From assembly GCA_018663245.1 (NCBI GenBank), contig JABJEI010000019.1:9129-73128 (forward strand): a DNA stretch of 64,000 nt, in the 5' to 3' direction. The DNA comes from a bacterium (GTDB taxonomy: Bacteria > Babelota > Babeliae > Babelales > JABJEI01). The position numbers and the translations under genes were made by a program. Positions 1 through 64,000 of this stretch are shown here, piece by piece. Positions within the stretch are counted from its first letter, which is position 1, and every line of letters begins with the position of its first letter. A model generated the notes under the pieces. The model worked only from the letters and a program-made list of their open reading frames with translations, had not been told where the DNA came from and searched no databases.

Positions 1-1504
1 TTTTTTGTATGCAACGGTTGGTAGCCGTTGGGAATGGTGCTTGTCTCGTCAGCGTCAATGGGGCGTTCCGATTCCCGCTCTAATCTGTAATTCTTGTGAC
101 CAGACGGTTCTAGATTCTGATTTGATCGCAAAAGTTGTACAAGGAATTGCAAAGCAGGGTATTGATTTTTGGTCAGAAGTATCAGTTGATGAATTGGCTC
201 CAGGGCTTGTGTGCAAAGAGTGCCAGGCAAGTGACTTCCGTAAAGAGACTGATATTCTTGATGTTTGGTTTGAGGCTGGTGTTAGTCACGAGGCTGTTTT
301 AAAAACTAATAGTGAGTTGGCTCATCCGGCTGATTTGTATCTTGAGGGTGTTGATCAACATCGCGGTTGGTTCCAGAGTTCCTTACTTTCAAGTATGGCT
401 ATAAACGGCTGTTCGCCGACCAAGGCAATTTTGAGTCACGGCTATACCGTGGATTCGCATGGCAAAAAGATGTCCAAGTCTGTTGGTAACGTTGTTACAC
501 CCAAAGAGTTGGCTGACAGAATTGGTATGGACGGTTTGCGCCTTTGGGCCGCAAGTATCGACTATGCCGGTGATGCGATTATGTCTGACGCGTTGGTTGC
601 CAATGTTAAAGAGTTATTCCGCAAGGTTCGTAACACTTGTAGATTTATGCTCTCTAATCTTTATGACTTTGATATTAAACGTGATGGTGTTGCATTTGAG
701 AAGATGCTTGAAGTTGATCTGTACGCGTTGGATGTTTTGAGTGCGTTTGATAAACGAATGCATAAAGCCTATAGCAAGATCGAATTTACGGCTGTATTTC
801 ATGAATTGGCAGATTATTGCTCCAAAGATTTAAGCTCATTTTACTTGGATGTCATTAAAGATCGTTTGTACGTTGAGCAGGCTGATGGCCTTAAGCGTCG
901 CAGCGCACAAACAGCGATGTGGCATATTTTGAATATGTTGATTCGTTTGATGGCGCCGATTATGTCGTTTACGGCTGAATCGTTATCAGATTTTTCTCAA
1001 GCAAACAAAACTGATTCTATTCATCTGCAGTTGTTTGAAAAAGCACCTGATGGATGGGTACAAGCGTACCGTGCTAGTGGCTCGCAAGATGATCAGGCGG
1101 TTTACGTTGAGCGTCATCGTCAAGCATGGTCCTACATCGTTAATCAATTGCGTCCAGCGCTTCTCAAGTCGATTGAGTTGCTGCGAGAGCAAGGAACGGT
1201 TAAGCATCCGCTAGAAGCAGCTATTACCTGCTATCTTGATCCAAAGCTATCGGAGAACGAAGAGCTTATTCAATTACTACAAACAGTTGAAAAAACAACG
1301 GGACAGTCACCAGATGACCTATTTAAGGAGCTGTGCGTTGTTTCTAAGTTCAGTTTTGTAACTGATAAGGCTGGATTGGAAGCAAGTAGTGCGAATGGGG
1401 TTTGGATTAAGATTGAGCCTATTCAGGGGACTAAGTGTCCACGATGTTGGCATCTACATATTGGCCAAGAAGAGTTATGTGAACGGTGTTCTGGACTTGT
1501 GTAA
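1..1504 (+). CDS. ileS: Isoleucyl-tRNA synthetase, C-terminal ~500 aa (gene starts upstream of the window)
   Basis: Frame is open to the window edge. Class I aaRS KMSKS loop (GKKMSKSVGN), helical anticodon-binding region, and C-terminal Zn finger CPRCWH..CERC as in bacterial IleRS. Confidence 0.93.
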   Translation, partial: FLYATVGSRWEWCLSRQRQWGVPIPALICNSCDQTVLDSDLIAKVVQGIAKQGIDFWSEVSVDELAPGLVCKECQASDFRKETDILDVWFEAGVSHEAVLKTNSELAHPADLYLEGVDQHRGWFQSSLLSSMAINGCSPTKAILSHGYTVDSHGKKMSKSVGNVVTPKELADRIGMDGLRLWAASIDYAGDAIMSDALVANVKELFRKVRNTCRFMLSNLYDFDIKRDGVAFEKMLEVDLYALDVLSAFDKRMHKAYSKIEFTAVFHELADYCSKDLSSFYLDVIKDRLYVEQADGLKRRSAQTAMWHILNMLIRLMAPIMSFTAESLSDFSQANKTDSIHLQLFEKAPDGWVQAYRASGSQDDQAVYVERHRQAWSYIVNQLRPALLKSIELLREQGTVKHPLEAAITCYLDPKLSENEELIQLLQTVEKTTGQSPDDLFKELCVVSKFSFVTDKAGLEASSANGVWIKIEPIQGTKCPRCWHLHIGQEELCERCSGLV

Positions 1505-1636
1505 AGGCCTCTAATACTTATAACTTTGTTTTACTACTAATCTTTTCGTTAGGGGCTTTGTACCAAGTCCCTAACAACCCTCACTCTTACAAATCTATCT
1601 TTAATTTTTTTCCCTTTCTTGCATGTCCTCCTTGTC

Positions 1637-1750
1637 CAGCGTAGACGGATCGAGCTAACTTTCATGCTTTGTTTTCTTACAAGCAAATATCTAAATTTTT
1701 AGCGAGGGGTTGCTTCCGTCTTCGCAAAAGGCTTCGCAGGCCAGGCAAGG
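1637..1750. repeat. Copy of the dispersed modular intergenic repeat family (other loci at ~16.57, 32.2-32.6, 48.2-48.8, 52.7-52.9 kb)
   Basis: Shares the blocks gacggatcgagcta, tttttagcgaggggttgc and ccgtcttcgc..aaggcttcgcaggccaggcaagg with the other loci, in direct or reverse-complement orientation. Confidence 0.75.
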
Positions 1751-1862
1751 AATGGGTTCTTTAGGGTTGATGGGGACTTTTACTTAATTTGATTTTTCGG
1801 ACAAGTTCTAAGCAAGAAGACAAAGAAAAAATAAAAGAATATTTATTTTTAAGAAGAGTGGT

Positions 1863-1884
1863 TAGGGGCCCGTCCGGGCCCCTA
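1863..1884. terminator. GC-rich hairpin between convergent ileS and the 930-aa gene
   Basis: aggggcccg-tc-cgggcccct forms a 9-bp perfect stem about 13 nt past the minus-strand stop codon. There is no clean U-tract. Confidence 0.45.
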
Positions 1885-1896
1885 GTGAATGACTAT

Positions 1897-4689
1897 TTAC
1901 GAGAATATATTCTTTGCTTTGCTTATCCAGCGCCAGAAAAATGAACTAACTCCACCTTGGCCAAAAATATTCTGTTGAATAGAATGAATTAGTTTTTGCT
2001 CATCTACTGTTTTTTCAGAAATTTTTTCAAGTGCTTTAAATACTTTCCCTAGATTGTCAGAGAGCTTTTTGTTTACGATGTACAACTTTGTACGCTCATC
2101 TGTTGAAAAGCCTATGATTTTAGCATCTGAAGGGTCTAGCGTATCGAGAATATCGGCAATAGGTTTGAGTGTTTTCAAAAGGATGCTTGGTTTGCTTGAT
2201 GATTCACTGACAATGAACGCCTTTGCCTTTTTGTATTCATCAGTAGTGGTGTCGGTAGTAAACCAACCCGGTTTGAGTTGGGCAACTGCATCTTTTACTG
2301 CTTCAACAATGATGTGTGAATTTCCATCTTTATAGTAATCGAAAGATATCTGACTTAATTCTGGGGTCAGTTTAGTAAGTTCGGCTTGCATGTCAGAAGT
2401 CTTAACGAAGAGCTTGGAAGCTTTTTCTGGTACAAGGTTTTTTAGCTCATTTATGAGTTCGATCATTCCATCTTTAATATTTTGAGGATCACTTTTTGGG
2501 GGAATCTTATTGGCTATTTCCTCTAAGAGATTGATGACATCTTTGTGCTTGGCAAGAATTTGAGTCTTGTAAGCATTACGTTCGGCGTCTGTTTTGATGT
2601 TAATTTTGAGCTGATTAACTGCTTTATTGATTTCAACAAGATTAGGTAACATGAGGTTAACAAGATTTTGAAGTTCTGCTTCTGTTTTTATTGCAGGTGT
2701 GGATTTTACAATTTTATCAATTTCACTCATCTGAGAATCAATGTAATTGATCAACTCTGGTACAGACATAGGCTCAGTTGATGGTCCACGGCGAGTTTGC
2801 GGCTCACGTAGGGGTTCTAGGGATTCTGTTCGTGGCTTCTCAACGAGCACTGCCGTTACTGACTTAATCATCTGGTAAAGTTGCTGTGAAGCATTCTGCT
2901 TGTCTGCGGGCATCTTTGTTGGTGGTACTTTAACTTCCAGGGCTTTTTCTATCTGTTGTAGTTGATCAATTATTGCGCTGTGCTTTTTGAGAATATTGTT
3001 CCAGCGTTTCTGGTACTGTTTCTTGAGGTTTTTGTCTGATTGAGCTGAAATAGCATGATGAACGGCGCTTGCGTTGTACGTGATACCTTCAATGTTGAGT
3101 TGCTCTGCAAAAGCTGTTTTTATGCTCTCAATGTTTTTGCCACCATTGACGTCTTGAAGCATGCTGCTTTTATTTGTCTTGGTGTAGGTGCTCATGTAGC
3201 TTTCGATGCCCTTTAGCTGCTCATTAACAAGTTCGATAGCGCGAGTTATCTGATCATGATTTTCAGATTGCTTTACCTTATCGCCATCCTTGGCTTGAGA
3301 GTATTGCTTTTTTGGTTCATCTTCGCTTGGGCTATCGGTCTTGGTTCGGCTTGGGTAGTCACGTGAATCATCTTGGTATCTACCGTAGTCACTGTAATCA
3401 GGGTATCCGTCATAATCGCTTTCACGTTCATGACTACGGTCACCTAAATAATCGTTTGAGTCGTAGTTCCCCAGATCACCTGGACTATGGCTAACTCCTC
3501 GATGCTTGCTTATGCGAGCGAGGTCTTGCTGGGCTTTTTTTACAATTTTTTCTACTTCTTTACGAATGGCTAAAGCTTTAGGCTCGTATGATTTGAAAAA
3601 CTGTTCTAGTTTTTCGATCAATCCGTTCTCGATAAAGATGGTTTCAAGCTTTTGTGCAAGAGCTGTTAGAGCATCTTTGGCAATGCTACTAAGTTTGTAG
3701 CCGGCCATGTTGCGTGCAAGTTGTTGGTCAACAGCGGCTTTTTCGGCAGGGTCACTTAGAGTGTCGTAAGCTTCTTTGTACAGGCGCATTGAGCGTGCTG
3801 CATTTTTAATTTCTTGGTCTATAGCTTTTTGAGTGTAGTTTTTGGCCTTTAGATCTTTTGTTATCTCTTGCGATGATAACTTGTTCTTGAGCGACTCAAA
3901 CTGCTGTTTGATTTCATCTTGAGTTGCATTGTATTGTAAGGCCAGTATTGCGTACGGGTCATCTTCATCTGTACTAGGTTGTGCCCATTCAACAGCAGAC
4001 TCATACTTGTTTAGTATCGTTGCGAGCTCTTCAATAAGCTGGTGTAGCGGCTCTGATTCTTTGCCTTGTAACTCTTTGATTAAGCGTGGATCTAGCAATA
4101 CGCGTAGGTATGAATTTACCAGCATCAACGATGAGTCCATCGCAATAAGTTCTGCTGCAATTTCGTCGTGTATTGAGGCTTTGTGCTGAAGGTTTGAAAT
4201 GTGCTTTATTGCTGACTTCAGAAGCATTTCAATTTTTATTTGGGCATTTATTGATACGCTAGGTGTAATCGTTTCTGGCTGTTCATCAACTTGTTCTGGC
4301 TCGTCCTGTTCTGCTTGGTGCTCTTCAATGGCTTTTTGTTCAGCTTCCAGTAGCTCAAGGGCTGCAGGGTCAAACATAGACATTGGATCAAAGCCTTTTT
4401 CTTCCCATTCCTTCATCGCTTCTTCGCCAATTTTGGCAAGTTCTTCTAAATCTTGGTCGCTTAGGCCTTCAAGGAATTCCATTAATCCTTGCAGTTCTTC
4501 TTCGCTGATTTGCTGATTCATTCCCATGGGCATTCCAGCGATATCTCCTGGAGCAGTAGCGGGCATGCTAAACTGGCTTGTTGGAGCGGCGTTACCAGCG
4601 CCTGGAGAACTGAGTAGGGGTGTTGCGGTAATCAACAGAATGCAGGTACTGATACAGGTAAAAATTTTTCTTAACATATTTGAATCCAT
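1897..4689 (-). CDS. Secreted 930-aa protein with an HPD-less J-like domain and an acidic/Tyr-rich low-complexity segment
   Basis: N-terminal signal peptide (MLRKIFTCISTCILLITATPLLSSPGAG). Residues ~243-325 (DDPYAILALQYNATQDEIKQQF...LYKEAYDTLSDPAEKAAVDQQL) match J-domain helices I-II and III-IV. The HPD loop is replaced by a longer insert. A D/Y/S-rich tract follows (YDSNDYLGDRSHERESDYDGYPDYSDYGRYQDD). Confidence 0.7.
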   Translation of the reverse strand: MDSNMLRKIFTCISTCILLITATPLLSSPGAGNAAPTSQFSMPATAPGDIAGMPMGMNQQISEEELQGLMEFLEGLSDQDLEELAKIGEEAMKEWEEKGFDPMSMFDPAALELLEAEQKAIEEHQAEQDEPEQVDEQPETITPSVSINAQIKIEMLLKSAIKHISNLQHKASIHDEIAAELIAMDSSLMLVNSYLRVLLDPRLIKELQGKESEPLHQLIEELATILNKYESAVEWAQPSTDEDDPYAILALQYNATQDEIKQQFESLKNKLSSQEITKDLKAKNYTQKAIDQEIKNAARSMRLYKEAYDTLSDPAEKAAVDQQLARNMAGYKLSSIAKDALTALAQKLETIFIENGLIEKLEQFFKSYEPKALAIRKEVEKIVKKAQQDLARISKHRGVSHSPGDLGNYDSNDYLGDRSHERESDYDGYPDYSDYGRYQDDSRDYPSRTKTDSPSEDEPKKQYSQAKDGDKVKQSENHDQITRAIELVNEQLKGIESYMSTYTKTNKSSMLQDVNGGKNIESIKTAFAEQLNIEGITYNASAVHHAISAQSDKNLKKQYQKRWNNILKKHSAIIDQLQQIEKALEVKVPPTKMPADKQNASQQLYQMIKSVTAVLVEKPRTESLEPLREPQTRRGPSTEPMSVPELINYIDSQMSEIDKIVKSTPAIKTEAELQNLVNLMLPNLVEINKAVNQLKINIKTDAERNAYKTQILAKHKDVINLLEEIANKIPPKSDPQNIKDGMIELINELKNLVPEKASKLFVKTSDMQAELTKLTPELSQISFDYYKDGNSHIIVEAVKDAVAQLKPGWFTTDTTTDEYKKAKAFIVSESSSKPSILLKTLKPIADILDTLDPSDAKIIGFSTDERTKLYIVNKKLSDNLGKVFKALEKISEKTVDEQKLIHSIQQNIFGQGGVSSFFWRWISKAKNIFS

Positions 4690-4804
4690 GTCTTAAGTTA
4701 CCAAAGTTTAATCGGGATACTCTTTTGTTCGGATCATGTCTTTTTGTACGATTTGGTTACGGAACGAGTATAAACGTGATTAGTCCAAATCGGTAAGGTT
4801 TTTT

Positions 4805-5005
4805 GTGTACAAACGCAGTATACCACAGCAAGCAGGCTTTATGTTAATGGAGGTGCTTGTCGCATGTACAGTATTAGCGATGCTGGCGATATTTTTGGGC
4901 TCTTGGATGGTCAAGATAAATACAGCGTATTTACAGCTTGACCGAACTCTGCATCAGCCATCACAGCCGCTCGCAAGTGGTATTGGTAAACGGTTTGTTA
5001 GATGA
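4805..5005 (+). CDS. Type IV pilin / T2SS pseudopilin-like protein (66 aa)
   Basis: GTG start. Prepilin-type N-terminal motif QAG/FMLMEVLVA (Gly-1, Phe+1, Glu+5) followed by a hydrophobic helix. Confidence 0.65.
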   Translation: MYKRSIPQQAGFMLMEVLVACTVLAMLAIFLGSWMVKINTAYLQLDRTLHQPSQPLASGIGKRFVR

Positions 5006-5026
5006 GGTTTGTTACGCAGGAATGGA

Positions 5027-5539
5027 ATGCAAAAAAATAAAGCTGGTTTTTGTTTGATGAACGTGGCGATTTATCTCGCGCTCCTTACATTGCTGTGTTT
5101 ATTTAGCGCACGATTGCTGGTACGTGCCACACAGGAATTAACTTTGCTTGTAAATCAAGTTCCGATTAAATCGGACATGTTGTGTGCTTACGATCTGTTT
5201 GAGCGCGACTGTTCGCAGGCTCCTGCGGGCGCATCAGCCTGGGTTCAGGCTAAAGAGCATTCGCTTGTTTGGAAAGTTGGGAATGATATTTGTCGAGGGT
5301 GGTGTTTTAAAAAAGGTTCGTTATTCCGACGTCGTGGCAAATTTAATCAGAAAAAAGGAACCTGGTCCAGAGGTTCTTCATCTTTGTTGGCAAATGGCTT
5401 GGATGATGTTCGCTTTGCTGTGTATCATGACCAGCAAGGTAATGAATTTTTGTCACATGTTGCCTGTTGGATGATAGCCGGTGGGGTGAAGACAAAGCGT
5501 CTAGTGAGGATCAGCAATGGCCGTTATTACACACACTAA
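5027..5539 (+). CDS. Pseudopilin-like protein with degenerate prepilin motif (170 aa)
   Basis: MQKNKAG/FCLMNVAIYLALLTLL has a G-F cleavage-like site plus a hydrophobic helix, with Asn instead of Glu at +5. AGGA lies 5 nt upstream of the ATG at 5027; the tracked ORF starts at the TTG at 5009. Confidence 0.55.
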   Translation: MQKNKAGFCLMNVAIYLALLTLLCLFSARLLVRATQELTLLVNQVPIKSDMLCAYDLFERDCSQAPAGASAWVQAKEHSLVWKVGNDICRGWCFKKGSLFRRRGKFNQKKGTWSRGSSSLLANGLDDVRFAVYHDQQGNEFLSHVACWMIAGGVKTKRLVRISNGRYYTH

Positions 5540-5921
5540 AGCTGGAACAGCACTTTTGGTTGTTATGGGTTTGACTATGGCTCTCACGGTCTTATTGAGT
5601 TCTTGCTGGCAGTTGCTAGCTCCATTGCAAGAAACAATTGCATTGCGTCGAGTGCATGTGCGGCGCGTTGGTAATACCTCTGAACTGCTCAAGCATGCTG
5701 CACAACGTGTCGCCAAAAAACAACAAACAACGCACTCCTACACACTTGACTGGCCAGAGGGTGGCAGTGGCAAGGGTAGCGTTGATATCGCTCAGGGTTC
5801 GGCTAATATATGGAACCTTAAGGTGGTCTACGATTACAAAGAGTCTAGTACCATCGGTTCCTGTACAATTACGGTTGAACCAGGTGGTGAATACGTGATT
5901 TCGAGCTGGACGGTTGGGTGA
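5517..5921 (+). CDS. Minor pseudopilin-like protein (ComGG/PilX/GspK-like N-terminus, 134 aa)
   Basis: KAGTALLVVMGLTMALTVLL N-terminus. GAGGA lies 6 nt upstream of the ATG. Overlaps the preceding gene by 23 nt. Confidence 0.5.
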   Translation: MAVITHTKAGTALLVVMGLTMALTVLLSSCWQLLAPLQETIALRRVHVRRVGNTSELLKHAAQRVAKKQQTTHSYTLDWPEGGSGKGSVDIAQGSANIWNLKVVYDYKESSTIGSCTITVEPGGEYVISSWTVG

Positions 5922-7237
5922 AGCGGTACAACTGGTTGCTGGTCTCTTTGAGTGCGGTTATTTACCATGTTGCGACATTGGGCTTTTTATCTTTGCCTTT
6001 GATGTTTTTTTCTTTTGTTCTGCTTGCGTGCTGCTCGCACAATTCCCGTACGTCGTTGCGCTATCAAGTTTTGTGGGGCATTGTTTTTTTTGTGTGCCAT
6101 TTTGCATGCCTGTTCCCTGCGCTGAATATTTTGCCTGGCACATTTCAAATTAATATTGCAATTCTTGGTTTGATTGTTGCTTGTACTGTATTTTATTTGG
6201 CTTGTTGGTTTTGGCTTGTTAATCGTATGTTTGTCTGGGCTGGTTCATCTGAGCGAGTTCGATTAGCCGGTCTGTTTGTTATGGGTTGGGCGATGTGGTG
6301 GTGGCTGAGCTCAAGGTATCTTTTTGCATTATTTCATCCTTCGATGGGTTATCCGTTTGTAAATCCACTAATAACGTTTATTGACCTTCCAAGTATGTTG
6401 GGTGTCATTTCTTGGTCTGGTGAGCTTGTTCTGCTGTTTGCGTTGATGACAATTTGTTGGTGCTGTTCTCGGGTGTTGCGTGATCAAAGTTTAATGGCGC
6501 TGTTGGTTGGTACATTTGCTTTACTTTTGTTCTTGGTTGGACCCTGTGTGAGGCTTAGTGTTGATAAGACAACGTTTGTACCTGATCTGCACTGTACGGG
6601 TGTAGTTTGTGTACCTGATTTGCCGTTACACGATGCTGTTGAATCGTTATGTAGGCTTCTTGATCAGATAGCAGTAGACAACCCAGCTTGTCGTCTGGTT
6701 GTGGCTCCTGAGTCGACAATCAAAGCTCCTATTAATCTGTATTCAAGCTGCATCGACAAAATTGCAATGCATCTTGAGGGTAGGGTGTTACTGCTGGGGG
6801 CGCATAAGTCTGTGGCGGGGAATTTGTACAACTGTATGTACCTGATGAATCGCTCTGGGATTATTTGGTCAGGGAGTAAGTCGGTGTTACTGCCGGCTTT
6901 TGAAAAATCTGTGTATGGGTTGTTTCTTAGTAAGAATCGTTTGTGTGCTGCGCGAGGTGCAAAAACCTGTTGCCCAATTGCACAATATCGATATGTACCG
7001 TTGATATGTTCGGAGTTCTTGTTGGAAATCGCTAAAATAAATCTTGATGATGCAGATGGAATTGTAACAATAATAAACGATTCATGGTTTGCAAAAACCG
7101 CCTACGTTGGCTGGTTTAGGCAGTATGCACGGTATCGTAGTATTCGTGATGATATTCCTGTTTTATACTGCTCTCATACAACAACAGCAATGTTTATGCC
7201 TTTGGGTAATAAGCTCTTATTTACAACGCTTTGTTGA
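5918..7237 (+). CDS. lnt: Apolipoprotein N-acyltransferase-like protein (polytopic N-terminus plus CN-hydrolase domain)
   Basis: Multiple N-terminal TM helices. Candidate Glu-Lys-Cys triad context: VVAPEST, KSVLLPAFEK, PLICSEF (compare WPE / K..PFGE / CYE of Lnt). The GTG start overlaps the upstream stop (GTGA). Confidence 0.55.
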   Translation: MKRYNWLLVSLSAVIYHVATLGFLSLPLMFFSFVLLACCSHNSRTSLRYQVLWGIVFFVCHFACLFPALNILPGTFQINIAILGLIVACTVFYLACWFWLVNRMFVWAGSSERVRLAGLFVMGWAMWWWLSSRYLFALFHPSMGYPFVNPLITFIDLPSMLGVISWSGELVLLFALMTICWCCSRVLRDQSLMALLVGTFALLLFLVGPCVRLSVDKTTFVPDLHCTGVVCVPDLPLHDAVESLCRLLDQIAVDNPACRLVVAPESTIKAPINLYSSCIDKIAMHLEGRVLLLGAHKSVAGNLYNCMYLMNRSGIIWSGSKSVLLPAFEKSVYGLFLSKNRLCAARGAKTCCPIAQYRYVPLICSEFLLEIAKINLDDADGIVTIINDSWFAKTAYVGWFRQYARYRSIRDDIPVLYCSHTTTAMFMPLGNKLLFTTLC

Positions 7238-7340
7238 TAGTCGGGTATTTTACTTATTCATTTTTTGTTTATACTTGAGATCAGAATCCTTATGGGCGCA
7301 TAATCCCTATGGATGCATATTTTTTTGTAAAGGATTTATC

Positions 7341-7784
7341 ATGCAAGTATTTCTCATAAAAGATGTTATTGGAATTGGCTTTGAGGGCCAAATCGTCAAG
7401 GTCAAGGATGGCCTTGCTCGCAACCTACTTATTCCCAAGGGCCAAGCGGTCCAGATTACACGGCAAAATGAAGCTATGTATCGGGGTAAAGAGTGCAAAG
7501 TTGTGCGAGTGAAAGAGGGCATTTCGAGCAAGACATCAATGTTGGCCGAAACAATCAGAAGCTCTAACATAATTATCAAAAAGCGAGCACACGATGGTGG
7601 CTTGTTGTACGCGGCAATTCGTTCTAACGAAGTAATAGAAGCGCTAGATAAAGCTGGAATAAAGGTTAAAAAGAGTCAAATTGTTTTTGATAAGTCGGTT
7701 AAAAAGTGTGGCATTCATAAAGTAACGGTGCGTTTGTCATCAACACTTATGGCACAATTTACGCTTACAATTAAACCTGAATAA
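7341..7784 (+). CDS. rplI: 50S ribosomal protein L9
   Basis: MQVFLIKDVIGIGFEGQIVKVKDGLARNLLIPKGQAV matches the conserved L9 N-terminal domain. The tracked ORF (from 7089) carries a non-homologous 84-codon extension. Confidence 0.9.
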   Translation: MQVFLIKDVIGIGFEGQIVKVKDGLARNLLIPKGQAVQITRQNEAMYRGKECKVVRVKEGISSKTSMLAETIRSSNIIIKKRAHDGGLLYAAIRSNEVIEALDKAGIKVKKSQIVFDKSVKKCGIHKVTVRLSSTLMAQFTLTIKPE

Positions 7785-7815
7785 ACGTTTCAGGGAATAA
7801 GGAGCGATAATTTCT

Positions 7816-9198
7816 GTGCGCAAGGCAAAGCATCAAGAGTATGCACGAATCAGCCGACTCGACCAAACAGAAAAAACTTTAGGCAGACGTCTGCCCTTTA
7901 GTACCGAAGCGGAACGAGCAGTTCTTAGTTCGTTGCTACTCAATGACGAGCACCTAGTGGCAGTTGTTGATCAGCTTGCTACAGAGGATTTTTACGATAA
8001 TAATTTGCGCCAGGTTTATCAGGGTGTTGTTGATATTGCTCGTTCTGGTAAGCGTTTGGACATTGTTACTCTACAGCATGAGCTTGAAAAACGAGGCTGT
8101 CTTGAAGCTATAGGTGGCATTGTATTTTTGCTTTCTTTGCAGGAAGATATTCCTTCTGTTGGCCTTGTGTTGCAGCATGTGTCAATTATTAAAGATAAAG
8201 CTATTTTGCGTGAGCTGATTGGTAGTGCTGCACAAATCATTACCAATTGCTACTCACAAGATGAAAAGGCAATTGAAGCGGTTTTGGACGATGCTGAGAA
8301 GACAATTTTCCAGATTTCGCAACGCCGAGCATCTCAAGATTTTGTTCAGATTGATATCTGGCTAAAAAAAACCTTTGAACATCTTTCTAGCATAAAGACG
8401 ATGTCTCGTGGAGTTACCGGTACGACAACGGGTTACAAAAAACTTGATCGAATGACTTCTGGTCTTCAGAAGAGTGACATGGTGGTTTTGGCTGCTCGTC
8501 CGTCGATGGGTAAAACTGGTTTGGCGCTAAGCATTGCGCGTAATGCTGTTAAAAGCGGAACGCCAGTTGGGTTTTTCTCGTTAGAGATGGCTGCAGAACA
8601 GTTGACCCTGCGTCTGCTATCAATTGAGTCAGGAATCCCTCATCACGACATTAGGACTGCCTCAGTTAAGTCGGATGACTGGGTTGTATTGACCAATGTT
8701 GCAGCACAGCTTTCGCAAATGAAGTTATTTATTGATGATACGCCAATGCAAAGCATTACCGACATCAGGGCAAAAGCTCGCAAGTTAAAAATGGATCATA
8801 ACATCGGTATGATTGTTATTGATTATTTACAACTATTGAGTGGAAGTCGTCGGTATGAGAGTCGCCATCAGGAAGTTTCTGAAATTTCGCGATCTATCAA
8901 AGCTTTAGCAAAAGAGTTAGAGATTCCAATTTTAGCACTTTCGCAACTTTCGCGTGCCGTTGATGGACGAGTCGACAAGCGACCTATGCTTTCCGACCTT
9001 CGTGAGTCTGGTGCAATTGAGCAAGATGCTGATTTAATTATGTTCTTGTATCGCGATGTGGTTTACAACAAAGATACAGAGAATCCATTTCTTACCGAGT
9101 TAATTATCGGTAAGCAGCGTAACGGTGCAACGGGCGTTGTTAACCTTCATTTTGAGGGGCCACTTATACGCTTTGAAGATTTTGATGACGAATATTAA
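7816..9198 (+). CDS. dnaB: Replicative DNA helicase DnaB
   Basis: 460 aa. N-terminal PFSTEAERAVLSSLLL. Walker A AARPSMGKTGLAL. Motifs IVIDYLQLL, ALSQLSR and RDLRESGAIEQDADLIMFLYRD. Confidence 0.95.
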   Translation: MRKAKHQEYARISRLDQTEKTLGRRLPFSTEAERAVLSSLLLNDEHLVAVVDQLATEDFYDNNLRQVYQGVVDIARSGKRLDIVTLQHELEKRGCLEAIGGIVFLLSLQEDIPSVGLVLQHVSIIKDKAILRELIGSAAQIITNCYSQDEKAIEAVLDDAEKTIFQISQRRASQDFVQIDIWLKKTFEHLSSIKTMSRGVTGTTTGYKKLDRMTSGLQKSDMVVLAARPSMGKTGLALSIARNAVKSGTPVGFFSLEMAAEQLTLRLLSIESGIPHHDIRTASVKSDDWVVLTNVAAQLSQMKLFIDDTPMQSITDIRAKARKLKMDHNIGMIVIDYLQLLSGSRRYESRHQEVSEISRSIKALAKELEIPILALSQLSRAVDGRVDKRPMLSDLRESGAIEQDADLIMFLYRDVVYNKDTENPFLTELIIGKQRNGATGVVNLHFEGPLIRFEDFDDEY

Positions 9199-9203
9199 CG
9201 GCT

Positions 9204-9226
9204 TGGCCGACTAGTCGGCCATTTTT
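9204..9226 (+). terminator. Rho-independent terminator after dnaB
   Basis: tggccgac-ta-gtcggcca stem followed by ttttt, 6 nt after the dnaB stop. Confidence 0.8.
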
Positions 9227-9257
9227 AAATAACGCGGTCTGCGTAAAGGAGTGTACG

Positions 9258-9965
9258 ATGCAAAAAAAACATACAAAACTATTACGAACGGGTCTTTTAC
9301 TCTTGGGTATGACCGGAATCATGACTACAAGTACAAGTCATGCAGGTTTACGATCTTGGGCTCGAGAGTCAGTTTTATTTTTTAAAGCATTCTTACGATC
9401 ACCCAAAGAAGTTGGAGCGGTTTTTGCCTGTTCACCTTCTGTTGGCAAAGAGTTAATTCGGTATCTTGATCAGCACGAAGGGCCATGCTCTATTCTGGAA
9501 GTTGGTGCAGGAAGCGGTACTATCTCTCAGGTGATTGCAGATAATATGCGATCAGGTGACCGAGCTGACTTGGTAGAGATTGATTCAGGTTTGTGCCAAC
9601 GACTGCATGAGCGCTTTGACCGTGACTTAGATGTCAATGTTGAGTGTTGTTCTATTCTTGATTGGGACCCTGGCTTTAAGTATGACTTGGTTGTTTGTAC
9701 ATTGCCGTTTGTATCTTTTGAAGCTCCGTTTATCAAACAGCTTTTACAGCATATTAAGCAACTAACAAAACCTGGTGGTCGCATGTCTCATGTTGAGTAT
9801 CTGCTGGTTTCTAACTTAAAAAGGTTGATCCTTTTTGGTGATAAAGGGCGAACCTTCCGTGACTCTCGCGATGTAATGAATGATTTTCTTAATTCGCATG
9901 GTGTTGATAAAGCCATTGTGTGGAGAAATCTACCACCAATAAATATCTTCCACACCAAGCTGTAA
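9258..9965 (+). CDS. Class I SAM-dependent methyltransferase, Sinorhizobium-type phospholipid N-methyltransferase (PmtA)-like
   Basis: FFKAFLRSPKEVGAVFACSP resembles the FFKgwl..PK..G.i.P.S N-terminal signature of rRNA-methylase-like PmtA proteins. SAM motif I ILEVGAGSGTIS. N-terminal hydrophobic or signal-like segment. Strong AAGGAG Shine-Dalgarno sequence. Confidence 0.6.
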   Translation: MQKKHTKLLRTGLLLLGMTGIMTTSTSHAGLRSWARESVLFFKAFLRSPKEVGAVFACSPSVGKELIRYLDQHEGPCSILEVGAGSGTISQVIADNMRSGDRADLVEIDSGLCQRLHERFDRDLDVNVECCSILDWDPGFKYDLVVCTLPFVSFEAPFIKQLLQHIKQLTKPGGRMSHVEYLLVSNLKRLILFGDKGRTFRDSRDVMNDFLNSHGVDKAIVWRNLPPINIFHTKL

Positions 9966-10033
9966 GATTATCAACAGACCTTGAGTGGTGCTAGACTAAT
10001 ATCAAAGGTCTTACATAGCTTAAAAGGGGTTGT

Positions 10034-10519
10034 GTGGTAATTCTTGGTATTGATCCTGGAACACGTTTTACCGGGTATGCTGTGCTTAAAAAACAGAGTA
10101 CCCGGTCTTTTTTGGTGGACCACGGATGTTTGCGTTTAGGTGCAACAAAACCGCTCTTTGAGCGGGTCGGTCTTTTCCATGATTTTTTTGATGAGGTTAT
10201 TCCTAAATGGGGAGTAACACACTGCGCGCTTGAGACTTCGTTTCTTGGCAAGAATGCACAAAACTTTTTGAAGCTTGGGTATCTGCGTGGAATTCTTTAT
10301 CGACTTGCACACAAATACGATTTAGTTTTGCTTGAGTATGCGCCTCGAGAAGTTAAGGTTGCTGTGACTGGCTATGGAGGTGCTAGCAAAGATCAAGTTG
10401 AGCGGGTTGTCCGGCGCCTGTTCCCAGCAGCAAAATTTGAAAAACAGGATGTAAGTGATGCGCTTGCTGTTACCGTGTGTGGGCTATGGAAGGCAAATCA
10501 ACTAAAAATGCTACGCTAG
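10034..10519 (+). CDS. ruvC: Holliday junction resolvase RuvC
   Basis: ILGIDPGTRFTGYAVL catalytic N-terminus and ...DVSDALAVTVC C-terminal acidic motif. 161 aa, GTG start. Confidence 0.9.
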   Translation: MVILGIDPGTRFTGYAVLKKQSTRSFLVDHGCLRLGATKPLFERVGLFHDFFDEVIPKWGVTHCALETSFLGKNAQNFLKLGYLRGILYRLAHKYDLVLLEYAPREVKVAVTGYGGASKDQVERVVRRLFPAAKFEKQDVSDALAVTVCGLWKANQLKMLR

Positions 10520-10745
10520 CGTGACAGACATCTTAATGTTTATTTAGTTGCCATAAAATTTCTTAAAATTGCCAAAAAACAATCAATTGGCGGGCCTTTT
10601 TGAGGGCGTAAAGTCCGAGTATTGGTTTAGCTTTTTTATCTTTTTTTGTAGCAAAAGCTTGATCTCTTGCGCTATTACCTATGGTGCGTTTATTCTAACT
10701 CAAGAGTCAGAGGGGGTACTGGGCTGTTGTTGTTAGGAGATGGCC

Positions 10746-11213
10746 ATGATGAAGCTAACATCCAGAAGTTCGCATGCTGCTTGTCAGCATTACTACGCGG
10801 ATAGGGTGGTGCATGTAACAGGTCAACCAGAAACGGAGGAAGAGATTTTGTCTATGCAAGATCTTTTTCTAACACCAGGCTTCCATTGTTTACAGGTTGG
10901 TTCTATTGAAGAAGCACGTCTGCTGATTGAGCGTTACCTAGTTTCTCTTTTTTGCTTTAAAAATATTGCGGTGGCTACCAGCTTTGATGGCCAGGTTCCA
11001 CTTTCGGCAGTTAATATTTTTGATGAATATCAGCTAAATCAGCATGGAAAGAACACAGCTCAGCATATCGACATGTCGATTACCGAGCTTTTTTACTACG
11101 ATTTTTTGTGGATAGAGGCTGATGGAGAAGTTGCTACTGATCAATTGTATGATGCATTGCGTGCAAGTAATATTCACACTCATACGCCGATTGTTACCTT
11201 TATACTAGATTAG
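10746..11213 (+). CDS. Hypothetical protein (~155 aa), no recognised motif
   Basis: Long ORF. AGGAG lies 6 nt before the ATG at 10746; the ORF track starts at 10740. Confidence 0.55.
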   Translation: MMKLTSRSSHAACQHYYADRVVHVTGQPETEEEILSMQDLFLTPGFHCLQVGSIEEARLLIERYLVSLFCFKNIAVATSFDGQVPLSAVNIFDEYQLNQHGKNTAQHIDMSITELFYYDFLWIEADGEVATDQLYDALRASNIHTHTPIVTFILD

Positions 11214-11221
11214 TAACTTAT

Positions 11222-11527
11222 CTAGTATAGTTGCCAAAACATTCTTTTAATTAGATGTGATTTCATATTATCGATGCTTTTTTCAATAAGCTTTGCAGCG
11301 ACGATAGCAACTGCTGAACCTATCGAAAATTTCATATAATTTAAAATTGGCTGTGAGGCTGGTGCGATTATTGGGCGGCATTGCGTAAGCAGGGAGTTGG
11401 CTGCAGATCCGCATATTTGACCGATTATTGTAGGCGTTATAGCCGATGTGCTGGTTGCTGCACACAGGCTCATAGTTAGCAAAATAATTTTACAGTATTT
11501 TGTAATCTGTTGAGTGAATAACTTCAT
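11222..11527 (-). CDS. Hypothetical small secreted/membrane protein (101 aa)
   Basis: Signal-like N-terminus (KIILLTMSLCAATSTSA) and a hydrophobic C-terminal half. Confidence 0.5.
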   Translation of the reverse strand: MKLFTQQITKYCKIILLTMSLCAATSTSAITPTIIGQICGSAANSLLTQCRPIIAPASQPILNYMKFSIGSAVAIVAAKLIEKSIDNMKSHLIKRMFWQLY

Positions 11528-11561
11528 AAAAATTTTATCTTTCGATGTGCGTGTTATTGTT

Positions 11562-13070
11562 TTAACCTATATTTCGGCGTAGTTTTTTATTGAGACGACT
11601 TCTACGCTTTAGCTTTAGTCGACCATTCCATTCGGAAAGCTTACCTAATAGTTTCTGTACAGTGCTTTTGTTCGCAGCGACAATAGTGGTTATTAAGGCC
11701 GTTTCGGGTGAAACAATGCTTAGTAAGGCTGTGCCGATTGCTAATGCTTGAATGGTGTCGCTGTAGCCTGCTGGATTGTCTTGGGTAGCCGTAGCGACAA
11801 TTTGCAGTTGATCTTTTGTGTCTTTAATCAAAGAAACACCGAGATTCTTGGCTTTGGATGGTATGTTTTTTAGTTGAGCTTTGGTTGGTAATTTATCAAT
11901 TATCATTACAAAAGGCTTTTTGGCGGATTTAATAAGTCCGGTTACTTCTAAGGCAACTTTTTCATAGTCTATAACTTCGTTACGTATCACTTTTTCAAGT
12001 TCTGTGACTTCATTGTAAAGTTTTTTAATAGTTGGCCATGCTCCAGCTCCGATTAGTATTAAGCCACCAATTTTTGGTGAATATAGCAATACTCCTGCAC
12101 TAACAGAGGCTATTTGTAGGGCATTAGATGCTGTTGCTTTGTATGGAGTCAGGGACTTATTTAGTGCCGTATCAAACTCTTTCCATTCTTTTGAACGGGG
12201 CTTTAAACTTTTTGATGGTGTAAGAAGTTTAGTTCCAAGCGTTGGTATTTGATGCTCAGTTAATTTTTTATAAATTTGAGCTACTTGTTGCTTTCCTAAT
12301 TTTCCTGTTAGCTTACTAGCCTTTTTCAGTTCGCTTACAAGGCCGACATTGGCAACTGCGCTTGTGGCGTTATTGCTACCGTTGTTAGGTGTGATTTGAA
12401 TACCACTGGTCGGAATAATAGCGGTATTCGTTTTTTGCAACGGTGTATAAGATGAGCTTATGTTTTGATTGGGCGTCGGTGTAGTTAGTGATACGTTGTT
12501 TAAGCTTTGATTTAGATTGACGTTAGGCAACGATATGTCCGATGTCTCAATCTTGATTATTTTGTTTTTGCCTTTGTTCGAGGCACCACTTTGAGTCGGT
12601 GATGCAAGCAAATGTTCAACTTTAGAAGTGTATTTCTTTAAATATTTTGTGGTAGTTTTGTTTGCGGCCCTGCCGGCATCTTTCCAGGTGGAAGTTGTTG
12701 TCGTAGTGCTTACTTGTGAGCTAGATGACTGATTATTTGAGGTAGTTACCGTTGAATTAGGGTTAGCATTATTTTTGGAATGCCACTTTAAAATATAAGT
12801 AGTAATCCAGGTTGGTATGCTTTCCAAAAGTGTTTTCTTCACTGGATTGATAATGTTGTTTTTTTTGTTAACAACACTATTTTTTATTGATTTAGCTCCG
12901 AAATATCCTAAAATTGCGATAATAGCAGGAATTATGGCAAGGGCAGCAACGGATTTTTTTGATAAACGATGAGTGTGGATAACGCGCTTAATTTGCATGG
13001 CGCTGGTATTATAGGCTACTGTACAGGTGAGGGCGAGTGCAAGCGCGCGCGCGAGATATTTCATTTTCAT
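11562..13070 (-). CDS. Hypothetical secreted protein, Ser/Thr/Asn-rich (502 aa)
   Basis: Signal peptide MKMKYLARALALALTCTVAYNTSA, a TM-like segment, and low-complexity S/T/N tracts. Confidence 0.65.
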   Translation of the reverse strand: MKMKYLARALALALTCTVAYNTSAMQIKRVIHTHRLSKKSVAALAIIPAIIAILGYFGAKSIKNSVVNKKNNIINPVKKTLLESIPTWITTYILKWHSKNNANPNSTVTTSNNQSSSSQVSTTTTTSTWKDAGRAANKTTTKYLKKYTSKVEHLLASPTQSGASNKGKNKIIKIETSDISLPNVNLNQSLNNVSLTTPTPNQNISSSYTPLQKTNTAIIPTSGIQITPNNGSNNATSAVANVGLVSELKKASKLTGKLGKQQVAQIYKKLTEHQIPTLGTKLLTPSKSLKPRSKEWKEFDTALNKSLTPYKATASNALQIASVSAGVLLYSPKIGGLILIGAGAWPTIKKLYNEVTELEKVIRNEVIDYEKVALEVTGLIKSAKKPFVMIIDKLPTKAQLKNIPSKAKNLGVSLIKDTKDQLQIVATATQDNPAGYSDTIQALAIGTALLSIVSPETALITTIVAANKSTVQKLLGKLSEWNGRLKLKRRSRLNKKLRRNIG

Positions 13071-13472
13071 AGCTTTATCCCTAGTTTTATTGAATCCTTT
13101 TATTATCTTCTTTATAACATTAATTATATTCTGTTTGTAAATTTTGTCAAGTTCGGCAGTTTACTAATATTCGCAAGATAGGCCTGTTTGCTAACTTATC
13201 AATATTGCTTCTAAGCGGTGAGCGCTAAAAATGCAGTAAGCGCAACAACAAATGAAGTGTTTTGTATCATGATGGTTTCTAACAAATATATTAAACGTTG
13301 TTAAGCAATAGGGCGCCTAAAAGCGCAATAATTAAAGGTTCCGATAATGATTGTTATGTAAACAGTTGCATTGCACAATGACAGTGGCCAAGGAGCTTAC
13401 CAAACGCTCTTAACACTTTACTACATTTATAAAAGCTTCGCTATACCCTCAAACTCTTATTACTTTGCCAAG

Positions 13473-13500
13473 TTGACATTTTTGACAAGCATGGTAAACT
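13473..13500 (+). promoter_or_regulatory. Sigma70-like promoter for the 79-aa gene
   Basis: TTGACA, 16-nt spacer, TAAACT, about 50 nt upstream of the ATG at 13550. That ATG has a GGAGG Shine-Dalgarno sequence. Confidence 0.5.
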
Positions 13501-13549
13501 AATAACACACGGAAACTGTAAAAAATTATTCTATTAATGGAGGTTCATT

Positions 13550-13789
13550 ATGAAGACTAATAAAAAGCCTGCGATTTTTTATCCAGCTTGCTCTTGCACA
13601 AATAAGAAGCAAAAAACCGATTCCCCTGTTGTTTGTACAAAATTTTCCAAAGAGCTTGGTGAAACTATTTTAAAGCTTTTGCAGGATGCACAAGCTAAGT
13701 CAGCTTCCAAAAAACAAAAAATTCAATCAAAAGTAGATCGATTTGTACTCGCTAGACGTACAACATGGAACGTTTCAGCCCGAGCATAA
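13550..13789 (+). CDS. Hypothetical small basic protein (79 aa)
   Basis: GGAGG lies 6-7 nt upstream of the ATG. Lys-rich, no recognised motif. Confidence 0.55.
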   Translation: MKTNKKPAIFYPACSCTNKKQKTDSPVVCTKFSKELGETILKLLQDAQAKSASKKQKIQSKVDRFVLARRTTWNVSARA

Positions 13790-13797
13790 TATCTCCT

Positions 13798-15507
13798 TTA
13801 TTCCTTCAAAATTCGTTCAACTACCGTATCGATTGCAGCTTGTAGCTGCGGTCGATGCTTTAGTGTCACCTGTTTTTTTGCTTTAGTTACAAAGCTTGCA
13901 AAGTCGGTTTCAAAATCCATTCCATTAAGATGTTCTTTGCTCCATAGCTTCACATCACTTGTAAGCATCTTTTGTATGCGTTCGACGTAATCTATGACTT
14001 TGGTATCAAAATTGCGTGCTGAACGCTTTTTTATTGCCCTAAGCAGATGTAGCGTAAAGAGCGCTAGTCGCATATCAAGGACCCCATTTGTAGAATGAGT
14101 TTTCCAATCTTTTGTTGGTGTAAGCTGTCGTGCGCTTGCGCGGATGACCGTTTTTAGCTGGTCTTGCGAAAAATCATGCTGAAATTCACCCAGTACTAGA
14201 GCTACGAATCCGCTCATCAGTGCTGTTGCTCCTGAAGTTCCGTCCATTAAAATAAAGGTTGGGTTGCCCGATTTGTCGGTGGCTCCGCTGCTGACGATAT
14301 TGGTTCCAGGAAGTAAAAAATCTGGCCCCATTCCAGCCTCGTATTGTGAATACGGTGCAACACTGCACTTACCTGCTTTGCAGTCAAACGCACCTATCGA
14401 AAAATCTACAATCTCTGTTCCGAATCGTGCTGGGTATGATAATCGTGCGGCTTGTTTTGGATTATTTACGTTCCCTGAAGCAACTATCACGTATGGTAAC
14501 TGTTCAAGAGCATTTTTAAATTCTTTGGTTGAGGCAGAGGTTGTATTGAGAGTGTCAGATATCTTTAGGCTTAGATTGGCAATCTGAACATTTAATTCTT
14601 TTGCTCTGATCAGTGCTCGTGTAATAATCGATTTTCGACTATCGCCGTTATGATCAAATGCTTTTATCATGTACGCATCTATGTTTGGTGCCAGGCCAAC
14701 AATTCCCCAATCTCCTTTAGGTACAAAGTCTCCTTTGTCTGAGCTGTCGTGTCCGTTTATAAGACCTGCGATGTAGCTGCCGTGATTGCCCATTATTGGG
14801 CCAATGGCAAGGTGTGCGGTGGGGATAAACTGTACAACTGCAGGAGTTTTTTCGCTTGCTAACTGTGCAACATCAAAGTGCGCTTTTTTATTACAAGGTT
14901 TAATGCCCTCTTTACCGAATGCGACTATTTGTACGGCCGCAATTCCGGCTTTGGTAAGCTTTGCTCCGCTGTGCATGCTGGGTTTGCCGTATTTAATAAG
15001 CAATGAGTTTAGCGATTTTGTTGTGTTGTCGGTCACAACTTCTTCGATAAATTGTGACGCTAGTGCATGTAAATTTGGTATTTCAGAGATTTTTGCATAA
15101 GGCTCGAGAAGTTCCTTGATATGCTCGATTGGATCTTTACCGTGCAGGCTTACAAGGTTTAGGTTCAAAGTTGGTAAAGCCTTGTTGTGGGCCAGATCTG
15201 GATGGGCAACTTGCTTTTGCCCGGAGTTGGAAAAGGTAAACCCTGCAACGCCGGTATCAATAATCGCAACACTTACACCTAGACCTTTTGTAGGAGCGAG
15301 CTCCCATAGCATGAATTGGTGGGGTAAATAAGCGTAATTTACTGGTTTGCCTCGCAGCCCAACCGTTGGGAAGTACTGGTGCCAAAAGAAGTCTGATTGA
15401 GCCTTGCGGCCTTCAAAATCATGTATATTGAGAAGTTGTGGTTTTTCTGTGTAGGTGGCCGTAAACAGAAGAAGTAAACTTAAGCTTGCAATAGTTTTTG
15501 CGTTCAT
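13798..15507 (-). CDS. Secreted subtilisin-family (S8) serine protease
   Basis: Signal peptide. Asp/His/Ser triad contexts AIIDTGV, GNHGSYIAGLI and DGTSGATALMSG. Confidence 0.85.
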   Translation of the reverse strand: MNAKTIASLSLLLLFTATYTEKPQLLNIHDFEGRKAQSDFFWHQYFPTVGLRGKPVNYAYLPHQFMLWELAPTKGLGVSVAIIDTGVAGFTFSNSGQKQVAHPDLAHNKALPTLNLNLVSLHGKDPIEHIKELLEPYAKISEIPNLHALASQFIEEVVTDNTTKSLNSLLIKYGKPSMHSGAKLTKAGIAAVQIVAFGKEGIKPCNKKAHFDVAQLASEKTPAVVQFIPTAHLAIGPIMGNHGSYIAGLINGHDSSDKGDFVPKGDWGIVGLAPNIDAYMIKAFDHNGDSRKSIITRALIRAKELNVQIANLSLKISDTLNTTSASTKEFKNALEQLPYVIVASGNVNNPKQAARLSYPARFGTEIVDFSIGAFDCKAGKCSVAPYSQYEAGMGPDFLLPGTNIVSSGATDKSGNPTFILMDGTSGATALMSGFVALVLGEFQHDFSQDQLKTVIRASARQLTPTKDWKTHSTNGVLDMRLALFTLHLLRAIKKRSARNFDTKVIDYVERIQKMLTSDVKLWSKEHLNGMDFETDFASFVTKAKKQVTLKHRPQLQAAIDTVVERILKE

Positions 15508-15637
15508 TGTCTTTGTCCTTTTTCTTGCACCTTACCATTCTGCTTGTACAGAACAAAGGTATTGAGTAGATTTTTTTTAACGAGTCGGTACAATTAACGA
15601 CGTTATAATCAAACTTTTCGTTTTGGATAGGAGCTTT

Positions 15638-15940
15638 ATGAAGCTTAAGGCATTCATTTGTGCTGTGTTGATGGTGACCAGTTCTGCTTTTTCTGTTCGT
15701 GATGATAATCATGCGGCGATGAGGATTGGCGATAAGCTGTGGCAAACGTTAGAGGCAAATGATTCGACATGGACCTTTCGTAGAAATGTGGCAGAATATA
15801 AAAATTTTTGTGATCCATGTCGTAACGAGTGTAAAGATCCTGCCTGCATTACAATTTTTTTAAGTGTAATTGTGGCTGTGGGGATAATTATACTTGGGAA
15901 GTGTAATGGTCTTAAGTTTGACAGTTATAATATTCAATAA
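15638..15940 (+). CDS. Small signal-peptide protein with Cys-rich core and C-terminal TM anchor (100 aa)
   Basis: AGGAG Shine-Dalgarno sequence. MKLKAFICAVLMVTSSAFS signal peptide, FCDPCRNECKDPAC core, and C-terminal ITIFLSVIVAVGIIILG. Confidence 0.6.
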   Translation: MKLKAFICAVLMVTSSAFSVRDDNHAAMRIGDKLWQTLEANDSTWTFRRNVAEYKNFCDPCRNECKDPACITIFLSVIVAVGIIILGKCNGLKFDSYNIQ

Positions 15941-15950
15941 AGGGGTTTCA

Positions 15951-16223
15951 ATGAATAAAGCAAAACGATTAGTCCTCGGGATATTTTTTATTTTTGGCCT
16001 GATCGTAAGCAGTAGTAGCTTTTGCTACGATGATTTGAGAACATTCGGTGATGATACTGCCAAAAACTGGCGTGAAAATAGCCAAAAGTTTGAAGGCCTA
16101 AAAAGGCTAACTCGGGGTTCAGCTCGTTGGTGTTGGAATAATAAGTATGGATTATATCTGATGGTTTTATTGGGTTTGTTGGGTGTAAATGTTGTTGAAA
16201 TTGTTGTTGAGGAGTCACTGTGA
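15951..16223 (+). CDS. Small signal-peptide protein with C-terminal TM anchor (90 aa)
   Basis: MNKAKRLVLGIFFIFGLIVSSSSF signal peptide and C-terminal LYLMVLLGLLGVNVV. Starts 11 nt after the upstream stop. Confidence 0.55.
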   Translation: MNKAKRLVLGIFFIFGLIVSSSSFCYDDLRTFGDDTAKNWRENSQKFEGLKRLTRGSARWCWNNKYGLYLMVLLGLLGVNVVEIVVEESL

Positions 16224-16468
16224 AGAAAATTAATAAACTTTTATTGACGATGCTAGCTCTGTCTGGATTACTTGTCGCAAATAGTTCGTGTGTGATTTAT
16301 AAAAATAATTGTCAACTGCGGCCGCGATTGCCTATGGTTTCTAAAGTTTGTGAGAATCCACAAGTGCCTGTTTATGCTTTAGTTACTGGCGCCAGAGGAC
16401 CGCTTTCAGATAGTGATTTCCCTGTTGAAAGAGCTATAGAAAAGGCCAATGCTTTAAGAGAGGCTTAA
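16220..16468 (+). CDS. Small secreted protein, possibly a lipoprotein (82 aa)
   Basis: GTG start overlapping the upstream stop. N-terminus MKKINKLLLTMLALSGLLVANSSC. Confidence 0.5.
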   Translation: MKKINKLLLTMLALSGLLVANSSCVIYKNNCQLRPRLPMVSKVCENPQVPVYALVTGARGPLSDSDFPVERAIEKANALREA

Positions 16469-16568
16469 CGTAAACAAAATGAATCCAATTTAGCAGCGTT
16501 AGCGTTAAGCAAGAAACAAAACAGCAAAGATTAATTTTTTTACAGCTTAGCAATGAGCTACTGTTAGA

Positions 16569-16597
16569 CTGGATCCCTGTTCAAAGCCGGGGATGAC
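16569..16597. repeat. 29-nt hairpin repeat unit (reverse complement of the unit at 48623-48651)
   Basis: ctggatccctgttcaaagccggggatgac compared with gtcatccccggctttgaacggggatccag gives 1 mismatch. Internal 7-bp stem ATCCCCG/CGGGGAT. Confidence 0.8.
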
Positions 16598-16831
16598 AAA
16601 AGGAATAATTTTTTCAACAAGCCTTTCGCTAATGACGGGTAGCGTTAAGACGAACTCAACATAGTTTATTTTTAGAGGCTTTAGCGAATAGATCTTTCCG
16701 TTATCTTAAAGCAGGATTACCAAGTTCATAACCGTTAATACACTAAAAAGGTTTTTTTTAAAATGAGAAAGCCTTTGTCGTGTACAGACTAATTTCTCAT
16801 TTTACCTAAACTTTGATCGCGTAATAAAAAA

Positions 16832-16861
16832 CCACCGCGTTGACCAAGGTCGTCGCGGTGG
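16832..16861 (-). terminator. Rho-independent terminator on the minus strand, ~200 nt downstream of recF
   Basis: ccaccgcg..(gacc-aa-ggtc)..cgcggtgg hairpin followed on the minus strand by TTTTTTATT. Confidence 0.65.
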
Positions 16862-17058
16862 AAAAAGGAGAGTAGTAATGAAGCTTAAACTAGACAAATT
16901 TAGCTAAAAATAACTAAGTTTGCCATAAAAATCAACTTGTTATTGCAGAGCAATAAAAACCGAAAACGCCTAAGCCAATCACACTGAATAGTCTAATCTT
17001 TTTTAGTCATTTGTCAACTTGTCTGAATATACGCTAATTACTTTATTTGAAGAGTTAT

Positions 17059-18144
17059 TCAGTCAGCCAACTTAACGATGCAAGGGGCTGTTTCGGGTGC
17101 CAAATATTGCTGTAATGGACAGGATGCCGGGTGGGTGAAAAAAGTCTGCGTATCAAGCTCATAAATCAATTTTGCTAACTGTTTTTGACGTGTTGGGTCA
17201 AAGTCGGTTATAAAGTCATCAAGTAGCAAGAGTGTCGGCCCGCGACGGTCTGTGATTTCTTGCAATAGACCAATTTTTAAAAGCAGAGCAATTAATTTTT
17301 GTTGCCCTCGTGAAGCGTACAATCGCGACCGTTTGTTGGCAAAGGTGATAAGTACATCATCAAGGTGGGAACCAAACTGTGAACGTCCGAATCGTTTTTC
17401 TTGCTCAAAGAGTGCTATTGAGCTGTCCAAAAACTCTTGATAGGACTGTTGCTGGTTGTAACGTTTTGGCTGATAGCTGCATTTAATTGTGATTGGGTCA
17501 TCAAAATAGCGTTGTATTAGCTTGTTTACTCTTTCTTGGCACTTAGCAAGGAGTCCTGCTCGAGCTTGTTGTATTAGGCGTGCTTGGTCCCATAACTTGC
17601 GAGTCCAAACCGTCCCGTGCTCGTTAGAGGGGTTGCCTCCTTGATATAGAAAAGCATTTCGTTGTTCCAAAATCTTTTTGTAAGTACGGACCTGCTGTGG
17701 GTAGTCTGCTTCAATTAAGAGCAGGCCATGGTCCAGAAATGAGCGGCGTTGTTCAGGACTACCCGTAACCAACGACAGGTCATCTTCGGTCATTAAAACA
17801 ACGCGATAATGGTCAACTAACTCTTTGAACGACTCGACAGCCTTGCCGTTCATTTTTACAATTCGCTTGTCAGCAGAGAAGCCTACCTCAATTGTAAGTG
17901 GCTGGCCTTGGTCATCTTCTAGAGCAAGCGAAATATGGAATGCTTGTTGATCAAACTTGACCATCTGTTTGGGACTGGCACATCTGAATGAGCGTAGAAA
18001 GCAGCTGTAGTACATCGCCTCAAGCAGCGATGTTTTGCCAGATCCGTTGTCACCTTCAATGAAGACAAGCTTTTTTTGGTCGAAGGTGACACTTTTTTTA
18101 TCAAAAGATCGGAAGTTAGTGCATGTCATGCGTTGCAGGCGCAT
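17059..18144 (-). CDS. recF: DNA replication and repair protein RecF
   Basis: 361 aa. Walker A GDNGSGKTSLLEAMYY. SMC-like signature region GQQKLIALLLKI. Walker B LLLLDD. Confidence 0.88.
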   Translation of the reverse strand: MRLQRMTCTNFRSFDKKSVTFDQKKLVFIEGDNGSGKTSLLEAMYYSCFLRSFRCASPKQMVKFDQQAFHISLALEDDQGQPLTIEVGFSADKRIVKMNGKAVESFKELVDHYRVVLMTEDDLSLVTGSPEQRRSFLDHGLLLIEADYPQQVRTYKKILEQRNAFLYQGGNPSNEHGTVWTRKLWDQARLIQQARAGLLAKCQERVNKLIQRYFDDPITIKCSYQPKRYNQQQSYQEFLDSSIALFEQEKRFGRSQFGSHLDDVLITFANKRSRLYASRGQQKLIALLLKIGLLQEITDRRGPTLLLLDDFITDFDPTRQKQLAKLIYELDTQTFFTHPASCPLQQYLAPETAPCIVKLAD

Positions 18145-18153
18145 GTTATCGGC

Positions 18154-19287
18154 TCAACCTTGTGGAGTTTGATTGCTTGTTGGCAATACTGGCATCACGA
18201 GATAGGTTACCTGCGTGCGTTCATTGCCTGCTTCAAAAAGAATAGGCTTGGATGGTCCGCCTAGCGAGAATGATAGTTCTTTATCATTAAACACTTGTAA
18301 GCCACTCAAAAGATACGGTGCATAAAATCTGATTGAAGTATCTTGTGCAAGACCGGTTACCGGTATGCTTTCTTGCATGCTACCAACATCTTTGTTGGTC
18401 ATCGCTACATTTACAGCATCTTGGTCAAAATTGAACTTGGTTGCGATAAATTGCCCAGAAAGCAGACAAGCCGAGCGTCGAAGTGTTTTGATAAATGAAC
18501 TTCGATCAACAGTTGCAGCTTGGAATCCATCTTTTTTCAAGATAGCTTCGTATTGTGGGAACTTGTCTGTCAAAAGTTTGGTGAAAAAGTTGAATGTCTC
18601 GCTAGAGAAAACAAGCTGATTATCACATGTGCCTAAAAATACAGTCTTTTTTTGGTTAATTTCCAGTAATTTTTTGAGCTCAAAAATAGCTCGTCGTGGC
18701 AGTAACCATCGTTTTTCTTCGGGGAGTGTTGTTGTCGTTGAAGTTACCTGCGCTAAGCAGTGTCCATCGGTACTTGTCATTTTGAATGCCGTTGGAGACA
18801 GCTCAAAATAAAGACCATTGAGTGATGGATTTGCATTGTTCTGTGGAACAAGAAAGGCGACCTTGTTGATCATATCCAGTAAGAATGATCCTTCAAACTG
18901 CATCAAGTTCTCTATGCGTTCAGGGAACGGCGGGAACTCTTGGGCCGGCTTGATAAGCAGGTCAAAGTGTACAGATCCTGAGCGTAACGTGAGCTGTGAA
19001 TCGCTTAGTTCACATGCGATGCTGTCCTCAAGCTCTTTAACTAGGTCAAACATCCGTTTGCCCGGTACTAGAAAAGATTGGCTTTGAGTAAGGTCACTTT
19101 GTTCTAGATATCCGCTAGTTTGTAAACTAATTTCTAGATCTGTTCCCTTCAACGTAAGCTCTTTGCTTCCTACGTGGAACAGGACGTGCGATGTAGTTTC
19201 AACTGTTGTTCTTCTTGTACAGATGGGCTGCATTGAACCCAGCATTTCGAGTAACAGTTTTTTTTCTACGCAAAACGAGGCTTGCAT
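18154..19287 (-). CDS. dnaN: DNA polymerase III beta sliding clamp
   Basis: 377 aa with a three-domain clamp-like pattern. Lies immediately upstream of recF (canonical dnaN-recF pair). C-terminal ..YLVMPV motif. Confidence 0.85.
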   Translation of the reverse strand: MQASFCVEKKLLLEMLGSMQPICTRRTTVETTSHVLFHVGSKELTLKGTDLEISLQTSGYLEQSDLTQSQSFLVPGKRMFDLVKELEDSIACELSDSQLTLRSGSVHFDLLIKPAQEFPPFPERIENLMQFEGSFLLDMINKVAFLVPQNNANPSLNGLYFELSPTAFKMTSTDGHCLAQVTSTTTTLPEEKRWLLPRRAIFELKKLLEINQKKTVFLGTCDNQLVFSSETFNFFTKLLTDKFPQYEAILKKDGFQAATVDRSSFIKTLRRSACLLSGQFIATKFNFDQDAVNVAMTNKDVGSMQESIPVTGLAQDTSIRFYAPYLLSGLQVFNDKELSFSLGGPSKPILFEAGNERTQVTYLVMPVLPTSNQTPQG

Positions 19288-19382
19288 CGGTTTAATACCT
19301 TTTTCTGTGAAAACTGGTTATCAAATGTATTGCATCACAGTATACATGAAAGGTGTGATGTGCGTAAGGCGAACCGTTTTTT

Positions 19383-20399
19383 TTAGTCTATATATTGAAT
19401 GTTTTTATATTCATTGTTTTTTTCTAAACCGAAGGTAACCTTCTTTTTTGGCTTTATTATTTTAATTGTAGCTTTTTTACTTGAGCCGGTGGAGTCATAG
19501 TTGACGATGTTGTTGTTAATACAGTAGCAATAGGATTTGAATCTTTCAGTAGAGTCATAGGAATTGTTGTCTGTAAGTTTAAACGACCCCAATGATGACT
19601 GTGTAAGTGAAACGTAACGTTGTGAAGATAGTAAGCCTTTGTCTGTAAAATTATAGGTTTCGGAGATTTTTTTTGAGAATTCTTCCTTAATTTTTTCAGC
19701 ATTTTTTTCTTGGTAACAGAATAATTCGTAATCTTCAACCAACTTTGATGGGCTGTCCGGTGAGCTATTTTTTTGATCAAGAATCAAATATTTTAAGGAT
19801 AGCTTGTATTTTGGGCTTGGTGTTTTCTGTACTTCAACTGTGAACTTTTTACCGTTTTTATAGCTCTTTTCAGTTTTTTCTGTGATGGCAGAATCGTACT
19901 TTGAAAAAACATTGCGTGCTGTATCTTCTTGTTGATAAGATTCCATTTTTAACTTATTAACATAATGTTCAAAATCTGTTTCATCATCTGTTTCATCTTT
20001 ATCACACTCGTTAAAATATCTATTTATTTGTGATGTATTGTTGTTTGAATTATATGCTTCAAAGACGACTAGTCTATGTCTTGGTGAATAATCTTTTATT
20101 TTGTAAAATTCGTTTTTAGTTTTGGATGATAGACCTTCAGGATTTGCGGCCTTTGACGTAAGAGTATAAAAATCCAAATCGTTATCGTTTTTTTTAGAAA
20201 GTTTTGAGGCTTTAAGTCGATAATCGTTAAATGGTCCAGTTGTTCTGTTTTTGTTATACAACTGAATCCAATCCTCTGGGGAGTACCGTTCGCAGGATCT
20301 TTCTTCTGTAAAGCCACATGATGTTTGTTCTACTGTCGCAAGCATTACAATTAAAAGAGGAAGGTAATGTTTTAGCGTAGATATAGATTGCTTTTGCAT
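19383..20399 (-). CDS. Secreted hypothetical protein, paralogue family member 1 (338 aa)
   Basis: Signal peptide with LKHYLPLLIVMLA. Asn/Lys/Tyr-rich. Shares DWIQLYNKNRTTGPFNDY..LSKKN with member 3 (NWKKLFIEEQSGPFKRY..LTKKN). Confidence 0.65.
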   Translation of the reverse strand: MQKQSISTLKHYLPLLIVMLATVEQTSCGFTEERSCERYSPEDWIQLYNKNRTTGPFNDYRLKASKLSKKNDNDLDFYTLTSKAANPEGLSSKTKNEFYKIKDYSPRHRLVVFEAYNSNNNTSQINRYFNECDKDETDDETDFEHYVNKLKMESYQQEDTARNVFSKYDSAITEKTEKSYKNGKKFTVEVQKTPSPKYKLSLKYLILDQKNSSPDSPSKLVEDYELFCYQEKNAEKIKEEFSKKISETYNFTDKGLLSSQRYVSLTQSSLGSFKLTDNNSYDSTERFKSYCYCINNNIVNYDSTGSSKKATIKIIKPKKKVTFGLEKNNEYKNIQYID

Positions 20400-20556
20400 G
20401 ATTATAGCCTTTACTGCCAGGTGTATTTTGTTTTTTTATTTGTTTAAATAATAACAACCGCGCATGAAAAGTTAAATAGAAAACATATCTAATTTCAGTC
20501 TAAACGATGGCATATTTAGCTGTTGTTTGGTGTGAATATTTTTAACGATAGTTTTT

Positions 20557-21573
20557 TTATTCGCCTTTGATGCAGGTGTGAAACGATGTTATTTTACCAT
20601 CATTATTGTAATTAAGAGATTTGGCGGTTAGTTCTAAGGTTGTTTTACCTTGGAATAAGCTAGCTTGATGTTCGTGCATATAAAAGGGTTTTTTGATTTT
20701 GAGAAGTTTATCGGTTAGTTCCGTGTTTGCCTTTTGTGAGTCTGTTCCTTGATATAAATATAGGCTTTGGTTCTCAGGTGAAGAGAATATCACTTTATCC
20801 CAATTATACTTTTGGCAAGCAAATCTCAGTTGTCTTAGTTGTTCATTTGTACGGTAATAGTATGCAGTGTTGTCATGTAATGTAAGATCGCTATTTGAGT
20901 GATTAATTTTTTTATAATTATCTTGTATATGTTGGTTATAGTCATTGTTTAAGAGAGTGATTTTTTGATCAAATAAGTTTCTATTGGGATCGAAGAAATC
21001 TTTATTTATATACGTGGAATTGTCTGGATAAACATTTGTAAGAGTTACTGTTTTTTGTACTTTGTCGTACTCTAACGTGCTGTTGATGTTGTTGACTTTG
21101 GTGTTAAACGTTAATTTTCGAGTCTCTTTAAACTTGTTAACTATTATATCGCGATGCTTTTTATTAAAAAGTCTCTTTAGCTCGGCTTGTTTGCTTATGA
21201 AAGAAGAAGAGCTGTTGGTAGTTTCGACATCATCGCCAGCTATGCAGAAGCTGATATTAGTTTGATCTTGAAATCCGGTAGGCGTCATGCTGATGGTGTA
21301 AAATATTTTGCGATTGTCCGTAGATTCACAGGTGATAGTTTTTGTATGAGCAACCTGTCCAAAATTTGTAATGGCTTTCTCGTGTAGTTTGTATTGTGAA
21401 ACTAGACTGTCGGGACCTGTTTTTTGGAAATCTTTTTCTGCAACATGTCTGTAGGCTTTCGTTTTAACGACGCACAGAGTCTGACTAGTCGCTGTGAGAA
21501 TTAAGATTAAAATCGGCAAGTAATGCTTCAATGTTGGCCGATGTTGGCGATTATTAGTGCGCATGTTTGTCAT
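20557..21573 (-). CDS. Secreted hypothetical protein, paralogue family member 2 (338 aa)
   Basis: Same length as member 1, with signal peptide LKHYLPILILILTA. Confidence 0.65.
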   Translation of the reverse strand: MTNMRTNNRQHRPTLKHYLPILILILTATSQTLCVVKTKAYRHVAEKDFQKTGPDSLVSQYKLHEKAITNFGQVAHTKTITCESTDNRKIFYTISMTPTGFQDQTNISFCIAGDDVETTNSSSSFISKQAELKRLFNKKHRDIIVNKFKETRKLTFNTKVNNINSTLEYDKVQKTVTLTNVYPDNSTYINKDFFDPNRNLFDQKITLLNNDYNQHIQDNYKKINHSNSDLTLHDNTAYYYRTNEQLRQLRFACQKYNWDKVIFSSPENQSLYLYQGTDSQKANTELTDKLLKIKKPFYMHEHQASLFQGKTTLELTAKSLNYNNDGKITSFHTCIKGE

Positions 21574-21575
21574 AA

Positions 21576-23000
21576 TTATTGCCTGTATTTTTGTGTGTTT
21601 TGGTTGGGTTTTGTGGTATATGGTAGATTGCGATTTCTCTTTTTGGGGTTGCGATTGTTGCTTGACCGGTGATGGTTAGCCATTGTGATGATTGGAGAAA
21701 AGACTTTGATAGGGATAGTTTTTTGGCTTGGTAGAGCTCGGCTTCTTTTCAGGGCTGTGACTCCTAAGCGATTGTTCTGCGTTATTTTACGATAATAACC
21801 ATATCCTGGAGAGTCTGTCAGCATAGAAAAGTCTGAAATTGCGCCACCAGTTGCAGCTAGATTTTCAAATTTTTCAGTATATTTTATATGCGCCTTTTGG
21901 GCGTCAGGCTGCAAGAAGTTCCTGTATTCATTATGAGATGTTGTACTTACACCTTGTGAACTAGTTGCTTTTAGCCTAAACGATATTCTTTTATTTAAAC
22001 CGTGTTTTATTTCATATACGACTTGTTTGCCGTTGTAATGGTTGTTTACAATTTCTTCTGTTATTTGACCTTTTATTCGTTGTGCTTGTTTTGCGGCAAT
22101 TAGTTTGTTACGAGAATGGAAGTATTCTTTCCATGGTTTTGGGTGATTGTTTTGCTTTTTTTGTCGACATTTAAGATTTGGGACACTGGTCTGATCAAGT
22201 TTCTTTTGCTGTTGAAGGGGTTGGTTGTCGTTATAGTAAACGCGATATGATCGATAATCTTTTTTGTAATCACCAAAATAATGAATTTTATAGATTGATG
22301 AGCCGATTGAGTGTTCAAAGATACTTTCTTCGCTTAACAATGGTTGGTCGTTTTTTAAACAATTAATGAAACTATTGAAATCTTTGTTGTTTGGATATTC
22401 ATCTGATTCATATAATTTGTGATAATTTTGAGTGCTGAATTGTGTAGCTTTGTTTTTTGTTAAGACCAAGTACTCTGAAGATTCATCGAGATTTTTTTTG
22501 TGCTTAGCAAGGATAGTTTGATTTGGGTAATAATCTGTTTTTTCCATAGAATATTCCATATTTGTATGGAACTCAGGGGTATATTTTTTTGCAAATTTGC
22601 CAACAAGCTCATCGAAATCAGTCTTGTTTAAAAAGTGATGCTCCTCTTGCCCTGCAACATAGACATCCTTCATTTTAAGATGCAGAATTCCGCGATCTGG
22701 TATGTATTGTATAGAACAACGCCCGGAAGCGGTTGAGCAAGATAAGCCGTTATGGCGCTTCGAAGCTTCTATTATTTCATGAAGCTCAATATTTTTTTTG
22801 GTCAGCTTAAGAAATTGATCAGAATAACGCTTAAATGGCCCAGATTGCTCCTCTATAAATAATTTTTTCCAATTTTTTTCTGAGTGCAGCATGCAGTTTA
22901 TTAATGCTTGGTAACACAGTGAGTGTTGGATGGTTGCAAAGATTAACAATGAAATATAAAGAAGCTTTCTTGTATTACGAGCGTGGATGTTTTTTGTCAT
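21576..23000 (-). CDS. Secreted hypothetical protein, paralogue family member 3 (474 aa)
   Basis: Start chosen at MTKNIHARNTRKLLYISLLIFATIQHSLC (signal peptide). The longer tracked ORF (to 23261) would overlap the recombinase by 287 nt. Confidence 0.6.
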   Translation of the reverse strand: MTKNIHARNTRKLLYISLLIFATIQHSLCYQALINCMLHSEKNWKKLFIEEQSGPFKRYSDQFLKLTKKNIELHEIIEASKRHNGLSCSTASGRCSIQYIPDRGILHLKMKDVYVAGQEEHHFLNKTDFDELVGKFAKKYTPEFHTNMEYSMEKTDYYPNQTILAKHKKNLDESSEYLVLTKNKATQFSTQNYHKLYESDEYPNNKDFNSFINCLKNDQPLLSEESIFEHSIGSSIYKIHYFGDYKKDYRSYRVYYNDNQPLQQQKKLDQTSVPNLKCRQKKQNNHPKPWKEYFHSRNKLIAAKQAQRIKGQITEEIVNNHYNGKQVVYEIKHGLNKRISFRLKATSSQGVSTTSHNEYRNFLQPDAQKAHIKYTEKFENLAATGGAISDFSMLTDSPGYGYYRKITQNNRLGVTALKRSRALPSQKTIPIKVFSPIITMANHHRSSNNRNPKKRNRNLPYTTKPNQNTQKYRQ

Positions 23001-23883
23001 AAAGCTTCCTGAGGTCGGTTGTGTCAAGGTGTGTGTAAATCTGTACAGTTGCCAGACTTTCGTGCCCAAGAAGAAGTTGTAGGGAGCGTAAATCAGCTCC
23101 CTGACGCAGTAGATGTGTTGCAAGCGAGTGTCGTAGCATGTGGGGGTGTATGTTTTGGCCGACTGGTAATACCGTACGTGCCATTTTTTTGAGCAGGCCC
23201 CAGAAGGCTTGTCGCGACATTGGCTGAAGATTACCGGCGTATCGAACGGGAAACACCACATCGGTTACAGTTTCTTTGATCATTGTTTTGCGTTCTTTTT
23301 TTAAGTACGCTTTGAGCATGCCAATTATTTGGCTGTGCACCGGAACCAGGCGCTCTTTGTCCCGTTTACCCATTATGGATATAAGTCCCTCGTCAAGTTT
23401 TAAGTTGGCTAGCCGTAGGTTTACGAGCTCACTGACCCGTAATCCTGCTCCATACAAAAGGTGCAACATTACAGCGTTGCGTACGCCACCATGACTTGTA
23501 TCTTTTTTACTAGACTCAAAAAGTTGCGCAATTTGCGTTTCTGACATGAGCCCGGGGAGTCGCTTGTCTATTTTAGGGAACACAAGTTCGGCCGCGCTGT
23601 TTGGTAGCTTGTGGTATTGGTTAAGGTATGCAAAAAATGATTTTAAAGAAGAAATTTTGCGAGAAAGCGTCCTACTACCAACCTGTTGCTTTGTACGTAG
23701 ATCTTTAATAAACGCTTTTAAATCTTGGACGCTTGGGTGTTGAGAAATGCTTTGTTCTTTGCAAAACGAGACCAGTTGTCGTATGTCGCTAATGTACGCA
23801 TTTACCGTATTCTTTGAGGCACGTTTTTGTGTTAATAGATAAGCCCGAAAGGCCTCTACGAGACGTTTATCCAAACCAATCAT
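22975..23883 (-). CDS. XerC/XerD-family tyrosine recombinase
   Basis: Catalytic region GLRVSEL, HMLRHSLATHLLRQGADLRSLQLLLGHESLATVQIYTHL. GAGGGA Shine-Dalgarno sequence 4 nt before the ATG at 23883; the tracked start at 23922 would overlap proS. Confidence 0.85.
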   Translation of the reverse strand: MIGLDKRLVEAFRAYLLTQKRASKNTVNAYISDIRQLVSFCKEQSISQHPSVQDLKAFIKDLRTKQQVGSRTLSRKISSLKSFFAYLNQYHKLPNSAAELVFPKIDKRLPGLMSETQIAQLFESSKKDTSHGGVRNAVMLHLLYGAGLRVSELVNLRLANLKLDEGLISIMGKRDKERLVPVHSQIIGMLKAYLKKERKTMIKETVTDVVFPVRYAGNLQPMSRQAFWGLLKKMARTVLPVGQNIHPHMLRHSLATHLLRQGADLRSLQLLLGHESLATVQIYTHLDTTDLRKLYDKKHPRS

Positions 23884-23905
23884 GATTCCCTCTCTTGCAA
23901 ACGAC

Positions 23906-25336
23906 TTAGTACGCTTTTGCAACGACTATGTCACCCAAACTTTTTTTGGTACAGGCAAAGCACTCAGGTGATTCGTTGGTTGCGATCAAACATCGAATAG
24001 TTGCTTTACATGATTTTAGCTTGTCTTCGCATGCGTCTGATTGACACCAGCCAACGATGTATGCACCGTTTTCTTTGTTTAGAATTGGTCCCCATTCGGC
24101 CAACTTGTTGCCACGTTTTGTTAATTCTTGATTGCGTGCTTCTGCTCGTTGAAATAGTGCTTGCTGAGTATCGTCTAATGTTTTTGAAATCATGTGTGAT
24201 ATCTCAGTTAATGCAATTGATTCTTTTTTGCAGGTTAATCGGTTCGCGATGGTGACGCTTTGTGATTCAAGATCACGCGCTCCAAGCTCTATACGAACTG
24301 GTACTCCTTTGAGCTCCCAGTTGTAGAACTTAGCGCCCGGGGTTTGGGTCGCATCCAGGTCTAGCTTAACGCGTATTCCGGACTGTTTTAGCTCAGAGTA
24401 TATTTTTTGAGCTTCTTCTAGTACGGCTTGATTGTCTTGATTGGCCTTGATGATCGGGATAATGACGACCTGAATAGGGGCAACCTTTGGAGGCAAAATT
24501 AAGCCTTTTTGGTCACCGTGGGTCATAATTAATGCGCCAATTAATCTTGTGGTTGCGCCCCAGCTTGTGAAGTGCGGGGTTGCTAGCTTCCCATCTTTGT
24601 CCTGATACGCGATATCAAAAGCTTTACCAAAACTTTGTTGAATGTGGTGCGATGTGCCCATCTGTAGCGCCTTGCCATCGGGCATGATAGCTTCCATGGT
24701 GTAGGTGTTTTTTGCACCAGCAAATTTTTCGGATTCGGGTTTTTCGCCTTTGATAACAGGTATTGCCAGATAGTTTTGAATAAGATCTATGTACTGGTCC
24801 AGCATGAGTAGTGCTTCATCATGAGCTTCTTGTTCTGTTGCGTGAGCGGTATGCCCCTCTTGCCAAAAGAACTCAGAAGTGCGTAGAAACGGTCGAGGTC
24901 GTTTCTCCCAACGGACAACCGAACACCACTGGTTTAATTTTAGTGGTAAGTCGCGCCATGACTTGATCCAACGAGAGAACATGTGATACATCATCGTCTC
25001 AGAAGTTGGCCTGATTACCAGTGATTCCTCAAGCTTTTTACCACCTGCATGAGTAACAACAGCTAGCTCTGGGGCAAATCCTTCGATATGTTCAGCTTCT
25101 TTACGCAAAAAAGATTCGGGAATCAAGAGCGGCAACATGATGTTTTCGTGGTCAGTATCCTTAATTTTTTTGTCCAGGATTGTTTTTATACTTTCCCAAA
25201 TTTGGCAACCGTATGGACGGATAACAATGCAACCGCGGACTGGCGCCGTATCGGCAAGATCCGAACGGTAAACAACATCGTTATACCAAGAAGAAAAATC
25301 GGTCGTAATATTGGGTAATTTGTTTTTCATAATCAA
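23906..25336 (-). CDS. proS: Prolyl-tRNA synthetase, archaeal/eukaryote-like type
   Basis: 476 aa with no bacterial INS editing insertion. Class II motifs RPTSET and FWQEGH. Anticodon-binding VVIIPI. C-terminal Zn-binding-like domain ending in conserved Tyr (..VVAKAY). Confidence 0.9.
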   Translation of the reverse strand: MIMKNKLPNITTDFSSWYNDVVYRSDLADTAPVRGCIVIRPYGCQIWESIKTILDKKIKDTDHENIMLPLLIPESFLRKEAEHIEGFAPELAVVTHAGGKKLEESLVIRPTSETMMYHMFSRWIKSWRDLPLKLNQWCSVVRWEKRPRPFLRTSEFFWQEGHTAHATEQEAHDEALLMLDQYIDLIQNYLAIPVIKGEKPESEKFAGAKNTYTMEAIMPDGKALQMGTSHHIQQSFGKAFDIAYQDKDGKLATPHFTSWGATTRLIGALIMTHGDQKGLILPPKVAPIQVVIIPIIKANQDNQAVLEEAQKIYSELKQSGIRVKLDLDATQTPGAKFYNWELKGVPVRIELGARDLESQSVTIANRLTCKKESIALTEISHMISKTLDDTQQALFQRAEARNQELTKRGNKLAEWGPILNKENGAYIVGWCQSDACEDKLKSCKATIRCLIATNESPECFACTKKSLGDIVVAKAY

Positions 25337-25483
25337 AAAAAACCGCTTAGCAGGCTTAAAAATATACCGACTGTAGTTTAACCAAGAGATGTTTGTGGAT
25401 CAAGGTTTTGCGCCTTTATCCATACTTTTTTGCTCTAATCAATCTCTTATGTTAAATAAATTTTCAATTAGAATTGATTTTCA

Positions 25484-25512
25484 TTGCAAAAACGGTGTAT
25501 ATGTTGTATAAT
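25484..25512 (+). promoter_or_regulatory. Near-consensus sigma70 promoter for the giant coiled-coil gene
   Basis: TTGCAA, 17-nt spacer, TATAAT. It lies inside the 5' extension of the tracked ORF, which argues for the downstream start at 25561. Confidence 0.6.
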
Positions 25513-25560
25513 AGATTTAATGGTATGGAGGTTTTAGAAAAGTTATTGATGGGTACCATA

Positions 25561-28500
25561 ATGAAGAATTTAAACATACTAAGTTTCCTGGCATTTTTGT
25601 TGGTCGCTGTTCAGGCGCCAATTTTTTCTATGCAAAAACAGCTTCTTACCGATAGATCTACGGGTCAGAATGTGAAATCGATCGTTAATATTGATACTGC
25701 GAAGAATAGAGCTAGAGTCTTACAGAGGCATTCTGTTATCAATGATCCGAATGCAAATCCGTTAAGGGCTATTTCACATCAAGTACCTGTTGCGAATGAT
25801 CTAAAAAAGATAAAAAAATCTGAGCAGAAAGTTGTGTCTGATCTGTTTGATCATGAGGCTAATTACTCTATTGATACGGATTCTATTGATTATGATGCTT
25901 TCAATTTGAGCGATGAACCTAAAGTAAGTTTGTCAGATGCTGCAGAAGCTATGGCAGGATTTAGTGAGGGACTTAAGTCTTTGTATGTTTATGGCAAAAC
26001 GGCTTTAGCTAACGCTGCAATACGCAGGTTAAAGGGCCCGAATAAGCAAGGTTCGCAGAATGAGCCTGTTAAACAAACTGCTGATGACATTCGAGCTTCA
26101 GTGGATTTAGCAACAATTATGAACATTATAAATGGCGCTCAAAGAGCGAAAAAAGCTTTTGATATAAGCCAAGTGAAGATTGCTTTTTTAAATAAAGAAG
26201 TAGCAAGTCTAAAAGATCAAAATGCCACTAATAAATCTGAAAGAACGTTAGTCGACAAGCGGCTGTCTGAACAGAATAAAATTTCTGAACAAATGCAGAA
26301 CAGGCTTCAGGCTATGAATACTAATGCTGCAAAACTGGAAGCTCAGCTTCGACAAGAAGTGCAAAAGAGTAAAGGTGATCAGACTAAGATTTCTAAAAGG
26401 CTCGATCGATTAGGTGAGGATCTGAAGAAAAGTCAGATCGCTAACGCAAAGTTTGTAGATAGAATTAATCAGTCAAAATCTGCGAATATTGGGTTAGAAA
26501 ATCAACTTGCGCAAAAGAATCTGTCTTTTACTGACTTGCAAACTCAGTTTGATGAATTACAAAGTAAGCTTGAGGCACAGCTAGAACGCGAGCGTCAATC
26601 AACCGACCTTGAGAAGACTACGACTGACGAATTAAACCGATTTAAAGAACAGGTTAAGAAGCTTGAGGGTAAAAATACCACCCTTGAGAATAATAATGCT
26701 CAAATAAAGCAAGATCATGAAAAACAACAGGAAGAACATCTTAAAGATAAAATGGCTTTCCAAGAGAATAATGATGCTTTAAAAAATAAAATAGAATTGG
26801 CTAAGCAGAAAATTACTTCCACGGAAATGAACGTTGAAGCTATTAAAAAAGCTACAAAAGCAAGACATGAAAAAGATAAAGAAGATATTGAGCAGATGAA
26901 AATTTTGCAGCAAGAAGCGCTTGATAAGCAAAATGCGTTGGATGATAAACTAAAAGCTAAAGAACAAGAAAATATAAGTCTTAAGAATAACAATGTCGCG
27001 ATTTCAAATGAGCTTGAGCTTGCTCGAGAAAGCTTCAGAGGTGATAGTAAAAAGTTATTAGAGCTTATCGAGTCGACGAAGGCTCAGATTTCCAAATCAA
27101 AAAATAAGCTTGCTGAACAACAGAAGATCAATGAAGATCTTAAAAGTCAGTTGGATGGTGCGCATAATACTTTAGATGAGCAAGCTACAAAGTTGGCTGA
27201 AGAAAACAAAAAACATGCAGAGCGTGAGGGGAAACTTGAAGCGCAGATTAAACAAGCGAATGATGCCAATCTGGCGTTAACCAAAAAGAACAATGAAGCT
27301 GCTCGTGATCAAACGCATACCTATGAACAAGAACTTGCCAAGCAGGAAGCTAAATTAGGTCGTGAGAAGCAGAAAAATGAGCTTCTTGAGTTGCACAATA
27401 ATGATATTTTAACAAAATTTAATAGTGATAGAGCTGGCTTTAAAGAAGATAAAGAGAAGCTAGTTGCTATGGAAGCATCGACGAAGGCTACACTTGTCGA
27501 AGCAAGCAAAAAACATGCAGAGCGTGAGGGGCAACTTGGGACGCAGATTAAACAAGCTAATGATTCCAACCTGGTACTGACCCAAAAGAACCTTGAAATA
27601 CAAAAGCAAGCTACAGAATTACAAAAAAGTTTGACGAAGGCTAAAGCTAGTACTGCTGCACAAGCAAAAACGGCAGAGATTTCACGCAAACAAAAAGAAG
27701 AAGAGTACAAGGTGAACCTTGAAAAGCTAAATACTAAATCAGATGAGCAGGCTAAGCGCTTAGTAAGTCTTGATAAAGAATACAATGAGCTTGAGTGGCG
27801 CTTTAAGCATAACTTGTACGAACTTAATAAAAAACATACGAGTGAATTAAAGGTTGAAAAGCAAAAGCGTGATAAGACTGAGCAAGACTTGAAAAAAAGT
27901 CAGATTAATCTTTCAGCTGCGTTAAAGCGTAGCAAAAAATTTAAGGAATCTTTGGAGGATCAAGGGAAGCGTCTTGAGTTCGAGACTAGAGCGCTTCGCT
28001 TAGAAGAAGAAAAATTATCGTTAGCAGTTGAACAGCAAAAGATTGCCGCTGAAGAATCTAAAAATAAACTTGTCAAAAAGCAGCGCTTACTTGAAGGGTT
28101 GCAAACGAAGCTAACACAGCTTGAGGATCAACTTGGAGCGCAGATTAAACAAGCTACTGATACCAAAGCAGTATTGACCAAAAAGAACGTTGAAGCGCAA
28201 AAAAGAGCTACAGAATTACAAGAAAGTTTGACGAAGGCTAAGGATAAGACCTCGCAAGTGCAAAATGCCACTATTCAACAAAAGCTAGTCTACGAACAAA
28301 AGCTTGATAAGCAACGAGAAAAATTCAAGTCAGAATTTAGCTTGATGGAACAAAAATCGAAAAATAAAGCTGCAGATTTTAGTGCTTTAGAGGCTGAAAA
28401 TAAAACGCTTAATAAGAATATTACCTCGTTAACTACAAGCGCAAAAGAAGCCGATAAAGCTTCTAAGAACAAGATAGAGTCTCTTAATAGTTTGAATGCT

Positions 28501-31041
28501 GAACTTAAAGCGAAGGCTGTAGATAAGGCTGTGCAAGTACAGAAAGATATTGAGCAACAAAAGCTGGCTTACAATAAAAAATTAGCTAGTCTTAGTCGTC
28601 AAAATAAAACATTGACCCAAAATAACGCTGACACGCAAAAACAAGTTACGAGGCTACAAGATAGTCTTAAGGCAGTTGAAGATTCGCTTACACAAGCACA
28701 GAAGGCTGCTGAGCAACAAAAACAAGCTCATGAACAAGAGCTGAATGTAAAGAAGCTAGCTAATAGACTCTTAACTAGCGAATTGAGTACTGCAAAGGCA
28801 AAGCTAACCGAACAAGGCGATAGCCTGAATAAACTTGAGCTTGAAAATCAAAAAGTTATAGGTAGAAATAAAGACTTCGTAAATAATTCAGTATTAAAAG
28901 CTAGGCAAGCACAGAAAAAGATTGAGCAACAAAATAAAGAGCTGAATGCACAAAGTTTAATCAACAAAAGCTTAACTACTAAGCTGAATGTAGTAGAACA
29001 AGCATTGAGTGATAAAGCTGCAGATTTGAATGCTTTAGAAGCTGAAAAGAAAACGCTTAATAAGAATGTTGTTTCGTTAACTACAAGTTCAGAAAAAGCT
29101 GATAAGGCTACCAAGCTAGAGATTGAATCTCTTAATAGTCGCAATGCTGAGCTTAAAGCGAAGGCTGTAGATAAGGCTAAGCAAGTACAGAAAGATATTA
29201 AGAAACAAAAATTGGCTTATGAACAAGAGCTTGATGAGCGACGTAAAGCTAATGAAAGTACAGTCGCCAAGTTGGAAGCGGCGGAAAAAATATCTAATGA
29301 ACAGATGGTAAATTTAACTAACCTTGGTAATGAAAACAAGGCGCTTGATAAGAAAAACATAGAACTAATTAGACAGATTGTCCTGCTCAAGAAGCAAGGT
29401 GAAGATACGGTTACGCAAGTTCAGATTGCTTCAGAGCAACAAAAGAAAGCTTACAAACAAGAGTTGGATAAGTTGAAGGCGCAACGCGACTTGGATGTTC
29501 AGAAGCTTAAGGAAAGCAATAAGCAGGCTTTAGCTGCAGCTAATAAGACGCAGATTGAACGAGAAGATAAGGCTCAACAGGAACTTAATGAGCAACAAAA
29601 GAATTCAGACAGGCTGCTTGCTGAACAAGAAGCAAAACTGCGCAAAGAACTGGCTGATGCTGTGAGTAATCAAAGAAAGCAGCTTAAGAAAAATATGACA
29701 AGAGAATTGAGTAAGCAAAAAAATAAGTTAAATAATGAAAAAATTACAAAAATTAACGAAGCTGAGCAGAAGTTTGCTAAATCGCTGCAAGAAGCTATAG
29801 ATTCAAAAGAAACGTCTGACAAGCAGGCTAAGCAAGCTAAAGAGCGTTATATTCAGTCGCAATTGAGTGCTAAAAAAGAACTCGATAAGCAGAGAATAGC
29901 TAATTCGACTAAACTTTCTGAACAAAAAAAATCGCACGACTTGGCACTAGCCAAAGCGTTACAAAAACTACAGTTTGCGGCCAAAGATCAGAAGGCAAAG
30001 TTTACAAAAGAGCTTGCATCACAACAAAAAATTAATGGTGATCAGGTTAAAGACCTCGCAACTTTAAAGACAAAATTAGATAAACAAGCGGATACTTTGG
30101 GCAATACTGAGTCCAAAAATAAAACGCTTGAAATAGAAAAGAGTAATCTTGAGAAGATGATTGCAGAATTAAGAGCTAAAATAGCTCAACAGCAAAAGTC
30201 TTCAGCCTCGCAGATTTCTACCTTGACCCAAGCATTGGCTTCAAAATCTACTGGATCAAATAAGGATGTTCAGAATCTGATATCGATTAAAGACCAGAAG
30301 ATTGACCAGCTAGAAACGCAGGCCAAGCAATACGAACAAAATTTAGGAAACCAGCTTGCGATTAGCGTGCAGGAGCGTAAAAACCATCAGCAACAAGTTG
30401 ATACCCTAGATAAGCAAAATGCGCGTAACATTACCAATATCAAGCGACACAATCAACAGCAAGTGCAACAAAAACAGCGTAGAATAGATATACTTGAGCG
30501 ACAGCTGTTGAATGTGCATCGGGGTAATTTTTCTGAGGATGTAAATCAATCCATGAACGATGATTTAATTGAAACGCTTCAACGGCAACGGGCCGAAAAT
30601 CAATCTTTGCGCACGCAATTAAGTGATGTTCAACAAACGACAAGCGCTACATCGAAACCAATTTTATCAACTACTCCAGTTATTGTGAAAAGAGTTGTGT
30701 CGACAGTTAGTAGCAAAAAACCTGTGAAGCCAACAAAGCAAACATTAATATCAAAGATTGCTGCACTTCTACCGAGCGAGATTCAAATTGATAATGGTAG
30801 TGAAAGTGATTCTGACACAGAGTCCGACATCTCTGATACATCATCAGTTAATTCAGATGATGCAGAATCAACAACTTCGACAGACTCTAATTCATCTAGT
30901 TCTTCTAGATCACCACAATCAAGTACGCAAACAAACACTAGCCAAGATTCAACCTCATGGTGGACAAGGCTGCTTTATGCAACCGGCGTAGGTGTTGGTG
31001 TTGCTTCGTTTGTTTTCTTTGGAATACCGCTAGTTCTTTAA
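25561..31041 (+). CDS. Giant (~1,826 aa) coiled-coil protein with N-terminal signal peptide/TM and C-terminal TM anchor
   Basis: MKNLNILSFLAFLLVAVQAPIFS N-terminus. About 1,600 aa of K/E/Q/L-rich heptad-like sequence with internal repeats. S/T/D-rich linker. C-terminal WWTRLLYATGVGVGVASFVFFGIPLVL. Confidence 0.8.
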   Translation: MKNLNILSFLAFLLVAVQAPIFSMQKQLLTDRSTGQNVKSIVNIDTAKNRARVLQRHSVINDPNANPLRAISHQVPVANDLKKIKKSEQKVVSDLFDHEANYSIDTDSIDYDAFNLSDEPKVSLSDAAEAMAGFSEGLKSLYVYGKTALANAAIRRLKGPNKQGSQNEPVKQTADDIRASVDLATIMNIINGAQRAKKAFDISQVKIAFLNKEVASLKDQNATNKSERTLVDKRLSEQNKISEQMQNRLQAMNTNAAKLEAQLRQEVQKSKGDQTKISKRLDRLGEDLKKSQIANAKFVDRINQSKSANIGLENQLAQKNLSFTDLQTQFDELQSKLEAQLERERQSTDLEKTTTDELNRFKEQVKKLEGKNTTLENNNAQIKQDHEKQQEEHLKDKMAFQENNDALKNKIELAKQKITSTEMNVEAIKKATKARHEKDKEDIEQMKILQQEALDKQNALDDKLKAKEQENISLKNNNVAISNELELARESFRGDSKKLLELIESTKAQISKSKNKLAEQQKINEDLKSQLDGAHNTLDEQATKLAEENKKHAEREGKLEAQIKQANDANLALTKKNNEAARDQTHTYEQELAKQEAKLGREKQKNELLELHNNDILTKFNSDRAGFKEDKEKLVAMEASTKATLVEASKKHAEREGQLGTQIKQANDSNLVLTQKNLEIQKQATELQKSLTKAKASTAAQAKTAEISRKQKEEEYKVNLEKLNTKSDEQAKRLVSLDKEYNELEWRFKHNLYELNKKHTSELKVEKQKRDKTEQDLKKSQINLSAALKRSKKFKESLEDQGKRLEFETRALRLEEEKLSLAVEQQKIAAEESKNKLVKKQRLLEGLQTKLTQLEDQLGAQIKQATDTKAVLTKKNVEAQKRATELQESLTKAKDKTSQVQNATIQQKLVYEQKLDKQREKFKSEFSLMEQKSKNKAADFSALEAENKTLNKNITSLTTSAKEADKASKNKIESLNSLNAELKAKAVDKAVQVQKDIEQQKLAYNKKLASLSRQNKTLTQNNADTQKQVTRLQDSLKAVEDSLTQAQKAAEQQKQAHEQELNVKKLANRLLTSELSTAKAKLTEQGDSLNKLELENQKVIGRNKDFVNNSVLKARQAQKKIEQQNKELNAQSLINKSLTTKLNVVEQALSDKAADLNALEAEKKTLNKNVVSLTTSSEKADKATKLEIESLNSRNAELKAKAVDKAKQVQKDIKKQKLAYEQELDERRKANESTVAKLEAAEKISNEQMVNLTNLGNENKALDKKNIELIRQIVLLKKQGEDTVTQVQIASEQQKKAYKQELDKLKAQRDLDVQKLKESNKQALAAANKTQIEREDKAQQELNEQQKNSDRLLAEQEAKLRKELADAVSNQRKQLKKNMTRELSKQKNKLNNEKITKINEAEQKFAKSLQEAIDSKETSDKQAKQAKERYIQSQLSAKKELDKQRIANSTKLSEQKKSHDLALAKALQKLQFAAKDQKAKFTKELASQQKINGDQVKDLATLKTKLDKQADTLGNTESKNKTLEIEKSNLEKMIAELRAKIAQQQKSSASQISTLTQALASKSTGSNKDVQNLISIKDQKIDQLETQAKQYEQNLGNQLAISVQERKNHQQQVDTLDKQNARNITNIKRHNQQQVQQKQRRIDILERQLLNVHRGNFSEDVNQSMNDDLIETLQRQRAENQSLRTQLSDVQQTTSATSKPILSTTPVIVKRVVSTVSSKKPVKPTKQTLISKIAALLPSEIQIDNGSESDSDTESDISDTSSVNSDDAESTTSTDSNSSSSSRSPQSSTQTNTSQDSTSWWTRLLYATGVGVGVASFVFFGIPLVL

Positions 31042-31152
31042 TTGCGGACTCTTCTTTTAATTCTATGCCAAGCTTGACCCATTTCTTGAGTCGTTTTACC
31101 CTTATAGGGGCCATTAGTCTATTTTTTTGTATGAATATTTGAGGGCATTGTG

Positions 31153-31557
31153 ATGGATAGCAAGGCAACGATACAGGAGCTTAGAGCATTTGTTGATGCT
31201 TTTGTAATAGAGCGCAATTGGAAGCCAATGCATACACCTGCAAGCTTAGCGACGGCTATTAGCCTAGAATCCTCAGAATTACTGCAAATCTTCCAGTGGT
31301 CTTCTCCGGAAGACGGTCCTAGGATTTTAAAAGACCGGCAGCAAGAGATTTCGGACGAGGTCGCCGATGTTGCGATTACCTTGATTGCCTTTTGCAATAT
31401 AACAGGTTTGGATCTTGACACAGCAGTTCGGCAAAAACTGGCAAAACAGGCATTAAAATACCCTGTTGTGTCGGGTCAGAATGCTATGAACAAGCAAGAG
31501 CTTTATTCTTTGGTGCAGGCACAAAGGGCAACTTTTAATAAAGCCAAAACTAGTTAA
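31153..31557 (+). CDS. MazG-like nucleotide pyrophosphohydrolase
   Basis: ERNW..HTPASLATAISLESSELLQIFQW and EISDEVADVAITLIAFCN (EExxE/D metal-binding helices of the all-alpha NTP-PPase fold). Confidence 0.72.
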   Translation: MDSKATIQELRAFVDAFVIERNWKPMHTPASLATAISLESSELLQIFQWSSPEDGPRILKDRQQEISDEVADVAITLIAFCNITGLDLDTAVRQKLAKQALKYPVVSGQNAMNKQELYSLVQAQRATFNKAKTS

Positions 31558-31593
31558 AAATAATTATACGTCTGATAACGCATAAGGTGACCA

Positions 31594-32115
31594 ATGTCTT
31601 TTAAACATATCCCTACCGGTGAACACGCTCCCCAAAAAGTTAATGCGATAGTGGAAATCCCACGCAATTCGCAAACAAAGTATGAATACAATGAGATTCT
31701 TGACTGCATAGAAGTTGATAGAGTTTTATTTTCGTCGCAATTTTACCCAATTGATTACGGCTTTATTCCGCAAACGCGTTCTTTGGACGGTGACCAGCTG
31801 GACATCATGGTTCTTATTTCAACGCCACTTATGCCAGGCAGCCTTATTAAGGTGAGACCGGTTGGCATGTTAGACATGATTGATGGCGGAGCTCCTGATG
31901 CTAAAATTATCGCTGTCGCTGACTGTGACCCGCGTGTAAGCACAATACAAAGCATCGAGGACATTTCTGAGTCTCGGCGCAATGAGATTGAGAACTTCTT
32001 TGCTACTTACAAGTTGCTTGAAAAAAAAGAGATTGAAATAACCGGGTGGAAAAATAAAGAAGCTGCTTATGCCAAGATTAATGAGGCTATTGAGCGATTC
32101 AAGAATGAGGGTTAG
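31594..32115 (+). CDS. ppa: Inorganic pyrophosphatase (family I)
   Basis: 173 aa. EIPRNSQTKYEY, YPIDYGFIPQT, DGDQLDIMVL and DGGAPDAKIIAV. Confidence 0.92.
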   Translation: MSFKHIPTGEHAPQKVNAIVEIPRNSQTKYEYNEILDCIEVDRVLFSSQFYPIDYGFIPQTRSLDGDQLDIMVLISTPLMPGSLIKVRPVGMLDMIDGGAPDAKIIAVADCDPRVSTIQSIEDISESRRNEIENFFATYKLLEKKEIEITGWKNKEAAYAKINEAIERFKNEG

Positions 32116-32204
32116 GGGCTTTATACCCCTCATACACCCTCCCGAACTATTGTTCTTTTTTTCTTAAACTCTTTCTTTTCTTACAAACAAATCGTTATTT
32201 AATT

Positions 32205-32619
32205 TTTTAGCAAGGGGTTACTCGCCTAACCCCTTGCATACAATGGCGCCAAAGGAAAACCTTTGGAATCCTTACGCAGAAAACATTGCAACCAGAAGCT
32301 AACGCTTTTAGGTTGCTTCAAACAGTTCAGCTAATCATGAAGACCTTTAGAAATTTACTTTGTGCGCAACTTGCCAATCCTGAGAAACCTGAAGTCTCGG
32401 CGTAGCCTTTGGCGAAGACGGATCGAGCTAAAGCTCTGCAATTTCTTCAACAGTCCTGTCCGGCGAAGCTTTACGCGAAGCCTGGAACACGCTAAGCGTA
32501 GTTGTTTTTAGAAGGTCTCTCCGATCTGCCTAGTTGTGAAAAAACACTCTCTCCTTTGTCATCCCCGGACTTCATGCCCTTCGTAGCTGTTAAGCGAAGT
32601 AGGGTGAACGGGGATCCAG
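32205..32619. repeat. Mosaic of dispersed repeat modules (hairpin 1, hairpin 2, linker modules, GCGAAGC-TTTR-GCGAAG module, 'gtcatcccc..ggggatccag' unit with expanded loop)
   Basis: Module-by-module matches to 48387-48651, 52681-52930 (reverse complement), 1637-1750 and 33702-33732. Confidence 0.8.
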
Positions 32620-32820
32620 GACTAATTTTCCTTCCTAAATATATGAAACTGTATAATAGCGGTGCAGTATGCGTAGTAAATGACTACAAAGTCGGCTTTG
32701 ATGCACCCGTTTTTACACACAAAGTATTGCAATTAGAGTAATAATTGTGCTACGATAAATGTAATAAGAGGGGCCATAAAGGCGCCTTAAAAAGAGTTAT
32801 TATTCATGAAGGAGTTTGAA

Positions 32821-33276
32821 ATGAAAAAAATATTGATTGGTTTTATTGCCCTAACTTTTGCGGCAGTATCTATTGGTGGCAGTGTTCGTAATGCTTTTGA
32901 GGATTACATGAGGCACGAAGAGCCTGACATGATAAGAGAAATGGAATATCGAATGGGGGAGGCTAGTTTACGTGGGCAAGATCTGCAAAGGGAATTAAAC
33001 CGTGTAAGGCCCTTAAAATATATGGCCTGGCTAAAAGAAAAAATTAGTCAATTGTTCAGCGATTATAAAACAGCATATGGTCGTAAACGGGATGATATAA
33101 GGCGAGAGCTGATTGAGGCGCGTAAGGAACTTTCTAGTTTCTTTGCTCCAAACCTGAGAAGAAGACTTTTATGGCCAAAAGAAGAAATCAACTATGAAGT
33201 ACGTGCTGAAGATGAAGAAAATCTTCTTGAGCGAGCTCGTGAGCTAGAGTTGCCGGTAGGTAACATTATTCTGTAA
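32821..33276 (+). CDS. Hypothetical secreted protein (151 aa), charged/helical
   Basis: AAGGAG lies 6 nt upstream of the ATG at 32821. Signal peptide MKKILIGFIALTFAAVSIGG. Confidence 0.6.
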   Translation: MKKILIGFIALTFAAVSIGGSVRNAFEDYMRHEEPDMIREMEYRMGEASLRGQDLQRELNRVRPLKYMAWLKEKISQLFSDYKTAYGRKRDDIRRELIEARKELSSFFAPNLRRRLLWPKEEINYEVRAEDEENLLERARELELPVGNIIL

Positions 33277-33299
33277 CTTTTTTGATATGGCTTACATTC

Positions 33300-33325
33300 G
33301 GGGTGGCTAAAGCCGCCCCTTTTTT
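33300..33325. terminator. Bidirectional terminator between convergent genes
   Basis: ggggtggc-taaa-gccgcccc stem followed by tttttt. Overlaps the eamA stop codon. Confidence 0.75.
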
Positions 33326-34247
33326 ATGCCAAATTTTTATCGTTGCCGCCAAGATGGAACAAGAGGAGCCCACCGCTTACAAGCGCAACAGAGCTCCAAA
33401 ATGACCACGAAACAGCTTCGCCAAGCATAAGCCAGCCAAATAAAGCTGCAAACAGCGGTGTGCTTAGGCCAGCAAGTGCCATGAATGTTGCACTGTAACG
33501 GCGCAAAAGATATCCGTACAGGTTGTAACAGATAAAGTTAGATATTAGTGCCATAGCAAGCATAATTTTAATAAATGGCCACCAACTTGTTATTAGAGGG
33601 CCGGTACTTACTCCAAAGAAGTGTGTATGGCCTAGTGCAATTGCTCCACCGATTGTCATAGCATAGCCGTTGGCAAGTATCGGGCTTACGCCTAACTTGG
33701 GCCTGCCCGGCGAAGCTTTACGCGAAGCCTGGGTTAACTTTTTCATACCAATCCAACCAAGCACGGTTGCCGTTGATGCGCCAAGCATAGCTAGCTCAGG
33801 CCACGACAAAAAACCAACCGCTGACAATTCTGCCTTGGTATTCCAGAGTAAAGCTGGAACAAAGCCAAAAATACCTATAATAATCCCAATCCACTGTCGT
33901 TTGCGTAATCGTTCAGAAAACGCTCCGTACGATACTAATGCAGTAATAAACGGCGACAGGCTGTATATAAAACAGGTCTTTGCAGCGCTCATGTGCTGCA
34001 AAGACCAAAGTTCTAAAACATTTGTTACGTATATTCCAAGGAAGGCGAGCAAGAATAAAGCTGGTATGTCTTTGCGCTTGAGCTTAATTGTGCCGTGCCT
34101 AAATCCATGCCATGCAAGCATTAACAGGCCAGAACAAAGCATACGAAGACCAACAGCAAAAGCTGGAGTCGTGTAGGTTACGGCCATGCTGCCTAGCGGA
34201 AAGGCGAGCGCAAAAAGCGCAAATAGCGCAAAAACTAGCAAAATCAT
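33324..34247 (-). CDS. EamA/DMT-family transporter (10-TM) carrying a repeat-derived insert in the central loop
   Basis: Two EamA-like halves of hydrophobic helices. The central loop ..TQASRKASPGRPKLG.. is encoded by a 26-nt exact copy of an intergenic repeat module. Confidence 0.8.
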   Translation of the reverse strand: MILLVFALFALFALAFPLGSMAVTYTTPAFAVGLRMLCSGLLMLAWHGFRHGTIKLKRKDIPALFLLAFLGIYVTNVLELWSLQHMSAAKTCFIYSLSPFITALVSYGAFSERLRKRQWIGIIIGIFGFVPALLWNTKAELSAVGFLSWPELAMLGASTATVLGWIGMKKLTQASRKASPGRPKLGVSPILANGYAMTIGGAIALGHTHFFGVSTGPLITSWWPFIKIMLAMALISNFICYNLYGYLLRRYSATFMALAGLSTPLFAALFGWLMLGEAVSWSFWSSVALVSGGLLLFHLGGNDKNLA

Positions 34248-34249
34248 CG

Positions 34250-35068
34250 TCAGGCAGTAGCATCGAAGTTGAAATCGTTATCTACGATATGTACTCGTTC
34301 AATAGCTGTTGCTTTGCCGCTGACTGAATTAATCGTTATACATACGCCAGAAAGCACTCCCGGTCCTTGAGTTTCTACTGTGAAGCGATTAGGCATCGCA
34401 GTAGTGAAGGCGTTTACAACCGCCCCTTTTTGCACGCCTATGATGGAATCCTGTGCACCAGCCATGCCAAGATCGGTAACAAAGGCGGTTCCATTGGGCA
34501 TAATACGCTCATCCGACGTTGGTACGTGAGTATGTGTTCCAACAACACCGCTTACTGTCCCATCAAGATAGTTAGCAAGTGCAGCCTTTTCTGAGGTTGC
34601 TTCTGCATGGACGTCTACCAGTATCACCTTTGTTTTAGTGGCTAGGTATGAGACTGCAGATTTAGCTGAGCGGAATGGGCAGTCAATGTTGTCAAACATG
34701 AATACTCTACCCTGTACGTTTATAACGCCAACGGTAGTACCTTTGCACAAAAATGTGGCAACACCTGTACCAGGACAGGTGTTGGGGTAGTTGTTTGGGC
34801 GTAATAGCGTTTTGTTCTCAGCGAGATAGCCATAGATCTCTTTGCGTCGCCAGATATGGTTGCCAGTGGTAATTATATCAACACCTTTTTCCATAAAAAA
34901 CTTTGCAATGCGAGGAGTTATTCCCTTACCCTGAGCGCTGTTTTCGCCGTTTACGATTAGGGCATCTACCTTATATTGTTCGCGCAGCGAGGCAATATGT
35001 TTTTCAAACATTGCGAGCCCCGGTGCTCCAACGATGTCTCCCAAAAGTAGGACTCGTATTTCTGCCAT
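34250..35068 (-). CDS. YmdB-like metallophosphoesterase (2',3'-cyclic-nucleotide phosphodiesterase family)
   Basis: RVLLLGDIVG, NGENSAQGKGIT, TTGNHIW, VDVHAEATSEK and GTHTHVPT motifs. Directly downstream of rny, which is the conserved rny-ymdB pairing. Confidence 0.85.
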   Translation of the reverse strand: MAEIRVLLLGDIVGAPGLAMFEKHIASLREQYKVDALIVNGENSAQGKGITPRIAKFFMEKGVDIITTGNHIWRRKEIYGYLAENKTLLRPNNYPNTCPGTGVATFLCKGTTVGVINVQGRVFMFDNIDCPFRSAKSAVSYLATKTKVILVDVHAEATSEKAALANYLDGTVSGVVGTHTHVPTSDERIMPNGTAFVTDLGMAGAQDSIIGVQKGAVVNAFTTAMPNRFTVETQGPGVLSGVCITINSVSGKATAIERVHIVDNDFNFDATA

Positions 35069-35072
35069 TATT

Positions 35073-36632
35073 CTACCTCGCATACTCTATTGAGCGGGTT
35101 TCTCTGATGACGTTTACTTTGATTTGACCAGGGAAGGCCATATCAGTTTCAACTTTTTTTGCGATATTGCGAGCCATCTCACGAGCTTGATCATCATTCA
35201 TGAAGTTTTCTTCGACAATGACGCGGACTTCACGTCCTGCTTGTAAGGCAAATGCCTTCTTAATTCCGTCAAAGCCGTAAGCAATTTCTTCAAGTTTTTC
35301 AAGCCGTTTTATGTAGGCTGCTAATGTTTCGCGACGGGCTCCTGGCCTGCAAGCCGAGATTGTGTCAGCGATAACAACCAACACGGAATAAACAGATTCA
35401 AATGGAACCTCTTCATGATGAGCTGCAATAGCATTTATTATGAGTGGTTCTTCGCCGCAACGTTTGGCAATATCTCCACCGATGATAGCATGCGGTCCTT
35501 CGACTTCTGCCGAAACAGCTTTACCGATATCATGTAGTAAGCCTGCACGCATTGCTTTTCTACCATCAAGGCCAAGTTCATCAGCGATCATGCCGGCAAA
35601 CCGTGCAACCTCTTTGGAGTGCAATAGTACATTTTGCGAAAAACTAGTTCTGAAGTGAAGTCTACCAAGAAGTGTAACCATCTCAGGATGTAATCCTTGT
35701 AGATTCATCTCAAGTATTGTTTTTGTTCCATACTCTTGAATGATCTCATCTATATCTGACTCGGTCAGTTTAACGATTTCTTCAATGCGAGTTGGGTTGA
35801 TTCTGCCGTCAGAGACAAGCTTTTCAAGAGATCTTCGGGCTACTTCGCGACGAATTGGGTTGAAGCCAGAGATGGTAATAATTTCCGGCGTATCGCCGAT
35901 AACAAACTCCATGCCCGTTGCCATTTCTAACGCTTTAATATTGCGGCCCTCTTTACCAATGATTCGCCCCTTCATGTCATCACTTGGAAGATGCACAACC
36001 CCTGATGCATGCGGTGCAACAGAGTCAGCCGTGTAGCGTTGCATTGCTGTTGTAACGATTCCGACAGCTTTTTCTTTAGCTACCTTACGAGTATCTTCTT
36101 CAACCTTTTGTATCCATTTTTGGCTGGTTAATTTGACCTCGGACTCAAGAGTTTGCAAAAGCGCCTTCTTAGCGTCGTCACGACTCATGCCGACTATATT
36201 CTCAAGTTTCTGTATAAGTTCGTTATACAGTCCCTTAATTTTTGTCTCATCGGCATGTAATGAATCGGATCGCCGTAGTAAATTGCGTTCGAGCTGCTGT
36301 AGGTTGTCTTTTGAATCTTGCAAAGCTGATTCGTTGCGAGATAGGTTGTCTGATCTAAGAGAAAGCTTGTTCTGAACTCTTTCAAGCTCAATTCGCTCTT
36401 TCTTAATCTCAAACCTTGATTCGTTACGCTTGCGATATAACTCATCTCTAAGCTTTGACAAAGCGTCACGACGCCGTATTTCGGCATCTCTGGTTGCAGC
36501 TTCGAGTTTTCTCTTCGCCTGTTTAAATAAAGCTTTTGCTTTGTTTTGTTGACGATATGCAGCGAAATATGCACCAGCAACAGCAATAATAGCAACTGCG
36601 CTTACCAAGAGAGAAATGTAAAAATATAACAT
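35073..36632 (-). CDS. rny: Ribonuclease Y
   Basis: N-terminal TM helix, coiled coil, KH domain (GRIIGKEGRNIKALE), HD domain (LLHDIGKA). 519 aa. Confidence 0.93.
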   Translation of the reverse strand: MLYFYISLLVSAVAIIAVAGAYFAAYRQQNKAKALFKQAKRKLEAATRDAEIRRRDALSKLRDELYRKRNESRFEIKKERIELERVQNKLSLRSDNLSRNESALQDSKDNLQQLERNLLRRSDSLHADETKIKGLYNELIQKLENIVGMSRDDAKKALLQTLESEVKLTSQKWIQKVEEDTRKVAKEKAVGIVTTAMQRYTADSVAPHASGVVHLPSDDMKGRIIGKEGRNIKALEMATGMEFVIGDTPEIITISGFNPIRREVARRSLEKLVSDGRINPTRIEEIVKLTESDIDEIIQEYGTKTILEMNLQGLHPEMVTLLGRLHFRTSFSQNVLLHSKEVARFAGMIADELGLDGRKAMRAGLLHDIGKAVSAEVEGPHAIIGGDIAKRCGEEPLIINAIAAHHEEVPFESVYSVLVVIADTISACRPGARRETLAAYIKRLEKLEEIAYGFDGIKKAFALQAGREVRVIVEENFMNDDQAREMARNIAKKVETDMAFPGQIKVNVIRETRSIEYAR

Positions 36633-36714
36633 AATAATCCCTGTCTTCTAATTTTGTACGCTTTTTAAAGCCGGTTAAAAAGTAAAAGCAAGGGGAGTAA
36701 TTATGCTGGGGGCA

Positions 36715-37008
36715 CTAAAGCGGTGTTTGGCAAGAAAGCACCTTGTCGACAGTGTCGCTCAATTGAGCAGTCGCTGTCTGGTAAGAAGCTAATTGCGACT
36801 CAAGCTTGATGCAATTGCTAGCTAGGCGTAATGCAGCTAATACGGCAACTTGACCCTCATTATTTGTGCCAGAAGCACGCATAATATTGGTCATAAGTTG
36901 GTCAACAGCTTTGGCACAGGCTTCAAGATGCTCCTGATCCTCGTCGCTTACAAATGCGTATATACGACCAAGGATAGTAATCTCTATTTTTCTTCTGGCC
37001 TCAACCAT
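36715..37008 (-). CDS. zapA: Cell division protein ZapA
   Basis: KIEITILGRIYAFVSDEDQEHLEACAKAVDQLM...VAVLAALRLA matches the ZapA fold pattern. The start at 37008 overlaps the upstream stop by 8 nt. Confidence 0.7.
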   Translation of the reverse strand: MVEARRKIEITILGRIYAFVSDEDQEHLEACAKAVDQLMTNIMRASGTNNEGQVAVLAALRLASNCIKLESQLASYQTATAQLSDTVDKVLSCQTPL

Positions 37009-37303
37009 CAGGCTGCTCCTCTTTGATAATCTGATCGATATCTTTGATGAGCTCGCCAATAGTAAAATTAACACCATCAAGCTTTTTAGCATGATCGGAC
37101 GAGCGCGTCGAATCCTGAACCAAAAAAGCAGCTTCAAAATCGGCAAGTTGTGTTTTTAACAAATCTTGCTCTTTAAGAAGCCGTTCTAGTTCATTTTTTT
37201 GTGCGCCAACCTGATGCAAAAACTGTTGCCGCTGTTCGCGTAGGTCGCTTATTAAGCAAATCAAAGACGCGACCTTTTTCTCAAGTTGTGCCAGCGCTTC
37301 CAT
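37001..37303 (-). CDS. Coiled-coil protein, ZapB-like (~100 aa)
   Basis: MEALAQLEKKVASLICLISDLREQ.. resembles the ZapB N-terminus. Coiled-coil composition and position directly upstream of zapA. Confidence 0.45.
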   Translation of the reverse strand: MEALAQLEKKVASLICLISDLREQRQQFLHQVGAQKNELERLLKEQDLLKTQLADFEAAFLVQDSTRSSDHAKKLDGVNFTIGELIKDIDQIIKEEQPDG

Positions 37304-37385
37304 TACACAGCCCTTTATTGCTCCACAGCCTACTCCACTTGCAACACACCCTAATAAAGGATGCTTTAGTGTGTCAAGCAAACAA

Positions 37386-37745
37386 CTAAGCTGTTGCTGT
37401 CACACCGGCAAAAGAAATAACTTGGGCAAAAACAGCTGGATCATGAATAGCGATCTGACTGAGCATTTTGCGATTAAGCGAAACTTCAGCAGTACTCAAA
37501 CTATGCATAACTTCGCCGTATCGTAAGCCCTGGCTACGCAATGCTGCACTGATACGAGCAATGAAAAGAGCTCTCATATCGCGCTTCTTTAATTTACGGC
37601 CCTTGTAGGCGAATGCCCAGGCGCGTAACAATGTTTCACTTGCTCTACGGAAAACGTTCTTGCGCTGTCCGTAGAAACCTTTAGTCTGTTTTAATAGGCG
37701 ACGGTGACGCTTTTGCGTTACCACGCCTCGCTTGATGCGTGACAT
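37386..37745 (-). CDS. rplT: 50S ribosomal protein L20
   Basis: MSRIKRGVVTQKRHRRLLKQTKGFYG..AYKGRKLKKRDMRALFIARI. Confidence 0.95.
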   Translation of the reverse strand: MSRIKRGVVTQKRHRRLLKQTKGFYGQRKNVFRRASETLLRAWAFAYKGRKLKKRDMRALFIARISAALRSQGLRYGEVMHSLSTAEVSLNRKMLSQIAIHDPAVFAQVISFAGVTATA

Positions 37746-37820
37746 TTTCTAAATTCCAATCTTCTATATTATAGTGTCTGATAACTCAAAGCAGCTAAGC
37801 CTTTATACTAATCTTAAGGA

Positions 37821-38015
37821 CTAGTTGGGCATTAGCCTCTTAAGTTTTTTTAAATCTCCGCCTTGAATATAGTTATTCAAAGAGAGTCTACGCTTGCGGC
37901 TTTCTGATTTCTTTTCTAACAAGTGGCGCTTAAACGCCTTTCTTGCTTTAATTTTTCCGCTTTTGAGCTTCTTAAAGCGCTTTTTGGCGCCCGAGTGAGT
38001 CTTCATTTTTGGCAT
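37821..38015 (-). CDS. rpmI: 50S ribosomal protein L35
   Basis: MPKMKTHSGAKKRFKKLKSGKIKARKAFKRHLL. Confidence 0.92.
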   Translation of the reverse strand: MPKMKTHSGAKKRFKKLKSGKIKARKAFKRHLLEKKSESRKRRLSLNNYIQGGDLKKLKRLMPN

Positions 38016-38041
38016 TTTAGCTCTTTCTACTTATTTGTATT

Positions 38042-38611
38042 TTATTTGGTCTTAATGTGATAAATGCGGGACCAAAGCGGTCCGGACATTGCATCGCGTT
38101 CTTGTGTTAGTTTATCAAGAATTTGAGCTTCTTCAAAAAATACCTCAATACGCTCAAAAAGTTCGCGGCCTCTCTCGTGTTTTGTAGCCATTTCTCGGCC
38201 ACGGAACACCAAGGTAACTTTGAGGTGTTTTCCTTCGTTAAGGAACTGTACACCGCGGTTAAGCTTGGTTGAGAAGTCATGCGCGCCAATTTTGGGACGT
38301 ATCTTAACTTCCTTGATCTGAATGACCTTTTGGTTTTTCTTGGCTTCTGCGAGTTTTTTCTTTTTCTCGTACAGCGCCTTACCAAGGTCCATTACTTTGA
38401 CGATAGGTACACCATCGCTCCCTTTGGGAGCAATCATAACCAGATCGAGTCCTTCAACAGTTGCCAAATTTTGTGCATCTTGTGTTTCCACGATGCCAAT
38501 GTTTTGACCACTGCTAGAGATTAATTGTACTTCTTTTTCTTTAATTGCCTCGTTTGCTATAACAGTTGGGCGCTTTTTTTGCTGTGTAGCGTCTCTACCT
38601 TTTCGCTTCAT
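38042..38611 (-). CDS. infC: Translation initiation factor IF-3
   Basis: ANEAIKEKEVQLI..G..IGIV N-domain and IQIKEVKIRPKIGAHDF..K C-domain. Canonical infC-rpmI-rplT order. Confidence 0.9.
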   Translation of the reverse strand: MKRKGRDATQQKKRPTVIANEAIKEKEVQLISSSGQNIGIVETQDAQNLATVEGLDLVMIAPKGSDGVPIVKVMDLGKALYEKKKKLAEAKKNQKVIQIKEVKIRPKIGAHDFSTKLNRGVQFLNEGKHLKVTLVFRGREMATKHERGRELFERIEVFFEEAQILDKLTQERDAMSGPLWSRIYHIKTK

Positions 38612-38614
38612 CAG

Positions 38615-39670
38615 TTACCCCTGTTCCAGTTGGGCTTTTTCTTCTTTGATGGCAATATAAACATTTTTGCGTAAGTTTGTAGCAAATTCTGTGTTTTTCT
38701 TGATGTAAACAAGTGCTTGGTCCCGTCCTTGAGCAAAGTTTTTGTCGTCTTGGGAGTACCATGCACCAGCTTGCTTAACTAGCTTATAATGAAGAGCTGC
38801 ATCTAAAAGATCAAGCGATGGAGAAATTCCTTCACCAAAAATGAGGTCAAGCAGTACCCGTTTGAAGGGAGGTGCGACCTTGTTTTTGACGATTTTAATA
38901 GCAAGTCTGTTTCCTATGTGCACATCGCCCTTTTTAAGGCTGGCAATGCGTCTAACATCAATTCGCAATGATGCATAAAATTTAAGTGCGTTTCCGCCGC
39001 TTGTTGTTTCTTTATTAGCAAAAGCCATGGTGTTAATTTTGTGCCGAATCTGATTGATAAAGATCAATACGGAATTAGCTTTATATACCACAGGTGTCAA
39101 TTTGCGTAGCGCCTGAGACATCAATCGAGCTTGTAGGCCGACGTGTACGTCGCCCATGTCGCCTTCAATTTCAGCCTTAGGTACAAGTGCGGCAACCGAG
39201 TCTACGACGACTAAGTCGACTGCGCCTGAGCGAATCAACATTTCTGCAATGTTAAGTGCCTGCTCACCAAAGTCAGGTTGCGAGATAATTAGCTCGTCAA
39301 CGTTTACTCCAAGTGATCTGGCGTGTTCCGGGTTGAGTGCATGCTCAGCATCGATAAATGCGCATACTCCGCCCTTTGCTTGTGCTTGTGCAATTGCATG
39401 GAGTGTTAGTGTTGTTTTACCAGATGACTCTGGTCCAAATATTTCGATAATTCGACCACGAGGGAAACCATCGCAACCAATTGCTCTATCAACTAAAATT
39501 GAACCCGTTGGTATTGCTTCTACGTCGACCTTTGGAGCCTGACCAAGAAGCATAACCGAGCCTTTGCCAAATTCTTTGTCGATTTGAGCAAACGTCGTAT
39601 CTAGAATTTTTTTACGTGCTGAAATGTCGGAAACATTGTCCCGACCGGTATTCTTTTTAGTTTGTTTCAT
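38615..39670 (-). CDS. recA: Recombinase RecA
   Basis: [20 protein letters not shown] Walker [10 protein letters not shown], and L1/L2 regions FINQIRHKI...[13 protein letters not shown]. Confidence 0.97.
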
Positions 39671-41586
39671 TAATTACCACGCGCTGAAGTTCCTCTAAGA
39701 TCATTTTTAATTGTAGCATGGCCTAGCAAAGATTCAATGAATGTTCTTTGAATCGTGCGTAGTTCCTGCATAACAAGGTCGTTTTGTATAGTTAACAGCT
39801 CAGAGTCCAGTTTTTTTGGGTCGTACGAGCTTACTGTGCTTAACTGCGCAACAAATCCGTGCGATGCGCCTTGGTCAACGATGTATGCCTTAGGTGTTGT
39901 AAGTTCAAACAACCTAGTCGAGCTTAGGCCTTTTTTAAACAGGTCATCTAAACTGCCAGAATCTGATGGTAAAACATCTTTATAAGTCTGACTTGGCACA
40001 GATCCGAATGAATGCTGTTCAAGGCCGTTTGAGACTGCTTTCATCTCGCTTTGCATCTGCTTGGCAGCCTGATTTTTAATGTAATCCTGCTTTACCCTGT
40101 CTTCTACTTTTACAAATGCTTCAGGCTCTGCCTTAACGCGATTTGTTAGTTTGACCAGATATCCAGTTGAACCGATAAGGTCAAAGGCAAATCCGTCAAC
40201 TGTGGTTATGCGGTTTAATAGCGGTGCCGATTGTGCTCCACTTGATGCTGGTGTAGCAATAGACTCTTTTTTTCCGTTACGTTTTTTTATAAAGTTTGTA
40301 ACTGAATTTTCTGATCTATGCGCAATGCGTACTGAATTGCGAACTTCACGCTTAAACACTCTGCTGAACTGTTCGACTTTAAGCTCTTTTGAGATCTCAG
40401 ATTTAACATCACTTAGTGGTTTGTAGATAGCCGGCTTTGAACCAATTCGCTTGAGTATTGCAAAACCGCTTTTGGTATCAATAACTGTAGAAATTTGCCC
40501 ATCTTTTACAAGTTTATTTGCAGCTCTCTCAATAGGCGAGCTGAGCGTTATAGGGTCGATCATGCCAAGACTGCCACCATCAGAGGCGGTTTTCTTGTCT
40601 ATGGAATGTTTTTTTGCAAGCTCTTTGAACTTGCTGCCATCAAGCTTGAGGCTGGAATGTAACTCTTGTACAAGCTTGTTGGTTGATACCTTTATTATTT
40701 CAAGATCAAGTTTGCGAGCTTCTTTGAGATATCGATGGCGATTTCTCTTGTAGTATTGCTCAATTTTCTTGTCTGACACGCTTATGCCGTATGCTTCAGG
40801 GGTAAAGCTCCATACGCTACCATCACGTTGCTCTGTGGACCAGTATCGCTTTGCTTGGCTATTTTCGTAGTTATAAAAATTTCGCAATACAGTAGAGTCG
40901 ACAGGCAGCTTTTCTAGCTTGTCGATATATGTTTGCAATTCAAATGTCGCCACCTGATAGGTGCGCTTTACAAAGCGTTGTACGTAGGCATTAACGAGTT
41001 GAGAGTAAGGTGCATGAATAAAAATGCGTGATACATTTTGAGCAATTTGACGGACAAGTCGACGTTCAACCTGATCTTCAAACCATTCGATGTTTTTACC
41101 GGCTCGGTTTAGATGCGCCGACAATGCTTTAAAGTTTATATGTCGTCCGTTCCATGCAGATTGTGGGACAATGTCGCCAAGCTCATGTTGAACAAATGCT
41201 GGATTTTTGAGCTGGTCAATAACGTAATTGTTATCAACAACTATACCAGCCGTGTTGCCGGCAGACTCAAAAAGAGCTTCTTCAATTAGGTCACTTACTG
41301 CACGTTCTTTTGGATTACTACTCTTGCCAGAAGAGCCGTAAATGACGTCCATAGATATACCAGAAAAGCGCTTTTGGAACTCTTGTTGCATCTTTTCTTC
41401 GCTTTTTATTCGCGCTTCAATTTCGTGTGCAGATACACCTACATTGTTTACCATGATCGGGTCGCTTGACCCGGCTCCAAAGCGTCTAGCTAGTGGCACC
41501 GAAAGTAAAAACGATACCAGAATGGCGCCTACGGCGATCTGAATAATATATCTGCTTTTTATCGTTGAACGTATTGAGCTGATCAT
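39670..41586 (-). CDS. PpiD-like periplasmic chaperone / parvulin-type PPIase (membrane-anchored)
   Basis: N-terminal anchor [28 protein letters not shown] (PpiD-like). Parvulin segment [23 protein letters not shown]...[10 protein letters not shown]. Confidence 0.7.
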
Positions 41587-41603
41587 AGCGGTTTACTCTT
41601 CTT

Positions 41604-42245
41604 TTAAATAGTTATGATGGTAATGCCTGTAATGTGTTCTCTACGGGCAATAGTATTTACGATATCCTGAAGTTCAATTTTGTTGGAATAAGGTTGCGTA
41701 ATAACCTGGTACCAAACTCTTTTTTTGCCACGCTTTGTGGTTGAGGTTCGTTTTTCAACCTTAACCGGAATGCCTTGGCGAGTAAGTTTGTCAGCAAATC
41801 TCTTAGCCGGCTTTAAGTAACCGTAGCCGATAAGACGTGCAACGTGTTGTTTGCCGGTTTCGTCAACTTCCACCTTTGAAGAAGAAGATGCTTGCTCAGT
41901 CGCTCCAGATTTGGCCGGAGGTAAAGATGGTAGTGTTTTGCTTGGTATCTGCTGTGATGCATTATTTGTTTGTGCTTCAAGAAGTTCAAGCTCTAAGTCG
42001 GTCTCTGTTTGGACCTCTCCTTTGTCGCGCAATGCTCCTAATGAGAGCGCTATGCGGTCATTAAGCGTATCTTGCTCTATTTGGTTCCCAAAATCTTGTA
42101 ATGCACTTCGATGCCCCCAGTAATAACCGGCAGCAAAAAGAACAAAAGCAAACATTATAAGAACAACAATTACACTACTTGTTTGGCGGCGACCAATAAA
42201 AAGACCGTCTTGTTGCTGTGTTGCCTTTTCATCGATTTCTCTCAT
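41604..42245 (-). CDS. SPOR-domain (peptidoglycan-binding) membrane protein
   Basis: N-terminal TM helix, low-complexity linker, and a C-terminal ~75-aa SPOR-like betaalphabeta-beta repeat (VARLIGYGYLKPAKRFADKLTRQGIPVKV...WYQVITQPYSNKIELQDIVNTI). Confidence 0.65.
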   Translation of the reverse strand: MREIDEKATQQQDGLFIGRRQTSSVIVVLIMFAFVLFAAGYYWGHRSALQDFGNQIEQDTLNDRIALSLGALRDKGEVQTETDLELELLEAQTNNASQQIPSKTLPSLPPAKSGATEQASSSSKVEVDETGKQHVARLIGYGYLKPAKRFADKLTRQGIPVKVEKRTSTTKRGKKRVWYQVITQPYSNKIELQDIVNTIARREHITGITIITI

Positions 42246-42247
42246 GA

Positions 42248-43204
42248 CTAACCCTCATGCAGGAGAGACTGTTTCAGACTACTTATATATAAATCAAGGT
42301 CGGATAAAGTCAAGTTTAGCTCGTGCAATTGGATGGTTTTGGACCCCAAGTTTTCTTGCTCGCGGGTTATCATTTTGCGCATGCGCCGCCAGAATGTCCA
42401 CTGGCGCTTGGCGTAAGCGCGTGTACGCTTTTGTATGGCCTCAACAAGGGCGTCATGAGCAACAATGTCATGACAGGCATCATCGGACAGAAATTTAACG
42501 ATCTCGTTATAGCCAATCAATTTTTTGCGTTCAATAAAAATTTGCCAGGGAGTGCCTAACAAAGCGCGAACTTCTTCAACCCAGCCTTCTTGTACCATGA
42601 TTTGTGTGCGCTTGTTAATACGCTCCAAAAGTTCTTCTCTATCTCGCTCAACAAAAATTATATGGAATTCTCTGTCGGGAAGACAAAATTTGGGCTGTAG
42701 AGTTGATGGTTTTTGGCCAGTTTTTTGGTAAATTTCGATAGCTCGTTGAATGCGGTATGGGTCTGATGGTTCTATTGTAGCCGCACGCTCGGGGTCAAGC
42801 TGCTTTAGTTGTTCCCACGAGCCCTTAATTTTTTGCTTGCAAGATTGGGATGCAGAATCACGGGGAGGGAAGAATAATGAATGTATGTAAAACATAGACC
42901 CTCCGACAATGACCGGATAGTTTCCACGAGCCTCAATCTCCTGAATGAGCTCAAAGCAACGTGTACGGTATTGAGCAACATCAAACGAGCCTGGCTCATT
43001 TAAGATGTCAAACATATGATGTGGCACCACCTCGTTGCGCCAGTCAGGTTTTGCTGTACCAATTGTCATCGGCTGGTAGAATGAGCCGATATCAGCGTTA
43101 ATTATTTCGATTGGCAGAGATTGACCAAGCTTGTGAGACAAGGCTGTTTTTCCACTACCGGTTGGTCCGGTTATCACGATTACTGGTCGTTTGTTTTTTT
43201 TCAT
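42248..43204 (-). CDS. miaA: tRNA dimethylallyltransferase
   Basis: VIVITGPTGSGKTALS P-loop, MTIGTAKP, PHHMFDI, VGGSMFY. Confidence 0.9.
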   Translation of the reverse strand: MKKNKRPVIVITGPTGSGKTALSHKLGQSLPIEIINADIGSFYQPMTIGTAKPDWRNEVVPHHMFDILNEPGSFDVAQYRTRCFELIQEIEARGNYPVIVGGSMFYIHSLFFPPRDSASQSCKQKIKGSWEQLKQLDPERAATIEPSDPYRIQRAIEIYQKTGQKPSTLQPKFCLPDREFHIIFVERDREELLERINKRTQIMVQEGWVEEVRALLGTPWQIFIERKKLIGYNEIVKFLSDDACHDIVAHDALVEAIQKRTRAYAKRQWTFWRRMRKMITREQENLGSKTIQLHELNLTLSDLDLYISSLKQSLLHEG

Positions 43205-43259
43205 ACGTTTATTTTACCACAATTTTATTTTTTAGCAGGAGTGGTAAATTTTGGGCAGT

Positions 43260-43287
43260 AAAAAGGGCCCGATTTTTAGTCGAGCCC
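43260..43287 (-). terminator. Rho-independent terminator (copy A), 57 nt upstream of the miaA start
   Basis: On the minus strand: GGGCTCGA-ctaaaaa-TCGGGCCC then TTTTTAC. Confidence 0.6.
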
Positions 43288-43524
43288 AAAAGTTATTTTT
43301 ATTAGTTTTTGCCTTATCGAGTCTTATTATTTTAGTTATTTAAAAAAGCCTTAAAAAACTATTTGATAAGCTGGTTGTCATTTTTTATAAGGTTAGAACC
43401 ATATTATCAGAATAGCAACTGCAGGAGAGTTGTCAAATAGAAAACATTGCCGTGTAAGGTGAATGAAAAAAGTTGAATTAATTGAGGGCTGCAAAAATAG
43501 CCGAAACGTCATTAGCTGAGCAAT

Positions 43525-43552
43525 AAAAAGGGCCCGATTTTTAGTAGGACCC
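43525..43552 (-). terminator. Rho-independent terminator (copy B) for the frameshifted surface-protein gene
   Basis: On the minus strand: GGGTCCTA-ctaaaaa-TCGGGCCC then TTTTTATTG. It is a ~45-nt direct repeat of copy A. Confidence 0.6.
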
Positions 43553-43570
43553 AAAGGTTAGTTTTTAGAT

Positions 43571-44550
43571 TTAGCGGTTACCGTCTCCGTCGAAATTTGC
43601 TTGTTTCTGAAGCCAGCTTAATGTTGGGCGACGGTAATTTTTTGTGATTTTCTCTATTGGTGAGTTTGTTTTTTTGTTTTTAAATGGGTTGACCTTCGGG
43701 CTATTCTTTGCTGAATGAAGTTCTTTGATTACTTTTTTTAATTTTTCTTTACAATTTTGATTTTCTAAAAGTTTCTGTTTGTTTGTTTGATTATCGGCAA
43801 TGAGCTGGCTGTTGGTGGTACTTAATGTTTGGTTCACTGCTTCAGCTTCATTGGCCAAGCTTTTTTGAGTTTCTAATTCATCGGTGAGTTGGCTGTTGGT
43901 GTTAGTTAATTCTTCGATCTTTGTAGCCGCTAGTTGGATTGCAGTTTTGATTTTAAGCTGGTTTTCTTCGGTTAAGTTTGTTTGAGTTTTTAATTGATCT
44001 GTGAGTTGAATGTTGGCATCAGTTAATTCTTTTATCTTTGTAGTCGCTAGTTGGATTGCTGTTTTGATTTTAAATTGGTTTTTTTGGTTAAGTTTGTTTG
44101 AGTTTTTAATTGATTTGTGAGTTGAATGTTGGCATCAGTTAATTCTTTGATCTTTGTAGCCGCTGGTTGGATTTCAGTTTTGATTTTAAGCTGGTTTTCT
44201 TTTGCTAGGTTCTCTTGCTTTTTCAAATCGTTGGCGAGCTGAGCGTTGGCGGCTCTTACTTTTTCCAGTTCGACAACAAGCGTGCTTGCTGTTTGACTTA
44301 CTTCTTTCGTTTGACTTCTGGTCAGATTTGCGTTGGCAGTTGTTAATTTTGCAACAGTCTTTTTATTTAGATTAAGAACGTATAGCAGATAAAAGGACAG
44401 GCTAACTCCCATTGCGGCTACAATTGGAACGACTTTTCTAACAACTTTTTTATATGTAGGCCTAATGAGTTTTAACTTGAGTCCGCTAGTTTGAGTTGCA
44501 ATTGGAAGTGTGGCTGTAATTGCGAGCGCGATCAGTAATAGCTTCTTCAT
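43571..44550 (-). pseudogene. Signal-peptide/TM coiled-coil surface protein interrupted by a -1 frameshift in a T7 (coding-strand A7) tract
   Basis: ORFs 44047-44550 and 43571-43858 are in adjacent frames. Adding one A at 44079-44085 gives a continuous ~326-aa ORF. The repeat unit holding the tract is 116 bp while its neighbour is 117 bp. Confidence 0.8.
43860..44210 (-). repeat. About three tandem 117-bp (39-aa) coding repeats
   Basis: Landmark ttgtag(c/t)cgct(a/g)gttggatt recurs at 43921, 44038 and 44154. Encoded unit: ..IKELTDANIQLT(D/N)QLKTQTNLT(E/K)(E/K)NQ(L/F)KIKTAIQLA(A/T)TK. Confidence 0.85.
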
Positions 44551-44874
44551 GGCTAGTAACCTTTTTGACTATGAAGTGTATTTGCCTTTGATGATATCTC
44601 TTTTAGGGTAACATGGATGCTGAGTCTGTTAAGTAGATAGTTTTAAGTATCACTTTTGCCCGGCAGTTAATGATTGTTGTAAAAATGAAATGGATTCATA
44701 TAGAAATATATATAGGGCGATAAATTAGGGGCAAGATTGGCATTTTTGCATATAGATCATATATCGGGTAACCAAAATTGCAAAAACGAGCAAAAAGAGT
44801 CTATTTTATCCATTTTTGGGTTTCAACACATTTTTTAGAAAGTTTTTGTCTTAAAATATTTAGTTTTTTAAAGA

Positions 44875-44921
44875 ATATTGCGCTGCGCCGTTACATGTGT
44901 AATTATGGCGCAGCGCAATAT
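44875..44921 (-). terminator. Long perfect hairpin downstream of carD
   Basis: 15-bp perfect stem atattgcgctgcgcc / ggcgcagcgcaatat with a 17-nt loop, ~55 nt past the carD stop. The U-tract is weak. Confidence 0.5.
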
Positions 44922-44975
44922 CTGAGTTTAACTTAAAGTCTCGGATAAGCCTTGTTGTAACCTTTTTGGCGCGTA

Positions 44976-45542
44976 TTAGCCTGGAATTTCTGCTAGGCTG
45001 TATTTGCACAGTGACGAGCGAATGTAGGCAATAATTTCGTCTGGATCTTTGTGTCGGGATTCACCAATTTCTTCAGCAAGCAACTGTTCGGTTTGCTTAA
45101 GTAGGTTTTTTTCACCAAAGGAAAGCTCTTTATAGGTAGCGATATAGGATAAATCACGATAAATTTCTGACAGGTCCAAAAGAGAGCCTGTTCGTAATTT
45201 GTTGTGATAATCGCGATTACGTTTGTTCCAACTGCTGGCGGTAAGTTCGGGGCAATCGGTTTTCTTTGCTGGTTGAGCGATAGTTAAATATGCTTTTTCA
45301 ACATTGTCAGAGGAACTTATTTTGCGAATTCCGGTATGGCTGGAGCTATTTATTGGGACAAGAATAGTCATATCATTATTTAGAAATGTAAGTTCAAATA
45401 GCTTACACGAGCTGCCCCCAATGCTGCGCTCGATAATTCGACTTATGCGCGCAACACCGTGACCGGCGAAAACTACCTTTTCATTCAGGCCAAACATAGC
45501 GCGTACTCCCTGTGCGAGTAGAAAAGGACGTACGTTCACCAT
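44976..45542 (-). CDS. carD: CarD/CdnL-family RNA polymerase-binding transcription factor
   Basis: N-terminal KVVFAGHGVARISRIIERSIGG...LFELTF..MTILVPIN (CarD_CdnL_TRCF Tudor-like domain). The true start may be the internal ATG at 45497. Confidence 0.75.
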   Translation of the reverse strand: MVNVRPFLLAQGVRAMFGLNEKVVFAGHGVARISRIIERSIGGSSCKLFELTFLNNDMTILVPINSSSHTGIRKISSSDNVEKAYLTIAQPAKKTDCPELTASSWNKRNRDYHNKLRTGSLLDLSEIYRDLSYIATYKELSFGEKNLLKQTEQLLAEEIGESRHKDPDEIIAYIRSSLCKYSLAEIPG

Positions 45543-45577
45543 AAAAAAGCTAGCAATAGTCTACCATAATCCAGTCG

Positions 45578-46264
45578 TCACGATAAACGGTTCTTTTTTA
45601 AAAAAATTCTATGAGCTAAAATCAGACAGACTGAAAGCGAAATTGGGTGGTGATAAGCCCATAGTGCCAATCGTTTTATTAACGAGGCTCGACCCGCTAA
45701 ATTGCGGGATCTAAGGGTGCTTTGTAGTAGATTAAAGCTGCAAGAAAGGCTGTTCATTAAGCGTGGAAGTGGTTTGTTGATGTTTGTTTTATAAATATTT
45801 ATTAGATGTTTGTTTGGAGTAAGTTTGGTAGACGTCCCATTTAGTTCGTCGATAAAAGTTATGTAAATTGCCTTGAGAACTATACAGAATTCTTTGAGAA
45901 TTGTAACCTCTTGGTCGAGGTCGCTGCCTACACCATTTTTTTTATAAATTCTCCAACAATCAATGACGGGCATGTAGCTAGTGAATCGCATCATGCGACA
46001 CACGCACCAACGAACAAGATCATTTTGGAACATGATATCGGCTCGGGGTTGTATGTTTTTGGATGGGATGCTTGTCCACGTGCAATAGTCTGCAATTCGT
46101 GAATCTAGGAACGCTTCGAGATTGTTGATCTGTCGACCAATTACACGGAAAGCCTTGATAATGTCTTGATGGGTCTCGGTGTATCGAATTGGCTGACCGT
46201 TAAGTTCTGTGGCACACACAAGAATTATTGTAGCGTACAGAATTGCCTTGTGGAACCGGTTCAT
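45578..46264 (-). CDS. Orphan secreted protein (228 aa)
   Basis: Signal peptide MNRFHKAILYATIILVCATELNG. No recognised motif. Confidence 0.6.
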   Translation of the reverse strand: MNRFHKAILYATIILVCATELNGQPIRYTETHQDIIKAFRVIGRQINNLEAFLDSRIADYCTWTSIPSKNIQPRADIMFQNDLVRWCVCRMMRFTSYMPVIDCWRIYKKNGVGSDLDQEVTILKEFCIVLKAIYITFIDELNGTSTKLTPNKHLINIYKTNINKPLPRLMNSLSCSFNLLQSTLRSRNLAGRASLIKRLALWAYHHPISLSVCLILAHRIFLKKNRLS

Positions 46265-46361
46265 GACAAGTGCCTAGTCTTTTAAATCTTTGGCGACCAT
46301 TCAATGAAATGTACCACATATAGGGTATAAAAAGATATTCTTTTACAAATGATGTAGGGGG

Positions 46362-47252
46362 CTAAATTTTGTATGAAAAGCCACCAACTTTTTGTAGGAG
46401 ATAGCCTGCAATAGGCTGCCATAATTTTTGAGTAATTGTTGGTTGTGCAAATCTCTCTAGTGAACCATATAGATCGATAGGTTCATTAGTTATGTATTCA
46501 TATTTATCGCTAGAGTTACTAGAAGCGTTTGATATTAATATGTCATAAAATGGCGTCCCCCGAAATAGCTGGGCAAGTATCATTGAAGCTTTTGGTATAG
46601 ATTTTTGATAAAGTGACGACCCATAAAATAGCTGGGCAAGTAGCGTTCGTGTTGCGATTACACCTAATAAAAGGCCAGCTTTACGAGTGAGCAAACTTTG
46701 CATGCTGATTGGCTTTTTTTGTAATCTACGTAGTAGTACTTCTGTGAGGCAAATAGCGATGAACGATGCGATAGGCTTCTTGAGCATGTAGCGTGTTCCT
46801 GTGCGTAGCTCTTCGCCGTTGTGCAGCTGGTTGTCGCTATATTTGTCTCCGATATCAGACTTTCCTTGTAGCAAAAAAGTTATTTCGGATGCTATTAGCA
46901 ATTGGATGGCCATTTTAGACAGGTTATTTTTTGGATTTTTCCACAATGGGTCTATTTTTGTTGGGTTCTGAAATAGCTTGCGTCTAAGTAATTTATGATT
47001 TATCACCTTGTGCCATACCAAATTAACAAGCAGCTTATACCATGCTATTTTAACACCTTTAAAAGCGGATCGCGCAATCAAGTCGAAAATAAATTGATTG
47101 AAAAAAATTTGGCTTCGCTTTGCCGTTCTTTGGACAATGTTAAGCGGTTTTGCAAGTTGGTTTAGCTGAGTTGGTAATTTTGGTGCAGTAAAAATGCTTG
47201 GCGTAAAGCCAATACTGGTAGCAAGTAATAGTGAAAGTATTCTTTGTTTCAT
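46362..47252 (-). CDS. Orphan secreted protein (296 aa)
   Basis: GGAGG lies 5 nt upstream of the ATG at 47252. Signal peptide MKQRILSLLLATSIGFTPSIFTA. Confidence 0.62.
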   Translation of the reverse strand: MKQRILSLLLATSIGFTPSIFTAPKLPTQLNQLAKPLNIVQRTAKRSQIFFNQFIFDLIARSAFKGVKIAWYKLLVNLVWHKVINHKLLRRKLFQNPTKIDPLWKNPKNNLSKMAIQLLIASEITFLLQGKSDIGDKYSDNQLHNGEELRTGTRYMLKKPIASFIAICLTEVLLRRLQKKPISMQSLLTRKAGLLLGVIATRTLLAQLFYGSSLYQKSIPKASMILAQLFRGTPFYDILISNASSNSSDKYEYITNEPIDLYGSLERFAQPTITQKLWQPIAGYLLQKVGGFSYKI

Positions 47253-47398
47253 GGCAACCTCCAAGTCCCCAAGTCTCCGATATATTTCTTGAGCGAACTA
47301 ATGTACGCCTATATATTATTATGGACTATTTGGCAATTTTGTCAAGTTGAGCATAAAGCAAGGGCCTGGAAATAACTCCAAGCCCTTGAGATAGTTTT

Positions 47399-48055
47399 TT
47401 AGGAAATGTTGTACAAGTAAGCGAGTGCTTTACGAGTAACGATTTGACTTACAGCAGTCAAAGCGCGACCTGTAACATTTATATCGCCTCCAAGTAGGCA
47501 GCCTTTTACAGTAACTCCGCTAGCGAATTTACTGATAGGTCTCCAGACTGAGTTAGTCTTACCAAGTTCGCTTTCAGGCGAAATTCCTGCAGCCCAGAAA
47601 GATGACTTGCGGCAGTGGAAGTCTATTGCATTAGTTATAAATATAGGTGCTATGGCGTCTTTTGCTTCTTTTATGAGCAGGCTTCCAAATGTTTTATTAT
47701 TTAGGGATAGCATGTTCTCTACAACAACAGCGGGAAGAACCCTTATTGCTATAGCTGCAAGTGTGCTCTTTAATAGCACCGGGCCAAGAACGTCGGTTAC
47801 TGCGATAGGCGAAAAGCGTAAACGCATCCACAAACGCTGCTTAAACGGCGGTAATTCTTTTTTCTCTTCGACTACTTCTTGTTGTTGGGCGCCAGTGTCA
47901 CCATTTGGGGTTGTAGTCTCTAGTTGGGCAAAATGCTTTAAAACTGTGCGAGCGCTTGAATTTTGAGGTGTAACACCTTGTATTGCGGGAGGTGTAGCCA
48001 CAATTGGGCCAAAAGCAGTTAATGCAAAAAATAAGGAAAGTAAAAGCTTTTTCAC
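47399..48055 (-). CDS. Orphan secreted protein (218 aa)
   Basis: GTG start with AGGGGA Shine-Dalgarno sequence. Signal peptide MKKLLLSLFFALTAFGPIVA. Confidence 0.6.
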   Translation of the reverse strand: MKKLLLSLFFALTAFGPIVATPPAIQGVTPQNSSARTVLKHFAQLETTTPNGDTGAQQQEVVEEKKELPPFKQRLWMRLRFSPIAVTDVLGPVLLKSTLAAIAIRVLPAVVVENMLSLNNKTFGSLLIKEAKDAIAPIFITNAIDFHCRKSSFWAAGISPESELGKTNSVWRPISKFASGVTVKGCLLGGDINVTGRALTAVSQIVTRKALAYLYNIS

Positions 48056-48226
48056 GAAATCCCCTAATTAGTTAAAGTGTCCTTAAGATTATATATATAA
48101 TTATTATATAACTAAATGCATATTTGGTCAAAATAACTTTAATAAGTGGCTTTAGTTTAGCCCCTTATAATCCCATATTTTTACAAAAAGCTTTATCTAA
48201 TTTTAATGCTTTTTTCCAAACTCTTC

Positions 48227-48830
48227 TTGCATCTATACTTTAATACTTTTGCGACTCGTCTTTGCTGTAGCTACGCCGTCACAGGTTTTTAAACTACCTT
48301 TTAATAAATCCCTGTCATCCTCGCGAATGCGGGGATCCAGTCTTTAAATAGATCATTTGATCACCTTTTGCATCTATACTTTAATACTTTTGCGAGGGGT
48401 TGCTCACCCAACCCCTCGCGGACAAGGGTGCCGGGGGAACCCCTGGGCCCCGGCGTGCGTAACTTGAAACCTCGAGCTAAAGCTCTGCAGTTTCTTCAAC
48501 AGAGCGCACTCAACTGAATTATTTATTTTTAGATGGCTTGGCCAAGACAAGGATGGCATGCATCCGTCTTCGCCTAAAAAACGCCTCCCTTGCCTGGCCT
48601 GCGAAGCCTTTGGCGAAGACGGGTCATCCCCGGCTTTGAACGGGGATCCAGTTTTTCAGTAGCTCATTTGAATGTCTGAGAAAGGTTTCTAGATATTTTT
48701 AGACTTTTGCATATTTACTATGAAGTTGCACTTAACGGATAATAGCTTTAGTCCTGGATCCTTGCATGCCATCCTTGTCGCGGCGTAGATGTAGCGAAGA
48801 CGGATTAAGCGATGTCGGGCGAAGTTCGCA
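48227..48830. repeat. Largest cluster of the dispersed modular repeat family
   Basis: Direct repeat cttgcatctatactttaatacttttgcga at 48227 and 48367. Hairpin 1 at 48392-48419. Hairpin 2 at 48431-48446. Units gtcatcctcgcgaatgcggggatccag (48314-48340) and gtcatccccggctttgaacggggatccag (48623-48651). Internal inverted pair 48541-48562 / 48768-48790. Confidence 0.85.
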
Positions 48831-48843
48831 GAACGAAGACTGA

Positions 48844-49548
48844 TTAGATGATTAGCGAAGGATTGCCATCAGTGTCGATATACCAGTTGATTGTAGGCTT
48901 ATCTAGCAGCGGCTTGTAGACAAACAAGTCGTTAAAATCATTCAGATCTTGCGACTGGTCTTCTTGGTTGATGATTTTATACTCTCTGAGCGCAAGTCTT
49001 TTTGCTCGCTCATTATAGTATGCATATAGGAGGCGTGGGAGCTTTTGGAACAAGGCTAAACTTGCTGTTTCAATAACCGCACCTAACACTATATTTTGTT
49101 TTATCCCAGACGTAAACGCTACTTTTAGACTCGAACGTTTACAGATAGCGATTGTAACATTTTTGACCGTAGTCCAAACGAGTTGGCCGCCTACTTGCAT
49201 CGGTATTAACAGTAGGCTTTGTTCTCGATCAACAACAGCAAGGCCAATCTTGCCAAGTGGCCTGGCAAAGGGCTTTATTTTAGCTAGTGGCGCGACTAGC
49301 TTAGAAAGTTGGCTTGGTTTTTTTGCAGCGAGGGCTTTTGTGGCGCCTACTATTTTAGTTGTAGGTGTCGTGCTTTTTATTTTTACACCCAAGTATTTTT
49401 TTGCCAAGTTCGCAGCGGCTAACTCGGCCCCTGTCATAATAAGGCGCCCAGTAAGTCCTGGTCCGTTATCGGCATAAACTGGAAGGTGCGCGCCGAGTAG
49501 GCACGCACCAAGAAAGATTGAGGCAATTGGTTTTAATAATCGTTGCAT
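48844..49548 (-). CDS. Orphan secreted protein (~234 aa)
   Basis: Signal peptide MQRLLKPIASIFLGACLLGAHLPVYA. Ala/Lys-rich. Confidence 0.6.
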   Translation of the reverse strand: MQRLLKPIASIFLGACLLGAHLPVYADNGPGLTGRLIMTGAELAAANLAKKYLGVKIKSTTPTTKIVGATKALAAKKPSQLSKLVAPLAKIKPFARPLGKIGLAVVDREQSLLLIPMQVGGQLVWTTVKNVTIAICKRSSLKVAFTSGIKQNIVLGAVIETASLALFQKLPRLLYAYYNERAKRLALREYKIINQEDQSQDLNDFNDLFVYKPLLDKPTINWYIDTDGNPSLII

Positions 49549-49565
49549 TGGCACCAGGTTCGCGG

Positions 49566-50297
49566 TTAAGTAGTTCCTAATAAGTTACTGTTTTTACCGT
49601 CCTTTTTTGGCTCAATGCTTTTAAGTTTAGCATTTTCTTCAACTTTTGGCTCGCGCAGTTTTTCGTAGGCTTTGCGCATTGGAACCAGCATAAACCTAAC
49701 ACCAATCGTGCAGCCGGTTTTAATGGCTGTGCTTTTTAGCTTATCTATGCCGAAATCAGATTCTGTGGCAGCTGACACGATAAACCGTATAATTGCAAAT
49801 TTAGCAAGCTTGCCGAGTTGTTTGTGCGTTATGTATTCAAATGACTTAAGCTCTTTTTTAATATCGGAATCTCTGTTCCATGGCGAGATCTTCCTAATGG
49901 ATAATTCAACTTCATCGCCAGGTATGCCAGCGATAACATTTATAAGCGTGTCGTTAATTATACCTGAATAATCCCGCTTTTCTCTAAATCCAAAGTATTT
50001 CAGTGCAGCGCTAGCAGTGATTCTCTCTGTAGCTGATATAGCAAATGCAAAGAGTGTTCTGGCGGGTACACGCTTGAAAATACTAGGACGTTCTTTTGTT
50101 CCAAAAAAGTAATCCTTGGCACCGCCGTCAATCAAGTTTAGGGGGTTTAGGCGCGATGCCCAGCTCGCCCGCTTTACTTGCGCTAGCGAGTCATTTTTGG
50201 CAACTGCAGCAACGTGTGCGTGTAGTCCAAGTAAGCAAATGGCGGCACTGGTTAGAATAATTCTTTGTTGTAGGTTCTTCATAAACTTTTTGTTCAT
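49566..50297 (-). CDS. Orphan secreted protein (243 aa)
   Basis: Signal peptide ..RIILTSAAICLLGLHAHVAA. No recognised motif. Confidence 0.6.
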   Translation of the reverse strand: MNKKFMKNLQQRIILTSAAICLLGLHAHVAAVAKNDSLAQVKRASWASRLNPLNLIDGGAKDYFFGTKERPSIFKRVPARTLFAFAISATERITASAALKYFGFREKRDYSGIINDTLINVIAGIPGDEVELSIRKISPWNRDSDIKKELKSFEYITHKQLGKLAKFAIIRFIVSAATESDFGIDKLKSTAIKTGCTIGVRFMLVPMRKAYEKLREPKVEENAKLKSIEPKKDGKNSNLLGTT

Positions 50298-50337
50298 CCT
50301 TTATGATGACTTAGGGTTTGGTACTATGTTAGCTTTT

Positions 50338-50940
50338 TTAATTTTCTTTAAGTTTTTTCAGCGCCAGCTCGTACAGTACGTTAAATCGATTTTTTATGCT
50401 CTCTAGAACGAGCCTGTGAGCCTTCTTTAGGACTGGATGTGTAACTTTTAAACTATCGTCTTCTAATTTATCGAGAATCTGGTCATTGAATTTAAGCGCT
50501 GCGACACTTTGTCCACAAATCAGCTCTGCATCTTTGTCGCTACGCATTTGTAGAGGCAGAAATGCATTTTTGGCATACACAACTAAAAAGTGCCGCATTT
50601 TATCCTCGTCTACGAGTTCGGACATGGCAAAAGATAGGGCGAGCTTTTCTCGAGAGATGGGTTTGCTTGCTTCAACATTGCTACTAATCTTGTTTAGGGC
50701 CCAGGCAACTGCTGCCACTTCGATTGGCGCCCATACCTGAGAATCTAATTTTAATTCATTTAAACGCTTTTTTGACGCCTTAAGACGCATTTTTAGATAA
50801 GTGCTTGAGAGAGCAATAGACTCTTCATAGAGTTTTTCTTGATTGTTAATAGCATTCTGGGATTTAGCTGAACATACCATAGGCAGGGCAAGCAAGATCG
50901 AAAAGGCCAATTCGTGAAAAGTTATCTGTTGTAGGTGCAC
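50338..50940 (-). CDS. Orphan secreted protein (~200 aa)
   Basis: AAGGAG lies 6 nt upstream of the GTG at 50940. Signal peptide ..FHELAFSILLALPMVCSA. Confidence 0.58.
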   Translation of the reverse strand: MHLQQITFHELAFSILLALPMVCSAKSQNAINNQEKLYEESIALSSTYLKMRLKASKKRLNELKLDSQVWAPIEVAAVAWALNKISSNVEASKPISREKLALSFAMSELVDEDKMRHFLVVYAKNAFLPLQMRSDKDAELICGQSVAALKFNDQILDKLEDDSLKVTHPVLKKAHRLVLESIKNRFNVLYELALKKLKEN

Positions 50941-51144
50941 TATCAACTCCTTTGTTAGCTGGACGTGGCATCTTGCTACAGTATTAAGCCTGTGGAGGCT
51001 AATGTAGCATCGATTGTTGAGCTATAAGCATGATATGGAAGATGTTTTTGTCAAGTAATGTAGCATGAAACATGCGCAGAAAGGCAATAATGTTACTAGA
51101 GGCTCAGGGGTAATAACTCAGAGCCTCTTACTTGGATAAGCTTC

Positions 51145-51612
51145 TTAAACTTCTTCTGTCATTATCGAGCTGCGCTCGCCAAGTAAAATCTCGCGCTCAT
51201 TAAGCAGCATATTGTGCTTTAGCAGTTCTATTGAGAGTCTCAGCTTTATTCCACCAAGTTTATCATCATGTATGAGTGACTCTTGTTTGACGGTGCTTTC
51301 GGTGTCTAATTTCGCTTTTTCAACGCATAACGTATATAGCTTGTCGTTGATATTACGCTTCTCCTCCAATACTTTATCAGTTATTTCAAGTATTTCTGGA
51401 ACTTTATTAATAATCTGAGGCAAGCGCGCTTTAATGCTTTTTAACATTGCTTCGCGTAGCTCCACTGACGCAAGCCTCTCCAAGCCAGCTGTTATAGCAA
51501 TTAAGCGCTCAGTTTTGGTCTCGTCGAGATAGGCATTAGTCTTGCCGATCTCGGCAAGGGTGCCGGCAGTTGCCAGTAGTAGGCCGTACAGGGCTATTTT
51601 AGTGTATTTCAT
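51145..51612 (-). CDS. Orphan secreted protein (155 aa), helical
   Basis: Signal peptide MKYTKIALYGLLLATAGTLA. Confidence 0.6.
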   Translation of the reverse strand: MKYTKIALYGLLLATAGTLAEIGKTNAYLDETKTERLIAITAGLERLASVELREAMLKSIKARLPQIINKVPEILEITDKVLEEKRNINDKLYTLCVEKAKLDTESTVKQESLIHDDKLGGIKLRLSIELLKHNMLLNEREILLGERSSIMTEEV

Positions 51613-52680
51613 TTATTGTTCCATTCACATGAGGGCTTTAATTTAACTACCATCATTTTGGCCCATAAACTAAAGAGCGTCAACAGCCATACCTGCAGAA
51701 AAGCGCCCAGCACAGGCAACAAATGCAACCCAGAGCACTACGATCAACTACGACAGAGCCATAGAGTCGCACGCCAACAAAGGAAGGCCAATCAAGCCAA
51801 TTATGGATCAATAAGGGCTTATCGTATCGCAGATATAGCTACAGACATGCCAGGGGCTCTCCCCTTTCCCTTTTTGAGCTTTTTAACTTTACTAAGAATC
51901 TTATGCAAATCTAAACTCACATACGAGCGAGGCAAATTACTTAACGTGCGATCCACGCAAGACTCGCACAACTCTAGGCGCGAATTACGTACGATGTTAA
52001 TGCACACGTACAGATGAGAATAAGGCTAAGTGTCGGGTATAGGAGTATAAGGGTAAGTATCATGACAAAGAGTTACGCTTGAACTTCGTTAGTCTTACTT
52101 CGTAGTAAAGCTCTATAAAGTATCCATCTTAGTTTTACTTCGACGCGATTCCTTATATAACCAAACCTTAAAGAGACAACCTTATAAACAAAACCCTAAA
52201 AGTTGAAAAACCTAATAAACCAAACACCCTACCCTGCAAAGAAAGCTTAGAAGACTTGCCCCCAAGAACCACCATAGCCCGAACCAGAGAGTTAACGTAG
52301 ACGAGCCCAGTCGACCAACCCCCAAAGAGCTGCCCCCAACGGCCCCGGGAGGATGTGGGGAGTCGGAGTTCTCTGCGTGAGCTCAAAAGTTTGCCTAGGA
52401 GAGAGGCAATGTATCTCTAAAAATAGAAAATCGCGTAGCGTATCCCTAAAAACTTTCGAAGAAATGCTCAAAAGCCCAAGAATAAAGCTAGATTTAATCT
52501 TTTAGTAAGTATTCCGCCAAATTGGTCGTTAGGTTGCTTGGCTTGTTTTTGTTGTAGCGTAGCTGTTAATAATTATCAGACTCTATAATTCATCTGCTTC
52601 GCCTGACGCTCAGTTTTAAAATTGCAAGGGCATGTAGGCGAGAAGTAGCTAAGGTTGTTTGATCTAAAAATCTTTATTAT

Positions 52681-52930
52681 TAGCTAAACTGTTTGAAGCA
52701 ACCTAAAAGCGTTAGCTTCCCAGGCTTGGTTGCCAACTTAAAAGGAATAGATTCTTTTCAAAGCTGGGCGATTATTAGCAGTTCTCTAAAAATAAATAAT
52801 TCAGTTGAGCGTGTCCTGTTGAAGAAATTGCAGAGCGCAGCTCGAGGTTTCAAGTTGCTCGCGTAGGGTATCCAAGGTCCTCCTTGGTGTCCTTGTCCGC
52901 TAGGGGTTGGACAAGCAACCCCTAGCTAAA
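52681..52930. repeat. Modular repeat cluster; 52784-52930 is the inverted partner of 48387-48533
   Basis: Reverse complement aligns module by module with 48387-48533 (by eye ~80% identity). 52681-52730 matches 32287-32335 in reverse complement. Confidence 0.85.
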
Positions 52931-53009
52931 GCTTTTTAAAAAAACGTTGCAAAAAATAGAGCATGCAGTTGAGAACTTAAGAAAAGAGACAATTATAATT
53001 GGGGAGAGT

Positions 53010-53033
53010 ATGAGGGGCAATTAAGCCCCTCAT
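53010..53033 (-). terminator. Hairpin terminator after dnaK
   Basis: atgaggggc-aattaa-gcccctcat forms a 9-bp stem 4 nt past the dnaK stop. Confidence 0.6.
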
Positions 53034-53037
53034 GGTA

Positions 53038-54948
53038 TTACTCTTCGCTAACCTCTGCATCAATAGGACCATCTTCAGATGATGTAGATTCATCCTTAGA
53101 AGCCGCATCAGGTGCAGATTCGTCGCCCGGCTTTTGTTCAGCCGCTTTTTCTTTATACAGTATCTCTGCAATCTTGTGCGATGCTTCAAGCAGTTCATTC
53201 ATTGATGCTTCAAGTTTGCCCGCATCTTCAGAATGTTCTTTCAGGTCTGCCTTGGCTTTTTCAATAGCCGACTCAACCTTTGTTACTTCTTCAGCTGGTA
53301 GTTTTTCTTTGCTCTCTTTGACAGTTTTTTCAACTTCAAGGATAACGCCGTCAAACTTGTTACGCTTTTCTATAAGTTCACGAGCCTTTTTATCTTCAAC
53401 TTCGTGCTCTTGCGCATCTTTAACCATCTTTGCAATTTCATCTTCTGACAATCCGCCAGAATCAGATATTGTTATGTTTTGCTCTTTGCCGGTTGCCTGG
53501 TCTTTAGCAGACACACTTACAATACCGTTAGCATCGATATCAAAAGTCACTTCAATTTTAGGAACACCACGTGGTGCCGCAGGAATTCCATCGAGCTTAA
53601 ACTCACCCAAAATCTTGTTGTCACGAGCAAACTCACGTTCACCCTGGCCTACACGAATATCAACAATAGTCTGATTGTTATCAGCAGTACTGAAGACTTC
53701 AGATTTTTTGGTAGGGATAGTTGTATTACGCTCAATCAGCTTGGTCATTACACCGCCCTGAGTTTCAATACCTAACGAAAGCGGAGTTACGTCAAGCAGA
53801 AGCACATCAGAAACGTCACCAGCTAATACACCACCCTGCACAGCTGCACCAACCGAGACGACCTCGTCTGGATTAACTGATTTGTTAGGTTCTTTGCCAA
53901 AAATCTCTTTTACCAGCTCAGAAATCTTTGGAATGCGGGTTGAACCACCAACCAAGAGTACTTCATCAATCTGACCGGAAGACATTCCCGCATCGCTTAA
54001 AGCTTTTTTACAAGGAATAGCTAATCGCTCAAAAATATCTGCACACATCGACTCAAGTTTTGCACGAGAAAGCTTCACAACTAGGTGCTTTGGACCGCTT
54101 GCATCTGCAGTAATATAAGGAAGATTAATGTCGGTCTCTTGCGTGCTTGAGAGCTCAACTTTTGCTTTTTCTGAAGCTTCACGCAAGCGTTGTAGCGCCA
54201 TGCGATCTTTTGACAGATCAACACCCTGCTCTTGCTTGAATGTAGCTATAAGATGATTAATCAAAAGACGATCAATGTCATCACCACCAAGATGCGTATC
54301 ACCACTGGTAGACTTAACTTCGATAACGCCATCATGAATGTCCAAAATGGAAACATCAAATGTACCGCCACCAAAGTCAAAAACAGCAATTATACCGTTC
54401 TTTTTCTTATCCATGCCGTACGCAAGCGCTGCTGCGGTTGGTTCATTAATAATTCGCTTAACATCCAAACCAGCAATTTTACCGGCATCTTTGGTTGCTT
54501 GACGCTGTGCATCGTTAAAGTATGCAGGAACAGTCACAACGGCCTCTTTAACCGTCTGACCAAGGTAACCCTCTGCAACTTGTTTCAGTTGAGAAAGCAC
54601 CGCTGCAGAAATTTCTTGAGGGGAGTATTCTTTACCCTGAGCAACAATGCCAATATCGCCGTTAGAGCTACGAACTACTTCGTATGGCAACCCAGACAGC
54701 TCGCCCTTGAGTTCGTCGTAGCGAGAGCCGATAAAGCGCTTTGCTGAGTAAATTGTGTTCTCTGGATTGGTAACAGCTTGGCGTTTTGCCTGTACGCCGA
54801 CCAAGCGCTTGCCATCTTTAGTAAAAGCAACAACGGACGGAGTCGTATTTTGACCTTCCTCGTTTACTATAACTTTGGCCGTGCCACCTTCCATAACCGA
54901 AACAACAGAGTTGGTTGTTCCTAAATCAATTCCTATAATTTTGCTCAT
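53038..54948 (-). CDS. dnaK: Molecular chaperone DnaK (Hsp70)
   Basis: [37 protein letters not shown], and a C-terminal lid with an acidic tail. GGGGA Shine-Dalgarno sequence before the ATG at 54948; the tracked ORF has a 33-codon non-homologous extension. Confidence 0.97.
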
Positions 54949-55160
54949 ATTTATCCCCAAATATTGTTCACGTTGATTAAATAATATGTCCACTATTTCA
55001 GTAATTATTCTAACCCTGGACTCAACAGGTGTCAATATGACGCTCATATTTTCTTAGTGCAACTGACTCACATTAATAGCAACTCTTGCCTGCAAGTTGC
55101 CGCCGTATCTATACTTAAATTCAGAAAGAGTTTTATTTGCCACATGCCGTAGGAACCATT

Positions 55161-56387
55161 ATGAAAAGATTTACCCTAGCACTTCTAGCCAGCCTATGCC
55201 TTACAACTACCAACCTAGAAACCTACCCCCCTTACACGATCAACCTCCCATCGCTCGTGCCCAACGCACATGCATCAACCGGAAGTCCTTATGCATACCT
55301 TGGATTCAACGGAAATCGCGGAGGCTCTAGTCGGCTTATTTTGGGCATTGAAAATAAGATTCGCGAAAGCAGGCACAATTCAAAGCTGGGCAAATCACAC
55401 TCTGAGCCAAAAAGTCTTAATATTAAACAGCTCGATGATAATCGGCCCAAACCTCGCAAAACGCAGTCAACCGGAAACATAAACAGCGAACAAGAGCTAA
55501 CCATCACAATGCCTGAAACACTTTATCGCATTACAAGGCACACCAAGCTGCTCGACGCAACGGTAGACCAAACTCACGTCATCAGCCCACAACTTGGCGT
55601 TAACAACATTCTGCTTGTCGCCCGCATGGAGCCATTGAATAAGTGTAGGTTCTCGAAGGCTATGGTTAACAACATCGAATACTACCTAGCGCAAGAGCTA
55701 AATAAGGCCCTTGCAGCACTTGACTCACAATCAATCAAAAAAGATGCCCACAGCTACCACTCACTCACAGGGCTCAATCAAGAGAATATCGCCCTGGTCA
55801 CAAAAGAAATCCAAAAAGCGATGCTTAAGGTCCACAAAGAGGCTCTCAAAACCTACAAACAACGATTTCGTTCAAAAGGTAGCTACTCAACATACGTTGA
55901 AGGCGTAAGCCTGACAGCAGCAGTAGCACACAACAACCAACTGTACACAGTCCAGGTCGGGAGAACAGATCAAGTTGCAGTCATCGCTACGCACAAAGAT
56001 AAACTGCTTAATGCTCCAAGCAAACGCGGCAACAACTGGAAGCGCCTTGGACGGCGCAACGGCGAAAACCCCGAGGTATATGTTGCCAATGTACCGCTCG
56101 ATTCAGATCAGCCTATAACCATTTCAATCGTTGACTTGACGAGTATAAAACTGTCCACAGCAATAGATCTAACCAAGCAATACGAAGAGAAATCAGAAAC
56201 AAAAGTTGCAGCTAAAAAACTCCTTGAACTCGACCCGTACGCCATTATTGTTCGCGCACAAGCAAACACCGTAGACCGCAAGTATTCTGTAAAAAAAGAA
56301 ACCTTTTGGAGTCGGCTTAAAGCCTGGTGGAATAACAGAAGAAATCACAGTACTAGCAGCGTAAAGTATATCCACAACCTTAGTTAA
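55161..56387 (+). CDS. Hypothetical secreted protein (408 aa)
   Basis: Signal peptide MKRFTLALLASLCLTTTNL. One segment (GVSLTAAVAHNNQLYTVQVGRTDQVAVI) resembles the PP2C GTTA..V..L.VANVGDSR strand pair but lacks the catalytic Asp, so it is not called. Confidence 0.6.
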   Translation: MKRFTLALLASLCLTTTNLETYPPYTINLPSLVPNAHASTGSPYAYLGFNGNRGGSSRLILGIENKIRESRHNSKLGKSHSEPKSLNIKQLDDNRPKPRKTQSTGNINSEQELTITMPETLYRITRHTKLLDATVDQTHVISPQLGVNNILLVARMEPLNKCRFSKAMVNNIEYYLAQELNKALAALDSQSIKKDAHSYHSLTGLNQENIALVTKEIQKAMLKVHKEALKTYKQRFRSKGSYSTYVEGVSLTAAVAHNNQLYTVQVGRTDQVAVIATHKDKLLNAPSKRGNNWKRLGRRNGENPEVYVANVPLDSDQPITISIVDLTSIKLSTAIDLTKQYEEKSETKVAAKKLLELDPYAIIVRAQANTVDRKYSVKKETFWSRLKAWWNNRRNHSTSSVKYIHNLS

Positions 56388-56400
56388 AATTAGCACAAAT

Positions 56401-56458
56401 AAGGCTGGTTAACAGCGAGGGGCGCCTTTTCGGACGCCCCTCGCTGTTAACCAGCCTT
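56401..56458. terminator. 58-nt near-perfect palindrome; bidirectional terminator between the 408-aa gene and fibre gene A
   Basis: 24-nt arms aaggctggttaacagcgaggggcg / cgcccctcgctgttaaccagcctt plus 2 more bp around a 5-nt loop. The right arm includes the fibre-gene stop codon. Confidence 0.7.
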
Positions 56459-59400
56459 ATTTGTCTTTTTTATCCTTCTTAAGTTCTTTGCGAAGGTCGT
56501 CTATCTGCGCTTGCATATCTTCAAATCTCGCTTGAACACCCTCATAACGCTCCTTCATATCTTCATTATCATTGCTCAATTCTTGAACAGCCTTAATAAG
56601 TGGCGTAACCAATTCTGCGTAACAAATACTATAATAACCCAATTCAGAATTTGGACGATTCACTGCAAAATCTGGGTGACCATGCCGCATTGCCACCTCA
56701 TCAAGCTCTTGCCCTATCAAACCGTACCTTTGTTTATCACCTTCACCTGCAATAAGGTGATAGCTAACGGTATTTAAATCATTAATAAACTCTAGGCCTA
56801 AATTAGATGGCTCGATATCGCGCTTCAAACGTTTATCAGAAGAAGCGGCCCATGCTGTTGCCCCATTTGTCAGCTTTACACCACCACTTGTATTGCTAAC
56901 CTCAAGCTCATCATCTCCAGAGTCGTACCACATTCCAACGTCAACTCCGTTAGTAAAGGAATAAGCTGGTGTTGATATGGTTCCATCCGTAGCACGCACA
57001 TAACCACTAGCACCATTTAAGGTCAAAACTCCAACAGAACTTAATGCCATTTTTTCTGTTGAATGCGTTGCTCCAACGGCAGTCTTAAATGACAATTTAG
57101 TCGCATGATCGGAACCGGTGTGCCTACTCTCTGCAACAGCCTCAATCGCAGCAACATCATGCTCTCCCAAGCTTTCAGCTGGCGTGTAAAAATCAATAAT
57201 ACCTATCTTATCATCAACCCTAATGTCCGACTCTCCACTGTAAAATCCCAAATATGCTGGCGAATCGTCTCCTGAAGCAGTGTGCTTTATTATTAAGCCC
57301 TTATCAGGATCATGAATAAGACGAACTTCACTATCGGCACCAAACCGAATCACAGAGTTATCTGAACCCAGAACAATGTCATCTACAAATGTCACAACTC
57401 CATCTGAAGCTATAGTCATTGCTGTGGCAGCATTAGCAGAACCAATTGTTCCACCATCCTTGATCTTTATATCGTCAACAAAGGCCACAATACCATCTGA
57501 AGCTATAGTTATTGAACTCGTAGCGCTGGCAGAACCAATTGTGCCGGCATCAGGAATCACTATCGAGCCGCTACCACCATTTAGTGTCAAAACACCAACC
57601 GAGCTTAAAGCCATTTTTTCTGTTGAATGCGTTGCTCCAGCTGCAGTTTTAAACGACAATTTAGTTGCATGATCTGAACCTGTATGCCTACTTTCTGCAA
57701 CAGCCTCAATCGCAGCAACATCATGCTCTCCCAAGGTTTCAGCTGGCGTATAAAAATCAATAATACCAATCTTGTCATCAACTCTAATGTCCGACTCTCC
57801 ACTATAAAAACCCAAATATGCAGGCGAGTCGTCTCCTGAAGCTGTATGCTTTATTATCAGGCCCTTATCAGGATCATGAACAAGATGAACTTCACTATCG
57901 GCACCAAAACGAATAACAGAATTATCTGAACCCATAACAATGTCATCAACAAATGTCACAACTCCATCTGAGGCTATAGTCATTGCTGTATCGGCACTGG
58001 CTGAACCAATCGTTCCACCATCTTTAATTTTGATATCATCGATAAAGGTTGCGATGCCATCCGAAGCTATAGTTATTGCAGCAGAAGTAGTGGCCGAACC
58101 AATCGTTCCGCCATCAGGAATTACTATCGCCCCACTGCTACCATTCAATGTAAGCACGCCGGTTGAGCTAAGCGACATCTTCTCTGCCGCAGCCTCAGAT
58201 GCCGCTGTTTTAAACGACAACTTAGTAGGATTATTTGTAGCGCCAAAAGTAGCCTCTGCAACAGCTTCAATCCCGGCCGCAACCAACACAGCATCCGCCC
58301 CTGTTTCACCTATTGCCTGAAAATCAACTACGCCAATTTTATCATTAACAGCAACAATTGCTTCATCACTTTGGAGGGTAAGAGAAACAGGCTTTGCCGC
58401 ACCTGTAGCAGCATGCTTTAATATAAGACCCTTATCAGCGTTATGAGCAAGCTCAACTTCTTGGTCATTGCCAAAATAGATGACGCCACCATCGGCTAAG
58501 TACAAGTCACTCCACTCAAGACTAGCGCTACCCAAAGCCGCTGAATCAGCCGAAGCCGGTGCTAAAGCACCAGTAAATGTAATACCATCAGAGAAAGTCA
58601 CAATTCCGTCAGAAGCTATAGTTATTGCAGCAGGAGTAGTCATCGAGCCAATCGTTCCACCATCCTTAATCTTGATATCATCGACAAAAGTTACAATGCC
58701 ATCCAAAGCGATTGCTATTGCTGTAGCAGCGCTAGTTGAACCGATCGTTCCACTATCTTTAATTTTGATATCATCGACAAAGGTTACGATGCCATCAGAA
58801 GCTATAGTTATTGCAGCAGAAGTAGTGGCCGAACCAATCGTTCCGCCATCAGGAATCACTATCGCCCCACTGCCACCATTGAGCGTAAGCACACCGATTG
58901 AACTAAGTTTCATCTTCTCAGCGGCAGCTTCTGATGCTGCTGTTTTGAATGACAGCTTGGTAGGATTATTTGTAGCGTCAAAGGTAGCTTCTGCAACAGC
59001 TTCAATCCCGGCAGAAACTAGAACAGCATCAGCTCCTGTTTCACCTATTGCCTGGAAGTCAATGACACCGATTTTATCGGAAGCATCAATAATTGCCTCA
59101 TTACTTTGGAGGGTAAGATATACAGGCGTGTTCGAACCCGAAGCAGCGTGCTTTAATATAAGACCCCTATCAGCAACATGGGTTAAGGTAATTTCTTGGT
59201 CACTACCAAAATATACAATCCCACCATCTGCTAAAAACAGATCACTCCACTCAAGGCTAGCGCTACCCAAAGCCGCACCATCTGCCGAAGCCGGCGCTAA
59301 AGCACCAGTAAATGTAACACCACCAGAACCAGACTTAAGTGCAACTTGTGTTGTACCGTTTGTATTACCTATAGTAATCGTTCTATTAGCCGCACCTGTA

Positions 59401-60134
59401 CCAATATTAATGGCCTGAGCATCCGCATCGTTACCTACATTAATTGCACCACTAGTAGAGTTCAAAGACATAGCACCGGTACAATCAAGATCTATTGTCG
59501 TTGCAGAAGACAGCGTTGTTGTACCTGTTCCACCAAGCACAAATGATGCAGTTCCGTCAGTAAGAGTCAAAGCGTCACCCGACGTAAGCGTGATAGCTGT
59601 TGAAGTAGCTGTAAATGCAGTGTTACCTGGGGAACCAAGCGCCAATGTTCCAGTGCCGTGAGGGTATATCGTTATGTTTTCATTGTCAGCAATGGTGGCA
59701 ATACTAATATCACTTGTAGTATTAATATGCCATCTACTACCCAATAGCGAACGTGAGTATGCATTTAAATTATCGCTAACAATACGCAAAACTGCGTCAT
59801 CTTCGATGCAGTCATGATGATTCTGAAGCAACTCCTGACAGCCATCAATAGCATCCAAAAGAACTTCCATTTCTATCATATGCTTGCCACGTTTAACGCA
59901 TTCAAAAAGCTCGCTAACAGCTTCTGGAATCTCGAGACCGCGACAAGCACGTTCTAGAACCATAACAGCTGGAGCTATATCAGAACCATCAGGCAGAACC
60001 AAGCAAATCTTGCATGAATAGTAATCACTAAATGAATTGTATGAATCCGAACCTTGTACAGCCTTTAATAGTCCTACCGGAAGCAAAAACGATACCAACA
60101 ACAATGCTCTTATTGTACGCGCCGCTGTCTTCAT
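56457..60134 (-). CDS. Secreted repeat-rich fibre protein A (1,225 aa) with C-terminal Peptidase S74-like intramolecular chaperone domain
   Basis: AAGGAG Shine-Dalgarno sequence. Signal peptide MKTAARTIRALLLVSFLLPVGLLKAVQG. Gly/Thr/Ala/Ile-rich beta-type repeats. C-terminal 128 aa start with SSDKRLKRDI..GL.FINDL..VSY......YGLIGQELDEV (Ser-x5-Lys dyad spacing as in endosialidase/tail-fibre chaperone domains) and end in a coiled-coil tail. Confidence 0.85.
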   Translation of the reverse strand: MKTAARTIRALLLVSFLLPVGLLKAVQGSDSYNSFSDYYSCKICLVLPDGSDIAPAVMVLERACRGLEIPEAVSELFECVKRGKHMIEMEVLLDAIDGCQELLQNHHDCIEDDAVLRIVSDNLNAYSRSLLGSRWHINTTSDISIATIADNENITIYPHGTGTLALGSPGNTAFTATSTAITLTSGDALTLTDGTASFVLGGTGTTTLSSATTIDLDCTGAMSLNSTSGAINVGNDADAQAINIGTGAANRTITIGNTNGTTQVALKSGSGGVTFTGALAPASADGAALGSASLEWSDLFLADGGIVYFGSDQEITLTHVADRGLILKHAASGSNTPVYLTLQSNEAIIDASDKIGVIDFQAIGETGADAVLVSAGIEAVAEATFDATNNPTKLSFKTAASEAAAEKMKLSSIGVLTLNGGSGAIVIPDGGTIGSATTSAAITIASDGIVTFVDDIKIKDSGTIGSTSAATAIAIALDGIVTFVDDIKIKDGGTIGSMTTPAAITIASDGIVTFSDGITFTGALAPASADSAALGSASLEWSDLYLADGGVIYFGNDQEVELAHNADKGLILKHAATGAAKPVSLTLQSDEAIVAVNDKIGVVDFQAIGETGADAVLVAAGIEAVAEATFGATNNPTKLSFKTAASEAAAEKMSLSSTGVLTLNGSSGAIVIPDGGTIGSATTSAAITIASDGIATFIDDIKIKDGGTIGSASADTAMTIASDGVVTFVDDIVMGSDNSVIRFGADSEVHLVHDPDKGLIIKHTASGDDSPAYLGFYSGESDIRVDDKIGIIDFYTPAETLGEHDVAAIEAVAESRHTGSDHATKLSFKTAAGATHSTEKMALSSVGVLTLNGGSGSIVIPDAGTIGSASATSSITIASDGIVAFVDDIKIKDGGTIGSANAATAMTIASDGVVTFVDDIVLGSDNSVIRFGADSEVRLIHDPDKGLIIKHTASGDDSPAYLGFYSGESDIRVDDKIGIIDFYTPAESLGEHDVAAIEAVAESRHTGSDHATKLSFKTAVGATHSTEKMALSSVGVLTLNGASGYVRATDGTISTPAYSFTNGVDVGMWYDSGDDELEVSNTSGGVKLTNGATAWAASSDKRLKRDIEPSNLGLEFINDLNTVSYHLIAGEGDKQRYGLIGQELDEVAMRHGHPDFAVNRPNSELGYYSICYAELVTPLIKAVQELSNDNEDMKERYEGVQARFEDMQAQIDDLRKELKKDKKDK
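57011..58138 (-). repeat. Two tandem 564-bp (188-aa) in-frame repeats inside fibre gene A
   Basis: Landmark gccattttttctgttgaatgcgttgctcc occurs at 57046 and 57610. The copies are roughly 90% identical by eye. Confidence 0.85.
58081..59330 (-). repeat. Two tandem 735-bp (245-aa) in-frame repeats inside fibre gene A, containing 93-bp (31-aa) sub-repeats
   Basis: Landmark gcagaagtagtggccgaaccaatcgttccgccatcagg occurs at 58081 and 58816. The 31-aa unit D(G/S)GTIGS...ITIASDGIVTFVDDIKIK is repeated three times around 58590-58850. Confidence 0.85.
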
Positions 60135-60276
60135 GAACTCTCCTTTGTATCCTATTTTTTAACAAAGTCACATTATAAGAAACATAAAAATAGAGCAATA
60201 GCTTTATGTTTCTGTGTAAAAGCGCAAGAAAATATTGTAAATCACGAGTTCATTGTCAAAATAAACCACCGGAGCC

Positions 60277-60351
60277 CGGTTTAAGGCCTGGTGGAATAAT
60301 AGAAGAAATCACAGTACTAGAAGCGTAAAGTATATCCACAACCTTAGTTAA
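60277..60351 (+). pseudogene. Relic copy of the last 25 codons (including stop) of the 408-aa gene
   Basis: cggtttaaggcctggtggaataatagaagaaatcacagtactagaagcgtaaagtatatccacaaccttagttaa compared with 56313-56387 shows a few substitutions. No upstream ORF is attached. Confidence 0.85.
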
Positions 60352-60366
60352 AATTAGCACACAAAA

Positions 60367-60388
60367 GGGGCGCCTTTTCGGACGCCCC
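60367..60388. terminator. Terminator hairpin after fibre gene B (truncated copy of the 56401-56458 palindrome)
   Basis: ggggcgcc-ttttc-ggacgcccc. The outer 18 nt of the left arm are absent here. Confidence 0.65.
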
Positions 60389-60404
60389 TCGCTGTTGACC
60401 AGCC

Positions 60405-63400
60405 TTATTTGTCTTTTTTATCCTTCTTAAGCTTTTTACGCAGGTCGTCTATCTGCGCTTGCATACTTTCATATTGCGCTTGAACGGCCTCATAACGTGT
60501 TTGCATGTCTTCATACATTACTTGTGTATCTTCAGACCTGCTACTTAACTCCTGAACAGACCTTATCAGTGGAGCTATTAAGCTCGAATAAGCAACGCCA
60601 TACTTTTCGGACTCGCCACCAGGACGGTGAATTCCCGCAAAGTCAGGATGCCCATGCCGCGTTACCACCTCTTCAAGCTCTTGAGCAATTAAGCCATACG
60701 ATGCTTTAGGATTTTTACCAGAAATTCTACGGTAACTAACAGGGTTTAAATCATTGATAAAATCAAGACCCAAATCCGACATCATGATATCGCGCTTTAA
60801 GCATCTATCAGAAGACTCAAAGAAGCCTGTCGAACTGTAAACAGCAGACCAACCAGCTGAAGAGCTTCCAGACTTATAAAGGTTATCACCGGAAGGTAAA
60901 ACATCACTTCTAACCGTAATCGTATCAACCGCGGTATCACCGATGTCCATCATTTTAGTTAACGTACCGTCTGTCCGGGCTGTGTAAAAAATCAAAGAAC
61001 CATCCTCAGCTCCGCTTGTTGCTGTTTTTACCTTAGCCTCAACTCTTGCAAACTCTTGGTTGTTTTGTAGCGTATCATCAGCATAAAACTCAATTGTACC
61101 TGACAAGTCACCAGCTGCACCAGCTGCACCCTTATCCATCACAAAACGGAACTTGGCCGCTGCTGTGTCGTTGGTTGTGTTTTTCAACTCAAACAATGGT
61201 TTTGATGCTGTAGCACTATCGATAATTACCGATGGCGTTGTAGCAAGTACGGCAACCGTCGAGGTAAAGTCAACTGTTGGCGCAACCACATCAAGCTTTG
61301 TATCAGCATCAATATCTAATTGACCGTCAGCGCTTGAAGCTATTGAAATCGCTGAATCTCGGAACTGCAATGCCATAGCGTCATTCAAGCGAACACCCGT
61401 GTCAGCAATATGAGTTAGCTTTACATCCTGATCATTGCCCAAGTTTATAACACTACCATCAGCTAAGAACAGGTCGCTCCATTCAAGGGTTGCTGAGCCA
61501 AGTGCCGCAGCATCTGCTACCGAAGGAACAACACTACCTTTAACTGTCAGAACACCGGTTGAACTGAGCGACATCTTCTCTGCCGCAGCTTCTGATGCTG
61601 CTGTTTTAAACGACAGCTTGGTTGCATTGTTAGCAATTCCAAACGTTCCTTCTGAAACCGCTTCAATACCAGCTGCGATCAAAATTGCATCTGTTCCACC
61701 CGCCTCATCTGGCGCTTGGAAGTCTATTGCGCCAATTACATCACTGACCACAACCGCAGTTGAACCTGTCTGAAGTGTAAGGATCATCGGTGTATTAGCA
61801 GCTGTAGCAACACGCTTGAAGTCAAGCCCATCAGTTGCAGAGTCATGAGTTATCGTCGCATCTGAAGTAGCACCAAAACTTAGAACTGCACTATCTGAAG
61901 CCAAGGAAACATCATCGCCAACCCAAAGATCAGCTGCAACACCAAGGCCACCACCAACTGTCAAAGCACCTGTAGTCGAAGAGCTTGATGCTGTTGTAGC
62001 AGTCACAGCAACTACACCACCCGAGGATATAGAAATCGCATCTGGATCACCAGCAGAACCAATGGTTCCCGCATTCTTGATGAGAACATCATCTACAAAT
62101 GTTACTACTCCATCAGAAGCTATAGTTATAGCAGCAGGAGTAGTGGCCGAACCAATCGTTCCGCCGTCTGTAATTTTCAATGCTACTACACCATCAGAAG
62201 CTATAGTTATGGCATCAGTTGTGCCAACCGAACCAATCGTTCCACTATTGGGAATTATTATCGAACCACTGCCACCATTAAGTGTAAGTACACCGGTTGA
62301 ACTAAGCCTCATTTTTTCTGCGGCGGCTTCTGATGCTGCTGTTTTAAATGATAACTTGGTAGCATTGTTGGCCGCACCAAATGTTCCTTCTGAAACCGCT
62401 TCAATACCAGCTGCGATCAAAATTGAATCTGTTCCACCGGCCTCATCAGGCGCTTGGAAATCTATGGCACCAATAACATCACTTGCCACAACCGCCGTTG
62501 ATCCAGTTTGCAAGGTAAGAATCATTGGCGTGTTAGCACTTGTAGCAACACGTTTGAAGTCAAGGCCATCAGTTGCAGTGTCATGAGTTATTGTTGCATC
62601 TTGCGTATTACCCAAGCTTATTGCTGCACCATCGGCTAAGAATAGATCGCTCCACTCAAGGGCCGCACTGCCCAATGCACTACCATCGGCTGAATTTGGC
62701 GTTAATGCACCACCAACCTTCATTGCGCCGCTTACGTTCACCTCTGAGGAGGCGTTAATGTCAACTGTTGGCGCAGTTATTTCAATTTCTGTATCTGCAT
62801 CAATATCAAGTTGTCCATCTGCGCTTGAGCTTATCTTTAATGCGCTATCGCGGAACTGAAGCTCTCTTGAGCTGTTGAGCAATAAACCAGTATCAGCTAC
62901 ATGTGTCAACGTTACATCTTGATCATTGCCAAAACCCAACACGGCACCATCACCAAGATACAGGTCGCTCCACTCAAGATCTGTTATTCCAAGTGAATAA
63001 GTGTTTGCATCTGAAGGAACAAGACTACCTCTAAAGGTGGCCATCAAGTTGCCAGACATCCCAAGATCCATCGTCAAAGTCTCGGTACCAGCTATCATAG
63101 TGTAGAAGGCTAAAGCACCATCTTCTGTTGTGCTTGTAGGATCTTTAATCCGAGCCTGAACACGAGCATACGTTGTCTGATTACTTGCTGAATCTTCACC
63201 GTCAAAATAAATACCTGCTAAGAAGTCATTAGCTGCTGGACTTGAACTGTTGTTATGCATCTTAACTTGAGGGTATGGGCCCGAACCACTGTCGCCAACC
63301 TGTGTAATTGCCATTCCACCAGTACCAAGATTTACGTTGACCGCTGTTGAACCGGTCGTATTACCAATAGTAATCGTTCGAGCTGCTGCACCTGTACCAA

Positions 63401-64000
63401 CATTAATGTTCTGCGCAACCGCATCTGTTCCGATGCCAATTGTTGACGCGGAATCAATTGTTAAAGCACCACCAGCATCTATATCAACTGTGCTGCTTGG
63501 AGTTATCGCAATGGTTGTCATGCCAGTTTCTGATAAAGCTCCTGCACCATCAAAGTCCAAGGTCGCAACATCATCACCGTATTTACTTACTCCAGCACCT
63601 TGCATGGTCAATGTACCGCTTGGTGTAACCGTAAAGTTAGTCATACCAGCTTCTGTTACAGCACCGGCACCATCAAAGTCCCAGGTTGCAACATCATCAC
63701 CGTACTTACTGACTCCAGCACCTTGCATGGTCAATGTACCGCTTGGCGTTACTGTTAAATTTGTCATACCAGTTTCTGTTACAGCACCGGCACCATCAAA
63801 GTCCCAGGTTGCAACATCGTCACCGTATACACTTGCTCCAGTACCCTTAACGCTCATCGTTGCGCCATCAATTGTAACTGCGCCTGTTGCATTCACATCA
63901 AAGGCTGCTGTAGCAATCTGAACTTCAGTATCGGCTGAAACATCTAATTGTCCATCTGCACTAGACCAAATTTTGAGAGCGCTATCACGGAACTGAAGTT
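60405..64000 (-). CDS. Repeat-rich fibre protein B (more than 1,198 aa; 5' end beyond the window) with C-terminal Peptidase S74-like chaperone domain
   Basis: The frame stays open to position 64000 (..LQFRDSALKIWSSADGQLDVSADTEV.. precedes the tracked GTG). Shares ALGSA.LEWSDL(F/Y)LADG, KLSFKTAASEAAAEKM.LSSTGVLT and GTIGS modules with protein A. C-terminal SSDRCLKRDI..GLDFINDL..VSY..YGLIAQELEEV. Confidence 0.85.
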   Translation of the reverse strand, partial: LQFRDSALKIWSSADGQLDVSADTEVQIATAAFDVNATGAVTIDGATMSVKGTGASVYGDDVATWDFDGAGAVTETGMTNLTVTPSGTLTMQGAGVSKYGDDVATWDFDGAGAVTEAGMTNFTVTPSGTLTMQGAGVSKYGDDVATLDFDGAGALSETGMTTIAITPSSTVDIDAGGALTIDSASTIGIGTDAVAQNINVGTGAAARTITIGNTTGSTAVNVNLGTGGMAITQVGDSGSGPYPQVKMHNNSSSPAANDFLAGIYFDGEDSASNQTTYARVQARIKDPTSTTEDGALAFYTMIAGTETLTMDLGMSGNLMATFRGSLVPSDANTYSLGITDLEWSDLYLGDGAVLGFGNDQDVTLTHVADTGLLLNSSRELQFRDSALKISSSADGQLDIDADTEIEITAPTVDINASSEVNVSGAMKVGGALTPNSADGSALGSAALEWSDLFLADGAAISLGNTQDATITHDTATDGLDFKRVATSANTPMILTLQTGSTAVVASDVIGAIDFQAPDEAGGTDSILIAAGIEAVSEGTFGAANNATKLSFKTAASEAAAEKMRLSSTGVLTLNGGSGSIIIPNSGTIGSVGTTDAITIASDGVVALKITDGGTIGSATTPAAITIASDGVVTFVDDVLIKNAGTIGSAGDPDAISISSGGVVAVTATTASSSSTTGALTVGGGLGVAADLWVGDDVSLASDSAVLSFGATSDATITHDSATDGLDFKRVATAANTPMILTLQTGSTAVVVSDVIGAIDFQAPDEAGGTDAILIAAGIEAVSEGTFGIANNATKLSFKTAASEAAAEKMSLSSTGVLTVKGSVVPSVADAAALGSATLEWSDLFLADGSVINLGNDQDVKLTHIADTGVRLNDAMALQFRDSAISIASSADGQLDIDADTKLDVVAPTVDFTSTVAVLATTPSVIIDSATASKPLFELKNTTNDTAAAKFRFVMDKGAAGAAGDLSGTIEFYADDTLQNNQEFARVEAKVKTATSGAEDGSLIFYTARTDGTLTKMMDIGDTAVDTITVRSDVLPSGDNLYKSGSSSAGWSAVYSSTGFFESSDRCLKRDIMMSDLGLDFINDLNPVSYRRISGKNPKASYGLIAQELEEVVTRHGHPDFAGIHRPGGESEKYGVAYSSLIAPLIRSVQELSSRSEDTQVMYEDMQTRYEAVQAQYESMQAQIDDLRKKLKKDKKDK
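63470..63840 (-). repeat. Three tandem 123-bp (41-aa) repeats in fibre gene B
   Basis: Landmark ccagcaccttgcatggtcaatgtaccgcttgg occurs at 63592 and 63715. Encoded unit: GAGVSKYGDDVATWDFDGAGAVTE.GMTN.TVTPSGTLTMQ. Confidence 0.8.

Follow-up and report, generated by a model that had tools for sequence, protein, structure and literature searches.

We conclude that a REP-like palindrome of about 30 nt, a member of a dispersed and otherwise intergenic family, has very likely entered the coding region of a DMT/EamA transporter gene. Relative to its homologues the protein carries 10-11 extra residues, (T)QASRKASPGR, which coincide with the repeat and which we take, from the comparison of sequences, to be the insertion. 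The gene lies in a 64-kb stretch of DNA, all of which was analysed and which is called the window below (coordinates in Table 1).

We assign the source organism to an uncultured Dependentiae (TM6) bacterium, not to a chlamydia. Proteins named Candidatus Dependentiae or Babeliales share about 70% identity with its RecA, and other Dependentiae contigs also show the gene order SurA-RecA-IF3-L35-L20-ZapA-RNase Y-YmdB-EamA. The window corresponds to the MAGs GCA_018699675.1 and GCA_018703035.1, along with contigs in several metagenome assemblies.

Table 1. Positions in the window of the transporter gene, the module copies, the CGTC-type REPs and the intergenic mosaics.
Feature	Position	Strand	Evidence and remarks
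EamA/DMT transporter gene hosting the insert	33324-34247	-	ORF list, 307 aa; Pfam EamA
Intragenic module copy	33702-33734	+ (GAA strand on +)	covariance model 37.7 bits, E 1.8e-7
Hairpin core of the intragenic copy	33706-33733	+	C CCGGC GAA GC TTTAC GC GAA GCC(T)GG G, read from the sequence
Intergenic twin	32455-32486	+	37.5 bits; closing pair T32459/A32486, against C33706/G33733 in the gene copy
Related module, GCGTAGCC TTTG GCGAAGACGG subtype	32393-32424	+	28 bits, E 6e-5
Related module, CCTGCGAAGCC TTTG GCGAAGACGG subtype	48595-48625	+	29.8 bits; directly abuts a CGTC-type REP
Related module, same subtype as 48595-48625	1713-1743	-	27.2 bits
CGTC-type (dRS3-like) REP, TGTC-ATCCCCGG...CGGGGAT-CCA	32557-32618	+	regex scan; 33-nt insertion in the loop
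Empty CGTC-type REP	48622-48650	+	regex scan, alignment
Empty CGTC-type REP	16570-16598	-	regex scan, alignment
Empty CGTC-type REP, 8-bp stem, 4-nt loop, CCA tail	48313-48339	+	regex scan, alignment
Intergenic mosaic of short shared modules	32116-32805		BLAST within the window
Comparable mosaics	1505-1896, about 16550-16690, 48056-48843, 52018-53037		five mosaics in all

The shared repeat and its host gene

An earlier note on this DNA had pointed to a 26-mer shared by the EamA gene and an intergenic module, and the search of the whole window agrees. The 26-mer, CCGGCGAAGCTTTACGCGAAGCCTGG, occurs at exactly two sites (32460-32485 and 33707-33732); no third site was found in the window with up to three mismatches, and 100 dinucleotide-preserving shuffles gave no match. 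In BLAST the match covers 31 nt with a single mismatch (32455-32485 and 33702-33732, 96.8% identity), as had also been claimed. The intergenic twin lies 1.25 kb from the copy in the gene, in the same orientation. The only two differences between the twins are the two bases of the closing pair (Table 1), a pattern that fits with a hairpin.

The limits of the intragenic copy (33702-33734) are the union of this within-genome match (33702-33732) and a match to a copy in another genome (locus L084), which is identical at 31 of 31 positions (33704-33734). Its GC content is 0.62, compared with 0.41 for the window. Of the module's six reading frames five are open, and the minus-strand reading in the gene gives T172-Q-A-S-R-K-A-S-P-G-R182. 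G33733 may simply belong to a pre-existing Thr codon.

The host protein is a member of the DMT/EamA family, with two EamA repeats and the 10-TM DMT fold. Pfam PF00892 (EamA) matches two stretches of the 307-aa protein (E 1e-30). An AlphaFold (AF2) model made with 24 sequences (mean pLDDT 89.8) has ten long helices, and Foldseek matches it to the DMT-fold structures 5y78, 5i20, 6xbo and 7paf, all at probability 1.00; these are a triose-phosphate translocator (5y78, TM-score 0.77), YddG (5i20), a CMP-sialic acid transporter and LicB. A sequence search of solved structures returned a designed-repeat protein as its sole match, which was rejected as spurious. Leaving aside the closest relative, described below, the aligned homologues share 44-51% identity with the window transporter, and the few that have source names are chlamydial DMT proteins. 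One homologue (P0070, 46-47% identity) is annotated as an S-adenosylmethionine/S-adenosylhomocysteine transporter, and by transfer of this one annotation the window protein might be a SAM/SAH carrier. A metagenome scan with the EamA protein recovered only distant relatives (22-62% identity over parts of the protein), and the contig of the closest relative was not among them.

In the model the insert spans the end of TM6 and part of the TM6-TM7 loop (helix 149-177, loop 178-188, helix 189-215, with residues 173-182 forming the helix end and part of the loop). The two five-helix halves are joined in the model by residues 135-148, a linker that includes a short beta hairpin. The earlier note had put the segment in a hydrophilic loop between the two halves and had proposed topology prediction as a check; with the AlphaFold model serving as that prediction, the position in a loop holds and the inter-half location is wrong. 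Within the model, internal confidence is lowest in the insert region (about 73). Lys/Arg counts in the model loops place 48-57, 110-116 and 169-188 on the positive side, and by the positive-inside rule the TM6-TM7 loop is probably cytoplasmic.

The segment in homologues and strains

Between the conserved GW and AN, the window protein has a spacing of 26 residues. The same spacing, scored by regex in the 108 scorable homologues among those listed, is 16 residues in 104 and 15 in the remaining four. In an alignment of 23 homologues the segment is present in none, and the gap falls exactly at QASRKASPGR. Nor does the segment occur in the syntenic DMT genes from two further Dependentiae. Thus the orthologue alignment, a check proposed in the earlier note, confines the segment to the window protein, and distant orthologues that carry it, which would have suggested that the intergenic copies come from the gene, were not found among the homologues examined.

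The shared sequence is all that speaks for the opposite direction, in which the segment would belong originally to the transporter gene and would have given rise to the intergenic copies as fragments. Because the homologues examined and the syntenic DMT genes are without the segment, we conclude that the intergenic copies were not derived from the gene. Furthermore, the identity of the twins ends abruptly at the module edges in the BLAST alignment, and in other genomes the module family occurs in intergenic DNA that has no EamA context. This direction is extremely unlikely, and we regard it as effectively excluded.

The closest relative (P0001, 78% identity) has no insert and a spacing of 15, and its gene order matches that of the window (YmdB-EamA-...-pyrophosphatase-MazG). 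It reads KKLTQQSISP where the corresponding window sequence is KKLTQASRKASPGRPKLGVSP. Deletion of 30 nt (QASRKASPGR) from the window gene gives the spacing of 16 that is usual in the family, and deletion of 33 nt (TQASRKASPGR, 33702-33734) gives the spacing of 15 seen in P0001. The insertion thus measures either 30 or 33 nt, and with both lengths the reading frame is kept.

The junction in P0001 also bears on the age of the event, since it could be a scar: the insertion may predate the split from P0001, which then lost the segment by imprecise deletion. P0001 keeps TQ at the junction (KKLTQQS-ISP), the module specifies TQ at its 3' end (ACC CAG), the family consensus ends in CCTGGGT, and the spacing is one residue below that of the 104 homologues. 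However, a spacing of 15 is also found in three homologues besides P0001, and two events at one place would be required. We consider such a loss in P0001 distinctly improbable.

The inserted form itself is well documented. At least 23 contigs from independent assemblies (NCBI, ENA, JGI) encode the same 307-aa protein without a change, and the 11 strain loci retrieved through the transporter and the pyrophosphatase next to it match the window at 99.98% identity or more and have no indels. The insert is present in all recovered assemblies of the species. Thus, it is not an assembly artefact and is fixed in the sampled population. With the same protein on this many contigs, and with none of the 100 shuffles giving a match to the 26-mer, the chance that the segment reflects an artefact or an accidental resemblance is negligible, and both explanations are effectively excluded.

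A family of interrupted palindromes

In form the module is an imperfect palindrome resembling a REP, YCCGGC-GAA-GC-loop-GC-GAA-GCC(T)GGR. Across the family the consensus reads 5'-(CC)TG YCCGGC GAA GC [3-5 nt] GC GAA GCC(T)GG R-3', with a hairpin core of 28 nt and a conserved unit of 31-33 nt, and the stem is interrupted by invariant facing GAA/GAA triplets that are not complementary. With up to two mismatches, GCGAAGNNTTNNGCGAAG matches five sites in the window (1720-1737 on the minus strand, 32400-32417, 32463-32480, 33710-33727 and 48601-48618), where about 0.5 would be expected by chance. A covariance model, built from module copies and run unfiltered on the window, returned the same five sites at 27-38 bits, along with three weak ones. 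Both results bear out the motif family that had been proposed earlier from several of these sites. Seven of the eight copies (five strong and three weak in 64 kb) are intergenic, and only the EamA copy is intragenic.

In a hairpin model of 25 distinct copies, 87% of cells are paired, compared with 24-41% when the 3' partners are slid; this support is partly circular, because the regex that selected the copies already demanded Y...R and GG. Compensatory types occur at two pairs of the model. The closing pair (3-29) is CG in 12 copies, UA in 7 and UG/GU in 2, and the innermost pair (14-18) is CG in 5, UA in 3 and GC in 2. Nearest-neighbour folding of the module was no better than that of shuffled sequence (z = -0.5 to +0.9). 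Rfam searches of the window and seven other loci, with gathering as well as E-value thresholds, identified no family at the module, and a promoter/terminator scan gave nothing at the module.

The intergenic mosaics (Table 1) consist of modules of 20-70 nt in varied combinations, at 85-100% identity. We also identified four REPs in the window that fit CGTC-1/dRS3 (TGTC or GGTC tag, stem starting AT, CCA tail). One of these (32557-32618) has exactly 33 extra nt in its loop in an alignment with three short-loop paralogous copies, and the insertion in the REP loop itself is clear. The core of the nested unit (32575-32606) reads CCCTTC GTA GC ... GC GAA GTAGGG and is a weak, degenerate match to the family (13.4 bits, E 0.41), to which we assign the unit tentatively.

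A scan of genome contigs with the degenerate pattern CCNGCGAAGCNTTNNGCGAAGNC returned mostly chance matches in high-GC coding DNA. Among the matches listed, about thirty share the architecture of the module, including flanks that the pattern does not specify. The near-identical copies among them (29-31-nt identity) are in low-GC MAGs, several of which are Dependentiae. At the L084 locus, for example, the best named match of PBP2 is from Dependentiae, and three loci (L044, L068, L142) belong to one bin that is mislabelled as Alteromonas and is counted here among the Dependentiae-like genomes. Variants without the bulged T, again among the matches listed, occur in bins labelled Verrucomicrobiota, Lentisphaerae/Lentisphaerota and Pirellulales/Planctomycetota, and in others labelled Dadabacteria, Thermodesulfobacteriota, Bradyrhizobium and further groups. 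The surroundings of recA in three further Dependentiae, taken as an unbiased sample of 59 kb, contained one copy; thus, as far as this small sample goes, the family is not equally abundant throughout the phylum. Loci related to L084 differ in gene order and intergenic content, and offer no clean comparison of presence and absence. A scan of viral contigs for the module gave no matches.

Two genes in other genomes each have a module copy across their 3' end, which provides an in-frame C-terminal tail, QASHKASPG, in the same frame as in the transporter. One gene encodes an aminotransferase of 566 residues, in which the Pfam domain ends at 521, and the other a GIY-YIG protein of 148 residues, with the domain at 26-97.

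Possibly, though we hold it doubtful, the GAA/GAA hairpin (YCCGGC-GAA-GC...GC-GAA-GCCGGR) represents a previously undescribed, sequence-constrained class of elements that is common to several phyla. If so, a hairpin-specific enzyme would place it, some 30-33 nt at a time, in REP loops, at the ends of genes and in coding loops; alternatively, the constancy of the hairpin would be maintained by a conserved host protein that binds it. The invariant GAA/GAA mismatch and the near-identity across species point to a hairpin that can be recognised, and could provide a handle for finding the enzyme or protein that acts on it.

Route of insertion and known systems

We propose that the module inserted into the codons of the TM6-TM7 loop by a REP/RPE-type process, the mode by which the family as a whole may spread. 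The frame used contains no stop codon and adds a small, basic and hydrophilic peptide, (T)QASRKASPGR. As the loop is probably cytoplasmic, an insert with three extra positive charges (R, K, R) could be accommodated easily and without harm, and the transporter therefore most likely still works. The insertion would then have been fixed because its product was tolerated. The process would probably act on the hairpin, through a putative enzyme. We suggest that the insert is neutral, not functional, and its consequence for the transporter gene is most likely nil. The idea that the repeat had been exapted into a protein is in agreement with the evidence to the extent that the insert is tolerated, but the term exaptation goes further than that evidence.

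The mobility claimed in the earlier note fares similarly: the comparisons of filled and empty sites favour it, but no mobilising enzyme was found among the scanned ORFs. Pfam scans of 35 window ORFs identified no transposase, including no RAYT (Y1/HUH) transposase, and the sole recombinase among them is an Xer-like tyrosine recombinase. Neither target-site duplications nor terminal inverted repeats were seen at the window copies. The whole unit is one hairpin, and any direct repeat flanking these copies is also part of the family consensus.

The main rival to insertion of the REP/RPE type is local ectopic copying, by a template switch or short-patch gene conversion during replication or repair, with the nearby intergenic copy as the donor. 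This would account for twins that are close together, in the same orientation and identical over 26 nt, and that share a CC (33702-33703 and 32455-32456) which is missing from the L084 copy; it would also suit the finding of no transposase among the scanned ORFs and no target-site duplication. However, both bases of the closing pair differ between the twins, which is mildly against it, and the 3' GGT of the gene copy is the consensus elsewhere (L084, L017, L062, L097) and not the GAA of its neighbour, although the GGT may be a pre-existing Thr codon. Other members of the family, moreover, behave in an insertion-like manner (the REP loop and the C-terminal tails). We judge local copying unlikely and favour insertion of the REP/RPE type, which makes the transporter a clean and datable instance in which repeat DNA, selfish or structural, has been taken into a protein. 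The setting is a phylum of obligate protist parasites about which little is known, and the transporter is probably central to scavenging from the host.

The module family appears to be undescribed. A literature search with the GCGAAGC motif found only primers and unrelated binding sites, and a search for work joining Dependentiae with REPs, or with mosaics of the Neisseria or Rickettsia type, found none. The string GCGAAG(C)/GCTTCGC is absent from the text and supplements, figures aside, of a survey of REPs (Di Nocera et al. 2013, PMC3733652). According to the same text, RAYT transposase is associated with GTAG REPs, and CGTC-type REPs have no known dedicated transposase (PMC3733652).

In size the module (28-nt core, 31-33-nt unit) falls within the 20-40 bp of a REP. 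It has the stem-loop of one, an assignment to be read with the partly circular selection of copies, the unremarkable folding and the GAA/GAA mismatch in mind. It does not have a GTAG or CGTC tag, its flanks being CCTG on the 5' side and, at the twins, GGT or GAA on the 3' side; the ...GAAGACGG subtype has CGTC on the reverse strand, but within the stem. The terminal inverted repeats and target-site duplication of a MITE are lacking. As with an RPE, the module is in frame in an otherwise intact, conserved ORF.

The mosaics of shared short modules in intergenic DNA resemble Neisseria dRS3/NIME and E. coli BIME, although the module in the gene is not dRS3-like and neither phage nor IS110-type integration was seen. 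AT-rich organelle genomes are known to contain clusters of mobile GC-rich hairpins (Volvox, and the palindromic repeats of fungal mitochondria). The module, at 62% GC against 41%, is like these in its non-coding spread and occasional occurrence in coding sequence; the analogy is one of description only, and the type of genome differs.

RPE-1 of Rickettsia is several times longer than the module. The likeness to Rickettsia RPEs and intragenic REPs is otherwise close, at least as these are presented in the text and supplements of the survey: an extragenic palindrome in frame in an intact gene, adding about 10 residues at a surface or loop, in an obligate host-associated bacterium (PMC3733652). 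The text reports single REPs in frame inside ORFs, REPs at ORF ends and mosaic clusters (Di Nocera et al. 2013, PMC3733652). It also identifies RPE-4 and RPE-6 of Rickettsia as CGTC-type REPs, with R. conorii RPE-6 and Neisseria dRS3 sharing the tag, the AT stem start and the CCA tail of CGTC REPs (PMC3733652). The analogy with RPEs drawn in the earlier note is thus apt, on the evidence of that text, since in-frame intragenic REPs are published and RPE-4 and RPE-6 are themselves REPs (PMC3733652). Differences are the host, the module's lack of a GTAG/CGTC tag and its GAA/GAA-interrupted stem, and because the host is a member of Dependentiae we do not claim that the module is an RPE. Given these published intragenic REPs and RPEs, the phenomenon of in-frame repeat insertion is one already known, and the transporter of this Dependentiae bacterium very likely provides a further example.

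Module copies in other genomes

The module, a REP-like imperfect palindrome of about 30 nt that the EamA transporter gene carries in frame, takes several forms elsewhere. In a Lentisphaerae bin (SIG90; L022, L033, L049 and L059) it sits within a longer repeat, the flanks of which are identical at the four loci. A perfect version, CCCGGCGAAGCG TTT CGCGAAGCCGGG, with conserved flanks, is present in five of six Bradyrhizobium-labelled records; GCC replaces GCG in L067, and in L016 a tRNA gene follows the module after about 70 nt. At gene ends in low-GC MAGs, the module provides the C-terminal tail of an aminotransferase and of a GIY-YIG protein, read in the same frame in both (QASHKASPG).

The window also contains a GC-rich module of another type (…CGAAGTTCGCAGAACGAAGACTG…), a form similar to which occurs on an unrelated Dependentiae-like contig. 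Several types of module may thus be shared within the phylum.

Features of the window and of the loci compared
Feature	Location	Details
CGTC/dRS3-like REPs (n=4)	48313-48339, 48622-48650, 16570-16598(-), 32557-32618	TGTC/GGTC tag, ATCCCCG stem, CCA tail
GC-rich module	48813-48845	
Similar GC-rich form	L144:6379-6632	
Perfect inverted repeat	56395-56464	30 bp, 10-nt spacer; between convergent genes
Relative of inverted repeat	60366-60412	3.9 kb off
ORF	25474-31041	1855 aa; K/E/Q-rich, numerous internal repeats
Neighbouring paralogous ORFs	56457-60134, 60405-63896	1225 and 1163 aa; minus strand
Tandem repeats	43851-44264	117-nt unit
Tandem repeats	63489-63857	123-nt unit
Stem-loop in EamA gene	33975-34006(-)	perfect 12-bp stem, 8-nt loop
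Aminotransferase	L035:208-1905(-)	C-terminal tail from module
GIY-YIG protein	L017:2892-3335(+)	C-terminal tail from module
Bradyrhizobium-labelled records (n=6)	L016, L061, L067, L072, L073, L098	
Syntenic DMT gene regions	L140:15306-17079, L142:14573-16579	

Other repeats and large reading frames

One of the four CGTC/dRS3-like REPs, a palindromic repeat separate from the module, has a 33-nt loop insertion. The inverted repeat drew a spurious Rfam hit to 'mir-5881', which scored 45.8 bits where gathering requires 87, and no Rfam family, tRNA included, attains its gathering score anywhere in the 64-kb window. No Pfam family is on record in the precomputed gene calls for the longest of the tabulated ORFs, the start of which is placed differently by assembly (1826, 1846 or 1855 aa). 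The paralogous pair has internal repeats spaced 564 and 735 nt.

The EamA gene and its ancestry

The stem-loop within the EamA gene lies on the sense strand, inside the conserved WSLQHMSAAKTCFIY coding segment, and is followed by TGTTTTATAT. It looks like an intragenic terminator, and could be a coincidence or an attenuator.

Syntenic DMT genes were compared on two Dependentiae contigs. One of these (L142) belongs, with L044 and L068, to MAG 3300053698_98, which is labelled 'Alteromonas naphthalenivorans'. This label looks wrong: the GC content is about 36%, the surroundings of recA follow Dependentiae gene order, and RecA is 71% identical to that of the window. The window EamA protein (33324-34247) is about 47% identical to chlamydial homologues, whereas identity to the other Dependentiae syntenic DMT genes is 28-36%. 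The greater closeness to the chlamydial proteins could reflect replacement by a paralogue, or transfer between lineages with common protist hosts.

Follow-up and report, generated by a model that had tools for sequence, protein, structure and literature searches.

Two open reading frames called in a 64-kb stretch of bacterial DNA (the window, i.e., the whole stretch that was analysed) share a tandem repeat: the first stops inside a repeat unit, and the second continues the same repeat in another frame. This raises the question of whether they are one gene that has lost a single base and, if so, whether the loss is a sequencing artefact, a mutation that truncates the protein, or a functional site at which the reading frame is switched or recoded. 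The elements involved are as follows.

44047..44550, minus strand: the 5′ ORF as it stands, 167 aa, translated from the sequence
44079..44085, minus strand: run of seven A residues on the coding strand (T7 on the plus strand), at the junction of repeat units 1 and 2; site of the one-base deficit
43571..44086, minus strand: the part read on in the -1 frame, 171 codons and a stop codon
43857..44202, minus strand: tandem repeat, 3 copies of 117 bp (39 aa); Tandem Repeats Finder reports 3.0 copies with 88% matches

The 167-aa ORF comprises, in order, a signal-peptide-like N-terminus, a TM-like segment, a helical region, repeat unit 1, ten out-of-frame residues and a TAG stop. The run at 44079-44085 contains exactly seven T residues on the plus strand, with G on either side, and lies mid-gene, at codon 155 of 326. 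In the 0 frame the coding strand reads ACC AAA AAA ACC AAT TTA ... TAG; after the two lysines there are ten aberrant residues, TNLKSKQQSN, and then the stop, at 44049-44047. Addition of one A gave a 981-nt ORF of 326 codons, ending at 43571 on the minus strand. Removal of two A residues (A5) also restored the ORF, with 325 codons, while the products with A6 and A9 were 159 and 160 aa.

In the -1 frame the reading continues through repeat units 2 and 3 and one more, degenerate, unit to a C-terminal tail that is basic and has little structure; the 95-aa ORF called mechanically at 43571-43858 is part of this continuation. All 171 codons are open, and no second lesion was found there. When the downstream 504 nt were shuffled with composition matched, an in-frame stop was absent in only 1 of 20,000 shuffles, so this frame is not open by chance. 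These results reproduce, by translation and hydropathy, what a first-pass annotation of the locus had described: an ORF at 44047-44550 with a signal peptide, a TM segment and repeats that stops inside a unit; a downstream frame, including ORF 43571-43858, that continues the repeat and the C-terminus after a -1 shift; and an uninterrupted ORF of about 326 aa if the run were A8 instead of A7. The called ORFs (167 aa and 95/88 aa) are the two halves of a single 326-aa orphan gene.

The repeats themselves record the missing base. A direct-repeat search gave start-to-start spacings of 117 and then 116 bp between successive copies, the drop arising because one base is missing, and this matches the landmark spacings noted earlier (117 bp from 43921 to 44038, and 116 bp from 44038 to 44154). 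As protein, the repeat units are ENQLKIKTEIQPAATKIKELTDANIQLTNQLKTQTNLTK, KNQFKIKTAIQLATTKIKELTDANIQLTDQLKTQTNLTE and ENQLKIKTAIQLAATKIEELTNTNSQLTDELETQKSLAN. The repaired junction reads ..LTKKNQFKIKTAIQLATTK.., and its counterparts in the neighbouring units read ..LAKENQLKIKTEIQPAATK.. and ..LTEENQLKIKTAIQLAATK.., so that the ancestral frame can be inferred from the gene's own internal repeat units, which show the expected junction reading. When the repaired protein was modelled with AlphaFold2 from the single sequence, residues 51-281 formed one helix, unbroken across the junction. These observations support the view that the gene is broken by a one-base deficit in the A7-bearing repeat unit, and that its repair gives a continuous helical repeat protein of 326 aa.

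The other junctions, which are 8 nt each (AAAGAAAA at unit 0/1 and GAAGAAAA at unit 2/3), suggest two ways in which the base may have been lost. The mutation would have been either slippage from A8 to A7 or deletion of the G from a junction of the form AAAGAAAA. The slippage route would take two steps, G to A first and then A8 to A7; loss of the G yields A7 directly. Because A7 can arise in this one step, the homopolymer may be a product of the lesion rather than its substrate, a consequence of the deletion and not its cause. Thus, the earlier claim that one base was lost within the tract holds as to the one-base deficit in the unit with A7, but loss of the G from AAAGAAAA is another possible route.

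The 167-aa ORF starts MKKLLLIALAITATLPIATQTSG, which is signal-peptide-like (residues 1-23) and is followed by a basic stretch, a hydrophobic TM-like segment at about residues 41-61 (Kyte-Doolittle 19-residue mean of up to 1.9) and then a polar helical region. In the AlphaFold2 model, residues 91-250 had a block-mean pLDDT of at least 90, and disorder was seen at the N-terminus (first 33 residues) and in the tail (about 280-309). The hydrophobic periodicity of 3.5 residues was significant (reached by 0 of 1000 shuffles), and the 39-residue unit corresponds to five heptads plus four residues, i.e., a stutter. The long α-helix and heptad-like periodicity of a coiled coil are therefore both present by prediction, and the best explanation is a membrane-anchored, elongated α-helical, coiled-coil-like protein built from 39-residue repeats. 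A surface location of the predicted rod is unproven, because the membrane topology is ambiguous, with a basic loop preceding the TM segment: if the signal peptide is cleaved and one TM segment remains, the rod would lie in the cytoplasm, but the strongly basic loop ahead of the TM segment argues for the reverse orientation.

The protein has no detectable relatives in the collections searched. HMMER, run exhaustively against 1.84 billion representative proteins, recovered just two fragments of the protein itself. In Pfam there was nothing beyond coiled-coil noise below threshold, sequence searches of NCBIfam and PDB matched no family, and no paralogue of the gene was found within the window. 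Judged by these sequence searches, the gene is a lineage-specific orphan.

If the true genome carries A8 and the gene is intact, the deficit would be a homopolymer sequencing or assembly error, an option listed in the first-pass annotation. Homopolymers and tandem repeats are classic error sites, and some assemblies do break inside this repeat (L014 and L018 end there, and L028 starts there). Seventeen distinct public contigs span the tract (4 NCBI MAGs, 11 ENA assemblies with SPAdes-style or MEGAHIT-style names, and 2 JGI metagenomes). They derive from different samples and several assemblers; each carries A7, and identity among them is 100% over 1151 bp. Contigs were also retrieved via the flanking genes CarD and MiaA, and so independently of the tract; these look-ups gave the identical arrangement in every contig returned. 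The flanks matched the window with 99.94-100% identity over up to 10.5 kb per contig, with zero gaps. Across those 10.5 kb, 17 A/T runs measure 7-8 nt, and no contig had an indel at any of them.

When every homopolymer in the 64-kb window was tested, no other one-base shift was found to fuse long open frames inside one gene; a single further match, at 22990, falls on the boundary between genes. Three pairs of overlapping ORFs, at 21.5-25.3 kb, 5.9-7.8 kb and 36.7-37.7 kb, had been suspected of being frameshifted, but each proved to consist of separate genes whose mechanically called ORFs extend too far. Given 17 identical A7 contigs, no indels at other runs and no other homopolymer-linked frameshift in the window, a consensus error is highly improbable, and the lesion is real.

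The lesion is also fixed in the assemblies. An index of public assemblies lists the exact 167-aa product in 47 blocks, and an exact look-up among about 15 billion predicted proteins found it on 33 contigs. Diversity among the compared contigs was <0.06%, and all of them come from one near-clonal population, so that this fixation counts as roughly one evolutionary observation. Some assemblies may share reads. One of the source samples, SAMN05224518, is a Saanich Inlet metagenome (PMC10224968). Source metagenomes with contigs of the locus include, besides this biosample, BioProject PRJNA247822 and runs SRR3719563 and SRR3725726.

A real lesion could still be reversible. The gene might be a contingency locus, OFF at A7 and ON at A8 or A5, in which slipped-strand mispairing reversibly switches a host-facing or surface rod protein and the sampled population happens to be OFF. 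Several features would suit such a switch: adding a single A completes the ORF (326 aa at A8), the lesion is single and the downstream frame fully open, and the protein, with its signal-peptide-like N-terminus and TM segment, is encoded in a slot where a relative has secreted ankyrin-type proteins. Genes of this kind are often phase-variable.

The alleles observed argue against it. The public contigs covering the tract all had A7, and tract length was constant in 17 contigs by DNA and in 33 by protein look-up. None of the A8 (326 aa), A5 (325 aa), A6 or A9 products was present among the approximately 15 billion proteins by exact look-up, and a search with the whole downstream frame matched only the cluster of 95-aa ORFs and nothing longer. 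A DNA scan of JGI metagenome_contigs for A8 returned zero, but so did a control that accepted A7 (4-11-nt filler); that collection therefore lacks the locus, and its A8 negative carries no weight. ON and OFF alleles were therefore not both observed, with the qualification that these are consensus assemblies, which hide minority tract lengths, of a near-clonal population.

The length of the tract does not single it out either. In the 64-kb window, A/T runs of exactly 7 number 54 and those of exactly 8 number 17 (Markov-1 expectations 33 and 13), and there is no run of at least 9, against 7.3 expected; most homopolymer runs in the window are poly-A on the coding strand. Other A7 runs lie, for example, at 43669-43675, 43733-43739 and 45106-45112. 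With 71 runs of 7-8 nt and none of at least 9, the genome evidently tolerates or favours 7-8 and purges the length at which slippage becomes serious, implying that runs of 7-8 are not highly unstable here. No run in the 10.5 kb compared across contigs carried an indel. The A7 of this gene is one of about 70 such runs in 64 kb, an ordinary tract no longer than the genome background and not a hypermutable outlier. Moreover, it lies mid-gene, so that an OFF state would still make half a protein, and the deletion itself may have created it. Phase variation, the first explanation offered in the earlier annotation, is not supported, and we regard a contingency locus as an unlikely interpretation.

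A second way in which the A7 site might function is recoding, in which transcriptional slippage that adds an A to the mRNA, or -1 ribosomal frameshifting, would produce a minor 326-aa isoform beside the major 167-aa form. Restoration of the frame requires a -1 shift, equivalent to one extra A, and this is the direction favoured by backward slippage of RNA polymerase on A/T runs (PMC5574713). There is also a precedent for two isoforms from an A run, in tssM1 of Citrobacter rodentium, where the run is A11 (PMC4256274). Finally, it is the full-length stop, rather than the premature one, that has a terminator-like hairpin after it.

The run is short for this purpose. Insertions by transcriptional slippage become exponentially more frequent as the run lengthens, and the RNA:DNA hybrid spans 9 nt (PMC5574713); productive slippage is documented at 9-11 A residues or more (PMC4256274; PMC5009743). 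The present run, at 7 nt, falls short of the hybrid length of about 9 nt, so only background-level slippage would be expected. For ribosomal frameshifting, no slippery heptamer X XXY YYZ is in phase at the site, the phasing ACC AAA AAA ACC giving C AAA AAA or A AAA ACC. Neither kind of stimulatory element was found: no Shine-Dalgarno-like GGAGG is visible directly upstream of the A run, and the 119 nt downstream of it are essentially unstructured, with no hairpin or pseudoknot (MFE -1.4 kcal/mol, z +0.98; a fold no less stable was reached by 163 of 200 shuffles). Recoding at this site is accordingly quite improbable.

Taking both mechanisms together, the idea that the A7 site is functional, as a slipped-strand ON/OFF switch or as a point of low-efficiency slippage that sets the ratio of the 167-aa to the 326-aa form of a host-facing rod protein, is unlikely. 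We found no positive evidence for either phase variation or functional slippage.

The surroundings of the gene were examined for signals of transcription and translation, and for conservation in relatives.

44560..44564, minus strand: AAAGG, a weak Shine-Dalgarno-like motif 9 nt before the ATG, read from the sequence
44705..44826, minus strand: promoter-like hexamer pairs upstream of the gene, a suggestion only
44875..44921, minus strand: hairpin with perfect 15-bp arms just downstream of carD (-29.7 kcal/mol, z -7.1)
43521..43553, minus strand: weak terminator-like hairpin plus U-run, 18 nt past the full-length stop (-9.9 kcal/mol, z -1.0)
43252..43300, minus strand: second copy of a 49-nt terminator-containing repeat, just upstream of miaA (-13.7 kcal/mol, z -3.5)

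The strong hairpin at 44875..44921 is likely to be the carD terminator; it sets the coiled-coil gene apart as a transcription unit of its own. A promoter scan upstream of the gene found sites no more numerous than in shuffles. The hairpin at 43521..43553 belongs to the 49-nt direct repeat, the two copies of which are 86% identical and 265 bp apart; the copy on the miaA side folds better. An Rfam scan of the window returned no matches.

The best named relatives of the RecA encoded in the window are Candidatus Dependentiae/Babeliales, at about 70% identity. The closest RecA (81%), from JGI 3300072015, is on a 4.8-kb contig that stops short of the locus, and a scan of GTDB genomes with CarD returned one distant relative only (49% identity) and no close sister genome. 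The backbone carD ... miaA-SPOR-SurA-like-recA-infC-rpmI-rplT-zapA is kept in two relatives, but the carD-miaA interval is not. In one relative (L020) the interval is empty, and in the other (L031) it holds five unrelated genes, some with signal-peptide-like N-termini; two of the five have ankyrin-repeat Pfam matches, and a third is ankyrin-like by sequence. From this gene content, the coiled-coil gene occupies a hot spot of accessory-gene gain and loss between carD and miaA, and a freshly broken gene in such a variable accessory slot is unsurprising.

We conclude that the gene for an orphan, membrane-anchored rod protein has probably been truncated or inactivated by a one-base deletion that is real, recent and fixed in a clonal population. 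Two features expected of a recent pseudogene were found, a frame disrupted relative to an intact state that can be inferred, and a lesion that is real and fixed. Recent pseudogenisation had been among the options first put forward, and it is the one we favour, since the lesion is real and fixed in the assemblies and the downstream frame is still open. In the sequence of events that we propose, a one-base deletion would have struck the junction of units 1 and 2 of an orphan gene in an uncultured marine Dependentiae/Babeliales-like bacterium, and would then have become fixed in a near-clonal population that includes at least one sample from the Saanich Inlet series. The 167-aa product would keep the membrane anchor and approximately the first 95 residues of the helical rod, and would be without the remaining 125 or so rod residues and the C-terminal tail. 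The outcome would be an ordinary early-stage pseudogene or truncation, with no dedicated switch.

That the event is evolutionarily recent would follow from a downstream frame that is fully open and free of a second lesion. Stops would be created by 82 of 1512 substitutions in this frame, and if unconstrained it would stay open with a probability of 0.26 at 5% divergence and 0.065 at 10%; an unconstrained frame would thus probably be broken by about 5-10% divergence. A single lesion with an open downstream frame of 171 codons is also what is expected of a maintained switch or a recoding site. Like the recency of the lesion, we infer the loss of function of the gene, and the 167-aa truncated product may itself be functional. 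The weight that remains falls to readings inseparable from the recent, fixed truncation that we favour, for example an adaptive truncation with the 167-aa product as the functional form.

Frameshifts at homopolymers in fast-evolving accessory genes are well known, and the present gene adds a case from a little-studied lineage. As it stands it matters little, beyond illustrating cleanly how an accessory gene decays in a host-associated lineage that is uncultured and poorly known. It does show that a homopolymer-linked frameshift in a MAG can be genuine rather than an artefact, and it has a practical consequence for annotation, namely a merged 326-aa gene model. Dependentiae is a phylum of obligate protist-associated bacteria with no genetics. 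If length heterogeneity or read-through at the run proved true, it would point to antigenic or host-range switching, or to control of isoforms, in Dependentiae, and a functional A7 site would to our knowledge be the first contingency or recoding locus described in that phylum.

Among known proteins, the chlamydial Inc and streptococcal M-like fibrillar proteins are similar in having N-terminal hydrophobic segments and a long α-helical repeat rod, and in being fast-evolving and lineage-restricted. They differ in that the orphan protein has no detectable sequence homology to any family. Among known frameshift sites, the programmed -1 sites (A AAA AAG, as in dnaX and IS elements) share an A-rich shift site and the -1 direction, but here the heptamer is out of phase and there is neither an upstream Shine-Dalgarno-like element nor a downstream structural stimulator. 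Genes that make two isoforms by slippage (tssM1 with A11, PMC4256274; dnaX with runs of 9 A/T) share a premature stop soon after an A run and a full-length frame reached by one added A, and short and long forms are conceivable in both; the run is 7 nt here versus 9-11 or more there. The poly(A) genes of Buchnera and Blochmannia, cited in PMC5009743, belong to the same class of rescue by slippage.

The simple-sequence contingency loci of Neisseria, Haemophilus, Campylobacter, Helicobacter and Bordetella (phase-variable surface genes; e.g., PMC1891110, PMC2823697) share with this gene an intragenic homopolymer that sets the frame; a putatively envelope- or host-facing protein and a one-base change that restores the ORF are shared also. 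The tract here is different in being short, typical of the background and located mid-gene rather than at the 5′ end, its length is invariant among assemblies, and there is no support specific to that mechanism. The closest resemblance is to early-stage pseudogenes or truncations that arise through single-base indels in or beside short homopolymers, in host-associated bacteria whose accessory genes turn over fast. Shared with these are the lone frameshift and the still-open frame beyond it, the A/T-rich surroundings, the restriction of the gene to one lineage, the variable slot and the clonal fixation. What distinguishes the present case from them is that the ancestral state comes solely from the gene's own internal repeats.

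The carD-miaA interval is a variable slot for accessory genes, the surrounding gene order being otherwise conserved. Its contents differ among the window and the contigs of two relatives with the same backbone, L020 (distant) and L031:

Window 43204-44976: a single orphan coiled-coil gene
L020 6519-6670: no gene
L031 604-6556: five genes

Two of the five L031 genes gave ankyrin-repeat Pfam matches, and signal-peptide-like N-termini were observed in some of them. Next to the coiled-coil gene in the window lies a 49-nt direct repeat, whose two copies are 86% identical and 265 bp apart:

43252-43300: 49-nt direct repeat, one copy
43517-43565: 49-nt direct repeat, other copy

Both copies hold a terminator-like hairpin (GGGxxC...GGGCCC) with a U-run, the miaA-proximal copy being the better folder of the two (-13.7 kcal/mol, z -3.5). 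The repeat pair may be a footprint of the insertion of the coiled-coil gene.

Over the window as a whole, A/T runs 7-8 nt long were in excess (71 observed versus ~46 expected), and no A/T run of at least 9 nt was found, versus 7.3 expected; the pattern resembles a sharp cut-off imposed by selection at 9 nt. Runs of 7 nt showed a strong strand bias, with 45 T7 versus 9 A7 on the forward strand, and the majority of runs are therefore coding-strand poly-A. In L020, miaA (6670-7200) is seemingly split into a 122-aa ORF followed by further sequence. Judging by its name, MFD06092, this MAG may come from Microflora Danica, a project of long-read MAGs. If it is indeed long-read, the split is probably a homopolymer error, and would be a reminder that such artefacts occur elsewhere.

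L003, a contig of the near-clonal population (public assembly ERZ27250210), is 99.99% identical to the window except beyond 48404, where it departs from it; past this point (L003 1-1146) a different gene, for a small signal-peptide protein, takes the place of the window sequence. The breakpoint region shares a short intergenic repeat that is dispersed in the window:

48595-48761, 16552-16614, 32385-32437 and 1715-1758: dispersed intergenic repeat

The divergence is explained by a structural variant or, alternatively, by a chimeric contig joined at a repeat.

Several ORFs, including a series upstream of carD, lacked a Pfam family:

45578-51612, minus strand: seven successive ORFs, 155-300 aa
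25474-31041, plus strand: very large ORF, 1855 aa
1897-4689, minus strand: very large ORF, 930 aa

For the seven ORFs no Pfam family was found, and a Pfam search with the two very large ORFs gave no match at E <= 0.001. The first ORF of the series has a hydrophobic N-terminus. At the equivalent position, L020 carries J-domain and cysteine-rich proteins, the latter possibly RING-like, with hydrophobic C-terminal segments. The series may be an effector-like array.

Two neighbouring genes encode paralogues that are 38-39% identical:

56457-60134, minus strand: ~1200-aa protein with internal repeats and C-terminal Peptidase_S74
60405-63896, minus strand: ~1200-aa protein with internal repeats and C-terminal Peptidase_S74

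The pair suggests that this bacterium has self-cleaving trimeric fibre proteins. The Peptidase_S74 domain is the endosialidase/tail-fibre intramolecular chaperone.

Follow-up and report, generated by a model that had tools for sequence, protein, structure and literature searches.

Mosaic repeat arrays in a Dependentiae bacterium combine a CGTC-type REP palindrome with a probable folded RNA element of about 145 nucleotides

Background

Palindromes of the CGTC-tagged REP class, which includes Neisseria dRS3 and Rickettsia RPE-6 and RPE-4, have a stem of 8–9 bp with A-T in the first/second positions, a loop of 4–5 nt, a short unpaired CCA tail and many copies across the genome (Di Nocera, De Gregorio and Rocco 2013, PMC3733652). 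Other loop lengths occur in some families, TGTC is an accepted variant of the tag (GGTC is not given), there is no known dedicated transposase, and the Rickettsia palindromic elements (RPEs) have been linked to the class (PMC3733652). NIMEs, in which 20-bp dRS3 palindromes flank the units of many interleaved RS repeat families of 50–150 bp, have been described as specific to Neisseria (PMC1797815). The pneumococcal BOX (modular) and SPRITE (terminator-like) elements are highly base-paired, co-transcribed with their neighbours and enriched at 3’ ends (PMC3049150). The Coxiella elements QMITE1 and QMITE2 have terminal inverted repeats of 21–29 bp and direct repeats of 7–9 bp, and some of them overlap sRNA genes (PMC5896051).

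Here we describe mosaic arrays in a 64-kb stretch of DNA (the window, 64,000 nucleotides) assigned to an uncultivated Dependentiae (TM6) bacterium. The arrays consist of three kinds of part: Z, a REP palindrome; the GCGAAG-rich modules G, Y and V, of about 30 nt; and X, of about 145 nt. Z is of an already known kind, X is a new unit, and X is probably a folded RNA element.

Results

Mosaic arrays

The initial annotation had described five intergenic regions as built from the same short modules in different orders and orientations, and a BLAST self-comparison, a repeat finder and a pooled comparison all bore this out (Table 1). In the BLAST self-comparison, 48366–48533 aligned with the reverse complement of 52785–52954 over 171 nt (77% identity, E=1e-30), and 32295–32351 with that of 52663–52719 (91% identity). 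The region 1716–1765 matches the reverse complement of 48573–48622 at 90% identity, and 16552–16597 that of 48623–48668 at 91%. Modules X, Y, G and V and their leaders recur, with differing order and orientation, in five arrays (A to E) and in seven related loci. The modules are also nested, with short GCGAAG-rich modules inside both X and Z.

Array D (the 48227–48830 region) is not an assembly artefact, as it recurs at 99.99% identity in an ENA assembly made independently (L060); all other assemblies of the species are 99.9–100% identical. Two pairs of the JGI loci, L061/L067 and L066/L071, are duplicates. Assemblies break at arrays (L073), and the Logan contig stops within array A.

These arrays are like NIMEs in that intergenic regions hold palindromes mixed with repeat families of 30–150 nt in varied order and orientation, the palindromes being of the same class in both, and in that a rearrangement relative to related genomes has its breakpoint at array E. 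Unlike NIMEs, they are short, with one to three palindromes, and the modules are not regularly bracketed – two Z bracket X plus Y in array D only, and arrays A and E have no intact Z. The palindromes differ as well, Z being ATCCYCG..CGGGGAT and not the 20-bp dRS3 inverted repeat ATTCCC-N8-GGGAAT.

Within array D, the two copies of the 28-nt duplication (48227–48254 and 48368–48395) flank a 113-nt segment that holds Z, not X. Motif counts found scattered GCGAAG motifs in the degenerate end of the array, which also holds a copy of a TGCATGYC.TCCTTGTC..GCGTAGA module found again at 1621–1660. A search for tRNA and tmRNA genes found none, the 640-nt gap at 52018–52660 contained nothing notable, and a homologue search with the flanking ORFan (48844–49554) returned just its own protein.

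Table 1. Repeat modules and helices in the window
Feature	Position	Strand	Evidence
5’ fragment of X (leader and 5’ arm of P1), with a break within the P1 loop and a junction to Y	1693–1714	+	
Y, second copy	1716–1765	-	90% identical to 48573–48622
Z, long-loop variant, extension 16552–16568	16569–16597	-	
X, full copy, head subtype c, tail T2	32208–32351	+	Covariance model R1 140.6 bits; MFE z=-4.9
P1 of this copy	32210–32237	+	
Candidate pseudoknot of this copy	32223–32226 with 32245–32248	+	
P2 of this copy	32249–32266	+	
X, headless T1-type tail interrupted by module G (32454–32485)	32417–32512	+	Comparison with uninterrupted tail of L061_148
Z with 39-nt GCGAAG-type module in loop (32568–32606)	32558–32620	+	
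G, in frame inside EamA-family transporter gene	33700–33734	-	97% identical to 32455–32485
Exact 28-nt duplicate of 48368–48395 (X leader and first 4 nt of P1)	48227–48254	+	100% identity
Z, CGTC-1-type REP palindrome, tGTC-ATCCTCGC-GAAT-GCGGGGAT-CCAG; conserved 3’ extension 48341–48365	48314–48340	+	
X, full copy, head subtype a, tail T1	48390–48533	+	Covariance model R1 149 bits; single-sequence MFE fold recovers P1–P5, z=-3.6
P1 of this copy	48392–48402 with 48409–48419	+	Manual alignment
Candidate pseudoknot of this copy	48405–48408 with 48427–48430	+	Manual alignment
P2 of this copy	48431–48436 with 48441–48446	+	Manual alignment
P3 of this copy	48455–48460 with 48504–48509	+	Manual alignment
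P4 of this copy	48466–48471 with 48489–48494	+	Manual alignment
P5 of this copy	48474–48477 with 48482–48485	+	Manual alignment
U-rich tail of this copy	48510–48533	+	
Y, GCGAAG-rich, directly 5’ of Z	48573–48622	+	Repeat finder
Z, long-loop variant (GTCATCCCCGG-CTTTGA-ACGGGGATCCAG), 3’ extension to 48669	48623–48651	+	Repeat finder
Degenerate end of array D	48751–48830	.	Sequence reading, motif counts
Half Z (CTGGATCC) within degenerate end of array D	48753–48760		
X, extra headless T2-type tail, downstream of full copy in same array	52663–52761	-	Covariance model R1 30.5 bits; 91% identical to 32295–32351
X, full copy, head subtype b, tail T1	52785–52928	-	Covariance model R1 138 bits; alignment

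The palindrome Z and the GCGAAG-rich modules

The recurring palindromic unit of the initial annotation held up: the pattern GTCATCCYCG-N(5-35)-GGGATCCAG has three exact matches in the window, against 0.00 expected (100 shuffles). Four copies of Z are in the window and seven in the related loci, all within about 100 kb of sequence from the lineage. The arms (ATCCTCGC/GCGGGGAT and ATCCCCGG/ACGGGGAT) form 8 bp with one T-G or G-A position, and every copy ends in CCAG.

Z (GTCAT...ATCCAG) is a REP of the published CGTC-tagged class, given its TGTC or GGTC tag, 8-bp stem starting AT, 4-nt loop in one window copy and CCA tail. As in that class, the (C/T)GTC tag is unpaired, the stem begins with A-T and T-A, and there is no dedicated transposase nearby. 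Z differs in its loops, which are of 4 nt in the 48314 copy, L065, L068 and L071 but in most local copies are of 6–8 nt (48623 and 16569), with a 39-nt insertion at 32558; in its tag, which is TGTC (at 48313, 32557 and, on the minus strand, 16598) or GGTC (48622) and never CGTC; and in the conserved 3’ extension of about 20 nt attached to it. Dependentiae are also not among the phyla given for the class (PMC3733652). The class is widespread in other organisms, and the 27-mer at 48314 has identical sequence in IMG/VR contigs.

The succession of Y, Z and the extension of Z is found again, as one unit, in L061, L065 and L071. The copy of G within the EamA-family transporter gene lengthens the protein by 11 amino acids, which six homologues lack; the transporter of the sister species (P0122) is 79% identical. 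Rickettsia palindromic elements insert in frame in genes, and the 33-nt G resembles them in its position in a conserved gene of an intracellular-type bacterium, where it adds an 11-residue loop. It is unlike RPEs in being much shorter and not palindromic, and just one in-gene copy was seen.

Copies and subtypes of element X

Two hairpins had been reported in several copies, and both were recovered – hairpin 1 at 48392–48419, 52899–52926 (minus strand) and 32210–32237, with stem positions 3 and 11 changing on both arms, and hairpin 2 at 48431–48446, 52872–52887 and 32249–32266. They are parts of one element, X. Ten distinct copies were compared, three full ones in the window and seven in related metagenome contigs (JGI loci L061, L065, L068 and L071), the repeats being the sole similarity of these loci to the window. 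In the window, three full copies and three fragments occur in 64 kb. Dispersed copies of the same subtype are 86–94% alike, and identity between subtypes is about 70–77%. Heads and tails recombine, and some copies are truncated in the P1 loop. The leader region at 1599–1712 is 89% identical to L068 761–875.

Covariation and fold of X

Compensatory change in the stems, proposed from the copies in the window, is significant with ten copies and is seen in three further helices and in a pairing between a loop and downstream sequence. The five helices and this 4-bp pairing are 94–95% canonical across the ten copies, with 354 of 373 cells canonical in the manual alignment. RNAalifold found compensatory changes in 10 of 31 pairs. 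Two-sided changes occur in 12–14 pairs (14 in the manual alignment), against 0–4 in slid controls. Among proposed pairs in which both columns vary, 12 of 14 (86%) covary, compared to a background of 81 of 1596 variable-column pairs (5%). A structure-pair count that left out P2 had 93.9% of cells paired, with no pair in which just one side changes. Its covariation score was 0.330; shuffles gave 0.138+/-0.017 and none of 500 scored as high, and slid controls stayed at or below 0.10, with 28–45% of cells paired. In subtype c, P2 is longer by one base pair, with a base inserted in each arm. P1–P5 are present in the MFE folds of both subtype a and subtype c, which are divergent.

The ten copies make up three subtypes. 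The compensatory changes largely separate these subtypes, so that covarying cells far outnumber the independent compensatory events. Selection acts on the fold of X – every helix is kept, through two-sided changes, in subtypes that differ from one another at about 25–30% of positions. This supports the earlier proposal of selection on structure, as RNA or single-stranded DNA.

The loop of P1 possibly forms a 4-bp pseudoknot with a tetranucleotide 7 nt downstream of P1. It would be sterically tight, as the 7-nt linker must span the 11-bp P1 helix. The unpaired stretches GGACAAG and UUCAACAG are conserved. Wobble counts leave the strand undecided (5 G-T vs 11 A-C cells, or 5 vs 5 without the doubtful last pair of P4), and the reverse strand also folds well (z=-3.3).

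Searches for X and for mobility genes

With Rfam 15, no match anywhere in the window reached a gathering threshold. Under permissive settings the highest scores were for preQ1-II (21 bits, threshold 47), nrdJ (17 bits, threshold 40) and FtrB (17 bits, threshold 66), the last depending solely on the REP hairpin. A scan with the 21-mer GCTCTGCARTTTCTTCAACAG did not find X in 185,579 reference genomes, from which the species of the window is absent too. The 21-mer had six matches in genome contigs, and all eight in genome and viral contigs together are unrelated, coding-looking sequence. Viral contigs had no X by either the 21-mer or the hairpin-1 pattern, plasmid and phage collections had no match, and three syntenic Dependentiae contigs have neither X nor Z.

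The reported lack of a transposase in the window was confirmed, with Pfam scans of about 40 ORFs finding solely a XerC/D-like tyrosine recombinase (22975–23922). A Pfam scan of the window and related loci, covering ORFs of 100 aa or more, found no Y1 transposase, RAYT or reverse transcriptase, and about 100 kb of sequence from the lineage had no TnpA or TnpB. X lacks terminal inverted repeats (its 5’ flank and 3’ end share at best an inverted match of 4–6 nt, which is copy-dependent and A/T-rich) and target-site duplications (no consistent direct repeat flanks it), which places it outside the definition of a MITE. The initial classification as REP/MITE-like elements or a structured RNA family stands as REP for Z and, probably, structured RNA for X, and fails as MITE for X. 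That reading also withstood tests for a coding origin and for one-sided stem change: there are no conserved ORFs in the arrays (the longest, of 51–79 codons, are not conserved), and stem changes are preferentially compensatory.

X shares with BOX, SPRITE and the BIMEs of E. coli a modular, highly base-paired makeup and a position at 3’ ends. SPRITE resembles host terminators much as P1 of X resembles the gene-end hairpins of this genome, but it is a simple terminator-like hairpin, against five helices and a candidate pseudoknot in X. Unlike BOX and RUP, X lacks terminal inverted repeats and target duplications. By description, QMITEs are likewise dispersed structured repeats of an intracellular bacterium, their small QMITE2 copies being REP-like; X differs in lacking their terminal inverted repeats and direct repeats. 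A multi-helix fold with covariation support, such as that of X, is not known to us from any RS element.

Several other systems were considered and rejected. A REPIN/RAYT system has a RAYT (Y1) gene with the repeats on its flanks, and GTAG-tagged palindromes in inverted pairs; here the tag is GTC and the ORFs scanned included no such gene. Elements derived from IS200/IS605 (PATE, omega-RNA scaffolds) have related subterminal hairpins at both ends and TnpA or TnpB in the genome; X has a long hairpin (P1) at the 5’ end only, and the sequence covered had no TnpA or TnpB. The arrays are too long for integron attC sites and there is no integron integrase; the ATAA-N6-TTAT core of dif/pdif Xer sites is missing; and the GGA motifs of a CsrA-sponge RNA are confined to subtype b. 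Known small ribozymes and riboswitches have no Rfam support and there is no consistent downstream gene. For an IS110 bridge RNA there is no recombinase, and the loops of X have no complementarity to Z as judged by eye.

X and the neighbouring genes

Between X and the stop codon of its upstream gene lie 40–190 nt. Of ten copies or fragments whose 5’ gene is known, nine have the orientation of that gene (one-sided binomial ~0.01). These co-oriented genes are ppa, dnaK, ileS, those for TyrRS, a HerA-like protein, MraY and HtrA, and two unnamed ORFs. The copy at 32208–32351 begins 93 nt past the ppa stop codon and that at 52785–52928 begins 110 nt past the dnaK stop codon, each oriented as its gene; the genes on either side of the array D copy are both antisense to it. 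X is not a general 3’-end signal, being present at just 3 of the roughly 45 genes of the window, nor is it a canonical intrinsic terminator, since no U tract follows any helix.

Nine AGGGG..CCCCT hairpins occur in the window, all outside the main gene set used. Five of them are at or within 31 nt of a gene 3’ end, and three are P1 of X; the ninth (51852–51865) is near no gene end and overlaps a doubtful ORF (51616–52017). The X model has weak hits on three gene-end hairpins. The leader of X has a -10-like TTTAAT box without the conserved A at position 2. RNase Y is encoded in this genome.

Discussion

We give an even chance to the reading that the arrays are NIME/BIME-like and that X acts as a folded RNA at the 3’ ends of genes. 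Transcription of X would then be either as the tail of the upstream mRNA or from its own weak promoter, as suggested by its location 40–190 nt after a stop codon, usually in the same direction. It may be an elaborated 3’-end module that terminates, protects or processes the transcript, because P1 is the same AGGGG..CCCCT hairpin as is used at gene ends of this genome. A possible site for RNase Y is the A/U-rich leader together with the stable 5’ hairpin behind it. The modules would spread as DNA, by insertion or by repeat recombination, with an enzyme encoded outside the ca. 100 kb available.

It is possible, if on balance doubtful, that X is instead a selfish, non-autonomous mobile element with no host role, whose fold (as single-stranded DNA or as an RNA intermediate) is recognised by an enzyme acting in trans. 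Structure would be kept as only correctly folded copies propagate – compare REPINs and their RAYT transposases, or IS200/IS605 ends. Much of the repeat pattern fits: the high density of copies, several dispersed and closely similar copies per subtype, truncation in the P1 loop, recombining heads and tails, nested insertions with a related module in frame inside a gene, assemblies that break at arrays, and the absence of X and Z from syntenic Dependentiae relatives. Against it, X lacks terminal inverted repeats, target duplications and a matching hairpin at the other end, no transposase, RAYT or reverse transcriptase was found in the window or related loci, and the five helices and loop-to-downstream pairing exceed what known DNA transposases read. 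The orientation bias to upstream genes is also unpredicted, unless insertion targets gene-end hairpins directionally.

We consider it unlikely that the copies of X are sibling sRNA genes, each independently transcribed from a promoter in the Z extension and leader and acting in trans on mRNAs or proteins. The YTTAAN box 5–8 nt before P1 in 10 of 10 copies, despite differing upstream leaders, could be read in this way, but the important A is missing from its second position. A -35 is absent from most leaders; type-1 leaders have a TTGATC hexamer 17 nt upstream of TTTAAT. A scan for sigma-70-type consensus promoters, covering 47900–53200, found no site at the X leaders of arrays D and E. The transcript would begin with a stable hairpin and finish in a U-rich tail, but no terminator hairpin lies beside that tail. 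The conserved unpaired stretches and the antisense copy of array D, which is independent of read-through from its neighbours, are in keeping with sRNA genes; truncated and chimeric copies are unexpected for genes under selection, and X is absent from the related Dependentiae sampled. Highly improbable, and largely refuted, is the explanation that the modules are fragments of a decayed gene or IS, or that the covariation is a by-product of few related copies. Only three subtypes are behind most of the two-sided changes, and 5% of all variable column pairs look ‘compensatory’ among related copies, but the proposed variable pairs covary far above that rate, X has no one-sided pair variation, the extra P2 pair of subtype c is inserted on both arms, pairing falls in the slid controls, and the short array ORFs are not conserved.

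Beyond a role as folded RNA at gene 3’ ends, we would propose only tentatively that X is a new class of structured ncRNA – about 145 nt, with five helices and a pseudoknot, in three co-evolving subtypes and dozens of copies in one Dependentiae lineage – that has a biochemical role and is not merely selfish. Candidate roles are a 3’-end module that blocks exoribonucleases, one that directs RNase Y processing to release stable 3’-UTR-derived RNAs, and an RNA that works together with a recombinase, one not yet seen, in moving the mosaic modules.

Conclusions

Mosaic arrays of the CGTC/dRS3 type, described as Neisseria-specific, are also found in a distant, host-dependent phylum, and this parallel suggests a shared mechanism that makes and shuffles such arrays. 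The recent in-frame 33-nt insertion of G in a transporter gene indicates that the modules still reshape genes, as Rickettsia RPEs do. The covariation support for X is stronger than in most bacterial repeat families and, with no Rfam counterpart, makes X a concrete candidate for a new structured RNA. Its orientation 3’ of genes and its likeness to gene-end hairpins suggest how repeats get recruited for the 3’ ends of mRNAs.

Fold and copies of element X

The initial annotation described five intergenic regions as sharing the same short modules. Self-comparison of the window bears this out, all the hairpin coordinates are correct, and the family of mosaic repeat arrays is firmly supported. The same array is found at 99.99% identity in an independent assembly and is therefore not an assembly artefact. 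Alignment of the three window copies defines element X, a unit of ~145 nt that runs from an A/T-rich leader through hairpin 1, hairpin 2 and a conserved core to a T-rich end, TTTTTAGA. Scanning metagenomes with a 21-mer of X returned JGI contigs that resemble the window in the repeats only. These most probably represent further loci of the window's lineage, since 5.8 billion proteins include no DnaK between 75% identity and the window's own 90% cluster. The window and the JGI contigs hold ten distinct full copies, with three head subtypes (distinguished by the sequences of the P1 loop, the downstream tetranucleotide it pairs with and the P2 stem) and two types of tail, T1 and T2. Since head b is found with T1 as well as T2, heads and tails recombine.

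RNAalifold returned P1, P2 and a three-helix domain, with two-sided changes preserving 10 of 31 pairs. In a hand alignment of X, 354 of 373 cells (94.9%) are canonical, and 14 pairs change on both sides, compared to 0–4 in controls with the 3' partners slid 1–3 columns. Where both columns are variable, 12 of the 14 proposed pairs covary, compared to 5% of 1596 for all pairs of variable columns. MAFFT misaligns P2, and the count on the MAFFT alignment therefore excludes this helix: 93.9% of cells are paired, no pair shows one-sided variation, and the covariation score is 0.330, a value reached in none of 500 shuffles (0.138+/-0.017), while slid controls score at most 0.10. Position 3 of P1 has three pair states (A-U, G-C and U-A), the pairing of the P1 loop with the downstream tetranucleotide has three haplotypes, and P2 of subtype c has an extra base pair, added on both arms. 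P3 has four forms: GCAGAA/UUCAGC, GCAAAA/UUUAGC, GCGAGU/ACACGC and GUGCGU/GCGCAC. P1–P5 were recovered in the minimum free energy folds of subtypes a (z=-3.6) and c (z=-4.9); the candidate pseudoknot is sterically tight. The reverse strand of X folds as well (z=-3.3), and wobble counts in the helices decide for neither strand. The majority of changes divide the three subtypes, which puts the number of independent events at perhaps 15, not 40. The earlier proposal that the covariation reflects selection on structure is upheld, and X is firmly supported as a new element with a multi-helix fold under selection.

X matches no described family. Rfam has none for it at gathering thresholds, nor did permissive searches turn one up; exact scans for a 21-mer found no X in the GTDB species representatives or IMG/VR, and BLAST found no match in plasmid and phage collections. 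A covariance model of the ten copies has no match in 65 kb searched, of which 52 kb come from three syntenic Dependentiae relatives, and it yields no additional full copy from the window when filters are off.

Helices and head subtypes of X, and hairpins at gene ends in the window
Feature	Coordinates	Size	Basis or sequence
P1		11 bp	hand alignment
P2		6–7 bp	hand alignment
P3		6 bp	hand alignment
P4		5–6 bp	hand alignment
P5		4 bp	hand alignment
Candidate pseudoknot, P1 loop with tetranucleotide 7 nt downstream		4 bp	hand alignment
Head subtype a			CACC / GGTG / CCGGGG
Head subtype b			TGTC / GACA / CCAAGG
Head subtype c			CGCC / GGCG / CCAAAGG
Gene-end hairpin	1864–1883		AGGGG-loop-CCCCT
Gene-end hairpin	32114–32130		AGGGG-loop-CCCCT
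Gene-end hairpin	53013–53030		AGGGG-loop-CCCCT
Gene-end hairpin	56418–56441		AGGGG-loop-CCCCT
Gene-end hairpin	60366–60389		AGGGG-loop-CCCCT

Position of X relative to genes

X is codirectional with the gene on its 5' side in nine of the ten cases in which that gene is known, and starts 40–190 nt past the stop codon. The window cases involve ppa, dnaK and ileS; those in related loci involve the genes for TyrRS, MraY and HtrA, a HerA-like gene and two unnamed ORFs. In one metagenome locus (L061) the copies are paired and convergent. Array D (~48227–48830) is an exception – X and both copies of the palindromic module Z lie antisense to the ORFan genes on either side. A YTTAAN box, poor as a -10 element, lies 5–8 nt upstream of P1 in all ten copies, regardless of the upstream leader.

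Nine AGGGG..CCCCT hairpins occur in the window, none of them inside the main gene set used. Three are P1 of X, five are no more than 31 nt from a gene 3' end, and the ninth (51852–51865) overlaps a doubtful ORF (51616–52017), away from any gene end. The X covariance model gives weak scores on three of the gene-end hairpins, and no U tract follows any of them. Gene 3' ends in this lineage seem to be marked by a stereotyped hairpin in place of a canonical intrinsic terminator. Between convergent genes at 56395–56464 lies a perfect 30-nt inverted repeat whose arms are 10 nt apart; past the next gene, at 60366–60412, one arm and the central hairpin recur as a near copy.

Genomic setting

The host is a member of Candidatus Dependentiae. 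Beyond its own cluster, its DnaK has no relative above 75% identity, and named matches are mostly Candidatus Dependentiae or Babeliaceae. The window (G+C ~42%) contains housekeeping genes and many ORFans. A peptidyl-prolyl isomerase gene (39670–41586) is identical on JABIJJ010000004.1 (GCA_018655585.1) and many ENA/Logan contigs, and a JGI contig from sample 3300072015 encodes the same 930-aa protein as 1897–4689. As first annotated, there is no transposase among the window genes; the sole recombinase is XerC/D-like (22975–23922).

The order YmdB, RNase Y, ZapA, L20, L35, IF3, RecA, PpiD, SPOR, MiaA, CarD, then DnaK is common to three Dependentiae relatives, in which carD and dnaK are divergent and 0.9–6.9 kb apart. 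In the window (45578–53037), dnaK is inverted relative to these, and ~7.5 kb of ORFans, including array D and terminating at array E (~52681–52930), lie between dnaK and carD. By gene order, this stretch looks like a lineage-specific island or rearrangement. The 640 nt at 52018–52660, which have no convincing ORF, no Rfam match and ordinary folding energy (z=-0.14), may be a decayed gene.

Three tandem 116-nt units (88% matches) at 43857–44202 overlap the start region of an ORFan (44047–44550). An 1855-aa ORF at 25474–31041 (+), with many internal repeats, a strong A-over-T skew and no Pfam match, looks like a coiled-coil effector-type protein. Two paralogous giant genes on the minus strand (56457–60134, 1225 aa, and 60405–63896, 1163 aa) have long internal repeats, and both carry Peptidase_S74 at the C terminus, a domain that serves endosialidase and tail-fibre proteins as their intramolecular chaperone.

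Module Z and the build-up of arrays

The recurrent palindrome of the initial annotation, here module Z (GTCAT...ATCCAG), has 3 exact pattern matches compared to 0.00 expected, and its identity as a CGTC-class REP is firmly supported. The CGTC-tagged REPs of Di Nocera et al. have a CGTC/TGTC tag, an 8–9-bp stem opening with A-T pairs, a 4–5-nt loop and a CCA tail; they have no dedicated transposase, are clustered in Neisseria and Wolbachia, and include the dRS3 repeats as CGTC-1 elements of Neisseria (PMC3733652). Z fits the class-defining features, but has longer loops and a conserved 3' extension, T(C/T)TWWMARTAGMTCATT. An IMG/VR scan with the Z pattern gave 47 loci of 47 to 70% G+C. Nearly all have 27-mers GTCATCCCCGCG-NNN-GCGGGGATCCAG, a palindrome nearly invariant across viral contigs of such different G+C, and some are the exact window variant GTCATCCTCGCGAATGCGGGGATCCAG. 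Z is absent from the three syntenic Dependentiae relatives. A recurrent T-G stem position, present in the IMG/VR copies too, suggests that folding takes place on the GTCAT strand. The consensus of Rfam RF02748 (FtrB, a Francisella sRNA), aligned to 48293–48389, includes a dRS3/CGTC-REP-like hairpin (AUUCCCGCGUAGGCGGGAAUC), and a REP may form the core of that family.

Modules are also nested. The GCGAAG-rich module G (CCTGYCCGGCGAAGCTTTACGCGAAGCCTGG) splits an X tail at 32454–32485 and does likewise in two metagenome loci (L068 and L069); in L069 an X head is split by the similar modules V and Y. A related 39-nt module lies inside a Z loop (32568–32606). At 48227–48395 an exact 28-nt duplication stands on both sides of a 113-nt segment containing Z, and two X fragments have breakpoints in the P1 loop. 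The 33-nt G is also found in frame at 33700–33734, within an EamA-family transporter gene (33324–34247, -), and there contributes 11 residues (ASRKASPGRPK) to the stretch separating the two EamA domains. Six homologues, one of them 79% identical, do not have this insert; some homologues are annotated as SAM/SAH transporters. Rickettsia RPEs likewise insert in frame into genes. GCGAAG is ~5.7-fold enriched in arrays, and all five GGATCC sites of the window are in arrays. An independently assembled Logan contig of the same species (L073) ends ~355 nt past the 930-aa gene (~1540 in the window), at array A; repeats that interrupt short-read assembly would have this effect.

The arrangement is like that of NIMEs, described by their authors as Neisseria-specific (PMC1797815), but the dRS3 sequence and regular bracketing of NIMEs are not found here. 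Pneumococcal BOX and SPRITE repeats are also modular, structured and at 3' ends (PMC3049150), and Coxiella QMITEs are among the closest known systems (PMC5896051). Of the earlier REP/MITE-like label, the REP part holds for Z; the MITE part does not, as X lacks both terminal inverted repeats and target duplication.

Possible roles of X

Neither chance nor the decay of a gene or insertion sequence remains a realistic explanation. X has no ORF beyond 51–79 codons. The orientation bias and the likeness of P1 to the gene-end hairpins point to X working as an RNA at gene 3' ends. The A/U-rich, single-stranded YTTAAN stretch before a stable hairpin might be where RNase Y, encoded at 35073–36632 in the window, cleaves. 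A definite biochemical role for X as a structured RNA is a tentative reading. The chief alternative to an RNA acting at gene 3' ends is a fold that promotes the spread of the element itself. A third, less likely explanation is that the copies are sibling sRNAs.

The modules would be propagated as DNA by an enzyme encoded outside the roughly 100 kb available, and X would act as an RNA at gene 3' ends. Z is of a known kind; X itself is new.

Follow-up and report, generated by a model that had tools for sequence, protein, structure and literature searches.

Tandem genes for predicted Sec-exported, phage-type fibres on the chromosome of a marine Dependentiae bacterium

An array of fibre genes beside dnaK

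The window analysed here, a stretch of DNA of 64,000 nucleotides, ends in two adjacent minus-strand genes that a sequence-only reading had described as secreted, repetitive, Gly/Thr/Ala/Ile-rich fibres. Both open reading frames are real: that of f1, the gene nearest dnaK, is complete, and that of its neighbour f2 stays open from position 60405 to the window edge (Table 1). The composition of the f1 protein (A 12.7%, G 10.3%, S 9.6%, T 9.0%, D 8.7%, I 8.5%), its internal repeat periods of 188, 245 and 31 aa and a 379-aa internal repeat in f2 agree with that description, and the Sec signal peptide and Shine–Dalgarno sequence attributed to f1 were both located.

Table 1. Positions in the window of the two fibre genes and their features.
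Feature	Position	Strand	Basis
Fibre gene f1, complete ORF, 1,225 aa, ATG start	56457..60134	minus	Translation; identical protein on 16 contigs
f1 Sec-type signal peptide, aa 1–28, MKTAARTIRALLLVSFLLPVGLLKAVQG followed by SDS	60051..60134	minus	Direct sequence reading
f1 alpha-helical N-domain, aa 29–140, presumed cell-proximal anchor	59715..60050	minus	Four-paralogue alignment, AF2
f1 proximal shaft, aa ~141–420	58875..59714	minus	Conserved in f1–f4 (shared motifs, BLAST)
f1 repetitive distal shaft, aa ~421–1039	57018..58874	minus	Repeats; tblastn to marine phage tail fibres
f1 putative pre-cleavage tip, aa ~1040–1098	56841..57017	minus	Alignment; inferred from Bd3182 cleavage position (PMC10769870)
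f1 S74 chaperone/autoprotease domain and C-terminal helix, aa 1099–1225	56460..56840	minus	PF13884, 38.8 bits
Terminator-like hairpin, 20-bp stem, directly after f1 stop codon	56407..56452	minus	Sequence
Promoter-like TTGACA-17-AATATT upstream of f1	60231..60259	minus	Consensus match only
f1 Shine–Dalgarno AGGAG, 6 nt before ATG	60140–60144	minus	Sequence
Fibre gene f2, C-terminal 1,197 aa in window	60405..64000	minus	Frame open to window edge
f2 S74 domain	60408–60812	minus	PF13884; SDRCLK at 60795–60812

Overlapping contigs carry the locus past position 64000, where the earlier reading had suggested looking for phage structural genes or further paralogues. They contain the rest of f2 (2,378 aa at full length; contig L001, 2594–9730), f3 (602 aa), f4 (908 aa), a gene for a secreted DUF1028 protein and f5 (more than 3,290 aa), in the order f5, DUF1028 gene, f4, f3, f2, f1, dnaK, and no phage tail module. 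The length of f5 is a lower bound, its frame being open at the first base read, position 61352 of the 80-kb JGI contig Ga0209045_1000185. The pair of genes proposed previously thus exists, but its number was an underestimate, as at least five paralogues stand in tandem. Hairpins near-identical to that of f1 also follow f2 and f4. The proximal ends of the paralogues are conserved and their distal ends diverse; their shafts are repeat-rich and very long, reaching more than 3,290 aa in f5, and the number of shaft repeats differs between assemblies.

Domain composition and homologies

The C-termini had been assigned to the peptidase S74 chaperone on the basis of their motif. A Pfam search with PF13884 (Peptidase_S74; curated cut-off 22 bits) bore this out for four of the five paralogues, with scores of 38.8 bits for f1 (E 1e-9), 40.9 for f2 (E 3e-10; 39.9 at full length), 27.9 for f3 and 46.4 for f5; the same search gave no match in f4, whose tip is a different, non-S74 domain of about 180 aa. 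The catalytic motif reads SDKRLK in f1 (56823–56840), SDRCLK in f2 and SDRRVK in f5. The positions given earlier for the Ser–Lys sites were exact, but the spacing was not: the lysine lies at Ser+5 in S-D-x-x-x-K, and the pattern is therefore Ser-x4-Lys rather than Ser-x5-Lys. Both catalytic residues are invariant in a seven-sequence alignment with metagenomic S74 fibres. In f3 the motif is SDKRLS, in which serine replaces the catalytic lysine, which may leave at least this paralogue uncleaved. Once S74 is released, the region of f1 from about residue 1040 to 1098 would form the mature C-terminal end.

IMG/VR contains at least 376 relatives of the S74 module, at identities of up to 46–47%, and the module shares 35% identity with its counterpart in L014, a MAT-type (mosaic adhesive trimer) protein of Bdellovibrionales; a narrow, pattern-based genome scan found no S74 fibres in other Dependentiae. 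In a profile search the C-terminus gave weak matches (E 0.03–0.05) to three phage fibres, 4uw8 (the L-shaped tail fibre of T5), 9vvr and 8jov, and single-sequence phmmer against the PDB gave no matches. For the final 192 aa, the AF2 monomer model built on the seven-sequence alignment was unusable (pLDDT 43.7) except for its terminal helix. The coiled-coil tail read earlier from the sequence is consistent with this model, which predicts one long helix for the last ~50 residues, about 26 of which reach pLDDT above 70. The fibres were also compared with trimeric autotransporter adhesins, an assignment we rejected, as Pfam gave no match to a YadA-type beta-barrel anchor and the C-terminus is S74.

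The proximal shaft is conserved in f1–f4, with shared motifs at the identical positions 242 and 289, and the first 450 aa of f4 are 72% identical to those of f1 (BLAST). By tblastn, the shaft matches tail fibres of Roseobacter phage CRP-345 (38% identity) and Pelagibacter phage Kolga, and its best homologue, P0003 (43% identity), comes from within a T4-like phage genome, where its neighbours are genes for terminase, T4 portal, Gp23 and sheath. The repeats of these marine phage fibres are 37–43% identical to those described here over hundreds of residues. The phage proteins differ from f1–f4, however, in lacking a signal peptide, in their N-termini and mostly in their tips, and P0003, unlike f1–f5, belongs to a virion gene module.

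Sec-type signal peptides are present on all of f1–f4. Such a peptide is missing from 115 of the 117 Met-starting shaft homologues, which come largely from phage-like or unknown contexts, the two exceptions being f1 and f4; a heuristic scan of 120 shaft homologues detected signal-peptide-type N-termini only in these two. In f1–f4 the signal peptide is followed by a common N-domain of about 110 aa, as revealed by alignment of the four paralogues, for which AF2 predicts a mostly helical structure (pLDDT 79, pTM 0.70). Beyond the paralogues, no relatives of this domain were found by HMMER among 1.84e9 representative proteins (with a two-sequence profile of limited sensitivity), in GTDB genomes or by word-indexed search; it was absent from 2.9 million IMG/VR contigs, and a fold search of the model against the PDB and BFVD returned nothing below E 0.4. 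The orphan N-domain is a candidate for a new envelope-anchoring module.

Chromosomal context and alternative explanations

Judged from sequence, the array is chromosomal and belongs to a marine member of the Dependentiae (TM6). The best named matches of RecA are Dependentiae/Babeliales, and a run of 12 genes (miaA, a small orphan gene, ppiD-like, recA, infC, L35, L20, zapB, zapA, rny, ymdB and EamA) occurs in identical order on a Dependentiae contig. To our knowledge, all cultured members of this phylum parasitise protists. The dnaK and orphan-gene flank without a prophage noted previously was recovered: the f1 side is occupied for 56 kb by housekeeping and orphan genes, none of which matched a PHROG structural family, and no tail, baseplate or sheath genes occur in this 56 kb downstream or between the paralogues. 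A tyrosine recombinase at 22975–23922 was considered as a prophage integrase and rejected, being XerC/XerD-like over its full length and 33 kb away. The GC3 of the fibre genes (0.30–0.32) lies near that of six sampled housekeeping genes (0.34–0.42), so their composition is not strongly foreign. Together with the signal peptides of f1–f4, this context supports the proposal of the sequence-only reading that the genes encode chromosomally domesticated, Sec-exported fibres, whose location would be the cell surface.

We weighed four other explanations. The best surviving, although unlikely, is that the proteins form a non-adhesive fibrillar coat or spacer, serving to protect the cell (from digestion once it has been taken up, for instance) or to set its size and buoyancy, with no role in host recognition. 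Such a coat would fit the great length and variable repeat number of the shafts and the short tip regions that precede the S74 domain, but diverse distal ends on conserved proximal ends are the pattern of receptor-binding proteins, and those relatives that have been characterised, in phages and in the MAT family, are adhesins. Somewhat less plausible is a set of secreted, tailspike-like depolymerases acting on host or prey polysaccharides, with S74 serving as a folding chaperone as it does in K1F endosialidase. Endosialidase, the protein on which S74 was first defined, is itself an enzyme, and PHROG 'tail spike' families do match here; these matches are confined to the C-terminus, however, no paralogue contains a glycosidase or lyase domain in Pfam, NCBIfam or PHROGs, and the protein bodies match fibre shafts rather than beta-helix enzymes.

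We find it still less credible that these are ordinary fibres of a prophage, tailocin, extracellular contractile injection system (eCIS) or gene transfer agent, with structural genes located past f5 or at another site in the genome. The shaft and S74 modules are clearly phage-type, the sequence examined ends within f5, and S74 domains are reported on eCIS tail fibres (PMC8213781). Phage and eCIS particles, however, assemble in the cytoplasm, and therefore no export signal would be expected, whereas f1–f4 carry Sec signal peptides. Against this explanation also stand the five tandem paralogues with terminators of their own (the hairpins behind f1, f2 and f4), the empty PHROG search, the missing N-domain in IMG/VR and the host-like base composition. 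Finally, mis-assembly of phage fibre genes onto a bacterial contig can be practically dismissed: the repeats often cause contigs to break within f2 and f5, but f1 with identical neighbours, including the junction with dnaK, recurs on 16 independent contigs in ENA, NCBI and JGI, the f5–DUF1028–f4–f3–f2 order recurs on seven contigs, and L001 joins the tail of f4, f3, f2 and f1 to dnaK.

Proposed function and relation to known systems

The reading that we prefer, and consider fairly probable, is that the array encodes at least five Sec-exported, phage-type trimeric surface fibres that bind host cells. Each product would be modular, with a signal peptide, a lineage-specific N-domain and a conserved proximal shaft at one end, a beta-rich shaft of phage-type repeats in the middle, and a tip with S74, or in f4 a non-S74 tip domain, at the other. 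The protein would be exported via Sec and would pass the outer membrane for display on the cell surface. Three chains are expected to come together through their C-terminal S74 domains, which would act as a template for the shaft to trimerise from its C-terminal end, and the Ser/Lys dyad (S1099/K1104 in f1) would cut off the last 127 aa, exposing the mature tip. With the N-domain holding the fibre on the cell envelope, a set of different tips could allow the small parasite to bind structures on the surface of its host, presumably a protist by analogy with cultured Dependentiae.

The locus offers concrete candidate host-recognition proteins of an uncultured marine Dependentiae member, and the combination of a conserved base with variable tips and repeat numbers could mark host-range diversification in metagenomes. 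More tentatively, and at somewhat less than even odds in our view, a newly evolved helical anchor became fused to captured phage shafts and S74, and the product expanded into a tandem arsenal, with repeat numbers that vary and tips that can be exchanged, recognising eukaryotic hosts. If so, phage receptor-binding hardware has been redirected from bacterial to eukaryotic targets, and this arsenal is an independent, convergent invention of the MAT strategy of Bdellovibrio.

Our literature search found no report linking Dependentiae with tail fibres, endosialidase or S74; the paper on Chromulinavorax, the best-studied Dependentiae isolate, mentions no adhesins, and the supplements of the MAT paper (PMC10769870) do not mention TM6. 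Among phage proteins, the S74 domains of K1F endosialidase and T5 pb1 share with those described here the SDxxxK motif, the extreme C-terminal position and a helical tail after the domain, but the Dependentiae proteins differ in having signal peptides, no adjacent virion genes and an N-terminus that is not a phage adaptor domain. A further instance in which a cellular organism has put the trimerising, self-cleaving S74 module of phages to new use is myelin regulatory factor (MYRF), a eukaryotic membrane-bound transcription factor described, as cited in PMC10769870, as containing a domesticated S74; MYRF, however, lacks a fibre shaft, and its function is unrelated.

The closest known system is the S74 subgroup of the MAT fibres of Bdellovibrio bacteriovorus, for example Bd3182, which are exported via Sec, cleave themselves at the catalytic serine and are found on the surface of the predator (Caulton et al. 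2024, PMC10769870). The general fibre concept has therefore already been published for Bdellovibrio, and the variant described here has an unrelated N-domain. Like f1–f5, MAT fibres form a chromosomal family of several paralogues, of roughly 1,000 aa, and both families follow the same order of signal peptide, conserved N-domain of ~110–130 aa, long fibre and S74 SDxxxK chaperone, and include members with non-S74 tips (here f4). Unlike in MAT fibres, the shaft repeats in Dependentiae are of the marine phage tail-fibre type and the genes are tandemly arrayed, with one member exceeding 3,290 aa. The lifestyles differ as well, Bdellovibrio being a predator of bacteria and cultured Dependentiae parasites of protists. 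The N-domain, predicted to be alpha-helical here, is described as beta-rich and ~130 aa long in MAT, and it shares no sequence similarity with that of L014 (E 0.9); because of this different N-domain, the reuse of phage fibre and S74 modules in Dependentiae would probably be independent. If our preferred reading holds, this would be the second parasite or predator to have reused these modules, which would suggest that the MAT solution is recurrent in evolution.

The fibre genes and their array

The sequence-only reading had described two adjacent minus-strand fibre genes at the right end of the window, and both (f1 and f2) proved real, f1 as a complete ORF and f2 as a frame open to the window edge. 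Profile searches bore out the Peptidase_S74 domain (PF13884, 'chaperone of endosialidase'; hereafter S74) proposed for both C termini, with 38.8 and 40.9 bits for f1 and f2 against a curated cut-off of 22 bits, and PHROG matches of the two proteins were to tail-spike and tail-fibre families, almost all at the C-terminal ends. The S74 motifs lie exactly where they had been placed, and the composition and internal repeats of the genes match their first description; the catalytic spacing, given as Ser-x5-Lys, has to be corrected to Ser-x4-Lys, the pair being Ser and Ser+5. The f1 N terminus reads as a typical Sec signal peptide (MKTAARTIRALLLVSFLLPVGLLKAVQG/SDS) and AGGAG stands 6 nt ahead of the ATG, in agreement with the signal peptide and Shine–Dalgarno sequence first noted. 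A promoter-like site is present farther upstream, and a terminator with a 20-bp stem directly follows the f1 stop codon.

To follow the locus past position 64000, we used an 88-kb ENA contig (L001) that is 99.8% identical to the window across the overlap. On this contig f2 has a full length of 2,378 aa and its own signal peptide, and contains an internally repeated 379-aa unit whose marker motifs occur three or four times. The next paralogue upstream of f2 is f3 (602 aa, C-terminal S74), followed by f4 (908 aa, also retrieved as shaft homologue P0004), which has the N terminus of the other paralogues and a different, non-S74 C-terminal domain. Further contigs added a secreted DUF1028 protein and a fifth fibre, f5, which ends in S74 and exceeds 3,290 codons, its frame still open at the start of the sole spanning contig. 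The gene order is f5, DUF1028, f4, f3, f2, f1, an oppositely oriented orphan gene and dnaK. The sequence beyond the window, where a phage tail module might have followed, holds the rest of f2 and then f3, f4, DUF1028 and f5; the two adjacent genes first reported stand, while the size of the system had been undercounted, at five or more genes with one product above 3,290 aa.

Contig ends usually fall inside f2 or f5, and f2 and f4 differ in length between assemblies; the differences by whole repeat blocks reflect either repeat-number variation in the population or repeat collapse in assembly. Near-identical GC-rich terminator hairpins stand behind f1, f2 and f4, indicating that the 3′ untranslated region was duplicated along with the genes, so that the fibre genes appear to be duplicated units, each transcribed separately.

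In f3, the shortest paralogue, the SDxxxK motif reads SDKRLS, with the catalytic Lys replaced by Ser, and the PF13884 score is lower in step (27.9 bits); its chaperone domain may stay uncleaved. The DUF1028 (PF06267) protein carries a Thr right behind the likely signal-peptide cleavage site (TMQA/TWS), a placement that would be compatible with an N-terminal-nucleophile hydrolase; the protein may serve the fibre array as an accessory factor.

Coordinates of the features (window positions unless preceded by L and a number, which denotes another retrieved contig)
Feature	Position	Strand	Remark
f1 ORF	56457-60134	minus	complete, 1,225 aa
f1 S74 hexapeptide SDKRLK	56823-56840	minus	read from sequence
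f2 ORF, in-window part	60405 to window edge	minus	frame open at edge
f2 S74 hexapeptide SDRCLK	60795-60812	minus	read from sequence
f2 length variants	L001 2594-9730; L006 7813-11538		2,378 and 1,241 aa, difference 3 x 379 aa
f3	L001 622-2430		
f4 length variants	L011 3238-5964; L058 10884-15197		908 and about 1,416 aa
Terminator hairpins	56407-56452; about 60367-60388; L001 about 398-430		GGGGCG(T/C)CCGAAA(A/C)GGCGCCCC
DUF1028 gene	L011 2292-3089; L058 10001-10798		between f5 and f4
Twelve-gene synteny	33324-43204	minus	same order on two Dependentiae-type contigs, L139 and L140
Tyrosine recombinase	22975-23922	minus	
Giant orphan ORF	25474-31041	plus	1,855 aa
Run of seven orphan genes	45578-51612; 55137-56387	minus; plus	155-416 aa
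dnaK, longest ORF	53038-55047	minus	669 aa
S74-ending protein, Bdellovibrionales MAG	L014 6560-10483		argH and argG flanking
S74-ending protein, uncultured bacterium	L045 8612-10588		

Orphan base, phage-type shaft and S74 module

The N-terminal 400–450 residues or so are common to f1 to f4; they begin with the signal peptide, followed by a domain of some 110 aa (aa 29–140 of f1, the N-domain) and by the proximal shaft. Over their first 450 aa, f1 and f4 share 72% identity, and marker motifs stand at identical positions. Besides the paralogues, no relatives of the N-domain emerged when 5.8 billion proteins were searched by word index, 1.84 billion representatives by full HMMER, and 185,579 GTDB species genomes and 2.9 million IMG/VR contigs by scanning. 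Its AF2 model, fairly confident (pLDDT 79, pTM 0.70) and mostly α-helical, had no structural match in the PDB or BFVD. By these searches, the N-domain is an orphan.

By homology, the shaft is of phage type. It matched 1,477 metagenomic proteins, nearly all marine, some of which carry Mtd_N or T4 gp9/10 domains. Cultured phages whose tail fibres match it are Roseobacter phage CRP-345 and Pelagibacter phage Kolga. The best homologue in a phage, at 43% identity, was P0003, whose gene lies on a 189-kb contig among those for terminase, a T4-type portal, the Gp23 capsid protein and the sheath. Among the 117 Met-starting shaft homologues listed, a signal-peptide-like N terminus is confined to f1 and f4.

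The S74 module likewise compares as generic phage type, with at least 376 relatives in IMG/VR at up to 46–47% identity; the C-terminal helix behind the S74 core is also common among them and is therefore not special to these genes. In cellular genomes, the closest modules are from Paraglaciecola, Saprospiraceae and Bdellovibrionales. Two chromosomal S74-ending proteins with N-terminal signal or hydrophobic leaders, one from a Bdellovibrionales MAG (L014) and one from an uncultured bacterium (L045), suggest a wide occurrence of exported S74 fibres beyond phages.

A Dependentiae chromosome

The window is chromosomal; it encodes DnaB, DnaN, RecF, ProRS, RecA, IF3, L35, L20, RNase Y, YmdB, MiaA, CarD and DnaK, as well as a XerC/D-like recombinase, and orphans make up roughly half of its genes, many of those with signal peptides. 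Of the 120 best RecA relatives, five are named to organism, four of them as Candidatus Dependentiae or Babeliales (67–71% identity). Twelve genes (miaA, a small orphan gene, ppiD-like, recA, infC, L35, L20, zapB, zapA, rny, ymdB and EamA) keep their order on the contig with the Dependentiae RecA, with ankyrin-repeat genes adjoining; two Dependentiae-type contigs with this order are given in the table. On the RecA relatives and this synteny, assignment of the organism to Dependentiae (TM6) is well supported, and the twelve-gene order can usefully serve as a synteny marker of Dependentiae. All cultured Dependentiae are obligate parasites of protists (PMC6561590).

Several other features of the window were recorded. 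The tyrosine recombinase matches PHROG 'integrase' and was considered as a prophage integrase, but it aligns over its full length to XerD and XerC models and is probably a chromosome-dimer resolvase. The giant orphan ORF has no Pfam or PHROG match and lies in a stretch of unusually strong positive AT skew (0.30–0.34) and low GC (0.37). The seven proteins of the orphan run have no family matches, most carry N-terminal signal peptides or hydrophobic leaders, and they resemble the effectors, secreted or in the membrane, of an intracellular parasite. The longest dnaK ORF, in which a conserved 13-residue stretch starts at residue 34, probably begins 33 codons too early; other assemblies call a 636-aa DnaK.

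Proposed working and comparison with MAT fibres

The f1 to f5 locus is a tandem family on a Dependentiae chromosome, away from recognisable virion genes. Its products, which are predicted to be exported, consist of a private N-domain joined to a shaft of phage-fibre type and ending in an S74 domain or an alternative tip. From established knowledge of the S74 domain and from Bd3182, an S74-type protein of Bdellovibrio, we infer that, following export by Sec, the C-terminal S74 domains of three chains would associate and nucleate trimer folding, that the Ser/Lys dyad would cut before S1099 and release 127 aa, and that the N-domain would hold the fibre on the envelope while the varied distal ends bind a target cell. 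Receptor-binding proteins show this combination of a conserved base with tips and lengths that vary.

The fibres could instead form a non-adhesive surface coat, and a secreted depolymerase is also conceivable, against which stands the lack of a detectable enzyme domain. A tail fibre of a prophage, tailocin or eCIS is unlikely: the proteins carry signal peptides, the genes form a five-gene array with host-like GC3, 56 kb of the window contain no structural genes, and the N-domain is absent from IMG/VR. Mis-assembly is excluded by replication of the locus across assemblies; f1 in particular is no artefact, because the same protein and neighbours occur, identical, on 16 independent contigs (ENA, NCBI, JGI). 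The evidence supports the original reading of chromosomally domesticated, Sec-exported fibres.

The closest described system is the mosaic adhesive trimer (MAT) family of Bdellovibrio bacteriovorus, with 21 chromosomal paralogues in which a signal peptide and a conserved N-domain of some 130 aa precede a trimeric fibre; 13 of the 21 end in S74, and self-cleavage has been demonstrated there (PMC10769870). The f1 to f5 locus would work like a MAT array, and in sequence-level membership tests the S74 domain of its proteins ranks as a member. By sequence and model, it departs from the MAT family in one defining feature, the N-domain, which is predicted to be helical here, whereas that of MAT is described as β-rich, and which has no similarity to the N-domain of the MAT-type protein from the Bdellovibrionales MAG. 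No publication that we found connects Dependentiae to tail fibres, endosialidase or S74, and the supplements of the MAT paper do not mention TM6 (PMC10769870). The general concept of exported, S74-matured, phage-derived fibres has been in print since 2024 (PMC10769870); the present locus extends it by a novel N-domain, to a further phylum and to what is probably a eukaryotic target, of relevance to symbiont and parasite entry and to the domestication of phage parts.
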